64,000 nt of DNA from Eledone cirrhosa (taxonomy: Eukaryota), in NCBI GenBank assembly GCA_964016885.1, contig OZ024743.1:150784001-150848000 (forward strand). The letters are read 5' to 3'. Of the stretch, positions 1 to 64,000 are shown piece by piece. Under the pieces are notes generated by a model, which was given only the letters and a program-made list of their open reading frames with translations, did not search any database and had not been told where the DNA came from. Within the stretch, counting starts at the first letter, position 1. Each line of letters opens with the position of its first letter. Position numbers and translations under genes: made by a program.

Positions 1-1084
1 CATTAACTCAAGTATTATTAACAAAAAAAGGATGTTATGCAGTGGGTACATTTATTTTTTGTGTGTAATAATAAATGCTACGTTAAATGATAAACACTTC
101 GTGAATGCATAATTGTCTTGTATCTAAGGAACACACAAAATGTCATCATGTCTCAGATAAAAAGGTATAGCAAGAAATGTTGCTAGCTTGAAATACCAAG
201 TGGAGTACATGAATCTGAATCAATATGACAATAAAAGATAGTCATTTTGACAAACGTGGATTCAGAAAGAATTTGTAAATTCTTCACAGAGCTCAAATTT
301 TCATCATGTTTTTATTACACACTGTTATGTGGCCGAAAAATTCTAGTATATTCTATTTGTGAATAAAGGAACTGGTTTTAAAATTTAGATATAAGAATTG
401 ACATGTCATATATTAAATGAAAACCATAAATCATAGTTACAAATATAAAGAGAATCTGTTCAATGGACAGGTGTGTCTAAAAATCAAATGTACATGTGAC
501 AATGCAAAACCATTTCCTACTGTGTCCAAAAGTAAGGTACTCTTGGGTCTCAAATAATTGCTCACCCCACCCCACTTATTAATTTTGCTAATCAATCTCC
601 GGTGACATTTTATTTTAAGTGGTATCATTCCTGCAGCAATTAATTTTCTTTAGACATTAAAAAAACATTATACATGACAAAAACAGAACATTACAAGAAA
701 TCCCATATGTTATAAAATAAATAGGATGAGTTGGATCTCAATATGTAAATTAAAAGACTAATTCTGGCTGTTAAAAAAATCAAGGGAGACAACCTAGAAC
801 AACTATCGATTTTCGCCCCACCCCCACAACCATGCCTGCTTATTCTCCCCACTATTATTTGGGATCTGAGAGTACCCTATGACTAAATCAAAGATGAAAT
901 ATACATGGTTGAAATGCCTCTGATCATAAGCTGGCTTGGTTAGAGATGACTTGAGACTAAACAAATATATATTTGTATATGTTTTATCACAGCTACGCTT
1001 CATTAAAATGTAAATGTTATAATGGATTTAAAGCATAATATAGTGTTATCCGCTATACTCAATTTAAAGTGAAGCTCATTTAAA

Positions 1085-2432
1085 CACAATATCTGGGAAA
1101 AGTATTACAGATGCCCTCTTCTTTGTGAGACAACTACAAGAGAGGTTCTTAGAGAAGAATAAGCCGCTGTATTTAGCTTTTGTTGACCTAGAGAAGGCCT
1201 TTGATAGAGTACCCCGTTCTGTCATCTGGTGATCCCTAAGGAAACTAGTTGTAGAGGAATGGCTTGTGTACAGAAGAGCTGTCAGTAAAGTGAGAGTAGG
1301 AATGACAAGTAGTTGTTCATCAGGTTTCGGTCCTCAGTCCACTCTTGTTCATTATAGTTCTCCAAGCCATAATAGAGGAGTTTAAGACTGGCTACCCATG
1401 GGAACTTCTCTATGCTGATGATCTGGTACTTATAGGAGCCAGAGAATAAATTCTGGCTATGGAAACAGCAGTTGGAATCAAGAGGACTGAGAGTGAACCT
1501 AGCAAAGACTAAAGTGTTGATAAGTAGGAAGCGTCCCACCCTTGCAAGCAGGGAAAAGCGGACGTAAAATGATGATGATGATGATGATGATGAAAGAGGA
1601 AAAAACTCTGATTCCATCAAGGAAATGGCCATGTTTGATATGTAGAAAAGGTGTTGGCATAAACTCTATAGAATGCACACAATGAAGATCTTGTGTGCAC
1701 AAGAGATATAGTGGGATAGAAGACAAACTAACTGGAAGGGAAAACTTCATATGTGGTAGATGTTCAGGGAAATTTGATAGTAGAAATATCAGTGATAGGC
1801 ACTTTTTTCGAAAGCAGGTAGGATCTATAGAGGTGGTGGATAGCTTCCAATACCTAGGTGATCAGATTAGCAAGGGAGGAGGGTGCTCTGAGGCCATAGT
1901 ATCTAGAATAAGGACAGGATATAAGAAGTGTAGGGAGCTGCTTCCTCTGTTGACAACAAAGGGTTTCTTCCTATTAACAAAAGGTCAGTTATATGATGCC
2001 TGTGTGAGATGCACAATGCTGCATGGTAGTGAAACATGGGCAGCAACTGCAGAGGATATGCAACAGCTGGAGAGAAATGAAGCAAGCATGCTCTGATGGA
2101 TGTGCAATGTCAATGTGCATGAATGACCAAGCATAGACAAGTTGAGCGTGAAACTGTGTATAAGAGGGATAAACTGTAGTGTGCAGGAGAGAAGACTGCA
2201 TTGATATGGCCATGTAATGCGCATGGATGACCGCTGGGTAAAGAAGTGCTTGAAATCCCAGTGGAAGTAAGATGCAGAAGTGGAAGACCTCGAAAATCAT
2301 GGGCGGAGGTGGTGAGAGCTGACCTCAGATCGCTGAAGCTCACAGAGATGACAAGGAACTGTGACGAATGGAGAGATGATATGCTGAAGAAGACCCATCC
2401 CACCCGTGCAAGCAGGGAAAAGTGGACGTAAA

Positions 2433-2476
<44 letters not shown>
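1085..2476 (+). mobile_element. 5'-truncated, decayed RTE-clade LINE (RT C-terminal half and 3' end with (GAT)n tail)
   Basis: Broken frames give FVDLEKAFDRVPR, LLYADDL, FQYLGD and TMLHGSETW (ORF 1695-2096) and GRPRKSW (ORF 2246-2431). It ends in gcaagcagggaaaagtggacgtaaaa(tga)n. Confidence 0.9.
1531..1592 (+). repeat. Isolated RTE 3'-tail unit with (GAT)n, inserted into the RTE coding region
   Basis: cgtcccacccttgcaagcagggaaaagcggacgtaaaa(tga)n interrupts the VLISRK/EEKTLIPSRKWPC frame. The same unit occurs at about 24999-25058. Confidence 0.75.
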
Positions 2477-4455
2477 CTGTATTTTTTGCTAATAAAATAT
2501 TTTAAAATGTTTCTCTCAATTATTTTTCCTTGTAATAAGAGTGAATAGGATGCATTTTAAAAATTTGAAATTTTACACTTTTGCAGTAAGCAATTTTTAT
2601 TGAGATATCATTCCACATAATTCACCTCCGAATTAAAAGTGAAACATTTTGAGTATATACATTAAAGCAAAGATGATTTTACCTTTGATCAGAGGCCTCA
2701 AAAAATTACTTTAGTAAGTTTTAATTCACAATTATAAGACAGACATCAGATATTAATAATAAATTCCAACATTCAAACTGAAATGGGTTGCTCATGTAAC
2801 CTAAGATATAATTTAAAAAAATGATACGTCTTCAAATATAATACAAGATATTTTCGAAAATTAGGTGTTCATTTAACAATAATTTTATTGAATCAATTCG
2901 AATAGATGTAATTATAAATCTTCAATTATAATTTTTATACTTTATTTCTTATTTCAAATTATAGCTGTGACAGCAAAACTTATGTGATAAACACATGACA
3001 TTGCAAATAAGTTTTTCAAACTTTCAAACTTTTGTATTTGGAAAGAGAATCTATGAAGGAATGGCAGAATATGAAATGAGAAATTACTGAAATTTATGAA
3101 ATTCTAAAAGCAAGAAATGTTTTTATTGAGAATATCCTTGTTATTATAAATTAAACATGTTGAAATTCTTCTGTCATTGCTTTTTCTTGTTAATAGTTTC
3201 AAAGCCACTGTAAAAGCAATCTATCTTTTATTACTCACATTTCTCAGAATTTTCTCTTATTTAATCTAGTCTTTGTTTAATTTTAGTTTTCCTATTCATG
3301 TTATATGTTTTAGGTATTTTTCCTTCTCATTTTGGAAATTTTGTCATCCTGCCTGAAAGTAAATTAGCAAATTACAAACTTGTTCTGTAAAAACTTATAT
3401 TCTCTACATCCAATATTCATTATTATCTATTTTATATATGTGTAGAAATGTAGAAATATAGGTATATGTATTTTTGTTTTATCAAATATGCTAAACAATT
3501 ATTTACAAATGTTTAGAACAAAGGAAACTTACATAATATAAGTATTTCTCACAAGGAAAGCAAAATTACTCAGCAAAAATCCAATACCTTGTCTATGCCA
3601 TCATACAGACAATTAGAAATTTCATTCTTTCAGAGTACATCATACTGTTTATTATTTAGATATTAAACACCACAGAAAACCTGCTGGGTTATATTTAAGA
3701 AGATAATATCTGTTGATATATAGCCAATATGTTTTTAGTTTTAAGTCATTTTCCATATACTTTAAAATCAATTGGGAAATTATTTTTTAAAAATTCCACA
3801 ATATATGTATATATAATCTAAATTTATAAATACAGACATGAATTGAATGTTTTATAAAATAGTAAGAGAAATTAGAACAATAGAAAATAAGAACATAATC
3901 TATTGTAATGACTTTAGGAATTGATGAAATGATGTTAAATTTAAGAAAAATTAATTTAGAAAAATAGCAATTTTACAATGAAGAATTTTCTTATGAAATC
4001 CCATAGAATTTCAATATTAGGAACAAGTAAATTAAAATTGCCACCAACTATATTTGCCAAGGATTATAATTTACGTTCTTTAAAAATAAAATGTAGATTT
4101 CTAAGTATGATAATATATTTCACCAACAAAAGAATTCAATGTATTTTTGTAAATAAAGGAAGAGAAAGCAGGTTCAGTTTTGATTTGCAGCTGGCATATT
4201 TGTTTCTCATACGATCTATTAATGGTTAAGGAGAGATACTCTATAGCCATAGAACTGTACCACTAATATATTTTCCGACCCTTGATTACCAAATATCTAA
4301 TAAATAAAAGAATACAAAAAACATATCTACTGCTAAATTATTAAATAATTGCTAGGAGAAAATTATTGTATTTAATGTATATAATATTGTATTTAATTGT
4401 ATATAAAACGAAAATCCGTCCAAACCCATGCAAGCGTGGAATATGGACGTTAAAC

Positions 4456-4488
<33 letters not shown>

Positions 4489-4569
4489 ATTCTAAAAGTA
4501 AAAAAACAAATTACATAAAAATACATTGGTTCAAAATTTAGAAGCTAAAATGTTTACTCTTTTATTTTT

Positions 4570-5169
4570 TTTACTGGTTTCAGCCATTGGATTGTGGCCA
4601 TGCATGGGTACCACCTTCAAGGGTTAGATAGATCATATCAATCCCAGTCATCATCATCATCATCATCACCGTTTTACATCCGTTCTTCCATGCTAGCATG
4701 GGTTAGACGGATTGTCCTGTTGTGGGCAGTGTCTGGTCAGCTGACCATGCCTTGCTCATACAGGAACTGATCTGGCTTGATTTCTACAGCTGGATGCCCT
4801 TCTTAACACCAACCTCATTTACAGTGAGTGCTGGGTGCTTTTCCATGGCGCCTACACGTCCACTTTACAGTGTGGGCTGGGTGCTTTTTTGCCGTGGCAC
4901 CTCCACGACCACCTTGCAGTGGGAGGGTGTAGGGGCATATTGTCTATATGCTTCAGCTTGTAGCCATGGGAGGTCGGGTACTCTGTATTACTGCGTGACG
5001 CCAGAGGTCACGGTCGTGTGTCATCACCTTTGAGAGGTTTCAATCTGGTACTTATTTTATTCATCTGTATTTGTTAAAGTTATGGCATGTAAAAGGACAC
5101 AACATGAATACCATCAGTTAATAAAACTGGTGTAAACATTGACTCAGACCGATACACATTTACGCATAT

Positions 5170-5209
<40 letters not shown>

Positions 5210-5330
5210 GATAGGCTTCTGTATAATATCTCTGCCCATGAACCTTGCATTTCATCTCCTCATATATTGTGACACCAGCCTGGGGCAGGTATGTGTGGCA
5301 CCTGTTTTCTCATATTATCCTCAGTTTTAA
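4570..5330 (-). mobile_element. Old tRNA-type SINE with internal (CA)n, interrupted by an RTE 3' fragment (about 4648-5040)
   Basis: Resembles the reverse complement of the SINE at 16345-16630. The insert starts with (TCA)n and the RTE tail and contains the common 3'UTR motif ttctacagctggatgcccttc. Confidence 0.6.
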
Positions 5331-5407
5331 AGGCAAAGTACCTATTTCCACATACCCACACCATTTTTTAGTCAATGAAGTAGACATGCTGGACATTAAG
5401 AAGAAGA

Positions 5408-5427
5408 AGTGGTGGTGGTGGTGGTGA

Positions 5428-5488
<61 letters not shown>
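5408..5488. repeat. (GGT)n/(TAG)n compound microsatellite
   Basis: Read directly from the sequence. Confidence 0.95.
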
Positions 5489-5873
5489 CTTTATATAGTC
5501 ATGGTAGAGAAAGATACTAAAAAGTATGTGATAATTCATGTACCATATTCTTGCTGACCATGATTTGAAAGAAAAATGCTTCCAAAATTTAGGGAATTAC
5601 TATGAACTCCACCTGGCACTATCCAGGCTGTAGAATAAAAATCCAAGAGTCATCCCTTTCATGATTGGCAAACTGAGATATGTACTAAATGATTTACACA
5701 CATACCTTCACCAGCTTGGAATCAGGTGTAGCATAAATATGCTTCAACAAAGTGTGTTGTTGAAAAGAGTAAATATCCTTTAATGTTCTAACAATGGAAT
5801 GAACATGTCCAGAATGTTCCATTGGCCGGTCAGATGATAATTTGATAGGTACTACTATCAGTGAAAACATCTA

Positions 5874-6073
5874 CAAGGGTAGGCTGAAAAGTTCATAGGC
5901 TGATTATGAAGGAGTGATGCTAGAGCTGTGAAGCCTTGCATGCATTAATTTCAACTCTTCTTGTTAATAATTGTATTGTTTCGTTCTAGGAGCTATGTTG
6001 AAAAATAAACCTCATTTGGTCATTCCATGAGAGTATCTTGGTCAGCCTATGAACTTTTCAGTTGACCCCCCCA
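5874..6073. mobile_element. Tc1/mariner-type MITE
   Basis: TIRs gggtaggctgaaaagttcataggctga and tcagcctatgaacttttcagttgaccc. TA flanks both sides, it is about 200 bp, and it has no ORF. Confidence 0.75.
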
Positions 6074-6917
6074 TAAACTGAAAAAGAATCGAATAATAAT
6101 GGTTTCTAATTTATGTACAAGGCCAGCTATTTAGGGAAAGGGAAAAGTTGAGTATAATGACCCCAGTACTTGCCTGGTACTATATTTTATCGACTCCAGA
6201 AGTATGAAATGAAGGCTGAAAGAAGTGTGTATGAAGGATGACAGCTGAAGAAGTAACAAGCGATCAACTAGAGGGTGGAATGTACAGACGCAAAAGACCA
6301 AGAAAGACATCAGAAACGAAGAGGGATAATTTAAAGAGGCTGAATTTTGCAAAGCAGATAGATAAGAAAAGACAAATTGTGAGTTATTGTATTAGGGATG
6401 ACTCATCCAACCCATACAAGTATGGGAAAATGGATGTAAACAGATGATAATGATGATGTTGATGATGTTGATGATGGTGATGGTGATGATGTCGGTGATG
6501 GTGATGATGACGAATCTAGTGTGTCAAATAACAATAAAACAATCAATATTTGCCAGTTCACATAATAAAAGTGTTAACTTCACTTTCATTCATCACTGAT
6601 AAATGAAAGTTTCCATCATCATCATCGTCATCCTTTTATGTGCTTTCCATGCTTACTTTGAAATAATCAATTGCTGATGATATTTTTGTTGTGGAGTTTA
6701 TTGTTTTTATATTTTCATTGCATCTCAAGAAATACTCAGGTAAAAGAAAGATTTGTTTTGGTAATATTGGTTAATGTAAGTGCAGTTTCTCATTGAAAAT
6801 AACTACATCCCGAAAGAATACTTGTGATTCCCTAAAAGATATATGTGGGGTAATTAGAAGAATAAGACACCATATATGACAAAATATTTCTCTAGTAAAG
6901 CAATAACACACTTCAGC

Positions 6918-7600
6918 TCATCATCATCGTCATTTTACATCTATTTTGCCATATGTGCATGGTCTGAACAGGTCTTTTCCAGTACAACCACCCTCCACTT
7001 GTTGTGTTCCTTTGTCATCTCCTCTGTGAGGTTCAGAATTTTGAGATCAGCTCTCACCTCTTCTTCCCAGACCTTTCTCAGTCTTTCCCTACTGCAGCTT
7101 CATTTCACAAGGAACTCTAGGCAATTCTTCACACAATTACTATAATCCATACACATATATCCACACCAGTACAATCTCCTCACTTGCACACTACAACTGA
7201 TTCCTCTTATGCCCAATTTTTCTTTCAGCTCATCCATGCTTCATTGTTCACACACTCTAATATTATTCATCCATTATAGCATGCTCAGTTTCTGTATAGC
7301 CTTCACATGTATTCTGCATTCACTGCAAGTGTTTCCCTACCACACAAATAACAATTCACATGCATTCCATGGACTTTTCCACACAATTCTTATTCTAGCT
7401 ACAATGCTCCCAGAGCAATGTCTTCTACTACTATTTAGGCCACTAAGGTAAAAAAAAGTTATCAATTACATCTATGGTGTCTTCCCAGGATTAGAACATT
7501 TTTATTTCAGTGGTGCTCTTACTATTAACTATCTCTGAGTATCTATCTTTTCTGTTAGCCTGCTTGCTATACCCCTACATCTTTTGTGCACCATATTTTA
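6918..7600 (-). mobile_element. Old RTE LINE 3' fragment
   Basis: (TCA)n tail at the left end; reverse-complement similarity to 1700-2440. Confidence 0.7.
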
Positions 7601-7612
7601 TTTTATATCCAT

Positions 7613-7735
7613 TATAATAATAATAATGAAATTATTGTGTACAGTGCTCAGGTGCACTACAACTCATCAAAGGTGCATGTATAGTACATAGAATAATGTA
7701 CAAATGTCAGGAAAATGAACAGCGTATGAGTCATG

Positions 7736-7768
<33 letters not shown>

Positions 7769-9280
7769 AATATTGTGTACAGTGCCCAGGTGCACTACAA
7801 CTCATCAAAAAGTGCATGTACAGTACATAGGGCAATGCACAAACATCAGTAAAATGAACAGTGCACGAGTCATGATACACACGTGTGCATGTGTATGGAA
7901 GGGGTACATCAGGTGTAGTTTTGGCGTATTTCGGGAAGCATGAGTGTCTTAAAGGATGCAGTGTCTCGGCAGCTAACAACTGACGCAGGCAGTTTGTTCA
8001 ATGCTTCAGCAACTCTGAACGTGAAAAAATGTCTACGAAAGTCATGGGAGCTGTGCTGTTTTCTGATTTTGTAGGCATGTCCACGTGTTTTAGTCACATG
8101 GAGATCAAAAAGGTGCTCAGGGTTGCAATTGGCGAGATGGTTAATAACTTTGTGGGTATTCACCAAGTCCATTGCCAGACATCGGAGCTTCAATGAATCC
8201 ATGCCCAGGGAAGCAAGGCGTTCAGAGTATGGTAGGTGTCTGATGGAGGGTATGCGCTTGGTTGCATGTCTCTGAACAGTTTCCAGGAGGTCAATGTTCT
8301 GAGCAAGATAGGGGTTCCAGACTGATGATGCGAATTCCAAGTGTGGTCGTACCATAGCTGTATACAGTTTTAAATAGATGGCTGGAGAGCGGCTAACAAA
8401 GGTCTTGCTGAGTGATGCCAAGACACCCTCGGCCTTCTTGACAATCTTAGAGACATGCTTTGTCCAACGCAAATCACTGCTGACAGTAATGCCCAGGTCA
8501 CGTTCACAAGAGGACTTCTTGATATCAGTGTTGTGGAGGGAGTATGTGGATGCTGGATTTTTCCTTCCAGAATGCATGGTGGTACACTTGTCCACAGCCA
8601 GCTTCAGTTGCCAGTCTGTTATCCATTGCTGCATTGTGTCCAGGTCTGATTGTAGGGAAGAGTTGTAAATTTCAGGATCAGTCCTTTTGATTTCAAGGTA
8701 CAGCTTGATGTCATATGCATATTTCAGTACCGTGGCATTCTGTAAGTTGGCATCTATGTCATTAATATATGCCACAAACAAAAGGGGACCAAGAACAGAT
8801 CCATGACATCTCATATGGTGAAGAATGCTGTCCTAGAACCGTGACTACTTCTTTTCGGCTGAGAATGAAGGATTTCAACCAGTCGAAAAGATCATCCCTC
8901 ACACCCATTGCAGAGAGTTTTGCCATAAGTCTTTTGTGTGGCACAGAATTAAAAGCCTTAGCAAAGTCAAGGTAAACAACATCCACCCATGAGCCGCTGT
9001 CAGTGATCCGGGTGATGTCTTCAAGGAACTCGATAAGCTGATCACAGCAGCTGGAGTTAGGGATAAATCCAAACTGTGAGGGCCGGATGAGGCTGTGAAA
9101 GCTCCAGAAGTTCCAAAGTGTTTCTCTGACACAGGATTCCATCAGTTTGGGCATGCAGCTAGTAAGACTGACTGGACGATAGTTGACAGGTGACATGCGG
9201 TTGCCCTTTTTGAACAGGGGAATGACACTGGCAGTTTTCCACTGCTCCGGAGTAGCACCATGGTTGAGACAGTATTGTAG
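7613..9280 (-). mobile_element. 5'-truncated CR1-group LINE (RT and 3'UTR) with a tandemly duplicated 3' end and (TTA)n tails
   Basis: ORFs 8762-9196 (NYRPVSLTS, VDVVYLDFAKAFNSVPH) and 7909-8814 (GSVLGPLLF, KYAYDIK for YADD, ERDLGI, RPHLEFASSVWNP, TRGH). Segment 7613-7736 repeats 7755-7877. Confidence 0.92.
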
Positions 9281-9869
9281 AGTTCCTACCTACTACTTGT
9301 AGCGTAACCATTTCCCTGGTGATATCTGAGCCTGGTTTTCTTTCATACTTACTAATACTTTAGTCTGTACTAAGTTTCATTTGAACTCTTTTGATTCACA
9401 CACCTCCTTAGATTTACCTCCTTATACCTAGCTTCACCAAGAGGTCCTTCAGTAACTCACAAGTTGTCATGTAGTAGCTTCAAATAGTCCTCCATATCAT
9501 ACGTATCTATCTCCTCCTTTCTTTCATCATAAGCATTATTTAGAACCCTTCTGAACCTATATTTAAGAGAGAGCTCCTTTAGCTAATATATCTGCCTTCG
9601 CTAGATTTTCCTGATTTTGTCTAGTTCTTAATCTGATGTCACTAATAATTAGTTTGGGAAAATATTTAGTATTTATAATCATTTATTTATCTATCCTGTT
9701 TCCTTATGAGCAAGAAGTCAATCTGGCTTGTGAAGTTGCCTGCTTAGTAGGTGATCAAGTGGCTGGACAGTTTCCTGAAATTATTGTTGCAAATAGTTTG
9801 GTCATTGACATCACAGTATTCTAGGAGACTTGAACCCTCTTCATTTATTGAGCCATATCTATAACAATC

Positions 9870-10030
9870 AAGAGGGGAATTGGCAAGGGTATTAGAGCGT
9901 TGGATAGAATGCTTTGCGGTATTTGTTCCAGTTTTCTGCTCTCTGAGTTGAAATTCCACCGAAGTCAACTTTTCTTTTCACCAATTTGAGGCCAATAAAA
10001 AAGTACTAGTCTAGTACTGAGGCCGATTCT
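9870..10030 (+). mobile_element. tRNA-derived SINE with a Nin/Deu-like central domain (decayed)
   Basis: A-box-like tggcaagggtattag, B-box-like gagttgaaattcc, then gtcaacttttcttttcacc...ataaaaaagtactag. Same family as 20160-20470 and 53250-53440. Confidence 0.6.
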
Positions 10031-10370
10031 TCCTCTATATCTCTTTCTCACTTTCCCCCTCTCTCTCTCTTTCTATCCTTCTCTGGAAGAAATCCACTAT
10101 GTTTAGACCTGGAGAGAGATGGGCTTTGCCAGGCTTAAAATGCCCAAGAAAGACCGTTGGTCAGTACAGTGACCCTACGACTCCCTTGGGAGTTATGGGA
10201 CCATACTATACCATACCATCCATAGCAATCATGCACTACAAAGTAGCTATCCTGGTGCTGCATAACATGCCCATTGAAGTTTCTAGCCAGTTTGAAGTCA
10301 CTGTCAACTGTAATTGAAGTTATCTTTTAGATGCCTTTATAGAAGTGGTCCTTTGATAAATGTCCTTTAA

Positions 10371-10590
10371 CCCTTTAGCATTTGCATTACTCTATATTTA
10401 CTATTGTATTTTCATGGTAAAGACTTTCCCTCACATAATTATCTCACATAATATTGAATCTATGAGATTTTGATATTATTTATTTTGAGAGGAAAACTTT
10501 AACAAAGTATAAGTGGTCGGTTACAGCCAGTTTGAACAGAAAGAGGTGAGAGAATTCTGGCCGGATATGGCTGGTTTAAATGCTAAAGGG
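10371..10590. mobile_element. piggyBac-type MITE
   Basis: TTAA at 10367-10370 and 10591-10594 flanks perfect 13-bp TIRs ccctttagcattt / aaatgctaaaggg. Confidence 0.85.
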
Positions 10591-13439
10591 TTAAGTGCTA
10601 CGATAAAATACATCCTGTACAGTCTTTAACATGGTTGGTGATAGGAAGGATATCAGCTCCAGAAACCATGCCAAAAAGGGATGAGAGGAATAATCATCTG
10701 TATTAAGGATACAGCAATCTCTTTAGTTTTAGTGACACAATAAAACACTCGGTACAGTCTATAATGTAGTTGGTAATATGGCATCCAGCCATAGAAAACC
10801 TACCAAACCAAGGGTCAAGATGACTCTTCAGTTGTTTTAAATAAATGACAACCTCCATGGTGCTGATGCTACAATAAAATACACCTGGCATCTACTGTAG
10901 AGTGTAGAAGCATATGTAAGTGAGATGTAGTTTCTGACCAGGTCAGTAGCTCCAATTAAGTACTGATTTTGTTAATGATGCCCAATCCAACCCTTGCAAG
11001 CAGGAAAAAGGGATGTTAAATGGTGATGATAATGATCATCACTACTTATGACTATTCTGAGTTTCATAATTCTGTCATATACTCTAACTATCTCAATTAA
11101 CGTATATATCCATGTATGTCTCAGCTTGTAGAATACCTATTCCAGCTACCCCATCAATATCATTTCATACTCAGAAGAGTTTATGTCTGTGCTTTTTACT
11201 CCTTATTAGTCTGGCTGAAATTCTTGACCATCTCACTTTTTGTACACAACACACATCTAATTATCTCCACTCCAGCATCTTCATAATTTCAAATATTCTA
11301 CCTTTCATTGAACTATCATGAAGAATAGCAGCCCTGAAATGCATTACCTTACAGCATGGGGAAACCCAGAGATTATTAGGTCATCTTTTGATCACTACTT
11401 TCTGTACAATTAAAGGTCTCTTGCACAAGATTAGGTTAGCCACTCTACTATCATGTGCAGCACTCATATGATTTGTCAAGGTCCTGTATACGCAATTAGT
11501 GTTTAAATTTTAAATTGAGTGAAATATGGTTTTGAATAAAAATCCATATATCTAAAAGCTAATATATGTACACTTATGCATTGATACAAATATGCACATG
11601 AGCAAACACTTGTACAATTAAAGCAATTAAAATTCATTTGCCATTCTTCTCACTTATGAAATAAATTAATATTATATACTTAAAGCTAGCTATGCAAATG
11701 TTAATAGGCAATTCCTTACAAATTATACCTTTGTCCAGATAATATTGTTTTAGTTTAATAACAAGGAACCTCTAGCTATAGTCAATTCTACTCAAAAGCA
11801 GTTATGAAAAGTTGTTGTTTTGTATATTCTAAATCAAACAACTGTCTTAGTACAAAAATACTAAAGTCACTGTGCTAAAAATTATTTTTAAGTCAAGTTT
11901 TCTACACAAGAAAAATGTAATTATCAGTTTAAGAAAGTTTTTCAAAAATAATTTATTGGAAAAAGAATATTTCTATTAGTATTTATATTTTGTTGACATA
12001 GTTTCTCCAAACTTTCTAATTCAATAGAATTTCTAAAAAGAGAATATCGACTGATTTTAACCCCATTTATATTTCTTGTAATCTATTCTCACCTGTATTT
12101 TTTGCCATTTTATCCGATTTTTAATTTACAGAATGCACAGTTTGTCAATAAGAAATGTATCTATCCTTTTTTCCTGTTTTTTTTTTTAAATAAATATATA
12201 TCATTGCTAGCCATTCTGTAGAGTATATTTATAACATATTTATTCAATTTACGTTTCTCAAAATTGTCTATTTTGTTTTCTAAAGCTAACAATATGTTAG
12301 CTTTCTTTCAAAATTATACTTTCCTCATATTGCTTATCTAATTAAACCCCATTGCATCCCTAAAATAGATTTTCCACATAGAAATAAAATATTTTCCATT
12401 TGAATTCTAAAAGAAGATTCATTTAAAAAATGAAATATGTTGGAGTCAGAAAATATTTTAGAGGCAATACCTAGTCAAAAGAAATAATCATTAGCTAATA
12501 TATCGTTTTTCTAATTTCATTGTCTGTGTGAAATTTTAATGTTGTATATATACATGTATCTAGTACAGTTTTAAATTCATTCAAATAAATGCAAAACAAC
12601 TTGTTCATTTGTTTTCTTTGTTGTTTTAGGTCTATTATCTATGGTCATTAATACTTTTTATAGATTCTTACTATATGTTAAATCTTCAGTAAAACCATTA
12701 ATAAAATAAAGAAAATACATTTAGATTATATTTGAAAAATAAAATAGTCAAAATATTGGAAAAATATATATGTTTATTTTAGAAATTTAGAATAAAAAAC
12801 ACAATTAATTAATAAAATCTAAATAGATCACTTTATATTGAATTCATAAATGCTCAAAAGAATTTGATTCTTACAATGCTTAATTTTTATTTAATTTCTT
12901 CATCTAGCTATTTACAAGCATTGTTTGGCTTTACAGTCATTAACTGATTACAAATAGCTTACTACATTTTATCATTATTATTTTTATTCATGAGTATGCT
13001 ATTTTTCAAATCTCTGTTATGAATATTTCCAATATATTTCTTATAAGATAAGGAGCTGAGGCCTATAAATTTTGTTCAGCTTATTGATCAATTTAACCAT
13101 GTCTTCTTTAAGCTATAATAATACCATTAATTATGGAAAAGAAAAAAATTCAAAATTGCTTTTTATGTTATCAACCAGAAAAACAAAATTCACATTCTTG
13201 ATTCTAAGAATCCACAAAAAATTTGCATTTAAAAATGTTTAGACATCATAATCATAGTTTTAATATTTTTCAAGTTTGGTTTGTGGTTATCATGGTAAAG
13301 GCTGTTCTTGGTGTTCAGTAGCTATCAAGACCTATGACAAAGATATCTGAAAGCTACATTTCTAGTAGAAATTATCATCTCTTTAATGGGAATTTATCTT
13401 ATATTTACTTGCTTAAAACGAGTAGTTTCCATTTTAGAG

Positions 13440-14900
13440 ACGACAACAACTAGTCTAAGAATGAGTTAGAAGAAATTTCATGGAGGTATTATCTTTGCTG
13501 ATAACAAAGAGCTTCTCTTTCAGGGTGAAGGGTAAACTGTAAGGTGCTTGCATGCAAACTGTGATGCTACATGGCAGTGAGACATGGGCTTTGATTGCTA
13601 GAAATAAATGGAGCAAGTATGCTCCAGTAAATGTATAATATTAGTGTGCAAGGATAACATAGCATAAATGAGTTGAGAGAAAAACTAAATATACAAAATG
13701 AATATGATGCAATGTCTAAGAGAAAATATAATGCTGGTACAGACATGTCATGCATATGGAAGATGATGGCTATATAAAGAAGTGCAGTGCATTCATAGTG
13801 GATGGGACTTGGAAAAGGAGTATGCCTAAGAAGACATGGAATGAAATGATTAAAATTGACCTCAAGATGTTAAACCTCATAGTAGATATGACAAAGGGCT
13901 GCAATTACTGGGAACATGTGGTGCAGCAAATTACTCACTCACCAGTATAAGAAAAGAAGCATATATCCTCCTCACCTATCTTTTGTTTCCTCAATTGCTA
14001 TATAGTGAGGTGTGACATTTGGCTTGTCCATACTCAATCCTTCTACTATCATTCATTATTATTATTCTTATCATCATTATCACTGTACCTCTCCCAACAC
14101 CTATCTTCTACCCCTCGTCTATCTCCTACCTGACGGCTTTACCATGAGTTTATGTGACTATCCTGCCTACAAAAAGTGCTTTGACCAACACGTTTTTTCC
14201 TCCATGTTTCTTGGATGTCATCCCAGTTGATCCAACCTTTGCTCTCCCCTTTTTATCCCCCTTTTGCAGTTGTCTATTCAACTTCCTATCACCAACCAAT
14301 CATGTAGATTCTATTCACTCTCTATGCTATTAATCTCTAAAATATCATCACATCACTGACTTCCCTAACCAAACTCATCATACACTTTTGTTCCCTTTAA
14401 CCCTCACTTATATCTCACTCTCAAACATATTATCCTTGAAACAATTATCCTTGAAACAAACATATTATTCTTGAAACAAGCCAGCCAACCTCGATATTGT
14501 TGGTGCCACTGTAAAATTAACTCAGTACATTCCATGAAGGAACTGACAACCTCTCTAGTCCCATTTGCACAATGAAATGCACCAATTACACTCTGAAAAG
14601 TACTTGGCATAAGTAATACCATCCAGTCATAGAATCTATGCTGAAAAAGGATAGAGGGGAATCTTTGGTCACGTCAAGGACATGACAACCTCCTTAGTGC
14701 TAGCACCACAATAAAATGCACCCAGTATACTCTGAAGAGTGATCGTCATTTGGAAGAACATGAAACAGTAGAAACCATGCCAAAACTGGAATTTTATGTA
14801 AATGAGATGTAGTTTCCCAACCCCTCTAGAAAGACAATAGCTCTAATTAAGTACTGGCTTGGTTTGTAACAACCCATCAGCATAGAAAACAACTATGCCA
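13440..14900 (+). mobile_element. Old RTE LINE 3' fragment with 3'UTR
   Basis: ORF 13750-13950 (GYIKKC...PKKTWNEMIKIDLK) is homologous to the RTE C-terminus. Boundaries are approximate. Confidence 0.6.
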
Positions 14901-16344
14901 GCATAGAAAACAACCATAAAATTATGATTTGGGTTTAATTTCAGGTGAAAAGTTTCATTATGCTACTTAGTTTTTAGTTCATTAAAAAACTTTTGAAGAT
15001 TATAATACATATTTCAGAATTTGTTTAATTTAAGGATTGTTAGCATTTATAATGCTTTAGAGAGTAAGCTTAGCTATAATAACTTCAATAAAGAATTTTG
15101 TCATAAAATCCACTTTACAGCTTTGCACCATTGCCAACAAAAAAAAATTATATTCCAGTGACCTAGGAAAAACACAATGTTGTACATTGTAGCAAATTTA
15201 CTGCTGGATCTGCCAAAAGGGAACTTCCATGGAGCATCTCAATTCTAGTGTATAACTACTATTTTATAAAATAATGGAAAACCAATTTTATACTGCATTC
15301 AAAGCTATAACTGCAACTTAATGAACAAATAATGAACACACAATAATTTCCGCATATCATAAAAAGTTTATTTTTTATCTTGTTTAATATCAGCTAAGAG
15401 AAACTTCTAATGAAAAAATTAACTTAAAATAAAAACATTACGTGCTACTCCTTTACAAGCAATTACACAGCTGTTTAAATTAGTATTTATAATATTTAAG
15501 AACATATTTTCAAAGAATACATTAAAGGAGGAATTAAAATCATTAAGTAATAATTGAAAATATAAGAGAAAGTAAAAACAGTTTTAGTTGACATCCACCA
15601 TCAAATTCTACCTACTGTATAAATTTTCATGAAAATCATTCTTCAAAGAGCTTTAATCATTTTATTTCAAACAATGATCCAAACATCTAAAGAAAATTAC
15701 AAACATAAATGAGGTCATAAAAACAATATTTCCATGGAATTAATTTTTTCTTTAATTTTATTTTTATTTTGTGTTTATATAACTATAGTCATTATTACAT
15801 TTTTGTGGCAAAATTACATCACACTTTTTAAACATAGCTTTCTAAATAATTGACTAATAAAGAAATCAGAAAGCAACTCTAATTTTCTTTCTCATCTTCT
15901 CTTTTATTTTATGAAAGTGTTCAAAATTTAATAGTTCAAAATGAAGAAATCAGGAAAAAAAAAGACAAATTATGCTCAAAATTTGGAATCTTATTTCCTT
16001 CATTTACATTTATAAATTTCAACAGTAAAACATGATATTTATTTTATTTGGCTATATTTTTAACATCATTTTAAAATCAAAATTAATTTATTTACAATAA
16101 CTTCCAACTTAGTTTGTATAGATTTTAACATTTAGAAAATATCTTCAGAAAGAAAATTAAGCACCATGTTTTCAGACAAGAGTTTCAGAGCCTAAAAAAC
16201 TGAGATAATTTTCGGGATTGGATTAAAAATATAGCTTCTAAAATATATTATGATTTGCAATATAATAACACAGTTGATATATTTTTATCTTAACACCTGT
16301 CAAATGAACAACCCATTTTTATATTTATTTATATGGCTCTCTCA

Positions 16345-16630
16345 TAGTTGTGTGGTTAAGTAATTCACTTCACAACCATGTGATTTCTGACTGAAGTCCA
16401 CTGCATCAGACTTTCAGCAAATGTCCTTTATTATAACCTCAATGCTTTGTGAGTGAAATTTGGCATATGAAAACTGTGCCAGAGCCCTTCATACATACAC
16501 ATATATGTGTATATCCATGTCTTTGTTTACAACTTAGCAGTTCAGGAAACAACTATCAGTAAAATATGTACTAGACTTGAAAAGAATGCACTGGGGTTGA
16601 TATGGTTGACTAAAACTTTAAGGTAATGTA
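16345..16630 (+). mobile_element. Decayed tRNA-derived SINE
   Basis: tagttgtgtggttaag A-box-like head, degenerate B-box, internal (TA/CA) repeat and a tail shared with other SINEs here. Confidence 0.55.
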
Positions 16631-16726
16631 GTTGAAATGTTTGATTTGAAGACTTGTACTTCAACAATAGATATATTTTATAGTACATTCATATTATTCA
16701 GAAACCTGTTGCTTGGCACGTCTATA

Positions 16727-16768
<42 letters not shown>

Positions 16769-18409
16769 ACGCATGCGTGTGTGTGTGTATTTGTCTGTGT
16801 GTGTAAGTGTGTGTACAAATTTATTAAAAATAAGTTAATATAAAAAAAAAGTCATATTGTGTGCATTGTAAATAGTTGATTTATTGTGTTCATTTTCAAT
16901 AAATCACATAAATTATTTCTCTACAAAGCTAATGTATTTCAGTGAAAGAATTCAATTGAATTATTAAGCTTCAGGGAAGCCTTTATTCTTCCTTTCAAGT
17001 ATGTAGGTTCACTACATAAACCATCATTGACTCGGCACTTTCAGAATGTAAAGCCTTTAAACAGGCAGCCCATAAGTTGTTGGGGTCCTCATTGGGTTAT
17101 ATCCCTTTCTGATGAATGACAGAAATTGTTATTGTTGTTATTAAGCTCTTGGTAAGTCTATTCCAGCCATAACCATGCCACCATGCCATCTTTTTCCTAT
17201 GTACAAGGAACCCAGCACTACATTATCCAATGTCTTCTTTTCTAATCTGGTGGGCTAGGGTTTGTAGGAGATTTAGCTGATATTTCTAGCAGATCAAGTG
17301 ATCACATAAAGGCTCACCACAGCTGGATGTCCTTCCCCTCACCAACCACTTCACAAGGGGGCAGCAGTTAGGAATGGGGGGGGGGGGATATGAAGCTTAT
17401 GTGGTGAGGGTGGTGTAGTGATATTGAGAATAGCTTTTAGTGAGTGCGAGTGAAAGGGAGGGGACATGGGGTGTAGGTCAGGCTACATTGTATGTTAAAG
17501 ACATGGCAGCCTCTCTAGTGTTTGATGATCTACATGATAAATGCACAAGCTGTAAAGTGGTTTATGATAGGAAAAGCATCCAGCCTAAGATAACTTGCCA
17601 AAAAACGGCTAGGATGACCCCTCGGTCATGTCAAGGACATGACAGCCTTTTCTGCCAACACAGTAAAGTGTGAGACCATACATAAGCGAAGGTTTGTCTG
17701 GAAGATCAGTAGCCTTGCTTCAGTACTGACTTTTTCTATGTAGACTCATCCAAACCTTTCTAGCAGGGAAAGTGAACTTTTAAAAAAATGATAATGATGA
17801 TGATTATGATGATGAAATGTATGTATATAACAATGAAGTAGGTTGGCATTTGCCTCATTTATTTGTTATGCATATTTCAATGGTAACCGTTATGTAAGAG
17901 TTAGGACTTCATCAGACAGCTATTGCATGGACAGAAAGTTACATGAATAAAGATGACATGAACAAAATGACATGAACAAAAATAAAGAGAAAAACTACTC
18001 ATACTGTTACTATTCAGTGATATGCCACTGGCAGGTTATCTATGTTGCTCCTTCAAAACCCTGCTGACATATGAGTTAGTATTAACCTCACATCATCCTC
18101 ACAAAGGGTGTAAATGACACCAAGCTATTGGTTGAAGATAGTTCCAGCCTACATCCTCCTAGCCTTCCTGAATTCTCCAGTGGTACCAAAGTCTGAGATT
18201 GTCCACACAACCAATTTGCTCACTGTTACTTCAAAAATTACTTGTCATATGATGGTTAATACTCTAATTAGATCAGCATTCTAAACTTTTTTGTAGGTTA
18301 AAAATAAAGAACTGATATATCCTGCTTAAAATCTAAATTTGTATTCTGTTTAAAATCTGATATTGTTTAAAAATGCTAGTTAGTAAAGATTTCTAATTTT
18401 AATCAATAC

Positions 18410-19850
18410 ATATCATCATCACCATTTAATGTCCATTTTCCATGCTAATATGGGTTAGACAAGTTGCTCTGTTGTGAGACCAGCCAGGTCTTGTGACCAT
18501 GACTTGCTCATACAGCACTGGTTTTTCTTGGTTTCTATGGCTAGATGCCTTTCCTAACACCAACCATATCTACAGTGTGGGCTGGATGCTTTTTGTCATG
18601 TCACCTACATTACCACTTTACAGTGTGGGCTGGGTGTTTTTTGTTGTGCCACCTACACGATGACTTTTTATTGTGGGCTGGGCACTTTTTATCATGATAC
18701 CTAACTGACCACTTTACAGTGTAGGCTAGGGACTTGGGAGGGAGGGGATTGCCAAGGCAGATCTAGAGGCATGTGTGAGGGGGCAGGTTGTTCAGGCATA
18801 GGTGGAGTGTTAGGCCGTGAGATGTGCAAAAGGGAGAGGGACATGGCCGGGATAGAGTTGGTAGGGTGTGGAGGTGTATGAAACGGGGAGGGGAAGGTGT
18901 GCATACAAGATATCTTCTCCAACATGTGCACATGGGAAGGTGGGTCTTCTGTATTACTTCATAATGCCAGGGATCTTGATCCTGTATCATCACCTTTGAG
19001 AGGTGCAATTGTGCAAGGTCAGCTTTTATCACCTCATCTCAAGCCTTCTTAAGTCTTCTTACACTGTAGCTTCCATCAACCTTGAGCTTCCTGCACCTTT
19101 TTATACAGTTGTCATCCTTCATATGCACATCACATTTTGATCCCAGCACATTTTCCTCTCCTGCACACTGCATCTGATTCTTCTTATGCCCAGTTTCTCT
19201 CTCAGTTCATTTATGTTTTGCCTTTCATATACATTACACATCCATCGAAGCATGGAGCTTCATTTCTTTCCAATCTTCATAGGTCCTCCTCACACAGCAT
19301 CCAGGCCTCACTGCCATGCAGCATCTCGGCACCTATCCCAGAAAGTCCAGTTGCTTTGCCTGTCTTCATATCCTTAACTGCCTTACTTACTATTTTACTA
19401 CTGATATGTACCGCCGGTCCCTCTGTTGGGATTACTTGGGGCAAACTATCTTCTTTTCATGCATTCTCCTCATTCAGTAATCTTTCATAATAACACTTCC
19501 ATCCTACCTTCTTTTCAGCATCAGTGAGTGCAAATGCACCATTACTATCTCAGACACAATTTTCCCTGACACACTGTCTCACAATCCTGAACACCTTATG
19601 CCTTTGGTCCTCACATTGTAGAACATATTTAAATTTCTTATTTTCTGCTTGCCTTCTTGCAAAGTATACCTGTTGCCTAGCTTCTCTCCTAGCATCCTGG
19701 TAGTGCTCTCTACTTCCCCCATTCTGCCATTCTTTACTTACTTGTCTTTTGGCCTTAATTGTCTCCTCCACTTTACTGTTCCACCATCAAGTCACTCTAC
19801 TTCTCCATTAAGACTTACTATAACCACAGATTTCATTTGTCGAAATGTAT
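18410..19850 (-). mobile_element. RTE LINE fragments (3'UTR, C-terminus and an internal linker segment)
   Basis: (TCA)n tail at 18412; homology to 47950-48730; ORF 19550-19771 (IKAKRQ..KEWQNGGSREHYQDARREARQQVY). Confidence 0.75.
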
Positions 19851-20159
19851 GAAAATGATTACCTTAAAAACCTACATTAAATGAATTCAAATATAAAAGC
19901 TATATTGATAGGTAGCTTTTCAGTTTAGACATACAAAGAGAAAATTCAAAATTCCTAAGCTACAAATTTTCTGAAATTACTCCAAAAATATACTGATTGT
20001 AGAATTATAACAAATCCATAGATATACCATTTATCCTTTCCATTACCATATTTCTAATGTAAGAAACTGCCTATAATTTTGAATTTACTAAAATAACACA
20101 ATTTCTCATTATTAAACTAGTGGTTGGAACATAATGAAAGTTCTTACATAAAATTATAA

Positions 20160-20470
20160 TTGTTTCTACTTTTGGCACAAGCCCAGTAATTACCCAGTCT
20201 ATTACTGGTACTTTATTTTATCGACCCTGTAAGGATGAAAGGCAAAGTTAACCTCGGCGGGATTTGAACTCAGATCATAAAGGGACGTAACTCTATGCTT
20301 CAAAGCATGGCGTCCGACTTACATAAAATTATAATGGTCTCTGATTTAGGCACAACGCCAACAATTTTGGGGGAGGAGAAAGTCGATTAAATCAACCCCA
20401 ATGCATTACTGGTACTTTATTTTATCGACCCCATAAGGATGAAAGGCAAAGTTAACCTTCGCAAGATTTG
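20160..20470 (-). mobile_element. Two adjacent tRNA/Nin-domain SINE copies
   Basis: Both contain actggtactttattttatcgaccc..aggatgaaaggcaaagttaacc (reverse complement of a Nin/Deu-like core). The first has the B-box reverse complement ggatttgaactc. Confidence 0.75.
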
Positions 20471-20795
20471 AAATTATAATGAATATAAACACTTTACAGC
20501 AAACAGTTTTGTATCATAGCATGAAGGGTGGTTTCAGCTAGTTTTGTATTAAAAGGTTTAAATAAATTACTTATTATACTAGACCTAAAAGACAAACAAC
20601 CTCATTTTAATCATATGAAATATTTGTATTATATAAAAAAAAATATTATTATAATTGTCTTCTATAATAGTCAATATGTTTTCTTATTGGAAAAGTGTCA
20701 AATAAAATTAGCTCTTGCAGCAAGTTCTTGTAAACATTAGCCACTTATTATTACCTAGAGATGATAGCACCCTAAAATTAATTGGATATGTGGTA

Positions 20796-20828
<33 letters not shown>

Positions 20829-20829
20829 G

Positions 20830-20871
<42 letters not shown>

Positions 20872-21769
20872 CGTTTACAAACATATGCAAATGTATATAA
20901 GTGTAAATATACACATATGCATGCACAAACATATGTGTGTGTGTGTGTTGGTGTGCATGTTTGCGTGTATGTTTACAGCAGACAGATCTGAAGCGGAAGA
21001 TCCTTAGGCTGTGATCATAGAATTTTGTTGTGTACACATATATACACACACACCCTCATTTCTGCCACCACCACCACACATATTATATACATGCATACAA
21101 AGATTTGATGCAAGCATAGCCATGGAATGTTTTTTTAATTAAAATAGAAATAGAAATCATTATAACTACAGAACTAATATTCAATGGTCTTTCTCTAAGT
21201 GTTCAGTTATGAATGACACATTTTTTTTTCAACTACAGAAATAAAAATAAATCTTAAGCAAACTCTTTTTTAAATTATTTTGTCTGGTAGAGTACGTTTA
21301 AATAATCAAAATAGAAATAATTTGCCAAATGGTTTGTCTTGAGGTAAATTTAATTATTATATAAAATAAGCTACAAGGAAGACTGTTCATTGTAGTCATT
21401 TTGTTTTGCATCTATCATGAAAGTAAAGGGAATATTTATTATAAAAATGCATCCATTTTTATATCAGATCAATATCATATAGGTTTTGAAAATATATCTT
21501 GATCTAATATGAAATCATATATGAGTTGATGACTGTAAATATTTCTATGGTACTAATGTTCAAAATTAGACGTCAATATTTCCTATATATGCAGCAAAAA
21601 TAAAAAGAAAAAACAATCAAATTCTGCACCCTTAATTGAATAACATGTCTTAGCTACACCCCATGAATATAATGGCAAAATTGGAAGGTTGTAGCTAAAG
21701 ATTCTGTTGATTGTATTTTTATAATTTGAAGGTTAATGTTATAATGGAGTTGCTTATTTATATATTTAG

Positions 21770-22140
21770 CCAAACAAGGTCTTTGGAGTATCATTACTTG
21801 ATAAAGTGCGTAACTTGGAGATCAGAAAGTCACTCCTGGTAGAACCGATACTTCTCCGAATTGAAAGATCACAGTTCTGATAACATGGTCATGTGATTAG
21901 AATGTCTCAGGAAAGAATCACAGGATAGATTTTACGAGCAAAACCAACAGGTAGGAGACCCAGGGGTAGACCCTGAGCAAGATGGTTAGATAACATCCAT
22001 AAACTTGGCTGGTCTTGCTTGAGGATCCAGCTGGATCAGTTGGAGATGGTTGCTTTTGGCAGGACCCGATAGAGGGAGTGTTTGAGAACTCGGCCTCCAT
22101 GACCCACTCAGGAATAAGTGGGCAAAGAAGAAGAACTAAG
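21770..22140 (+). mobile_element. 3' fragment of a second RTE family with (AAG)n tail
   Basis: Encodes KPTGRRPRGRP; close match to 62350-62745. Confidence 0.8.
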
Positions 22141-22599
22141 AAGCAATGCTTTTTGATGCTATCTTTATGACGTTAAATTTCTGTGTTGAGTTTGGTAATT
22201 AAGAGCATGGGAGTCTCTTTTTAGAATTATTAGTATAGGTTAGGCATGTGTTTTAATTGGGTACATATATACAAACAGGTATATATGGTGCACAACAAAC
22301 ACTTGCATGAATATCCATCCACATGCAGAATACAAGTGTAGGTATAAGTGTACCAGTGCACATAAATGAAATCAAATTATTACATATACATGCATGCATA
22401 CCTACCTGAACACAAACACACACACACATATGTATAATAGATCAAGATTCAAGTTAAGATGTGTTTTTTTCTCCATTCTGTTTTCCATTTTGTATACATA
22501 CGTATATAAATATATATGTGTCTGTGCGTGTGTGTAAGTAAAAGGCTAACAGAAATAACAAAGCAAACAACACAGTACAATGAAGAAATATATTACGTT

Positions 22600-24761
<2,162 letters not shown>

Positions 24762-25139
24762 CCCATGGTAGCGTGGAAAGTGGACGTTAAACGAGGAGGA
24801 GGATGATGATGATGATGATGATGATTATATATATATATCAGTTTACTCAGCTGTAGAAATGAGATGATAGGGTCCCTATCATTCAACTACAAAGTGGTCG
24901 TGGAGGTGCCACGGCAAAAAAGAACCCACCACTCACTGTAAATGAGGTTGGTGTTAGGAAGGGCATCCACCTGTAGAAATCAAGCCAGAATCAGTTCCCG
25001 TCCCACCCTTGCAAGCAGGGAGAAAGCGGACGTAAAATGAAATGATGATGATGATGATATATATATATGTATAAATATATATATATGGAAAAGCGGACGT
25101 AAAATGATGATATATATATATATATATATATACACATTA

Positions 25140-27541
25140 CACCATGTAACAAAAAAAAATGTTCTCTGTTCCTGGCTTGTAATCACTTTTTTGTGTTGTT
25201 TAGGTCCCAAATAAATAATTAAAAAAGTGCTATTAAACAGTTAAAAGTTTGGGTTTGTAAAAATTCTAAGCTATTCACTAGAATTATTTGTATGCTGGAT
25301 TTTACGTTGTATGTAAGTTTAATTTGCTTATGTTAAATGATTTTTTTTATTTGCTTATGTTAAATGATTTTATATGTTTCAAGTTAAATTAAAATTATAA
25401 AATAAAGAGTAATTATAAATAAAGAAAATTATAAAAGTGCAATAAAGTATAAAATTGTTAAAAAGTGGATTAAAGAAATTTATTGATACTGGATTTTCGC
25501 ACCCTGAATAAAGGGTAAGTTGTGTTTTAAGCACGAATTTTCATTAGTATGATTAGTGTTCTTTTATATTATTTAAATATGTATTTCCCTTTCCAATATT
25601 TATTTTGTATTGCATATCAAATTTATTTTGTAACCACCCTGACTCTTTCTGTTTTATATGCGGTGAGTATATAAAGAAGAGAGGCAAAAAATTCACCTTG
25701 GAAACATCGGTGAAGGTTTGTACAGAAGTACTTTGGGATGCCAGTTGGGGACCAGGACAAGCCCTGGGGCCCTCACTACTGTTGTGAGCACTGTAAAAAG
25801 ACGCTGGAAGGGTGGCTGCAAGGTGATAAAAATTCCTGAAATTTTCCAACCCACGGGTCTGGTTAGAGCCAACAGACCACGCCACAAACTGCTTTTTTTG
25901 CATGGTGGATGTTAGCAGGCGGCGGAAAGGAAAGAATGCTGCTGATGTAGATTATCCAGATCTTCCATCATCAATTGCTCCAATTCCTCACTGCTCCAAA
26001 TCTCCCGTGCCAGTGCCACCTGCTCCAGATGAAGTCCAAGACAAGTATTCTGATGAAGAGGAGGAGATGGATGCTGAGGACTTGAATTACCTGCCTGAGG
26101 TACCAGAAAAAGTTCCTCACTTCCCAAACCAAAAAGAAGTCAATGATTTGGTCAGGGATATCGGTCTGACCAAGTCCAAATCAGAGCTATTCATCTCCAG
26201 GATGAAGCAGTGGAACTTGGTCAAGGAGGAAGTGCAGGTGACAAGTTAGAGAAGTCGACACAAATCTTTCTCAGGCTTTTACACTCTTAGGGATGGCCTC
26301 TGCTTCTGCCATGACGTGCCTGGACTTTTGACGTTATTGGGGTGCTGTTTGTGCCCAATGAGTGGCAGATATTTATAGACAGCTCCACCACAAGTTTGAA
26401 GGCTGTCCTCCTCCACAATGGAAACAAGTTCCCGACACTGCCCCTAGCTCATTCAGTCTGCCTGAAGGAAGATTACTACAGTGTGAAAGTCCTCTTGGAA
26501 GCTCTGCAATACAACCAGTACAATTAGGAAAACATTAGAGACTTCAAGATGGTGGCTTTCCTGCCTGGACTCCAAGGAGGCTTTATCAAATTCCAATGCT
26601 TCCTCTGCCTTTGGGACAGCAGAGCCACCTCTGACCACTCCAAAAGAAAGAACTGGGAGCAGCGAACAGAATTTGTAGTTGGGACCCGGAACGTCATGTG
26701 GGAGTCACTGGTTGATCCCAGGATTGTGCTCATGCCGCCACTGCACATTAAGTTGGGGTTGATGAAGCAGTTTGTGAAGGCTCTCAACCAAGAATCAGCC
26801 GCTTTTAAGTACCTTCTTGAGTTCTTCCCCAAGTTATCTGAGGCCAGAATCAAAGGTGGGATTTTTGTTGGACCTCAGATAAAGAAGCTGTTTGAGTCTA
26901 TCCAGTTCTCCAATAAGCTCAATAAGATTGAGAAAACAGTATGGAACTGTTTCAAGGCAGTTGTTAAGGGCTTCCTGGGCAACTACAGAGCTGAAAACTA
27001 CCAGTTCAGGATCTGATACAGGCTTTTGGCGCCATGGGATGCAGGATGTCGCTTAAACTCAATATGCTGGACGCTCACCTGGAAAAATTCAAGGACAATA
27101 TGGGCGCCTACTCAGAAGAACAAGGCGAATGATTCCACCAAGATGTGAAAGAGATAGAGCGGAGGTACCAGGGCCACTACAACGAAAAAATGATGGGGGA
27201 CTATATCTGGGGGCTAGTGTGGGAATGCGACCTGGATTACAACTGCAAATCCAGGAAATCCAGTGTATATGTTACTTTATAAGTGTTATTTGTTTTTACT
27301 TGTTTGCTTTTGATAAGCTTGTGTAATAAAATAAATATATACTCTGTTGATGTAATTATATGAACTGATAAATTTTTAAAAAATGTGTTTTTTCTTGAAA
27401 AATATGAAAATTTCGAAATATCAAACTGCTGACCACAAACCCAAACTTCTGATTAAATAATAGTGTTTTTAATAATAATGGGATATGACAAACCAGGAAA
27501 TGATACTTAGAACCAGGGAACAAAAAATATGTTACACGGTG
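25140..27541 (+). mobile_element. Chapaev3-like (CMC superfamily) cut-and-paste DNA transposon, full length but decayed
   Basis: Termini CAC...GTG with imperfect TIRs caccatgtaaca..tgttc..cctgg and ccagggaaca..tgttacacggtg; an internal transposase pseudogene. Confidence 0.8.
25605..27270 (+). pseudogene. Chapaev3-like DDE transposase, broken by frameshifts and stops
   Basis: Motifs CNHPDSFCFICGEY, GDQDKPW, YPDLPSSIAPIPH, VNDLVRDIGLTK, FIDSSTTSLKAVLLHNGN, CFLCLWDSRA, PPLHIKLGLMKQFVKAL, GIFVGPQI and SEEQGE*FHQD, spread across ORFs 25605-27016 and beyond. Confidence 0.85.
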
Positions 27542-27574
<33 letters not shown>

Positions 27575-27586
27575 GGAACCAGTAAG

Positions 27587-27680
27587 ACCCCGACAGCTGA
27601 GCTCAAGCCGTTTCGACGGCTAATTCTGGACTAAATGAAAATTTATCCTGGTATTTAAATAGCCGATCTTCTCAAGGGGT
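27587..27680 (-). ncRNA. Type I hammerhead ribozyme (U3-A8 variant), inverted-arm copy
   Basis: Exact reverse complement of 29968-30061. Confidence 0.85.
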
Positions 27681-28773
27681 AATTCCATATATGGTCAAAG
27701 TGATTGTCAAAAATCAGTAGTAATTCTGTGGTTGCAAATTAGTAGGGGAGATGGTGGCTAAACCTGCCAGTAGGAGAAAGAGGGGAGGGGTGGAGTAGAC
27801 CCAATCAAGCGATGGTAGTGCCAGCTACAGCTGGGCATGAGGTCAAAGAAGATACAGGGGAGGGGGAGGGGGAGGAAGTCGGAACGGTAGGTAGAACAAT
27901 GGGGGGTAGAAATATAGGAAGGAAAAAATACTGAGAGTGAAGAAAGCAAATAAGTGTAAAGAAAAAAGTAAAGTAAATTAAATTCTACGACCTAGGTGTC
28001 AGGCTATTGTTAGGCTAGAATAAAATAAAGAAAGAAAGAAAGAAGTAAAGAAAGAAAGAAATAAAGAAATAACGAAATAAGTAAAAGAACTAGGTGGGAC
28101 GGAATAGGCAAAGACCCTTTTAAGAGGTATAAGTACGTAAATGATACGGTGGCGGGTCAACAAAAGGGGCCAAAATACTAAAGAGACTACCACGAAATAA
28201 ACAATAAAGGTTTCCATCCCGGGCCAGCAACGACCCAGTGCAGCAAAGTGAACTTGTACGAGATAATAATTCTGAGTCCCGAGAAAAATATATACTAATG
28301 CTAACTCTAAAAGATCTAAAACAAGCTACATGAAAGTTCGTACGAAATAAAGGTAGAATACGGAGAAATAAAATCAGAATCCACCCCGCCCAGAAGAAAA
28401 GCGAAGCAAGAAATACTGAAACGAAAAAATAAGGCATAAATGCCACTAAGAAATATAGAGGGCACAGAGAATAGTGGGAGCGGTCGGAAAGAGGGGGCAA
28501 GTATCCGGGGTCTAAGCCAACTGCTATAAAGGGCGGAGTCCGCCAAATCTATCATAGACTAGGGGAGGGGTGGTGGGGGTACTAAGGCTACATGGGGCCA
28601 AAGGGCAGCCTCAGGTGGGCGAGAAAAGACGCCGACAAAGGAGAAGAGCTGGGGTAGAAAGACAAAGGAGAGAGGGGGAAGGAAATAAAGGAAGCGATAA
28701 AAGAATACAAAGAAGATCTTACGTCTTCCTTGGCAAGCAGGGGTTACCCATTGCAAAATCGGCAAGTGGGGTG

Positions 28774-29748
28774 CTATAGCCCTAGTCTACCCCCCCCCCC
28801 CCCCCCCGGGTCATTATGGGGTTTGAGGGCGAGGTAAGTCCTACACAATCTATGTTTACATGCAGTAACCAGTTCATCTTTCTTGTTTAGGAGTTGGTCC
28901 GTCGAAAACAGCATTTGTAAAGTTTCCTCCGAGCATAAATTGCACGGACGGCGTCCTCCCGTGTAAGAATTGGCTCTGGACAGTAATCTCCAAGTGAGAT
29001 CATAGGTGATGTTGTTGTCCTTGAGGTCCCATATGTGGCCCGAAAGTGTAGTGGCGTGACGCCGGGCCGGGTTTCGGAAGGTATGTCTATGTTGGTATAG
29101 CCGGGTCTTGAAGTCACATGCGGTAAGTCCTATATAGGCTTTGTTGGAGGTATCCGTCCTCACGTTGCACTGGTAGATCACATTACGGTCTCTGCATCTA
29201 TTGTCGAGTGGGCAAATAGATCTATCCGGGCAGTTACACCTCCTGGTCGGTTCTCCACTGCTATTTAGGTTATTTCTGCCATCGGGGTTGAGTTTTTTGT
29301 TGTTAGAGGAGACGATGTTTTGTGCGAAGTTTGGTGTAGTGCTGTAAGAGAGTTTAATGGTATTTTTGTTAATTATGTTGTGGTAGCGGTGTTGTAATGG
29401 GAAGTGTTTTTCAATGAGCCTAAAGAATAGTTTCCCGATGGGAGTAGTCACCTCTGCGTTGTGGGGAGGATTGAACCATGTTACATTGCGTGAGCGGCGG
29501 TGTCTCCTGCTGGTTCCGCTAATGGGAGCTGGACAGTAGGATATTTCCTCCCGGAAACCACTCCGCTTGAGGGCCTGGTTGTAATAAGGCGCATGTTCAT
29601 CGAATATCCGCTCATTAGCTGACAAACGGGATATGCGGAGGGAGATGTTTTTGACCAGGTTGTTTGTGATGTTCCTAGGATGGTTTGATCGGCGGTGGAT
29701 GTAGTGCAGATTGTCATTAGGTTTCCTTCCTATATTTCTACCCCCCAT
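28774..29748 (-). CDS. Chimeric ORF: RT thumb and GIY-YIG endonuclease of the inverted arm, with an ATG supplied by the antisense pseudo-LTR
   Basis: ORF 28774-29835 has its first ATG at 29748 (MGGRNIG|RKPNDNLHY...). The rest is identical to the + strand protein. Expression is unknown. Confidence 0.45.
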   Translation of the reverse strand: MGGRNIGRKPNDNLHYIHRRSNHPRNITNNLVKNISLRISRLSANERIFDEHAPYYNQALKRSGFREEISYCPAPISGTSRRHRRSRNVTWFNPPHNAEVTTPIGKLFFRLIEKHFPLQHRYHNIINKNTIKLSYSTTPNFAQNIVSSNNKKLNPDGRNNLNSSGEPTRRCNCPDRSICPLDNRCRDRNVIYQCNVRTDTSNKAYIGLTACDFKTRLYQHRHTFRNPARRHATTLSGHIWDLKDNNITYDLTWRLLSRANSYTGGRRPCNLCSEETLQMLFSTDQLLNKKDELVTACKHRLCRTYLALKPHNDPGGGGGGRLGL

Positions 29749-29967
29749 TGTTCTACCTACCGTTCCGACTTCCTCCCCCTCCCCCTCCCCTGTATCTTCT
29801 TTGACCTCATGCCCAGCTGTAGCTGGCACTACCAACGCTTGATTGGGTCTACTCCACCCCCTCCCCTCTTTCTCCTACTGGCAGGTTTAGCCACCATCTC
29901 CCCTACTAATTTGCAACCACAGAATTACTACTGATTTTTGACAATCACTTTGACCATACATGGAATT

Positions 29968-30061
29968 ACCCCTTGAGAAGATCGGCTATTTAAATACCAG
30001 GATAAATTTTCATTTAGTCCAGAATTAGCCGTCGAAACGGCTTGAGCTCAGCTGTCGGGGT
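29968..30061 (+). ncRNA. Type I hammerhead ribozyme (U3-A8 variant, long stem II), 5' pseudo-LTR
   Basis: Stem I ACCCC/GGGGT; core TTGAGAA (29973-29979); stem II GATCGGCTA/TAGCCGTC with an inner GGATAAAT/ATTTAGTCC hairpin; GAAA (30034-30037); stem III CGGC/GCTG around palindromic TGAGCTCA; GUC cleavage after 30056. Confidence 0.85.
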
Positions 30062-30246
30062 CTTACTGGTTCCTATTACCCACTCTACTACCTCAAGTAT
30101 TGAGTACTTTGGTGCGTTATGGTCCACCTGGTTCCTTACCACATTTCCTTCGTTATCTAGCTCCTACTCCCGTAGTAGAGCACTTTCCGACCCTACCACG
30201 CCCTATCCAGACTTTTCCGCTAAGCTCAATTCATTTCACCTGCACC

Positions 30247-32396
30247 ATGCGAAAACACAACATTGACTTCTCTACCAAGAACATCCCAATCCCACCGAAA
30301 AAACTTTACCTTCGGATGCTCACGCAAAAAATCGATCTATTTGCGAAAAGACTTAGATGGAGAACTTTTTTCTATGACAGATATTGCGACAACCAAGACT
30401 TCTGGACCAAGGAGAGATTCGGATTTATTACCTACAAATCTCCGCCCCTGAACCCCTTGCTCGCACCCTTCGAGAATGACCTCTTCCAACTGGTCAAGAA
30501 CATTAAATTTAAACCCAGACACAACCGATTCCTACAAAAACTCCGTAGCAACTTAACGGAGTATGATAACACAAATGACATCATGGTGCATTCGGATAAA
30601 ACTGGGAACCTATACTTTGTCAACCCTGACAGATACCACACACTGATCAGGAGCAGCCTAAACTCCACCTATAAAAAGGCCAACCACTCTTGCATCGAGG
30701 ACATAAATCGAGATGGACAACAAATCACCTCCAGCCTCGGGGTCGCCGACCGCACGGAACCTCTAGACCCACGGACACCATACTTCACACTGAAGGACCA
30801 TAAATCCGATTTTGACCGTAAACCCTCTATCAGGCTTATTAACCCAACGAAGTCCGACATAGGGAGAATCAGCAAAAAAATCCTAGACCGCGTGATACCA
30901 AAAGTCAAGCAACACACCCGACTTAGCCTATGGATCAACACCCAGGAAGTAATCTCCTGGTTCAGCAATATGGAGGATAAACGAGAAACTAAATTCATAC
31001 AGTTCGACATAGAGAGCTACTATGCTTCAATCACCTTACCGCTACTTACTTCGCCGAAACACTTGTGCCCATCACCGACCAGGAAAGAAAAATCATCCTC
31101 CACGCCAGGAAGACAGTCTTACTCTTTGACGACTCTAAATGGATAAAAAGAGCTCCCGACTCACCCTTCGACGTCAGCATGGGCGCCACGGATTCGGCGG
31201 AGGTCACAGATCTTATAGGATTATTCCTAATAGCCAAACTCACTGATATGTTTCCTGCATTCGGTGGTGGATTGTACCGTGATGATGGGCTCCTTACCCT
31301 TAAAGGGTACAACCCCAGTAGTACAGATCGGGTCCGGAAACAATTAATCAGATTCTTCCGCGACTGGGGATTTAAAATAACCCTACAAACGTCCCTGACC
31401 CGAGTAAACTTCCTGGACGTGACCCTCGACCTCGAAAACGACCTGTACTACCCATACAGGAAACCTAATGACAATCTGCACTATATCCACCGCCGATCAA
31501 ACCATCCTAGGAACATCACAAACAACCTGGTCAAAAACATCTCCCTCCGCATATCCCGTTTGTCAGCTAATGAGCGGATATTCGATGAACATGCGCCTTA
31601 TTACAACCAGGCCCTCAAGCGGAGTGGTTTCCGGGAGGAAATATCCTACTGTCCAGCTCCCATTAGCGGAACCAGCAGGAGACACCGCCGCTCACGCAAT
31701 GTAACATGGTTCAATCCTCCCCACAACGCAGAGGTGACTACTCCCATCGGGAAACTATTCTTTAGGCTCATTGAAAAACACTTCCCATTACAACACCGCT
31801 ACCACAACATAATTAACAAAAATACCATTAAACTCTCTTACAGCACTACACCAAACTTCGCACAAAACATCGTCTCCTCTAACAACAAAAAACTCAACCC
31901 CGATGGCAGAAATAACCTAAATAGCAGTGGAGAACCGACCAGGAGGTGTAACTGCCCGGATAGATCTATTTGCCCACTCGACAATAGATGCAGAGACCGT
32001 AATGTGATCTACCAGTGCAACGTGAGGACGGATACCTCCAACAAAGCCTATATAGGACTTACCGCATGTGACTTCAAGACCCGGCTATACCAACATAGAC
32101 ATACCTTCCGAAACCCGGCCCGGCGTCACGCCACTACACTTTCGGGCCACATATGGGACCTCAAGGACAACAACATCACCTATGATCTCACTTGGAGATT
32201 ACTGTCCAGAGCCAATTCTTACACGGGAGGACGCCGTCCGTGCAATTTATGCTCGGAGGAAACTTTACAAATGCTGTTTTCGACGGACCAACTCCTAAAC
32301 AAGAAAGATGAACTGGTTACTGCATGTAAACATAGATTGTGTAGGACTTACCTCGCCCTCAAACCCCATAATGACCCGGGGGGGGGGGGGGGGTAG
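30247..32396 (+). CDS. PLE reverse transcriptase / GIY-YIG endonuclease polyprotein with one frameshift near 31045-31050
   Basis: ATG at 30247 (MRKHNIDFSTKNIPIP). Motifs HSDKTGN, FTLKDHK, RLINPTKS, QFDIESYY, MGATDSAE, GLYRDDGL, NFLDVTL, WFNPP, CNCPDRSIC (CxCx5C) and VIYQC..AYIGLT..FKTRLYQH. ORF-track pieces 30100-31146 and 31065-32396. DKT and CxCx5C match my recollection of the Naiad clade. Confidence 0.9.
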
Positions 32397-33502
32397 ACTA
32401 GGGCTATAGCACCCCACTTGCCGATTTTGCAATGGGTAACCCCTGCTTGCCAAGGAAGACGTAAGATCTTCTTTGTATTCTTTTATCGCTTCCTTTATTT
32501 CCTTCCCCCTCTCTCCTTTGTCTTTCTACCCCAGCTCTTCTCCTTTGTCGGCGTCTTTTCTCGCCCACCCGAGGCTGCCCTTTGGCCCCATGTAGCCTTA
32601 GTACCCCCACCACCCCTCCCCTAGTCTATGATAGATTTGGCGGACTCCGCCCTTTATAGCAGTTGGCTTAGACCCCGGATACTTGCCCCCTCTTTCCGAC
32701 CGCTCCCACTATTCTCTGTGCCCTCTATATTTCTTAGTGGCATTTATGCCTTATTTTTTCGTTTCAGTATTTCTTGCTTCGCTTTTCTTCTGGGCGGGGT
32801 GGATTCTGATTTTATTTCTCCGTATTCTACCTTTATTTCGTACGAACTTTCATGTAGCTTGTTTTAGATCTTTTAGAGTTAGCATTAGTATATATTTTTC
32901 TCGGGACTCAGAATTATTATCTCGTACAAGTTCACTTTGCTGCACTGGGTTGTTGCTGGCCCGGGATGGAAACCTTTATTGTTTATTTCGTGGTAGTCTC
33001 TTTAGTATTTTGGCCCCTTTTGTTGACCCGCCACCGTATCATTTACGTACTTATACCTCTTAAAAGGGTCTTTGCCTATTCCGTCCCACCTAGTTCTTTT
33101 ACTTATTTCGTTATTTCTTTATTTCTTTATTTCTTTACTTCTTTCTTTCTTTCTTTATTTTATTCTAGCCTAACAATAGCCTGACACCTAGGTCGTAGAA
33201 TTTAATTTACTTTACTTTTTTCTTTACACTTATTTGCTTTCTTCACTCTCAGTATTTTTTCCTTCCTATATTTCTACCCCCCATTGTTCTACCTACCGTT
33301 CTGACTTCCTCCCCCTCCCCCTCCCCTGTATCTTCTTTGACCTCATGCCCAGCTGTAGCTGGCACTACCAACGCTTGATTGGGTCTACTCCACCCCTCCC
33401 CTCTTTCTCCTACTGGCAGGTTTAGCCACCATCTCCCCTACTAATTTGCAACCACAGAATTACTACTGATTTTTGACAATCACTTTGACCATACATGGAA
33501 TT

Positions 33503-33596
33503 ACCCCTTGAGAAGATCGGCTATTTAAATACCAGGATAAATTTTCATTTAGTCCAGAATTAGCCGTCGAAACGGCTTGAGCTCAGCTGTCGGGGT
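33503..33596 (+). ncRNA. Type I hammerhead ribozyme (U3-A8 variant), 3' pseudo-LTR
   Basis: Identical to 29968-30061; predicted cleavage after 33591. Confidence 0.85.
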
Positions 33597-33687
33597 CTTA
33601 CTGGTTCCTATTACCCACTCTACTACCTCAAGTATTGAGTACTTTGGTGCGTTATGGTCCACCTGGTTCCTTACCACATTTCCTTCG

Positions 33688-33759
<72 letters not shown>

Positions 33760-33762
<3 letters not shown>

Positions 33763-35977
33763 AAGAATTAAGAGTGAGTAACATGGTTGGCTGTACAATA
33801 AGGGCTTTATTTAAAGTACTGACAATTGTTTCGTTGATCAGGTGAGTCTAGAGTTCGCTAATCGTCTGCGGTTGCGTCATTCGATCTCCAATACATTATT
33901 TACCTCTGGTCAACACATCAGAGTACGTAGATATGAAAGTAATTAACTCGAGGCAAGACTTATATAGAAAAATAGCGTATAATCAAAACAATAACATCAA
34001 TAATAAAACATGTATGGTAAATAGGTAGAGAGGTTACAGATGTAAAAAGTAAAAAGTAAAATATAAGATAGGGTACATTAAAAAATAAGAAAATGAGAAA
34101 ATGGAAAATATAAAGAAAGAAATAAGTGAGAGCGTGTAAGTACATAGTAGTAGTTTTTGAGTAAGTGTTCTTATAAGGATTCGTTGGTGGGTTTAGCGCT
34201 AACATGAGAAACCAGATTCGAGGTGTACATAGATACGTGTAGAGGGACCGATAAAAGAAATTAGAGATTAATTGGTAGATACATGTATGATATTTATGGG
34301 CTAGGGATGACGGGACATTTGATAAACGCTTGTTGTAAATGTTTTGCTGATTGTTCTATCTTAATGGGGTTGATGCTGTTTCAGGGAGAGAGGGTGAAAG
34401 TGATGTTCAGAGATTTATGATCCAGTGACCAGTTATCCGTTTGATAGTTAATAGCAGTGCGATGGTATGTGTTCTATATGTTAAAATCTATGTGATTCAG
34501 TACTAATTTTGGGATTGCTGGTTCAAATCATGGTGGTTTGAAGTTTGTGAATCTAGTAGCTATTTTATGCCTACAGAAAATTAATCTTTCTATTTTTCTG
34601 TTAAGCAGTATCTCATCGTACCTTAAAATATGTAGTAGTTCTAAATTACAAAGCCCGCAGTGGGACATACCGTTGCTGTAGGCTTTTGCTACCGATAATT
34701 TTGACCAGCTAATCTTATATTCTAGGTTTTTGTCCTTAAACTGCTAGATTTTATTGGTGAGCGTCATAGAGTTCTCCAGTGCACGGTTCTTCATGGAGTA
34801 TCTGTGGACGTACCATCTTTTCTTGAACTCCCCAGCTGTGGAACCTATGTAGTGCCAAGTAGAGTTGCCTGAATTTACAGTACACAGGTATACCATGCTC
34901 GAATCCAGGCATCTATTCCGTAGTGGGCACTTATCCGGTAGGTGGCAATTACAATTTGAGGTTTTATTTTGTGCAGGCTCATCGTTGCGGTTTTGTAAGT
35001 TGTTGTGGGTGGGTTGTGATTTAGGCCTATTAATGTTTTGTTGTAATGTTCTCTGATGTGTTTGTGGTTGTGATGTTGTTATGTGCTTGTGTTTTGTATT
35101 TGGTGTTATGGTGCGTGTGGGTACGTTAATTTCTTTAGAGATAATTTTGTGGTTGATCTTACGTATGTGCGATTCTATGTTGGCTGCAGTAGAGTAGGAA
35201 AGTTTTATAGTTTTTCTATTGAAGATTTTATGGTATTTGTGTAGTGTAGGGAAGTGCTTAGCTATTAGTTTAAAGAATGTAGAAGGTAGTTTAGTTTTTA
35301 TAGAGGAGTTGAATATTGGATTGAACCATAGGTACTTTCTATCTCTGGATCTTCTATACTTTTGGGGGGTCCTTATATTAGTGTTCTGTTCGGTTATTTT
35401 TGGTGCTTGTTGTCTAATTCTATGCTTAGTCCTATGCTTGTTATTTCTATATGAGCGGGTAGTGTTGTCGTTAGGTTTGTTGTTCTTGTCTTTATCTAAT
35501 ATTTATTCCAGCTTCTCCTTATGTCCAGACTTATGTAAAGCTATGTTATAATAGTTTGCGTGTTCTTTAAAAATTTCTAGGTTCGAAGATAGGCGGGATA
35601 TTATGAGGGATATACTATGTGCTATGGAGTTAATTATGGATCGGGGATGGTTTGAGTTATAACTAATGTAGGCTAGATTTTCGTTATTCCTATGGACGGG
35701 CTCTATTAATCCTGTGTTTAGGTTGAGAGTTACATCTAAGAAATTTGCTTTTTTAGAGTTAAGTTTGAAAGTGATACCTAGGCCTAGTTTTTTGAAGAAT
35801 ACTCTAATGTTTTTTCGTAATCTTTCCATGTTCTGATTATTTAAGTTTTTTGACTAGAAGGAGTGTATCGTCTCTGTAAATTCCTCCTTGGAGTTTATTG
35901 AATTCCTTATGTAAGTTATATATATATTCCCACCAAGTCCATTACCTGCGCTGAGTCGTTAAATCCCATTGTGATAT

Positions 35978-35980
<3 letters not shown>
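33760..35980 (-). mobile_element. Second, older 5'-truncated Naiad-like PLE of a different family
   Basis: Minus frames give GGIYRDD (about 35866-35888), ANFLDVTLNL..SNHPRSI (ORF 35503-35829), YLWFNP, CNCHLPDKCPLRNRC and MVYLC..HYIGST..FKKRWYVH, with TAA/TAG stops. It is bounded by (TA)n on both sides. Confidence 0.88.
33816..33926 (-). ncRNA. Type I hammerhead ribozyme at the PLE 3' end, with A9 mutated
   Basis: Minus strand reads GTACT-CTGATGT-GTTGACCAG...CTGATCAAC-GAAA-CAATTG-TC-AGTAC, with a palindromic stem III. Confidence 0.75.
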
Positions 35981-36052
<72 letters not shown>

Positions 36053-36057
<5 letters not shown>

Positions 36058-36230
36058 TCATATCACACTGAAAACGGAAGTTCTCATCCGACCACCAAAG
36101 TTAAGCAATGTCGAGCCTAGTTAGTACTTGGATGGGTGATTGCTTGGGAAACCTAGGTGCTCTAAGCATTTCCTCATCATCTACCCCTGCTAGCGTGGAA
36201 AAATGGACGTAAAATGGTAATGATGATGAT
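36053..36230 (+). mobile_element. 5S rRNA-derived retrocopy fused to an RTE 3' tail (SINE3-like)
   Basis: 36053-36171 resembles 5S rRNA (ttctcatccgaccaccaaagttaagc..ttagtacttggatgggtga..gcttgggaa..ggtgct). It is followed directly by cccctgctagcgtggaaaaatggacgtaaaa(tga)n. Confidence 0.85.
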
Positions 36231-36366
36231 AATATATTTTTATTTAAAATATGTTTATTAAAACAAGACTGCGCTCAAATTTGAATGTTGTATTATGAAT
36301 TTTTAATATTACTATAATAGTTCTTTATGTTTAGTTTGGAATATTAGCACCCTCATATCCATGAGT

Positions 36367-36408
36367 TTATTAGTGTTTCGAAATTGTTCAACCCCATCAT
36401 CAAAATAA
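36367..36408 (-). ncRNA. Degenerate minimal hammerhead-like motif
   Basis: TTATT-TTGATGA-T-GGGGTTG..CAATTTC-GAAA-CACT-AATAA; same layout as 56320-56359. C3 and U16.1 are altered. Confidence 0.4.
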
Positions 36409-36529
36409 GAATGGTAGTATTTGTGGTGTATTATTCATGTTTTTCAATGGTTGCACAGTATCATGGGATAACTAGTACATATATATATATATACATATAT
36501 AATATATAAATATAATATATATATATAGT

Positions 36530-39500
36530 CTAGTATCGATTTCGATCCCTCCTGGTCTGGTGTAGCTGTCTTGTATTGCCTTTGTGTTTGCAGGTTGGTA
36601 TTGTAGGGCTTGAAATTTTCCAGCATTAAACTGCATGTTGTTGTCCTCAGCCCATTTGTATATGGCATCCAGATCTTGTTGTAAAAGGACAGCATCAGCC
36701 GGGTTTTTGATTGCCTATGCTACTTTTGTGTCATCAGCATAGCTAGTGAGGGATGTTGTATGTACAACAGAGGGCATGTCTGAAAGAACCACCAAAAGCG
36801 GTAGTGGTCCCAAGACACCCCTCTTGTTATTGATGTTTCCTTTGAGAGGGCCCCATTGACTGCAACTGTCTGGCTTCTATCTTTTAAAAAATCATGCAGC
36901 CACTCACCTACTTTTTCAGTTATGCCAAGTCGGTGTAGTTTGTAACATATCATTCCATGGTCAGACTTGTCAAAGGCTTTTGCAAAGTCAAGATATATCA
37001 CATCCACATGTGAGCTGTCTAGCAGCTGTTTTAGTACCCAGTCATAGTGTTGTAGCAGCTGTGTAAGGCAGCTTCTTCCTAGGCAAAAGCCATGCTGCTA
37101 GTTAGGTGGTCATTTTCCTCAAGGAACATGATCAGTTTCTTTCTGATGATTTGCTCCATGACCTTACTGATATGTGATGTCAGGGAGACTGGCTTATAGT
37201 TTTTGGCCTCCGCTCTGCTTCCTCCTTTATGGATAGGGCATACTGTGCCTTCTTTTAGCTCTCTGGATAGTTTACTGCTAGCCAAAGAACTTCTGAAGAG
37301 GATCTTCAGTGGTCTTGTTAAGGCACGCTTACATATTTTTAGGAGGACTGCTGGGAATCCATCAGGTCCAGCAGCTAAGTTCGTTCTAATTTCGTCTATG
37401 GCAGATATCACATCTTCCTCCATTATGTCTCTGTGGTTGATGATCGCCATTTTAGAATGGAGTATTGTGGCATCAAAGAAATCCTCTAGCTTTGTTATTT
37501 CCATGTGCCTCAGTGGAGGATCTTGGGGATCCTCGGTTAATGAACCATCTTTATGGAATAGTGGTCCAATCTTGCAGTGTACAAAGGCAGTCTGTTTTGC
37601 AAATTTAAAGAAGGCCTTAGGATTTGTTTTAATATTTTCTATGGTCTGGCTTCTCTCTCTCTGCCCTCTCCTTCTCATTGGAAAGTTTGTGTGCAGTTTT
37701 AATTTGAAGTAGTGCCTGTTTCACATAGGATTCCTTCTTCTTCTTCTGTTGTACATTTAACTGGTTTGAGAGCTTAGTTCTTCGTCTCATAAGGATTTTC
37801 CTGTCTCTGGGAATAAGATTTTTGTGTCCGTTGGCCTTTCTCCAGGACAAACTTATGGCATATGGTTTATATTGTTGTCATGAAATGCTGAGGTGATGTT
37901 GTCGCTCCAGTTTTGCTTCCGGATCCCGTTATTGATCTTTTTCCAGTTAGCCTTGTGAATGTTTAGGCTGGATAAATTGCTTCTTAATGGTTGTGTCTCT
38001 GCTGACTCTCTTGGGCCACATATCATTAGTTCTACTAAGTTATGATCCAAGAAAATCATTGGTGTCACCTTTACATTGTTGATGAGCACAGCATTGTTTG
38101 TAAAGCAGAGATCCAGGACATTCTTGCCTCTAGTTGGAAGGAGTACAGCTTGTTCCATGTAGAGCCTGTGTGTGAGGGCCAGCCGGGACTCCGTCTGATG
38201 TCTGTTCGAGTGATGCCATGGAGGAGGTGGCCCTCATGTCATTTCACTTTTGGTAGGTTTAAACTCTCCCAGCAGCAGGATGTTGTGACCCTGGTCCAGT
38301 TTGTCAAGGACTTCTTCCATCCTTCTGAGGCTATCCTTGAACTTTCTTTCACGGGTGGCTGATATGTGACACATATTACCATTTTCAGTTGCTTCATATG
38401 TACTATCAGTGTGTCACAGACTGAGTTTGAATGAGTCAACAGTACAATCAGTGTGACATCTTCATGGGTGTGCAGGGCAACCCCACCATGAGTTCTCTCC
38501 TTCCTGTCTGAATGAAATAGAGTATATTTTGGTATATGTATTTCTGCATCTGCTATACTGCTTGTCAGGTGCGTTTCGGTTAGTGTCATGCATATTGCTT
38601 GATTGTTTATGGCTAAGTCTCTCAGGTAGGGAATTTTACACAGCAGCACTGGTGTGACATTCAGGGTGTCAGCAATGGCTGTTGGTGTGGCACCTGCCCT
38701 GGTGTTAGTGGCAGCCACCCTGGGTCCCTTGATTGTGGTGGTCTTGAGTGCTAGTGTGAGTGACCCTGGCTCTGAAAATGATGTAGCCAGGTCAATTGTC
38801 TCCACCATTTCTAAAAAATTATTTTGCTCTGCTGCCACCCTCTGTATTTCATCTGCACATGTGTGCCTTCTCCTCTTTATTGGGGTGGCGCGTATGATAT
38901 CAGCATACTTCTGGGGCAGCTTGCATCGGTTCTGGTTTTGCCTGGAGCATTTTGGGTGAGAATGTTGGGCGTAGCCTGGGGTCAGCGAACCTAGCCTGTC
39001 CCTGTTTCTCCATGCCAGCAGGTCCCGTTCCTAAAGAAATTGCATGTTACCTGGGTTTTCTTTCTCCCAGTGTCTCGGCGCCTACTGTTCTTCCTTTGGA
39101 CAGTTGTCCACTGGTCCCTTTCTCTTGGATGTTTTCCTTCAGGTGGTGATTTCTCATCTCACCTTTACCGCTTACCTGTTGTTCACGCAGCCTGCCTTCT
39201 TTGACTGTGGCGGTGGGTATCTCATTTGTGGTGTTTTCAGGTCGTTCTGTGTCTCCATAGACCCTTTATGGACAGTGTTTTTATTTTCTACCATTTCTTT
39301 TTCTCTGTCTTCTTCCTCCTTGAGGACTCGGCTTAGCATGGCCATCTGTGGCGCTATGAAGACATAGGCCCTCTCAATTTCTCTCTTTTTCCTCTCTATT
39401 TGCCCCAAAGTCATCAGAAAACCATGGCTCTTCAAGGGCTCTGCAATTATTTTGGTTAGCCGCGACCCATCAGCCAGGCTCCATCCTTTGATCACAACCT

Positions 39501-39565
39501 CTAGTTCTACCTTTGTCCAATTTTGTTGCCTTCTATTTGTATTTCCTCCTTGCATGCAGTCCATT
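36530..39565 (-). mobile_element. Decayed CR1-group LINE (ORF1 remnant, APE endonuclease and RT), 3' end missing
   Basis: LTETHL..SDRKERTHGGVAL (38239-38838), PTRGKNVLDLCFTN..DHNLV (37853-38158), AAGPDGFP..NYKPVSLTS (37079-37678), DVIYLDFAKAFDK (36720-37007) and YADDT at about 36728-36742. Confidence 0.9.
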
Positions 39566-40207
39566 TCACTCTAGAGTGGGGTGAGAGAGAAAGAGAGTGG
39601 GGAGGGTATGGCAAAGGTTAAAATGAGTGAGAGAAAGAGAGAGCGGTATGGGTAGGGAGGAGGTTAAAGTGAGAGAGAAAGAGAGAGAAAGAGAGAGGGA
39701 GAGGGAGAAAAATCCCATGAGAAATTGAAGGAGCAATTGAGAGGGAAAGAGAGAGAGAGATTTTGAGATCCAGGGAGGAAAGAGAGAGAGGGATAGAGAC
39801 AGCGTGAAAGAAAACCAGCATCAGAGTGGGAGGGTTATGGTTAGTGACTTCAACAAACAAATGTTAATTATAATTATTAGTATGCTTCTTTAAATATTAT
39901 TCAAGACGACTAAAAAAAACACGTGTTCATGAGAAAAATAAATATAAATAAGCAAAAACAAAATGAAACAAATAAAAATATAAAAAATGAGACAAAATAA
40001 AATAAAATAGAATCACGCGGATGCAAATAAATAGATAAAATATGATTATGATTTAACGAGCACTACTGTGAGTCTCAATCATTAGGCATATATATATATA
40101 CTGTACGTCTGTATACATATATGTATGTACATATACATACTTAACCCATGCTAACGTGGAAGAACGGACGTAAAACGGTGATGATGATGATATTTATATA
40201 TATATAC

Positions 40208-40242
<35 letters not shown>

Positions 40243-40252
40243 CATATATATA

Positions 40253-41411
40253 TCATCATCATCATCATCGTTTAACGTCCATCTTCCATGCTAGCATGTG
40301 TTTGGACGGGACTTTTCCCACTTGAGGCAAGATTGGTTGTCTTGCTCGTATAGGACTGTCTTGCAGGTTTTCTACAGCTGGATGCACTTCCTAACACCAA
40401 CCACATTTAGGGTGTGGACTGGGAGGTTTTTACCGTGTTACCTACACGGCCACATTACAGCGTGGACTGTGTGTTTTTTGTTGTGACACCTACACAACCT
40501 CATTTATTTAGGACTGGATGTTGTGGTACCAACATAACTTTACATCGAAAGGGGTGGTGTGGATGGGGTGGGGTAGTGGGACGGGGGTGTATTTTGGTTA
40601 AGAGGTGCCTAATGACTGTAGGTTTAGCTTTGCACTTAGGCCAGGCGGGTCTTCTGTATTACTGTGTAGCGCCAAAGATCTCGGTCCAGTGGCATTGTCT
40701 TGGAGAGGTGTAAGTGTGTGAGGTCGGAATTTATCAAGTCATCCCAGGTTTTTCTGTGTCTGCTACCGTCTATTTTTATCGGCCTGCACTTTTTTATACA
40801 GCTGTTGTCTTTCATGCGCATCACGTGATGATACCAACATAGCCTTCTCTCGAGTAAACAGCATCTGATCCCTCTTATTCCTAATTTCTCACTTAGTTCA
40901 TTTATGCTTTGCCGTTCACGTATATTACTATTACACATCCAACAGAGCATTTAAGCTTCGTTCCTCTCCAGTCTGCAATAACCTCTGTACACAATGCCCA
41001 AGTCTCACTGCCATGTAACAATGATGTTCGTATGCAGGCATCATACAGTCTGCCTTTCAATTTTTAGAGAGAAACCTTTAGCGGCCAATAGTGGTATAAG
41101 CTCTCTGAACTTTTTCCATCCCGTTCTGACTCTAGCTACTGTACTTACAGAGCACCCTCTACCACTGCTGATTTTGTCACCCAGGTAACGGAAGGTGTCC
41201 ACTATTTCTATAGAACCATCTGTGCAATGGAATGAGCTAGTATTCTGTGGGCACTTGCTACTACTTAGTGCACTTTAGCACTGGACACATATAAAATCTA
41301 TATTCTTAGTTAGCTTACCTGTGATCCCACTACATCTTTTATGCACTCATACTTTGCATTTGGGACATAAAATGGAGTTTCTGCCTACTCCTTTCCTACA
41401 CACTGAGCATG

Positions 41412-41416
<5 letters not shown>
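40253..41416 (-). mobile_element. RTE LINE 3' part, same family as 47143-48740
   Basis: ORF 40636-40950 closely matches the C-terminus of ORF 47311-48234; (TCA)n tail; (TA)n flanks. Confidence 0.9.
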
Positions 41417-41496
<80 letters not shown>

Positions 41497-41679
41497 ATCA
41501 AATCACACCATACCACCATAAGGTGCTTGGTACACCAATATCTGTGTAACCATGTGCCACAGACTATTTTACTCAATGATGACTGAAATAAATTTCAGAA
41601 ACAGAATATACTCATACAAATTTAGTAGTATGCTTGCAATAATTGGACATAATGATTAATGTTATCTGTAAGAAACATA

Positions 41680-41729
<50 letters not shown>

Positions 41730-41766
41730 TTTTTTATTAATGTGTGTGTGTGTATGTATATATATA

Positions 41767-41807
<41 letters not shown>

Positions 41808-41918
41808 GCAAAGTTTTATTTAAATTGTTGGGTTACAACGAGTAAATATTTATAACTGATATAAAAGCACTCAACAAGTATTTGGAGTATATTTACGATA
41901 TTAAATAAATGGAAACTA

Positions 41919-42025
41919 TATTTATAAAACCATATTTATTTCATTATATATATTTCAGGGATATCATATTAAAAATATGGTATGCCTTCTTCAGACAAAA
42001 TACAATATAAACAGTCTTATAAATA
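41919..42025 (-). ncRNA. Minimal type I hammerhead-like motif, left arm of the palindrome
   Basis: Reverse complement of 44506-44612. Confidence 0.65.
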
Positions 42026-42059
42026 AGATTTGACATACGGTAGATATAGAGAGATAGAT

Positions 42060-42138
<79 letters not shown>

Positions 42139-44220
42139 TAGAGAGAGATAGATATAGATAGAGATAGAGAGAAAGAAAATAGGTAGTTGGGCACCAGTTG
42201 AATGACGTATCAATGATATATTTATTTATTTATTTAGTTCTAGTATTAAGGTAGAGAGAGATATATGTGGTTAGGAGAGAAAACAGTCGTTACATAGAGA
42301 GAAAAGAAAAATATCCAGATATAAACGAGGCAGATTTAAAACATTATGTTTCATCAATGTAAAAATATCAATTCGTATGAATTAGGTATTATAATGTAAA
42401 TATCAGTATTCATGAATGAGACACGTATCAATAACGTGTGAAAAATAATGATCATATGTCTAGTTTAAAATTCCTAGGTTTATATCAGAGTTGAGGTAAA
42501 AACTGAGATAAAAAACTGAGATAAAAAACTGAGATAAAAAAATTCAAAAAAAATTGAAATACATAAGTATATATGCACTTTCATGAAAAAAAAAAGAAAA
42601 AAAAAGAAAATAGAAGGTTATCCCAGATTCGATACTATAGACTTCCATGTGAATTTACGTGATCAACTCTGCAAATTCCTATTTCACATGAAAACATTCT
42701 CATTGTGCTATAAAAATTCTAGTATACATATATGTGTACATACACACAAATATATATAGAATCTACATTAATTTTAACAATACTATTCTTGTCTTTACTC
42801 TACATGATTATCGTTCAAGCATAAATAGACAACAGATATCAATATATCAATAAAAATATCAAAAAATTAAAAAATATTAAAAATAAAACACAGTATGCCC
42901 CGCAAATCAACCACAGAGATCAACCCTTCAAAATTAATTGACAATATATTGCCAAGTTCATTATAAGCATCAGAATCAAAAGCAAACAAAACCAAAATTA
43001 TTTACCAAATCCTGTCTAGCAGAAATCATTCCAAAAGTTTAGGATACCCATTTGATCTACAGATGGTCTTATATTTATTATAGAAGTTTATCTAGTGTAA
43101 AATTTATTCGATATATTTGGAGCATCAGCTTTTAGGGTAGTTTAATTATTCATGAAGAATGTTTAAAAAAAAGAAATCGAAAGATTTATCGGCGAGTTTC
43201 ATAAATAATTATAAATCAAAGTAAATATACTACATTTTAAATTTATATTTATATTTAAAACTTCTATAATAAATATAAGACTATCTGTAGATCAAATGGG
43301 TATCCTAAACTTTTGGAATGATTTCTGCTAGACAGGATTTGGTAAATAATTTTGGTTTTGTTTGCTTTTGATTCTGATGCTTATAATGAACTTGGCAATA
43401 TATTGTCAATTAATTTTGAAGGGTTGATCTCTGTGGTTGATTTGCGGGGCATACTGTGTTTTATTTTTAATATTTTTTAATTTTTTGATATTTTTATTGA
43501 TATATTGATATCTGTTGTCTATTTATGCTTGAACGATAATCATGTAGAGCAAAGACAAGAATAGTATTGTTAAAATTAATGTAGATTCTATATATATTTG
43601 TGTGTATGTACACATATATGTATACTAGAATTTTTATAGCACAATGAGAATGTTTTCATGTGAAATAGGAATTTGCAGAGTTGATCACGTAAATTCACAT
43701 GGAAGTCTATAGTATCGAATCTGGGATAACCTTCTATTTTCTTTTTTTTTCTTTTTCTTTTTTCATGAAAGTGCATATATACTTATGTATTTCAATTTTT
43801 TTTGAATTTTTTTATCTCAGTTTTTTATCTCAGTTTTTTTATTTCAGTTTTTACCTCAACTCTGATATAAACCTAGGAATTTTAAACTAGACATATGATC
43901 ATTATTTTTCACACATTATTGATACGTGTCTCATTCATGAATACTGATATTTACATTATAATACCTAATTCATACGAATTGATATTTTTACATTGATGAA
44001 ACATAATGTTTTAAATCTGCCTCGTTTATATCTGGATATTTTTCTTTTCTCTCTATGTAACGGCTGTTTTCTCTCCTAACCACATATATCTCTCTCTACC
44101 TTAATACTAGAACTAAATAAATAAATAAATAAATAAATATATCATTGATACGTCATTCAACTGGTGCCCAACTACCTATTTTCTTTCTCTCTATCTCTAT
44201 CTATATCTATCTCTCTCTAT

Positions 44221-44292
<72 letters not shown>

Positions 44293-44505
44293 CTGTGTTT
44301 TTTCTCTCTCTATCTATCTCTCTCTCTCTGTTTCTTTACATGAATTTCTTCTCTCTATATCTATCTATCTCTATTTAGTTGCATGCATTTCTTCTTTTTC
44401 TTCGCTTTTTTTCTTTCTTTCTTTTTATAACTGTCCCTAACATTTTTCATTACCAAATCAACTTTTTAAATGGAAGTTGAAGTTGTAAGGTATGTCAAAT
44501 CTATC

Positions 44506-44612
44506 TATTTATAAGACTGTTTATATTGTATTTTGTCTGAAGAAGGCATACCATATTTTTAATATGATATCCCTGAAATATATATAATGAAATAAATATG
44601 GTTTTATAAATA
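44506..44612 (+). ncRNA. Minimal type I hammerhead-like motif, right arm of the palindrome
   Basis: CTGAAGA (44537-44543); stem II AGGCATACCATATT/AATATGATATCCCT; GAAA (44575-44578); TATA-TA; distal stem I TATTTATAAGACTGT/ATGGTTTTATAAATA. The proximal stem I register is imperfect. Confidence 0.65.
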
Positions 44613-44832
44613 TAGTTTCCATTTATTTAATATCGTATATATATATGTGTGTGTATATATATGTATATATACATGTATATATATATATATATATTAGAAT
44701 TGTAGCTCTGAAATAGCAATATATATATGGATGTAAATATAATGTATTTTGCAATACACTTTATGCTTAATTAAAAGCATTTTGAAGACCGTAAGCTATT
44801 GTTTTAAAGTAGTGACAAATTCACTCACTTCG

Positions 44833-44924
44833 ATCTCAGCAAACAGGAGGAGATAAGCCGACATGACATGTTTCGCTTTTGTTGAAGCTTATCAAGGCCA
44901 ACTACCCCGCCCGTCTGCTGAGAT
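44833..44924 (-). ncRNA. Type I hammerhead ribozyme (U3-A8), retrozyme copy 1
   Basis: Reverse complement of 45103-45194. Confidence 0.88.
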
Positions 44925-45102
44925 TAATGATGTTATATTCTTATAGAAATCTAGTAAATAATCAGGAGCTGATTATGCAGAGCGGTTGTTGGTCAGGCAG
45001 AAATTAAAAATTAGAATTGTAGCTCTGAAATAGCAATATATATATGGATGTAAATATAATGTATTTTGCAATACACTTTATGCTTAATTAAAAGCATCAT
45101 TA

Positions 45103-45194
45103 ATCTCAGCAGACGGGCGGGGTAGTTGGCCTTGATAAGCTTCAACAAAAGCGAAACATGTCATGTCGGCTTATCTCCTCCTGTTTGCTGAGAT
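45103..45194 (+). ncRNA. Type I hammerhead ribozyme (U3-A8), retrozyme copy 2
   Basis: GCC-TTGATAA(45132-45138)-GCTT caacaa AAGC-GAAA(45153-45156)-CATGTCATG-TC-GGC. Long stem I ATCTCAGCAGACGGG/CCTGTTTGCTGAGAT. GUC cleavage after 45167. Confidence 0.88.
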
Positions 45195-45419
45195 CGAAGT
45201 GAGTGAATTTGTCACTACTTTAAAACAATAGCTTACGGTCTTCAAAATGCTTTTAATTAAGCATAAAGTGTATTGCAAAATACATTATATTTACATCCAT
45301 ATATATATTGCTATTTCAGAGCTACAATTCTAATTTTTAATTTCTGCCTGACCAACAACCGCTCTGCATAATCAGCTCCTGATTATTTACTAGATTTCTA
45401 TAAGAATATAACATCATTA

Positions 45420-45511
45420 ATCTCAGCAGACGGGCGGGGTAGTTGGCCTTGATAAGCTTCAACAAAAGCGAAACATGTCATGTCGGCTTATCTCCTCCTG
45501 TTTGCTGAGAT
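45420..45511 (+). ncRNA. Type I hammerhead ribozyme (U3-A8), retrozyme copy 3
   Basis: Identical to 45103-45194; cleavage after 45484. Confidence 0.88.
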
Positions 45512-45613
45512 CGAAGTGAGTGAATTTGTCACTACTTTAAAACAATAGCTTACGGTCTTCAAAATGCTTTTAATTAAGCATAAAGTGTATTGCAAAATAC
45601 ATTATATTTACAT

Positions 45614-45676
<63 letters not shown>

Positions 45677-46149
45677 AATGTGTGTTTGTAATATTATAAT
45701 GCTCAGTATTTATACTTTGAGCTTGTTAATTGCAGGGTATCAATATGAGTTAATAATTCTATATTTTATTTATTTGTATTTTGGCTCCCTATCTAGGTGA
45801 GCTTATAAGATGAGTGTAATTAGGCTATTATTTCTAGCTTAACCACTCACACCACGTATAGCTTTCAACCCACAAGGTACATTATTTACTTCCGTGAGTT
45901 CCTTGTTAGATGTGTTTTGTTTCATTTAATCTAATCTCATTTAATCTAATTTCATTTAATGCCTGTTACAAACACAATTTTCAGGGCGAAACAGATTAAA
46001 ATTTTTAGTCTGTCCGAGAGATGAAATCGTTATTGATACGGTATGTATAGGAAATCTTGTATCTTACTGTATGCTTCAGTTTAAATATATAAAACATTTG
46101 TGGTATAATCTACCCTTGTAATTTTAGATGCAGAATTTACTGTGTTTAT

Positions 46150-46274
46150 TTCTACGTATATTAATATATATATGTATATAAATGTGTATATATGTATATA
46201 TATATATGTGTATATATATATATGTACATATGTGTATACATATGTATACATATGTATATATATGTGTATATATG

Positions 46275-46309
<35 letters not shown>

Positions 46310-46365
46310 GTATATACATATAATAAATGTCTATATATTATAAATATATACATATAATATACGTC

Positions 46366-46442
<77 letters not shown>

Positions 46443-46444
46443 TA

Positions 46445-46480
<36 letters not shown>

Positions 46481-46529
46481 CTATATAATATATATATATT
46501 ATATATATATATTATATATATATACTTAA

Positions 46530-46570
<41 letters not shown>
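46150..46570. repeat. Long degenerate (TA)n/(TATG)n microsatellite field
   Basis: Read directly. Similar TA fields lie at 22877-22982, 24702-24760, 33690-33757 and 35980-36054. Confidence 0.95.
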
Positions 46571-46572
<2 letters not shown>

Positions 46573-46584
46573 TTAATATAGATG

Positions 46585-46635
46585 AGATTCTACACGACTA
46601 GAACTGTTTCATTCTTTAGAAATCATCAGGAATCT
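46585..46635 (-). ncRNA. Minimal hammerhead-like motif in a short insert within TA repeats
   Basis: ATTC-CTGATGA-TTTC taaa GAAT-GAAA-CAGTTCTAG-TC-GTGTA; paralog at 50424-50467. Confidence 0.6.
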
Positions 46636-46751
46636 GGCTGTCCAAAATAAATGTTGTGGCATTTATATTTTTTCAGGTGGTAGGAGAGTGTGGGGAGTGG
46701 AATGGGTGGAGGTCATTGGTTGAAGGAAAAGGGAATTTATATATATGTCTG

Positions 46752-46798
<47 letters not shown>

Positions 46799-46799
46799 T

Positions 46800-46845
<46 letters not shown>

Positions 46846-47006
46846 CCGTTTTACGTCCTTTCTTCCATGCTAGCATGGGTTAGACGGGTTGTTCTGTTGT
46901 GGGCAGTGTCTGGTCAGCTGACCTTGTCTTGCTCATACAGGGACTGATTTTGGCTTGATTTCTACAGCTGGATGCCCTTCCTAACACCAACCTCATTTAC
47001 AGATAT

Positions 47007-47039
<33 letters not shown>

Positions 47040-47103
47040 ATATGTGTGTCTATATATTATATATATATATATGCTAACATGGAAGATAGATGTTAAACGA
47101 TGA

Positions 47104-47142
<39 letters not shown>

Positions 47143-47144
<2 letters not shown>

Positions 47145-48740
47145 CAACGAATATAGTGAAGAGTTTAGCGTAAAAGTTGGTGTCCATCAGGGCTCTGTTC
47201 TTAGCCCCCTACTATTTATTATTGCCCTTCAGGCTATAACAGAGGAGTTCAAGACCGGCTGCCCATGGGAACTCCTATACGCAGATGATCTAACGCTCAT
47301 AGCTGAATCAATGACCGAACTAGAGAAGAAATTCCAAACATGGAAGCACGGCCTAGAATCAAAAGGCCTTAAAATTAACCTGGCTAAGACTAAAGTTCTA
47401 GTTTGTAGGAAAGAAAATAAGGCGGCGGTCCCATCTGGGAAATGGCCATGCTCAGTGTGTAGGAAAGGCGTAGGTAGAAACTCCATTTTATGTCCCAAAT
47501 GCAAAGTATGGGTGCATAAAAGATGTAGTGGGATCACAGGTAAGCTAACTAAGAACATAGATTTTACATGTGGCCGGTGCTCTGGTGCAATAAGTAGCAG
47601 CAAGTGCCCACAAAATACTAGCTCCTTCAACTGCGCAGAGGGTTCTATAGAAATAGTGGACAGCTTCCGTTATCTGGGTGACAAAATCAGCAGTGGGGGA
47701 GGGTGCTCTGAAAGTACAGTAGCTAGAGTCAGAACTGGATGGAAAAAGTTCAGAGAGCTTATACCACTATTAGCCGCTAGAGGGTTCTCCCTAAAAATGA
47801 AAGGCAGGTTATACGATGCCTGCATACGAACAGCAATGCTGCATGGCAGTGAGACCTGGGCATTGTGTGCAGAGGATATACGCAGACTAGAGAGGAACGA
47901 AGCTTGCATGCTCCGCTGGATGTGCAATAGTAATATACGTGAACGGCAAAGCATAAACGAACTAAGGAAAAAATTAGAAATAAGAGGAATCAGATGTTGT
48001 TTACTCGAGAGAAGGCTACGTTGGTACGGTCACGTGATGCGCATGAAAGACGACAGCTGTATAACAAAGTGCAGGGCAATAAAGATAGACGGTAGCCACG
48101 GAGTAGGCAGACCCAGAAAAACCTGGGACGAACTGATAAATTCCGACCTCACACGCTTACACCTCTCCAAGACAATGTCACTGGACCGAGACCTTTGGCG
48201 GTACTCAGTAATAGAGAAGACCCGCCTTACCTAAATACAAAGTAAAAACCTACTACAGTCAGTAGGCATCTCTATCAAAACACACCCCCGTCCCACCACC
48301 TCCACCCCACCCACACCGCCCCTTTCAATGTAAAGTTATGTTGGTCCCACAACATCCAGGCCGAAACAAATGAGATCGTGTAGGTGTCACGACAAAAAAC
48401 ACACAGTCCACGCTGTAAATGTGGCCGTGTAGGCAACACGGTAAAAACCTCCCAGCCCCACACTGTAAATGTGGTTGGTGTTAGGAAGGGCATCCAGCTG
48501 TAGAAAACCCGCCAGACAGTCCACGCTGTAATGTGGCCGTGTAGGCAACACGGTAAAAACCTCCCAGCCCCACACTGTAAATGTGGTTGGTGTTAGGAAG
48601 GGCATCCAACTGTAGAAAACCCGCCAGACAGTCCTATGCGAGCAAGACAACCACTCTTGCCTCAAGTGGGAAAACCCCCGTCCAAACCCATGCAAGCGTG
48701 GAACACGGACGCTAAACCTGATGATGATGATGATGATGAT
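47143..48740 (+). mobile_element. Young 5'-truncated RTE LINE with an open RT C-terminal frame, a 3'UTR with an internal duplication of about 110 bp, and a (GAT)n tail
   Basis: GVHQGSVLSPLLF and LLYADDL lie upstream of and in frame with ORF 47311-48234 (CSVC..CPKC..HKRC..CGRC, FRYLGD, LHGSETW, RRLRWYGHV, GRPRKTW). Duplication about 48404-48512 / 48516-48623. Confidence 0.93.
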
Positions 48741-49347
48741 ATAATGCAAAATTAGAAATTAGAAGTTAGGATTATCCATCATCAATTGTCTACTAGGCAT
48801 GATAGGTATTTCTTCACGTTGGAGACAAGATACCTCCACCTAGGACGAAACAATAACTAAAGTAAGTTATTGGGATAAAAAGAAGTGGGTGGAGAAAGAG
48901 AAAGACATGTAAAGAGACACGATGGGTGAAGCAACGTAAAGAGAGGGAAAAAAGGAAAAATATCAAGTCAATAATTCATTTCGAACATAAGAACAGACGA
49001 GTTTTGATGAGGAGAAAAAGACAGTGTCTTGACCGTACGAGTGTGAGCGAGAAGAAAGACTGCATACAGTGCTGGATGATGGAGGAAGTGAGAGAGAGGG
49101 TGAGTTGCAGAGAGTGAGTGAGTGAAAGTGCGAGGAAGAGGCTAGCCGAGAGAGGATGACTAACAGAGGAGGTGAGTGAAAGTAAGAGGGAGAAGGAGAG
49201 AGAGAAGGGGGAGAGAGAGAGGATAGTAGCAAGGGAAGAGAAAAAAGATGGGTCACAGCACAGGGGGAAGCTTATATGAATCAAAATGGCAAGCTGTGTT
49301 GTTGCAATTAAGTATAATGAAAAATTAGAAATTAGAAGTTAGGATTA
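48741..49347 (-). mobile_element. Non-coding 573-bp unit with a 34-bp terminal direct repeat; probable non-autonomous PLE derivative
   Basis: 48741-48774 is repeated at 49314-49347. It shares blocks with 51030-51745 (gagtgagtgagtgaa..gaggaagaggcta, gggtcacagca, gctgtgt.gttgcaa). Confidence 0.55.
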
Positions 49348-49905
49348 GGTAGACCCAGAAAAACCTCGGACGACCTGATAAATTCCTACCTTGTACACTG
49401 GCACCTCTCTAAGACAATGTCACTAGATCGAGATCTTTGGTGCCATGCAGTAATACAGAAGACCCACGTTCCCTACGTGCAAAGTTAACCTACAGTCAGT
49501 AGGCCCCTTCAAACCAAATATACATCCAAACCCACTCCTCCTACTCTACCCTTCCACTCCAGCCAACACCACTCTTTGTCTAAGAAGTTATGTTGGTACC
49601 ATAACATCCAGTCCAAACTAATGAGATCATGTAGGTGTCACGACAAAAAAGAAAGAAGAAAAAGAGAAAAAAAGGGAAAAAGAAAAGGAAGGGAAAAAAA
49701 AACACTGTCCACGCTGTAATGTGGTCGTGTAGGTAACACAGTAAAAAGATCCCAGTCCACACTGTAAATGTGGTTGGTGTTAGGAAGGGCATCCAACCGT
49801 AGAACACATGCGAGATAGTCCTATACGAGTGAGACACGGTCACCCGACCAATCTTACCTCAAATGCTAGTGTGGAAGATGGACGTTAAATAGCGATGATG
49901 AGGAG
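49348..49905 (+). mobile_element. RTE LINE 3' end and 3'UTR
   Basis: Starts at ggtagacccagaaaaacc (GRPRKT); homologous to 48105-48740. Confidence 0.85.
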
Positions 49906-49939
49906 GATATGTTGGACTCTCCTGTCAATTCGACATATG

Positions 49940-50420
49940 AGGTTTCAACAGTCTTTTCAGTTTATTGTTTTATGTTTATGCCTCAAATGGCACTTCAATT
50001 CAGCTGCTGATTTACACATCAATCTATATTTGGTGCAGGTGACAGGATCTTGAACAGAGCAGGCTGGAATGCCTGACCGCACTCTGGTGTCAGATCTTAT
50101 CTCACAGAGGTGGGATAAATGAGATTTCTCAAAGTTCTTTATACCTTCTTGGCAAACGGTTCTCCATCTTTTACAGTTGGCAGTCATGGCTTCAAACAAA
50201 GAAAGAGATACATTGACAGACTTAAGATTGTACTTCAGTTTGTTCTTATATCAGAGTAGTGGCCTGCCCACACTATGCACACCACCCAGAAGCTGACTGT
50301 ACTTTAGGTGTGCAATCCTCAGACATCCGTAAGACATGACCAGCCCATCTGAGTTGGGATTGCATCAGAAATGACTTAATCCCACCAATGTTGCATCTTG
50401 TGAACACTTCGGCATTGGAG
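49940..50420 (-). mobile_element. RTE/BovB-like LINE 3' fragment with a C-terminal Zn finger
   Basis: QLRWAGHVLRMSED; ORF 49957-50199 (CTKYRLMCKSAAELKCHLRHKH). Confidence 0.75.
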
Positions 50421-50423
50421 TCT

Positions 50424-50467
50424 CTACAGGACTAGAACTATTTCATTCCTATGAAATCATCAGGTAT
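50424..50467 (-). ncRNA. Minimal hammerhead-like motif (paralog of 46585-46635)
   Basis: ATAC-CTGATGA-TTTC atag GAAT-GAAA-TAGTTCTAG-TC-CTGTA. Confidence 0.55.
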
Positions 50468-50525
50468 GTCAGTTGATATCTATAAGTTTCATAGTGGTTG
50501 GGAGTGGTAGTGGTGGGGAATCAAC

Positions 50526-50583
<58 letters not shown>

Positions 50584-50615
50584 AGATCAAAAGATGGTTA
50601 AAGGAGTTCCATGTA

Positions 50616-50682
50616 TTTTATTATGCGCATTTCAAAAACAAACATCATCATGCAATAATATTTGTGTTTTCATCAGATAAAA
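50616..50682 (-). ncRNA. Minimal type I hammerhead ribozyme with a canonical core
   Basis: TTTTAT-CTGATGA-AAACACAAATAT...TGTTTGTTTTT-GAAA-TGCGCA-TA-ATAAAA: 6-bp stem I and palindromic stem III ATGCGCAT. Confidence 0.75.
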
Positions 50683-50936
50683 CAGGAGAACATGATATGA
50701 AGGCTAAAAAACACTTGTGGATAGTGAAGTTTTAAATCAACATATGAAAAGTGGTTTTAGATTGATGTGTGATATTGGGAAAAATATTTTATTTAGAGAG
50801 GGGGGGGGGGTGGAAAGGATGAAAAAGGGGAGGAGATGAGAGGGAGAGATGGGTGATAGAGAGAAAGAGATAGTTTTTATAACTGAGAGAAGATATATTG
50901 TTTTACATAGAGAGGTTGAAAACCGTTGGAAGATAA

Positions 50937-51745
<809 letters not shown>

Positions 51746-52376
51746 GTCATAGTGAATTATGTCCATTCTATAAAAGTAAAATTACATTAATAGAATGAGT
51801 CAAGCTTCATATTTTAACCTAAATGAATTAAACCCATAAGATTTTAATTTTATTAAGAAAATGTAAATTCTAATGAATTTGAATGAATCATATGGAATAT
51901 ACATTTCCTTAACTGTATTTTTTATAGTTAAAATGGAATATATTTACAATAGTTAAAATATGAATTTATTTATGAAAGATTAAAGAACCCAATTAAAATT
52001 TTTATTTTAGTAAATAATATTCCCAATTAAATTAAATAATACTAATATAGTTCCTTAATATAGTTCCTTTAACTAAAATTCAAATAAATATCTCTATTTA
52101 CATAAAATAAAAATCACATATTTGATAAAGTAATTATTTGTTGTGAAGGCTTTATGAAGAGTGCTATGCATTTTACATGTTATACAATTGGTTAATTCTG
52201 AAAAATAGCTGAGTATCTTAAATAACATTAATTCTTGCTTTGGCATTTACATTTTCTTCAGTAATCATAATATACTGGTCAGCCAGGCTCCACAGTTATT
52301 TTATTAAAATTATACATGCACTCCACAATGTGTGTGTGTGTTTATGATACGTGGATTGCACTAGTATAGTTTACAT

Positions 52377-52590
52377 CAGAGGTTTTCAAAGTGGGTGTTA
52401 TCACCCCAGGGGGCATTGAGAAGGTCCAAGGGGGAAGTGGGGGTGGTAGAGATGATATAATAGCAAATGATACGTGTTATATATAATAAAATAAAAAACA
52501 TAAGGTCTCTCTGGAAATAGGGTTGAAAGGGCACTGAGTGTATTACGTAGCCGTGAGGGGGCAGTGGCCCCAAATGTGTGGGAACCTCTG
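52377..52590. mobile_element. hAT (Charlie-like) MITE
   Basis: TIRs cagaggtt / aacctctg; 8-bp TSD gtttacat / atttacat (7 of 8 match). Confidence 0.85.
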
Positions 52591-53249
52591 ATTTACATGA
52601 AGCAATGTGAAATAAAGCTAAAAGAGTTTTAAAAAGTCAGTGAAATTTAAGCTACAAATAAAAAAAAGTAGGTGAAGGCAAAAGAAAAACAAAAACAGTG
52701 GTTTACACCATATTTGGCTTTAAAAAACCTCTATCAAGAAATAGTATAGACTAGGCTTAGCTCTGTGAGGAGAATGATTGTAACATATGCAAATTGGTAG
52801 TGTTATATTAGACAATTAGCTTCATACAACACTTACCTCTTGTTGACAGAGTGATTTAATTTAATAGAATCCTCTATCAACAACAGACAAGTCAGAAAAT
52901 GCTACTGTACTAATTATATGCACTGGGAACACAATAATGAGTTTCTACCTATTCCCTTCCTACGTATTTTGCATGACTACATACCAAACAATACTTGATT
53001 TTCATTATCTCTGTTACCCCAAGTATTTTAATGTTTACATGTCATAATCCCAGCCCATATCCCCTCATATCTGTGCAGATCAAAACTTTCACCAACTTGC
53101 ATTGTGGTGGCTTTCTACATCACACACTCCCACACATATAACCTCATAATAATCATTATTTTTATGTCTGATTTCTATTTCAGTATTCTATGACTAGATG
53201 TTTTGCTTGGTACCAATCTTTTCTTGTTTTTATGCTTTTAAATAAAATA

Positions 53250-53440
53250 ATTATTTCTACTTTTGGCACAAGGCCAGAAATTACCCCAGTGCATTACTGG
53301 TGCTTTATTTTATCAACCCGGTAAGGATGAAAGGCAAAGTTAACCTCGGCAGGATTTGGACTCAGAACGTAAAAGGCCATAACTCTATGCTGCAAAACAT
53401 GGCGTCTGATGCCCTACAGATATTGCCAATCCACTGCCCT
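53250..53440 (-). mobile_element. tRNA/Nin-domain SINE, near full length
   Basis: Same family as 20160-20330; B-box reverse complement ggatttggactc and A-box reverse complement tgccaatccactgcc. Confidence 0.75.
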
Positions 53441-54324
53441 TTTAAATAAAATAATGATTTTCACATATCAGCTTTCATTTTTGTCGAACATAGTGTTTAT
53501 TCAGGACATAAAGAAACAGCAGCATGTGTGCAAACTCTGTAAAATGTGGAAAAACACGCACACCCATGGCAGAGATCAACTCCCACATTGAATGGTTTCG
53601 ATTTAGCACCATTTATCCAAACACAAATATTTGGACATTCATATAGAAACATCAGGGCAGTAGAAGCTGACCATCAATCCCATACTCCTGCACCTTCCAT
53701 AGCAGGTCCTGAGGAATGTGGTTATATGCCTTGTTTTGTCTTTATATTTAAAAAAAAAAATGTTTAAGGTTTCCCCTTCAAAATGGACCTGTAACTCCTG
53801 ATTGAATCATAGGATTGCCATCATGACAGATGACAACTCCTTTCCAAGCATGAACACAGCCAATTTCTTCCAGAGAAATAAAGAGATACAGAGGAAGAAT
53901 CGACCCCAGCACTGAAATGGGACTTTTTATCAACCTAGGAGGGATGAAAGGCCAAGTTGTCCTCGGAGTGAATAACAGCAAGTATTCTAACTGATATCCT
54001 GATGACTCTCCCAATCCACTACCATATACAAGTATATATATATATAGAGAGAGAGAGAGACAGAGATAGATGTGAACACACACACATATGTATATATACA
54101 TGTATGTGTGGGGAAAGAAGCTGCAGTAGAGGTAGACCAAGAAAGACCTGGACAGAGGTCGTGAGAGCTGACCTCAAGTCACTGAGACTCGCAGAGGATC
54201 TGATGAAGGATGCGATGAGTGGAGAGATGCCGTGCTGAGAAGGACCCATCCAATCTGGCAAGCATGGAAAAATGGACATAAAAACAATGATGATGATGCT
54301 GATGATGATTATATATATATATAT

Positions 54325-54920
54325 AGAGAAGGCTGCGTTGGTATGGACACGTGATGCGCATGAAAGTCGATAGCTGTATTACAAAGTGCAGGGCAATAAA
54401 GATAGACGGTAGCCACGGAATAGGCAGACCTAGAAAAACATGGGATGAGCTGATAAACTCCGACCTCACACACTTACACCTCTCCAAGACAATGTCACTG
54501 GACCGTGACCTTTGGCGGTACTCAGTAACAGAGAAGACCCGCCTTGCCAGTAGGCATCTCTAACAAAATACACCCCGTCCGCCACCACCCCCACCCCATC
54601 CACACCACCCCGTTCTATGTAAAGTTATGTTGGTGCCGCGCCATCCAGGCCGAAACAAATGAGATCGTGTAGGTGTCACGACAAAAAAACACACAGTCCA
54701 CGCTGTAATGTGGCCGTGTAGGCAACACGGTAAAAACCTCCCAGACCCACACTGTAAATGTGGTTGGTGTTAGGAAGGGCATCCAACTGTAGAAAACCTG
54801 CCAGACAGTCCTATGCGAGCAAGACAATCACTCTTGCCTCAAGTGGGACTACCCCCGTCCAAACCCATGCAAGCGTGGAACACGGACGTTAAACGTTGAT
54901 GATGATGATGATGATGATGA
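54325..54920 (+). mobile_element. RTE LINE 3' end, same family as 47143-48740
   Basis: ORF 54351-54563 is nearly identical to the end of ORF 47311-48234; (GAT)n tail. Confidence 0.9.
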
Positions 54921-55264
54921 TATATGTGTGTGTATAATTAGTTCCAACAGTGGCATATGCAGATACTTAAATTTTGTTGAATTATTTTGCCAACTCATTC
55001 AGTTAAATTTATATGCATCCTTTTAGTCCCTGTCCTTTTCATGAATAAACAATTTTCCCCTTTGTTTAATTAACATGGTGGGGGGGAGGGGGTGCTGTTG
55101 ACTTTGGCATTTATGGATGTATATATTTGTAGTTCTATACTTGTGAGTATAACTATATGTTTAGGTGGGTGTTGTGTTTAAAGGGTTTTTATTCCTATCT
55201 TCATTGATCTTAATGTGGATAACAATATTTCTTGTACATGTAAATACATATGTATGCATGCATT

Positions 55265-55306
<42 letters not shown>

Positions 55307-56299
55307 TCTCTCTCTCTCTCTGTGTTTGTGTATGAATGTGTACTTTAGATGTGTGTCTGTATTTTTTCATATGCACACATATACATATGCTTTCTTCTAG
55401 GTATAAATGCACTTTTTATATATATGTGTACACTACACACTTAGTTTTTTGTTTTAATATTTATCATTTATGTGTAAGTTATACTTATATATTTAAATTT
55501 AATCATACTTTTAGTTTTCAATATAAGTATGATTAAATTCTATTATCTATTAATAATTCACATAGTAAATCATACAGTATGTAGTTTATGATGATATAAT
55601 TAGATTTACTGCGTTTGTCCCAACCTTGTAATACTACTTTTGTTTCTACTTTGATCTGCTGTTAGTGTAGGCACTGTATATAATTATATCCTTATATATT
55701 GTTAATTGTAGTTGTTTATCTTTCTATTGTACCCTTCTGTCTCTAGGTGGGAATATCTATATGTACACTCACATCAGTGGGAATGTTTATCTATACATGT
55801 ATCATGTATCACATACACCTTTTATAGCAATGAAAGGATAACTATGTGTTTATGAACACTTTACAAACATTGGTATACTACAGAAATATTAATATGTGCA
55901 TTTAAGTATTTAATGCTTCATTTACATTATTTTTTGTGTTTATACCGTTTCTTGCATTTGATATATTGTGTTTATCCATTTATGCACACATGGCCTTGCG
56001 AGTCCATTCTCTTACGGAAATCTTTTAAACAGCTAATTAAAATCACCTGTATCCAATACATTTTTATCTTAATGTATATTTTCTTTTATTTTGGCAATGG
56101 TGGAATTGATAAATTCGCATTGTTTTTTATTAACACTAAATTGGTAAACTTATATTTTATAAAAGGGTGTTGTAGTTTTGTAGTTTGTTTGAAGCATTAT
56201 GTTAGTATATAAATTAATATGTTATTCGAAATCTATGGCAATGCAAAATGGACAGTAGATTTTGGAATAAATTGAAGGCAATGAAGATGCTGGTGTGGC

Positions 56300-57200
56300 A
56301 CCTGTCATGTTATTTACATGTCCTAATATTTCGGATCTAAAAACCCATCATCAGAAGACTATAATGAGAAACTGGCTTGAGGTTTGTGCTTTTGTTGTTA
56401 GAGGCCTGCTATTTTTTCCTTCCTTTGTAAACGGTGGTCTATTTATAGCTGTCAGAAGTGATGAGAGAAGGGTGTCGTCAGTGGACTGACATGTATATAA
56501 TGTTGTGTGTGTGTTCTTGTCAAATATTGTGTGATTTTATTTATGTTTTTATGTCAATTTTTTTTTATGCAAATGTTGTCAAGTAGCAATAGTTTAGATA
56601 ATTTAGCTATTCTGGATTGAGTTACGTTTGAGCTGTGTATGCATGCGTGTATATGTTGAATATTGTGTATATGTTGAATAGTTGTAATTGCCTATTAGAG
56701 TTAGCTATTATGCATGTATGCATTATTATGTCAAACGTTACATCTGTATGCTTTTATGTTATGTATTGCATGCTGAGTTCTATTCTGTTGATTTGTGGAT
56801 TAAGCTTAGCTATTAGTATTCCTTCTTTAATTCTAACGTTGCCTAACTTCCTATCCCTGGTTTCAATAGTAACTGTTATGTCTTTATTGTAGTTTTTGCA
56901 TGTGTCTAAGTGTTTCCTGAAGGAGGATGCATGTGTATTGAAATATTCTTTAATGTGGGTGTGACAAGGTCTAATGGTACTATCAATGTAAAAGTCCCTG
57001 CATTTGTGACATTGAATGTGGTATATCACATATGCTCACTGGTACGTAACTGCATCACAAATGAAGCAATTTGCCTGTGTGTATTGGCCATTGTCCTCAT
57101 AGTGAAGGGTCAGAGTGGATTAATTGTTTGTCTAACTTTGTAAATTATTAATATAACTTACTTCAATATGAATAATTTGTTTACCTTTTCAGTAAATGGT
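56300..57200 (-). mobile_element. 3' fragment of a non-Naiad PLE (GIY-YIG endonuclease and 3'UTR with HHR)
   Basis: ORF 56754-57029 (IYHIQCHKCRDFYIDSTIRP..IKEY..IKEGILIAKLNPQINR) is a GIY-YIG domain with an internal CxxC. Confidence 0.75.
56320..56359 (-). ncRNA. Minimal hammerhead-like motif downstream of the PLE endonuclease
   Basis: GTCTT-CTGATGA-T-GGGTTT tt AGATCC-GAAA-TATT-AGGAC. Confidence 0.55.
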
Positions 57201-57509
57201 GTTCTACTACTTTTTCAGGGACTGTTAATATAAACTGGCAGACTAATGTTAACAATCTTAATCGTGTTTGAAGAGATTGCAATTGTTTTTAATCTTAATT
57301 GTGAATTAATTGTATTTTTATCAGCACTAATTAATTGAAACATATATCAAATATGATACATATATTTAGTTAACTTTCTCTAATCTTATCTAAATATATA
57401 TATATATATCTATACATATATAATTAAGCTTCAGCTTAACTGTATACTTACATATATGTGAATTTTGTAAATCTAAAGATATACAGTATGTTTAATAAAT
57501 GTATACATA

Positions 57510-59400
57510 CATGTTCACTGTTACTTCTTGTCAAAAGAGTGCCATCCCTTCATTGAACATTGCACGATCAAGTACATGAAAGTGACTTTTCAGACTAGCT
57601 TTTGTTTTGTAAGCACATTCACAAATGTAACACTTGAACAATCTATCTTCTGGCATTACCGACTGCTGTGTGTCTTTATGCTTTCTATCATGTCTGGTCA
57701 GTCCACTAGCTGACTTGCAAATTGAGCCACACTCATTGCAAATGTACTGCAGAAGGTGTGGCTGTAGAACCATCTCACAGTTGGCTCAATTTCTATCTGG
57801 CTCATGTGACTTTAGATGGTTGACACATCCTGCTCTTCTTAGAATAAATCATCCACATACATTGCACCTGAAATCCTGCTGAATTTTTACAAGCACTGCA
57901 CTTGGGTCCTGCTTATGGAGTGAATGCTCCAAAGCAGCAACTCCACTCACTTTTTCTCAAAGACATGACATCCATATTGGATGATTATTCTCCATTATGT
58001 ATAGCCTTCAGTCAAAGCCTCTTAGTTCTCCATATCAATCTTCAGAGCTTTAAAATTGCCTTTTATGATATCCCTAAACCACTTCTTTGGTTTATGATGC
58101 TGCCTTTTTCCTCTGGTCAGTATTCCATAAAATATCTGTTTAGGCAGCCTTCCATCTTCCATCCCGAGTACATGACCAGCCCAATGCATCTGCTTCATAA
58201 TAATTCTCCTCTCAATACTGGTGCTGCCTGTTTTCTCATGTACAGTAGCATCAGGTGTGGAAGAGGACCACTTGATGTTTAGGATGCATTGGATACAATG
58301 CTGATGAAGCCTTGATATGATGCCTGTAAGAACACAGGCCTCATTCACAGACAGATTTGTATCTCTTGCTTCTCAAGCTTCCTAAAGGCAAGGCTCTGTT
58401 TTGCAATATCTACTAAGTGTAATTCCAAGATATACAAAGTTGTCCACCACTTCATGTCTTTTCCCTCTCACAAAAATGTCTGTCTCCACACACACATCCC
58501 CAACTGGTGGAGTGTACATGGCCTTTGTCTTTTTTATATTAATACAAACTAATATAAACACAATGCATGCATTGTAGAAAATGTCAAATATCAACTGCTC
58601 TACTGTGTGAGCCAAAAATCTGCATTATCAACACACAGGGACTCCCTGAAAAGATATCCAAAGGTTTTGGACTAGGTGTTAAAGCATTTTAGATTAAAGA
58701 CTTTGCCAGAGGTTCTAAATCACAATTATACACTGATTTTGAAGTCTTGGAAGGTATATGTCAGCAGTACAGTGATTTAGATGGAGAACAGAGTGGGTAC
58801 TGGTAAGTTACCCTACTGAAATTGGCTCTGAAAGTGTCCCATTGAAGTTCACTTTTACCTTCATGTTTTGATGTAGTTTTTTTAATATTCCAACAAATTC
58901 AAGGGGGTATCCAAGTTTCCCCAATATGACCCATAATGCACTATGATTAACAGTATTGAAGGTTTTAGTAAGGTCCACAAATATTTGGTACAGTAGCATT
59001 CGCTGCTCAACACACTTCTCCGTAAACTGGAGGCCTGAGAAAATCATGTCCATAGTACCCTGAATCCACACTGGTCTCAGGAAGGGCACCAGAGCAGATC
59101 CATTTTATTAGACGATTTAGCAGGACTTTGGATAAAATATTTCCTACTGATTCGAGCAGACTCATATCATGATAATTACCAGACTTGAAGCCCTTGCCCA
59201 TGTAAATCAACAGCAAAATTGCACTTACCCAGCCATGCAGGACAAACTCACCATGCCATACAGATAAAACTAGCCCATAAAGTGCCATAACAACACTATC
59301 ATCTCCAAAGCAGATCAGCTCAAAAGATATTCCATCCAAACCTGAAGCTTTCCCTACGTTTATCTCTTTGATAGCAGACCTTATCTCATCAATGGTTGTA
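57510..59400 (-). mobile_element. Decayed RTE/BovB-like LINE with tandem C-terminal C2H2-like fingers
   Basis: FVDLTKTFNTVNH (58808-59089), VVDNFVYLG (58382-58615), HWAGHVLGMEDGRLPKQIFYG (58022-58348), and fingers in 57531-57880. Confidence 0.85.
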
Positions 59401-59989
59401 GATTAACAACTGTATGCATCCAACTTGTTAGGTGTGTATACTGCACTGCTTCCCCATCACTGCAGGATTTTGAAGAGATATCTGCACAAGGAAATCAAAG
59501 CAGCATGTGCATGTGCAACACACATGCTGCTCTCTAAGTATCAACAGCCAGAATCCAATAACAAGCAGACACAAGATGATTGGGAGCTGTATCAACTACA
59601 AGTTTTTCCAGATAAATAAATAAATAAATAAGATAAGATGAAATTAAAAAAATAATTATTGTGTCATGTTACTTTTGAGTGTTACTGGTAACATGTAACC
59701 CAGTACAACATGTTGCATGGTTAGGTCGTCGGTGACTAAACTGGCAACCCCACCAAGATTGTTTGATGAGGAAGGTGATTTTGGACACCCTGCAGGATGA
59801 AAAATAGATCTGAAAAAGGGCGGAGGAACTCATGAGAGTCAATGGCCATCCATAGTGTATACATATGTAAATATTGTGTGGGTATGTAAATATATATATG
59901 TGGGTGGGTGTGGGATTGCGTGTGCACGTTTGTATGTGAGTATATAATTATATATAAGTAAAATTTATTTTAAAACTTTTAAACCTTTA

Positions 59990-60485
59990 AATACATACAT
60001 GCATACATACATGCATACACACACACACACGCACGCACACATACACACACACACATACATACATACATACATACATGTATGTATACACACGTTTTCGAGT
60101 ACGGCCACTACTTTATATCCATGTAGGAGAACCCCTACCGATGCGCTGAACGAGTGTGACTTTTTAGTCCAGCCAGCGACTTGAAAACTCTGGTACAAAC
60201 ACTACACTTGTGACAATTATTGACACATAGTGCAGGGCCCATGGTACCATGTGACAACAAGTGCAGAGAGATCTCCAGATATAAAGCAATGCCTGTGCCG
60301 TGAAGCTTTTATAGTGAGCAAAGGCATTGCACAAAGCCAGTCCCACTCTCTTAACCAAAATGATATTTACCAAAAAGAAGAACAAGTCAACATCATTGGA
60401 TACCATCAGAGTTGCAGGTGTTATATCAGAGTTTTCCTTCTCCTAGAATTCTGCCTTGACAAAGGCTAAGGGGTCATCTCTCCCG
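59990..60485 (-). mobile_element. Bipartite non-autonomous RTE derivative (5'UTR joined to the 3' end) with a (TACA)n-type tail
   Basis: The minus strand has the RTE 5'UTR-like block ctaggagaaggaaaactctga, then a 3' segment encoding FKSLAGLKSHTR, all within about 400 bp between simple repeats. Confidence 0.6.
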
Positions 60486-61023
60486 TATACACATACACAC
60501 ACACATACATACATACATACATACATACATACATACATACATACATACATACATACATACATTCATTGTATACCAATATTCATTACCCATGTTTGGTGCG
60601 ATATATATTCAGTCATACTTTCTCATGGCTCATCAATTTAAAGAGAGAGTATTATCTTTCCTATACTAAGTAGAAACAAGTAATTGACTAAGCTTTAGAT
60701 GTCTTCAGTGACCAGAATCAGAGATATGGGAATTTTTGCATTATTGCATTAGTTTTGGGTGAACAAACATTGTAAACAATTGTCTTTCTCTCTTCATATA
60801 TAAAGATGTTATCAGTGCTAGGATACTGGTGTGGAATAAAATAATACTCGAGTGAATTTCATTGTAAACGTTGGTATGGGCAAATCAAGTTGGTATTTGC
60901 CAGGCTCTCTTTTTACTTATGACAAAACAAGTTATTATAGAGAAAACTAGAAACAAATTAGTGGTTCTTACAGCATTGCTTTACAAAGAATAAGGTAGTT
61001 GACTGCTTAGTGTTTAGGAGAGA

Positions 61024-61480
61024 AATCATCATCACTGTTTAACATCTATTTTCCATGCTAGCATGGGTTAGACGAGTTGTCCCATTGTGAGACAAGCCAG
61101 GTCAGGTGACTGTCTTGCTCATACAGAACTGATTTGGGCTTGGTTTCTACATCTAGATGGCCTTAACAATGCCAACCACATTTACAGTGTGGGGTGGACA
61201 CTTTTGTCATGTCACCAACATGACCACATTATAGTGTGTGCTGGGCGCTTTTTGTCATGGCATCAAAACAACCACATTACAGTGAGGACTGAGGACTTGG
61301 GTGGAGGAGGTGCATGGGGATTGGGGAGGCAGATCTACAGGCATGGGTAGGGTATGAGGGTGTGGGTGGAGTGTTAGGACGTAGGTGGGGTGTTACAACA
61401 TGGGATGTGTATGGAAGGGGAGATGGAGGGGAAGGTGGTGCATACTAGATGTATGCCTCAACACAGGCATATAGGAAGGC
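61024..61480 (-). mobile_element. RTE 3'UTR fragment
   Basis: Close match to 18410-18945. Confidence 0.75.
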
Positions 61481-62349
61481 ATTGATAAATTTCATATGTA
61501 CTACTAATATACCTCATTTAAAATTGTATCATGTAGAGATAATATTAGAAGCAGTAACATCCTTATCCAGTGAAAACTGGGTGGAATTAAGGCATTTATA
61601 ATGTTTAGGAATTTTGCTCATGTGCTGAAATGAAGAATAATCATTGTCAGGTCACTCCTGAATGCTACAGGTAACATGTAACCCAGTACAACCTGTCACA
61701 TAGTCAGGTTGTTGTCATGTTGCACAGTCACTGAGACACATGGAGATGCCACAAAAGACCATCCAGTGCTAACCAGTGAAATCTACTACAGCTCTGTACA
61801 CTCTTAAATTAATCTATACATATGTACACACCCAAACAATATATACATATGTACACATTATTAGATGGCTGTTGACTCACATGAGTCCCTCTGCCCCTTG
61901 TCAGGTTTTGTTTTCCATCCTGCAGGGTGTCCAAAATCACCCTCCTCGCCAGGCAAACGTGGTGGGAGTGCCAGTTTAGTTGCCAACAACCTGATCAATG
62001 TGACAAGAGGAGTAAACCTCAATAAAACTCCTGCTTGTCTCATAGTAGTAAGAAGTAGCTCTTGCGATGATCATCAGTTTAATTAGATGACTTCCGTGTT
62101 GTGAACACCAATGGCTTCACAGATGATCAACTATTAATTTGACAATGAGTTGGCACAAGTGTTCAAGTTAGCAGAGAAATCTATGAGTATGCAAGTGTGG
62201 CAAGCCATATATATTCTAACCATTAGAAAAAGCAAAATGAATGCTTCACCTTCTAAAGAGGGCTGACTGAAGAAGAAGAGAAGAAAAATAGCCAACTAGT
62301 TACAATTTGGTATTCGTAGCAACCCTTACCTATTGTACTGACCGAAAGA

Positions 62350-62745
62350 ATATGATCACGAATACGAGTGTCTGAAATGGGGTTCCTCCAAAGGGTCTTT
62401 GGAGTAATGTTACTTGATAGAGTGCATAGCTCGGAGATCATAGAGTCACTCCAAGTAGAGCCACTACTTCTCCGGATTAGCAGATCACAGCTCTGATACT
62501 ATGGCCACATGGTTAGGATGCCTCAGGAAAGAATCACTAGGCAGATTTTATGGGCAAAACCAACTGGCAGGAGACCCAGGGGTAGACCCCAAGCAAGATG
62601 GTTGGATAACTTCCATGAGCTTGGCTGGTCTTGCTTGAGAATCCAGCTTGATCAGTTGGAGACGGTTGCTTCTGACAGGACCCACTGGAAGGAGTGTTTG
62701 AGGACTCAGCCCCCACGACCCTCTCAAGAAGAAGAAGAAGAAAGA
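62350..62745 (+). mobile_element. RTE 3' fragment with (AAG)n tail
   Basis: ORF 62509-62799 (HMVRMPQERITRQILWAKPTGRRPRGRPQARW); paralog of 21770-22140. Confidence 0.85.
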
Positions 62746-64000
62746 CAAGGATTCCTGAAAACATTTGTGCTTCATCAAGCTCTAAAAGAAGAGGATTAAT
62801 AATAAATATAATCAAAACATTACAACAAAGAGGAATATTTTAATGGAGGCAATAACTTTATATGCTTTGTGTGGATTTCTAGAAAGAATCAAGTTTACAC
62901 CAGTACTATCACTATCAAGTTCCCATTTATCTACAAAGTCCTTCAAAATCATTAAAAAATACAAAAAAAGAAATGAAATAGCCAAATGAAAAATACCTAT
63001 CACGTTCTACTGTCTTAAAAAAGGAAAGATATATTGGATAATTTATTCTACAGTAAAAAGAATGTATGGGACGGTCATCATAAGAATGTTGTTAATCATA
63101 GGCTCACTGGATAAGGCCTGATCTGGTGCTAAACAACCCATATGACAAAAATTGTTCTGGATTTCATTAAAATATATACTGGTCACAATTATCCTATCAT
63201 TATAAACGTTAACCTGAATCAATTTTTTAATATATATTCCGCTAAATTCAGCAGTAGATAATGTTTTTAATGTTTACTGAAACAAATAAGTAACAACATA
63301 CTGTATGCGTTTGTGTGTATGTGTGTGTGTGCATTTGTTTGGTTTATATGTGTGAAGTTCTATTACTTGCATAATTACATCATCCACTTCCATTTTACAG
63401 TTAAGTGATCAAGTGCCTAGCAGAAGAATGAAGATGTAACTGTAAAATTAGTTTGAAAATATCTAAATTTGCAGAGATCATCTATGTCTCGCAGATATAT
63501 CAAAGAACTGACATAAACCGTAGCATGTGGGTGTATGTTTGAATATATCTGACTACATATACATATTCAAAGTGATTTCTATTTTTAAAACACTATAGAG
63601 AAATAAAACTAATTCCAAAGTATTAAGAAAAATAGAAAATCTAAGAAGAAGATGTCTATAAAATAAATAATTTCTACAGCATATCAACATAGAATGTTAA
63701 GAATATGGAAGAACAGATTGTAGATTACAATTAAAGTTATTAAAAAACAATTTGTAGACATAAATTAAACCAAAAATCATTAAATTCTTTGTAATTAAAA
63801 TGAGAATATATATTAGCCTACATTCTTTAACAATCAAAAAAATTTTTTTCTGTCAATAACTATTTATCTTCCTAATTCAATACAAACAACATATTATATG
63901 CTTTAGTAGATATAAAATTTCAATATAAGTTATACAATATGTTGCATGAATAAGTATTGACAATTGCTAAAAAAAAATTTTTATCACTAATTATAATAAT

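Follow-up and report, generated by a model that had tools for sequence, protein, structure and literature searches.

A 317-bp retrozyme-type repeat of Eledone cirrhosa inserts as ends-out inversions in (TA)n with a one-arm tail and is likely copied in trans by a Hydra-clade PLE

Here, we analysed a 64,000-nucleotide stretch of DNA (the window) together with further copies of its repeats in the genome, and conclude that a 317-bp non-coding repeat is likely mobilised in trans by a PLE that targets TA (probability roughly 0.85). Its insertions are inverted, ends out, in (TA)n and have a tail on just one of the arms; a little less firmly, we consider the repeat likely to be copied in trans by a Hydra-clade PLE, probably from a monomeric circle. 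Copying by a PLE enzyme is suggested because the insertion footprint of the repeat is the same as that of Hydra-clade PLEs. The preliminary description had proposed a helper/satellite system linking the repeat to the PLE beside it; mobilisation in trans by a PLE enzyme is well supported by the tail rule, the ends-out inversions and the within-locus fixation of variants given below, whereas the pairing of these two neighbours is unsupported.

In the window the repeat is located in (TA)n and consists, as previously noted, of an inverted arm of 1.28 units joined to a tandem arm of 1.68 units, 100% identical, with a 3-nt overlap (CAT, 45095-45097) at the strand switch:

44693 to 45097, minus strand: left arm of the 317-bp retrozyme, 1.28 units, long end at monomer position 240
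45095 to 45625, plus strand: right arm, 1.68 units, short end at monomer position ~204, running into TA
45103 to 45194, plus strand: predicted type I hammerhead fold with a long outer stem, U3-A8 core at 45132-45138, z -7.3
45310 to 45322, plus strand: small GCT..GAGC hairpin between both end points, a candidate RT-recognition element

The left arm has a TA tract in common with the element Hydra-C described below. Hammerhead cores stand at 45132 and 45449 (plus) and at 44895 (minus), and the cut is predicted after 45167, with copies at +317 and on the minus strand (core 44889-44895). The Rfam model HH9 matches all three of these copies with a score of 31.1 bits (E 8e-4), which is below its gathering score of 52, and the type I hammerhead descriptor matches 174 copies at 39 loci. 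The outer stem has persisted despite strong sequence divergence (z -7.3, -5.6 and -4.7 in three subfamilies); in a decayed copy the fold has z -1.4. The monomer has a GC content of 0.35 and a longest stop-free stretch of 46 codons, its architecture includes no LTR or PPT, and a search for tRNA genes over 27000-46500 found none. Judged from its sequence, namely the tandem units, GC content, lack of coding capacity and predicted type I hammerhead, the repeat is of the non-LTR retrozyme type. It has no coding capacity, yet it is dispersed and young; its ribozyme has 537 exact matches in the genome and the units are 98-100% identical among the best matches.

Animal retrozymes are described, in the accessible text of two papers (Cervera and de la Pena 2020, PMC7229834, and the review PMC7761336), as non-coding 150-450-bp tandem units with a GC content below 50% and a type I hammerhead each, and the 317-bp repeat is like them in unit size, hammerhead, GC content and lack of coding capacity. 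It differs from them as described there in its inverted two-arm insertion, one-sided tail, (TA)n target, U3-A8 core and cephalopod host. Expression was shown for animal retrozymes (PMC7229834), whereas the 317-bp repeat is known from sequence alone; the accessible text of that paper mentions neither inverted insertions nor a microsatellite target.

The PLE at 27573-33691, here Hydra-A, had been described as an autonomous Naiad-type element. Naiad elements are defined by a GIY-YIG endonuclease N-terminal to the RT, a DKA motif and the absence of a canonical hammerhead; in the window element the RT motifs come before the VIY..YIG domain, DKT stands instead of DKA and a hammerhead fold is present, so that we place it in the Hydra clade instead. 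Autonomy of the window copy was not confirmed either: it is frameshifted, with a 13-nt gap after 31050 relative to the natural intact copy L069. Its reported architecture was reproduced: it lies in (TA)n, an inverted partial arm (27572-29727 matches 31458-33611 at 99.6%) is joined to a terminally redundant arm, and the strand switch has a 6-nt overlap (TTTCCT, 29722-29727):

27573 to 29727, minus strand: inverted 5'-truncated arm of Hydra-A, outer end short (tail-less), in (TA)n
29722 to 33691, plus strand: main arm, 1.12 units (period 3536 bp), outer end long (tailed)
30247 to 32396, plus strand: frame for RT followed by GIY-YIG, with the Hydra motifs, interrupted by a frameshift in the window copy
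33503 to 33596, plus strand: predicted type I hammerhead fold (descriptor scan and fold), U3-A8, long stem II, 6-bp stem III
33612 to 33691, plus strand: 80-nt PLE tail, on one arm only, containing the ACT..GAGT hairpin motif
33760 to 35980, minus strand: degraded fragment of Hydra-like family B in the same TA tract as Hydra-A (from frames, cluster and fold; extent by eye)

The direct pLTRs of Hydra-A (about 29722-30159 and 33258-33694) are 99.3% identical, and the end point of the inverted arm recurs in other copies. Four natural copies (L069, L076, L079 and L081) have intact frames of 784-788 codons. U3-A8 cores were found by fold in both the PLE and the repeat, as had been claimed. The Hydra-A ribozyme is predicted to cut after 33591 and has other copies at 29968-30061 (plus) and 27587-27680 (minus), with core positions at 29973 and 33508 (plus) and 27675 (minus); its fold energy is no better than that of shuffles (z -0.08), and a search of the window PLE with the Rfam hammerhead families gave 0 matches. 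The family B fragment contains a hammerhead-like fold with C3-G8 and an altered position 9 (core 33915-33921).

A palindrome at 41.8-44.6 kb had been listed as a further non-coding passenger. It proved to belong to a second coding Hydra family, Hydra-C, of which it is an inverted and truncated copy; in other copies of Hydra-C the sequence continues into a Hydra frame of 748-750 codons. Its inverted layout and TA target were confirmed, but its left end had been placed at 41894, outside TA, while the element extends to about 41808, where there is a TA tract:

41808 to 43260, minus strand: left arm of Hydra-C, with an 86-nt tail at 41808-41893
43258 to 44637, plus strand: right arm with the short end; only the non-coding 3' region is present in the window copy
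44529 to 44594, plus strand: predicted Hydra-C ribozyme, a minimal type I hammerhead with a canonical C3-G8 core at 44537 and a palindromic stem III

A second Hydra-C hammerhead core stands at 41994 (minus). Elements A and C each have a single ORF with RT then a C-terminal GIY-YIG domain (one Cys between VIY and YIG), the motifs RWR, DKT and CNCPDRSIC (linker), CNLC and CKH about the catalytic E/N, no CCHH, a hammerhead near the 3' end and a (TA)n target; their proteins are 40% identical to each other, and a Pfam search of the PLE frames gave nothing significant. By their motifs, A and C are Hydra-clade PLEs. The accessible text of Craig et al. 2021 (PMC8557442) describes this clade with a C-terminal GIY-YIG, an RWK-like motif, DKT, a CxCX5C linker and no CCHH, as well as a hammerhead, insertion into (TA)n, and partial tandem copies accompanied by a truncated copy in inverse orientation, with one end tailed, all as here. 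There the clade is generally under 3 kb with tails of 30-40 nt, which is exceeded by the 3.5-kb unit (the 3536-bp period of Hydra-A, 1.3 kb of it 3' region) and by the Hydra tails measured in the genome (70-102 nt), and the entry for Hydra-1_Obim gives a C3-G8 core and lacks a pLTR, in contrast to the U3-A8 of Hydra-A. Among the families sampled, at least four Hydra families are young, with intact frames and a common TA target and architecture.

The insertion footprint was compared across the genome. Two-arm ends-out inversions were found at 48 of 59 repeat loci, all of them minus then plus. Among the readable outer ends of the repeat 101/104 lie in a TA-type repeat, a class that makes up 1.9% of the window bases, and LINE-type tails are absent (no GAT or A tail). 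One short end and one end about 36 nt longer were seen in 40 of the 42 scorable inversions (P 2e-10 against a coin), that is, in 27/29 best-match and 13/13 coordinate-ordered inversions; loci with a gap of Ns (L033, L222), an end that was not reached (L228) or an end outside TA (L037, L053, L066) had been dropped before this count. The same rule of one short and one long end holds for 18/20 Hydra-A and 20/20 Hydra-D inversions and for 9/9 in a sister 310-bp family. Both exceptions of the repeat (L040, L047) and one of the two of Hydra-A (L240) lie between inverted flanks of 53-88 nt, as later duplication would give. The TA target, the inversion and the tail rule are common to the repeat and the Hydra PLEs. 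Filler-free junctions overlap by at least 2 nt in 14/25 repeat cases (chance 0.18) and in 7/8 Hydra-A cases (chance 0.15), and filler is present at 10/35 repeat junctions, in place of overlap, and at 10/18 of Hydra-A. In the look for target-site duplications the flanks were of low complexity, with one possible 39-nt duplication (L200, 310-bp family).

In vitro, two RT start sites delimit the tail, which the accessible text of PMC11167929 calls unique to PLEs. Since the one-sided tail is the published mark of two RT start sites, we regard it as a PLE signature in the repeat. The repeat tail, at about 36 nt, is shorter than the measured Hydra tails. Its hairpin has a stem of only 3-4 bp and is kept in the sister subfamilies; the motif, chosen post hoc, is present in 9/11 other tails and missing in 2/11. 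It is GCT..GAGC in the repeat, as in families D, E and F, and ACT..GAGT in family A. Conservation between the repeat subfamilies (~75%) falls on the region with both end points rather than on the ribozyme.

Variants within loci bear on the form of the template. Variant 8A>G is all-or-none per locus at 39 loci, of which 21 have it and 18 lack it. Fixation of private variants in both arms was seen at repeat loci L045, L051 and L060 and at L203, L205 and L050 of the 310-bp family; over 12 loci of this family 3 variants are fixed, 25 are singletons and none is partial. In a Hydra-A array of 5.5 units, 9 private variants recur in every unit that covers them, with a divergence of 0.30% within against 1.67% between loci. 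Because locus-private variants are fixed in every unit and in both arms, the template of the repeat was probably a single monomer RNA, probably a circle. Some templates may be multimers, or arrays may recombine later, since 35 variants are only partly shared within repeat loci (11 in the best-match and 24 in the coordinate-ordered sample, 19 of the 24 in the long array L228) and 10 of the 35 span both arms.

These partly shared variants, some of them in both arms (L044, L058, L212, L225, L227), would fit an unlikely though serious contender, in which the same PLE enzyme copies a linear multimeric read-through of a homogeneous array and the ribozyme is incidental to insertion. The repeat ends lie about 131 and 167 nt downstream of the predicted cut and do not coincide with it, PLE insertion in vitro chiefly used uncut RNA and could dispense with hammerhead cleavage (PMC11167929, accessible text), and linear multimers from homogeneous source arrays would equally yield uniform daughters. 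However, short arrays never combine variants of different subfamilies, private variants in all units would need repeated single-monomer bottlenecks, partial variants are lacking in the 310-bp family, and the long outer stem of the ribozyme has been preserved. Spread by the LINE of the window (RT-PHD, GAT-tailed), or by DNA repair or satellite amplification with TA tracts that collect everything, appears very improbable indeed. TA adjacency and junction microhomology are generic rather than PLE-specific (5/11 window LINE tails adjoin TA), and L228 points to local array growth; yet the repeat has neither LINE-type tails nor a tRNA part, its 3' start region stands on both arms, unlike L1 twin priming, and fixed paired end points with strict polarity are unexpected from DNA amplification. 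The tail rule largely refutes this explanation. It is also quite unlikely that the repeat is a pLTR remnant of an unsampled PLE, moving in cis or recently descended. Among Xenopus retrozyme families 24/57 match known elements, 21 of these PLEs, and the ends compared here come from 5 families out of 81,349 protein-level candidates; against this, at none of 98 loci (three subfamilies) does a Hydra frame have a repeat unit for its 3' region, and, beyond TA runs and the post hoc hairpin motif, the repeat has no 3'-end or pLTR similarity to A, C, D, E or F. Ancient descent from a pLTR is compatible with mobilisation in trans.

The preliminary description had paired the repeat with its PLE neighbour through the U3-A8 core, in the absence of obvious common primary sequence; the latter is correct (monomer against PLE 3' region, best E 2.2, not significant), while the former is unsupported. 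In favour of Hydra-A as helper, it is the only sampled family with a linked frame that has U3-A8, it has the intact copies named above, its age overlaps (3/13 scorable coordinate-ordered inversions with identical arms; pooled arm divergence 0.70% against 1.72% for the repeat), and organisms B and C have both the repeat (share 0.81 and 0.65) and Hydra-A-like contigs (21 and 19,432). On the other hand, the 310-bp sister family has the same initiation region with C3-G8 (4,211 exact matches by pattern search), all 14 readable cores from 30 loci of an older subfamily are C3-G8, and a third U3-A8 family is far larger, with 11,539 exact ribozyme matches. Moreover, the ribozymes of the repeat and Hydra-A are alike in the core only, the repeat hairpin is that of D, E and F and not that of A, and Schistosoma PLEs are known to have U3-A8 as a covariant. 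Since U3-A8 is labile in the repeat lineage and present in a third family, it is no partner signature, and since the Hydra families with the same target and architecture are several, young and intact, pairing with the neighbour is unsupported. Family A is an improbable helper; the other candidates are C, D, E and F and any PLE outside the sample.

Other ways of choosing a helper were discarded. Family D appeared youngest only in the first sample, which is biased to intact frames, and not in the coordinate-ordered one, where its arm divergence is 1.11% (7/20 D loci scorable) and that of the 310-bp family 0.12%; age does not exclude Hydra-A. Direct TA-less joins of the repeat to Hydra-C-like sequence (L053/L299, L038) were left uncounted as co-insertions because their ends, long/long and short/short, fit deletion between two neighbours. 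Tail-to-tail neighbours of the repeat with Hydra-A across TA (L043, L055, L071) are no signal, as C, D and E neighbours are equal. No PLE frame was found upstream of the third U3-A8 family in 33 loci, and its tail is without the hairpin motif. A descriptor census near TA gave 31 clusters, with 3 multi-locus U3-A8 clusters and one doubtful singleton from a biased choice of loci, and Rfam Hammerhead_1 over the genome gave one C3-G8 family only among the 30 loci viewed, which is no census. Run X1, which contains the whole repeat while none of its contigs aligned to Hydra-A, was left aside because such a negative can be false, and so was organism D (repeat share 0.30, with no contig aligned to the repeat). 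The runs listed with the repeat include none of RNA, which does not count as evidence.

For mobilisation in trans by a PLE we propose the following course. The array transcript would be cut into monomers by the hammerhead and circularised, and the PLE protein, perhaps as a dimer, would bind near the small hairpin and nick both (TA)n strands. Two cDNAs would then be primed, one from the site immediately ahead of the hairpin and the other some 36 nt 3' of that site, and each would travel round the circle for under 1 to over 14 units, until the two cDNAs, whose anchors are on opposite strands, meet head to head and are joined via a short overlap, a blunt join or filler. The PLE itself is apparently copied likewise from its 3.5-kb unit. 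Paired priming by one complex is argued from the strict one-short, one-long rule. A more general proposal, which we would put a little short of even odds, is that Hydra PLEs use paired target-primed rolling-circle reverse transcription from two sites flanking an RCT..GAGY hairpin and that homology-free ribozyme circles parasitise it.

The Poseidon PLE of Anolis, according to the accessible text of Frangieh et al. 2024 (PMC11167929), starts RT at two internal sites which delimit the tail, cuts both strands of an AT-rich target and is predicted to form a dimer. It differs in that the template is in cis only, with no circle and no passenger, and its start sites lie in the ORF start and lack target homology, whereas here the ends have AT-like target overlap. 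Chlamys MRC1-type elements (PMC8557442, accessible text) are, like the repeat, non-coding PLE passengers with head-to-tail insertions; unlike it, they have 3' sequence in common with their helpers and mostly lack hammerheads. Dependence of retrozymes on PLEs had been called usually only proposed. It is indeed proposed in print, where PLEs are named as the likely mobiliser with circles as RT template (PMC7229834, PMC7761336, accessible text), but "only" no longer applies: Li, Clavereau and Pollet 2026 (bioRxiv 10.64898/2026.07.22.740005) present animal retrozymes as non-autonomous PLE derivatives, on the basis of co-occurrence in 35 genomes and Xenopus pLTR homology, evidence that comes from vertebrates. 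The accessible text of this preprint ascribes arrays to local amplification and mentions no tail and no mollusc, in contrast to the 317-bp repeat, whose arrays look made at insertion and which has no detectable pLTR homology. We found no earlier insertion-level evidence for the dependence of retrozymes on PLEs in a literature coverage outside subscription journals.

In the accessible text of these papers the RT donor of retrozymes, the circle as template and the origin of tandem plus inverted PLE insertions are open. The families here are very young, the two start sites of the passenger have been placed to within a few bases and natural intact candidate helpers are present, so that each of these questions can be put directly in vitro, with a product predicted in advance. 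The tail hairpin is a candidate RNA element read by the PLE enzyme. If the general proposal is true, viroid-sized circles carry a miniature hairpin and would enter the genome as inverted multimers in one step, and a guild of passengers would comprise the 317-bp, 310-bp, older, 463-bp tandem and 11,539-copy U3-A8 families.

We put the probability that the 317-bp repeat, a non-coding hammerhead tandem repeat of the non-LTR retrozyme type, is copied in trans by a PLE enzyme at roughly 85%. The three window elements were checked first and every family was then sampled across the 3.0-Gb genome, by best hits and afterwards in coordinate order, because bias had to be limited. The window holds the following features:

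24410-24886 (-): short GIY-YIG piece from a further Hydra-like family, interrupted by a TA tract
25553-27280: frames resembling a transposase, Cys-rich in their N-terminal part, immediately left of the PLE; presumably a DNA transposon
27573-33691: PLE of family A (Hydra-A)
36050-36168: 5S rRNA-like sequence (75 bits, above the gathering score) whose start coincides with a TA tract; probably a retrocopy or an element derived from 5S
40140-41416 (-) and 47107-48717 (+): two ~90% alike copies of a LINE with a GAT tail and with RT and PHD domains; they flank the cluster, oppositely oriented, and both adjoin TA tracts
41808-44637: palindrome (Hydra-C)
44693-45625: 317-bp repeat

The preliminary description had called the PLE autonomous and Naiad-type. 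Neither term fits the window copy: its frame is broken by a 13-nt gap after 31050, and the predicted protein, with RT at the front, GIY-YIG at the end, motifs RWR, DKT, CxCX5C, CxxC and CxH and no CCHH, matches the description of Hydra elements in PMC8557442 and by its motifs belongs to that clade. Intact frames of 784-788 codons occur in 4 of 20 fetched Hydra-A loci, the Hydra-A ribozyme has 2,169 exact matches in the genome, and the PLEs of this genome resemble Hydra-1_Obim. The described architecture was confirmed: an inverted partial arm (27572-29727 against 31458-33611, 99.6% identical) and a terminally redundant arm (direct pLTRs 99.3% identical), set in (TA)n, with the strand switch at TTTCCT. 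The 317-bp array likewise sits in (TA)n and switches strand at CAT, with 1.28 inverted and 1.68 direct units, all identical. Both elements have the U3-A8 core in predicted type I hammerhead folds; Rfam matched the ribozyme of the repeat only, below threshold. As stated earlier, they have no obvious primary sequence in common (monomer against Hydra-A 3' region, best E 2.2). The long outer stem predicted for the repeat's ribozyme is kept despite heavy divergence, which suggests selection on the RNA. In sequencing run X3, rough contig depth of organism C is far higher over the last 200 bases of Hydra-A (33464-33680) than over its body, a hint that very short insertions of ribozyme plus tail may exist there in large numbers.

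The palindrome, previously taken for a non-coding passenger, is a second Hydra family. Its copies (2,372 candidates in the genome search) run on into frames of 748-750 codons in loci L097 and L100, 40% identical to family A. The hammerhead of this family is minimal and canonical, and its tail of 86 nt puts the left end of the palindrome at ~41808, inside TA. A protein search (81,349 candidates) added two families, D and E, which are young and have frames that are still intact, and thus many potential helpers are on hand. Microsatellite-like 3' regions are part of the D and E elements themselves (L139-L168) and may seed new TA targets.

The strongest evidence that the 317-bp repeat inserts like a PLE is the tail rule. 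Of the 59 loci sampled (39 from the best hits, the window among them, and 20 in coordinate order), 48 consist of two inverted arms in a fixed order, the minus arm before the plus arm, which turns both 3' ends outward. Outer ends lie in TA-type repeat in 101 of 104 readable cases, against 1.9% of window bases. They form two classes, at monomer position ~204 and at 240-247, and an inversion has one end of each class in 40 of 42 scorable cases (27/29 best-hit, 13/13 coordinate-ordered; P = 2e-10), after exclusion of L033 and L222 (gap of Ns), L228 (end not reached) and L037, L053 and L066 (end outside TA); both exceptions have inverted flanks. The sister 310-bp family obeys the rule in 9/9 cases, Hydra-A in 18/20 and Hydra-D in 20/20. 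According to PMC8557442, the PLE tail is frequently at one end only; PMC11167929 shows it to be the stretch between two RT start sites and terms it unique to PLEs.

The TA target and the microhomology, on which the preliminary description relied, are weaker evidence, because fillers are common (10/35 junctions of the repeat, 10/18 of Hydra-A) and LINE tails in the window also adjoin TA (5/11). Overlaps of at least 2 nt are nevertheless enriched at filler-free junctions of both families (14/25, chance 0.18; 7/8, chance 0.15). At L053/L299:4092-8297 and L038:1344-2760 the repeat is joined to Hydra-C-like arms without TA, either because sequence between two neighbours was deleted or because the two were inserted together.

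At 21 loci all covering units have variant 8A>G and at 18 none do, and three loci each of the 317-bp and the 310-bp family have private variants fixed across both arms (310-bp set: 3 fixed, 25 singleton, 0 partial). The arrays therefore went through a single-monomer bottleneck, for which a circle copied by rolling-circle RT is a simple and probable explanation. Uniform linear multimers are a possible alternative template, favoured by variants of the 317-bp sets that only some units of a locus share (35 in all, 19 within one long array, 10 across both arms) but opposed by the variants fixed in all units at many loci. In a Hydra-A array of 5.5 units, 9 private variants are fixed (divergence 0.30% within the locus vs 1.67% between loci). 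Locus L228 (G000:C2:207685000-207694900), an array of >25 units whose spacings alternate between ~304 and 316 and whose variants are partly shared, is a retrozyme insertion on its way to a satellite.

The sister 310-bp repeat (L071:504-2756, L199-L208; C3-G8, 4,211 exact ribozyme matches), with up to 14 units per arm and an arm divergence of 0.12%, is the youngest of the families measured and the best test object. A further tandem hammerhead family of ~463 bp, seen in L103 and on the - strand of L044, where the distance from core to core is 463 bases, has C3-G8, ends in TA and is unrelated in sequence. A third, non-tandem U3-A8 family (L036, L063, L300-L332; 11,539 exact matches) has a minimal hammerhead and targets TA, where its short inversions show two classes of ends (two-end rule in 6/7 scorable pairs); no coding frame was found within ~0.9 kb, and the family may be another type of PLE passenger.

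An RCT..GAGY hairpin, a stem of 3-4 bp defined after the tails had been viewed, lies directly 3' of the short end in 9 of 11 non-repeat tails, just five of them frame-linked (A, C, D, E, F), with shuffle frequencies of 0.01-0.06 each. A miniature GCT..GAGC form is kept across subfamilies of both repeats, and the hairpin is a lead as a candidate cis element.

Family A itself, the helper first proposed, is unlikely to be the partner. It is the only U3-A8 cluster tied to a frame (in a biased census of 31 clusters, 3 multi-locus clusters have this core), which keeps the pairing alive, and both the repeat and Hydra-A-like contigs are present in organisms B and C, the latter with the same two PLE end points; this co-occurrence is weak support. 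However, C3-G8 is the core in the repeat's relatives, namely an older subfamily (327 matches; 14/14 readable cores among 30 loci) and the 310-bp family, with ~75% shared over positions 143-287, the region holding both end points. U3-A8 must therefore either have originated within this lineage or have been lost repeatedly; it also occurs in the third family, and as a covariant it was already known in Schistosoma PLEs. The tail hairpin of the repeats matches the D, E and F type rather than A, and the ages of PLE and repeat families overlap, singling out no helper. U3-A8 does not identify the partner PLE, and of the proposed helper/satellite system, copying by a PLE enzyme in trans is supported by the tail rule, but the pairing through a shared core is not.

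In copying by a PLE enzyme, the repeat RNA would be cleaved by its hammerhead and circularised, the enzyme would bind it and nick both strands of (TA)n, and two cDNAs would be primed, one at each of two sites, which would explain why each of the arms reads antisense starting at its outer end; each cDNA would be extended by rolling circle before head-to-head joining. Retrozymes with PLEs as likely mobilisers and circles as templates appear as proposals in PMC7229834, PMC7761336 and PMC4209133, and the dependence had been described as usually only proposed; this holds for these papers, but a 2026 preprint (bioRxiv 10.64898/2026.07.22.740005) adds co-occurrence and pLTR homology. The Eledone repeat has a PLE-type footprint without such homology to families A, C, D, E or F, and this is what is new about it; the literature searched gave no report of an inverted one-tailed footprint or fixation pattern in retrozymes. 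The footprint makes the mobilisation of retrozymes bench-testable, with base-level predictions.
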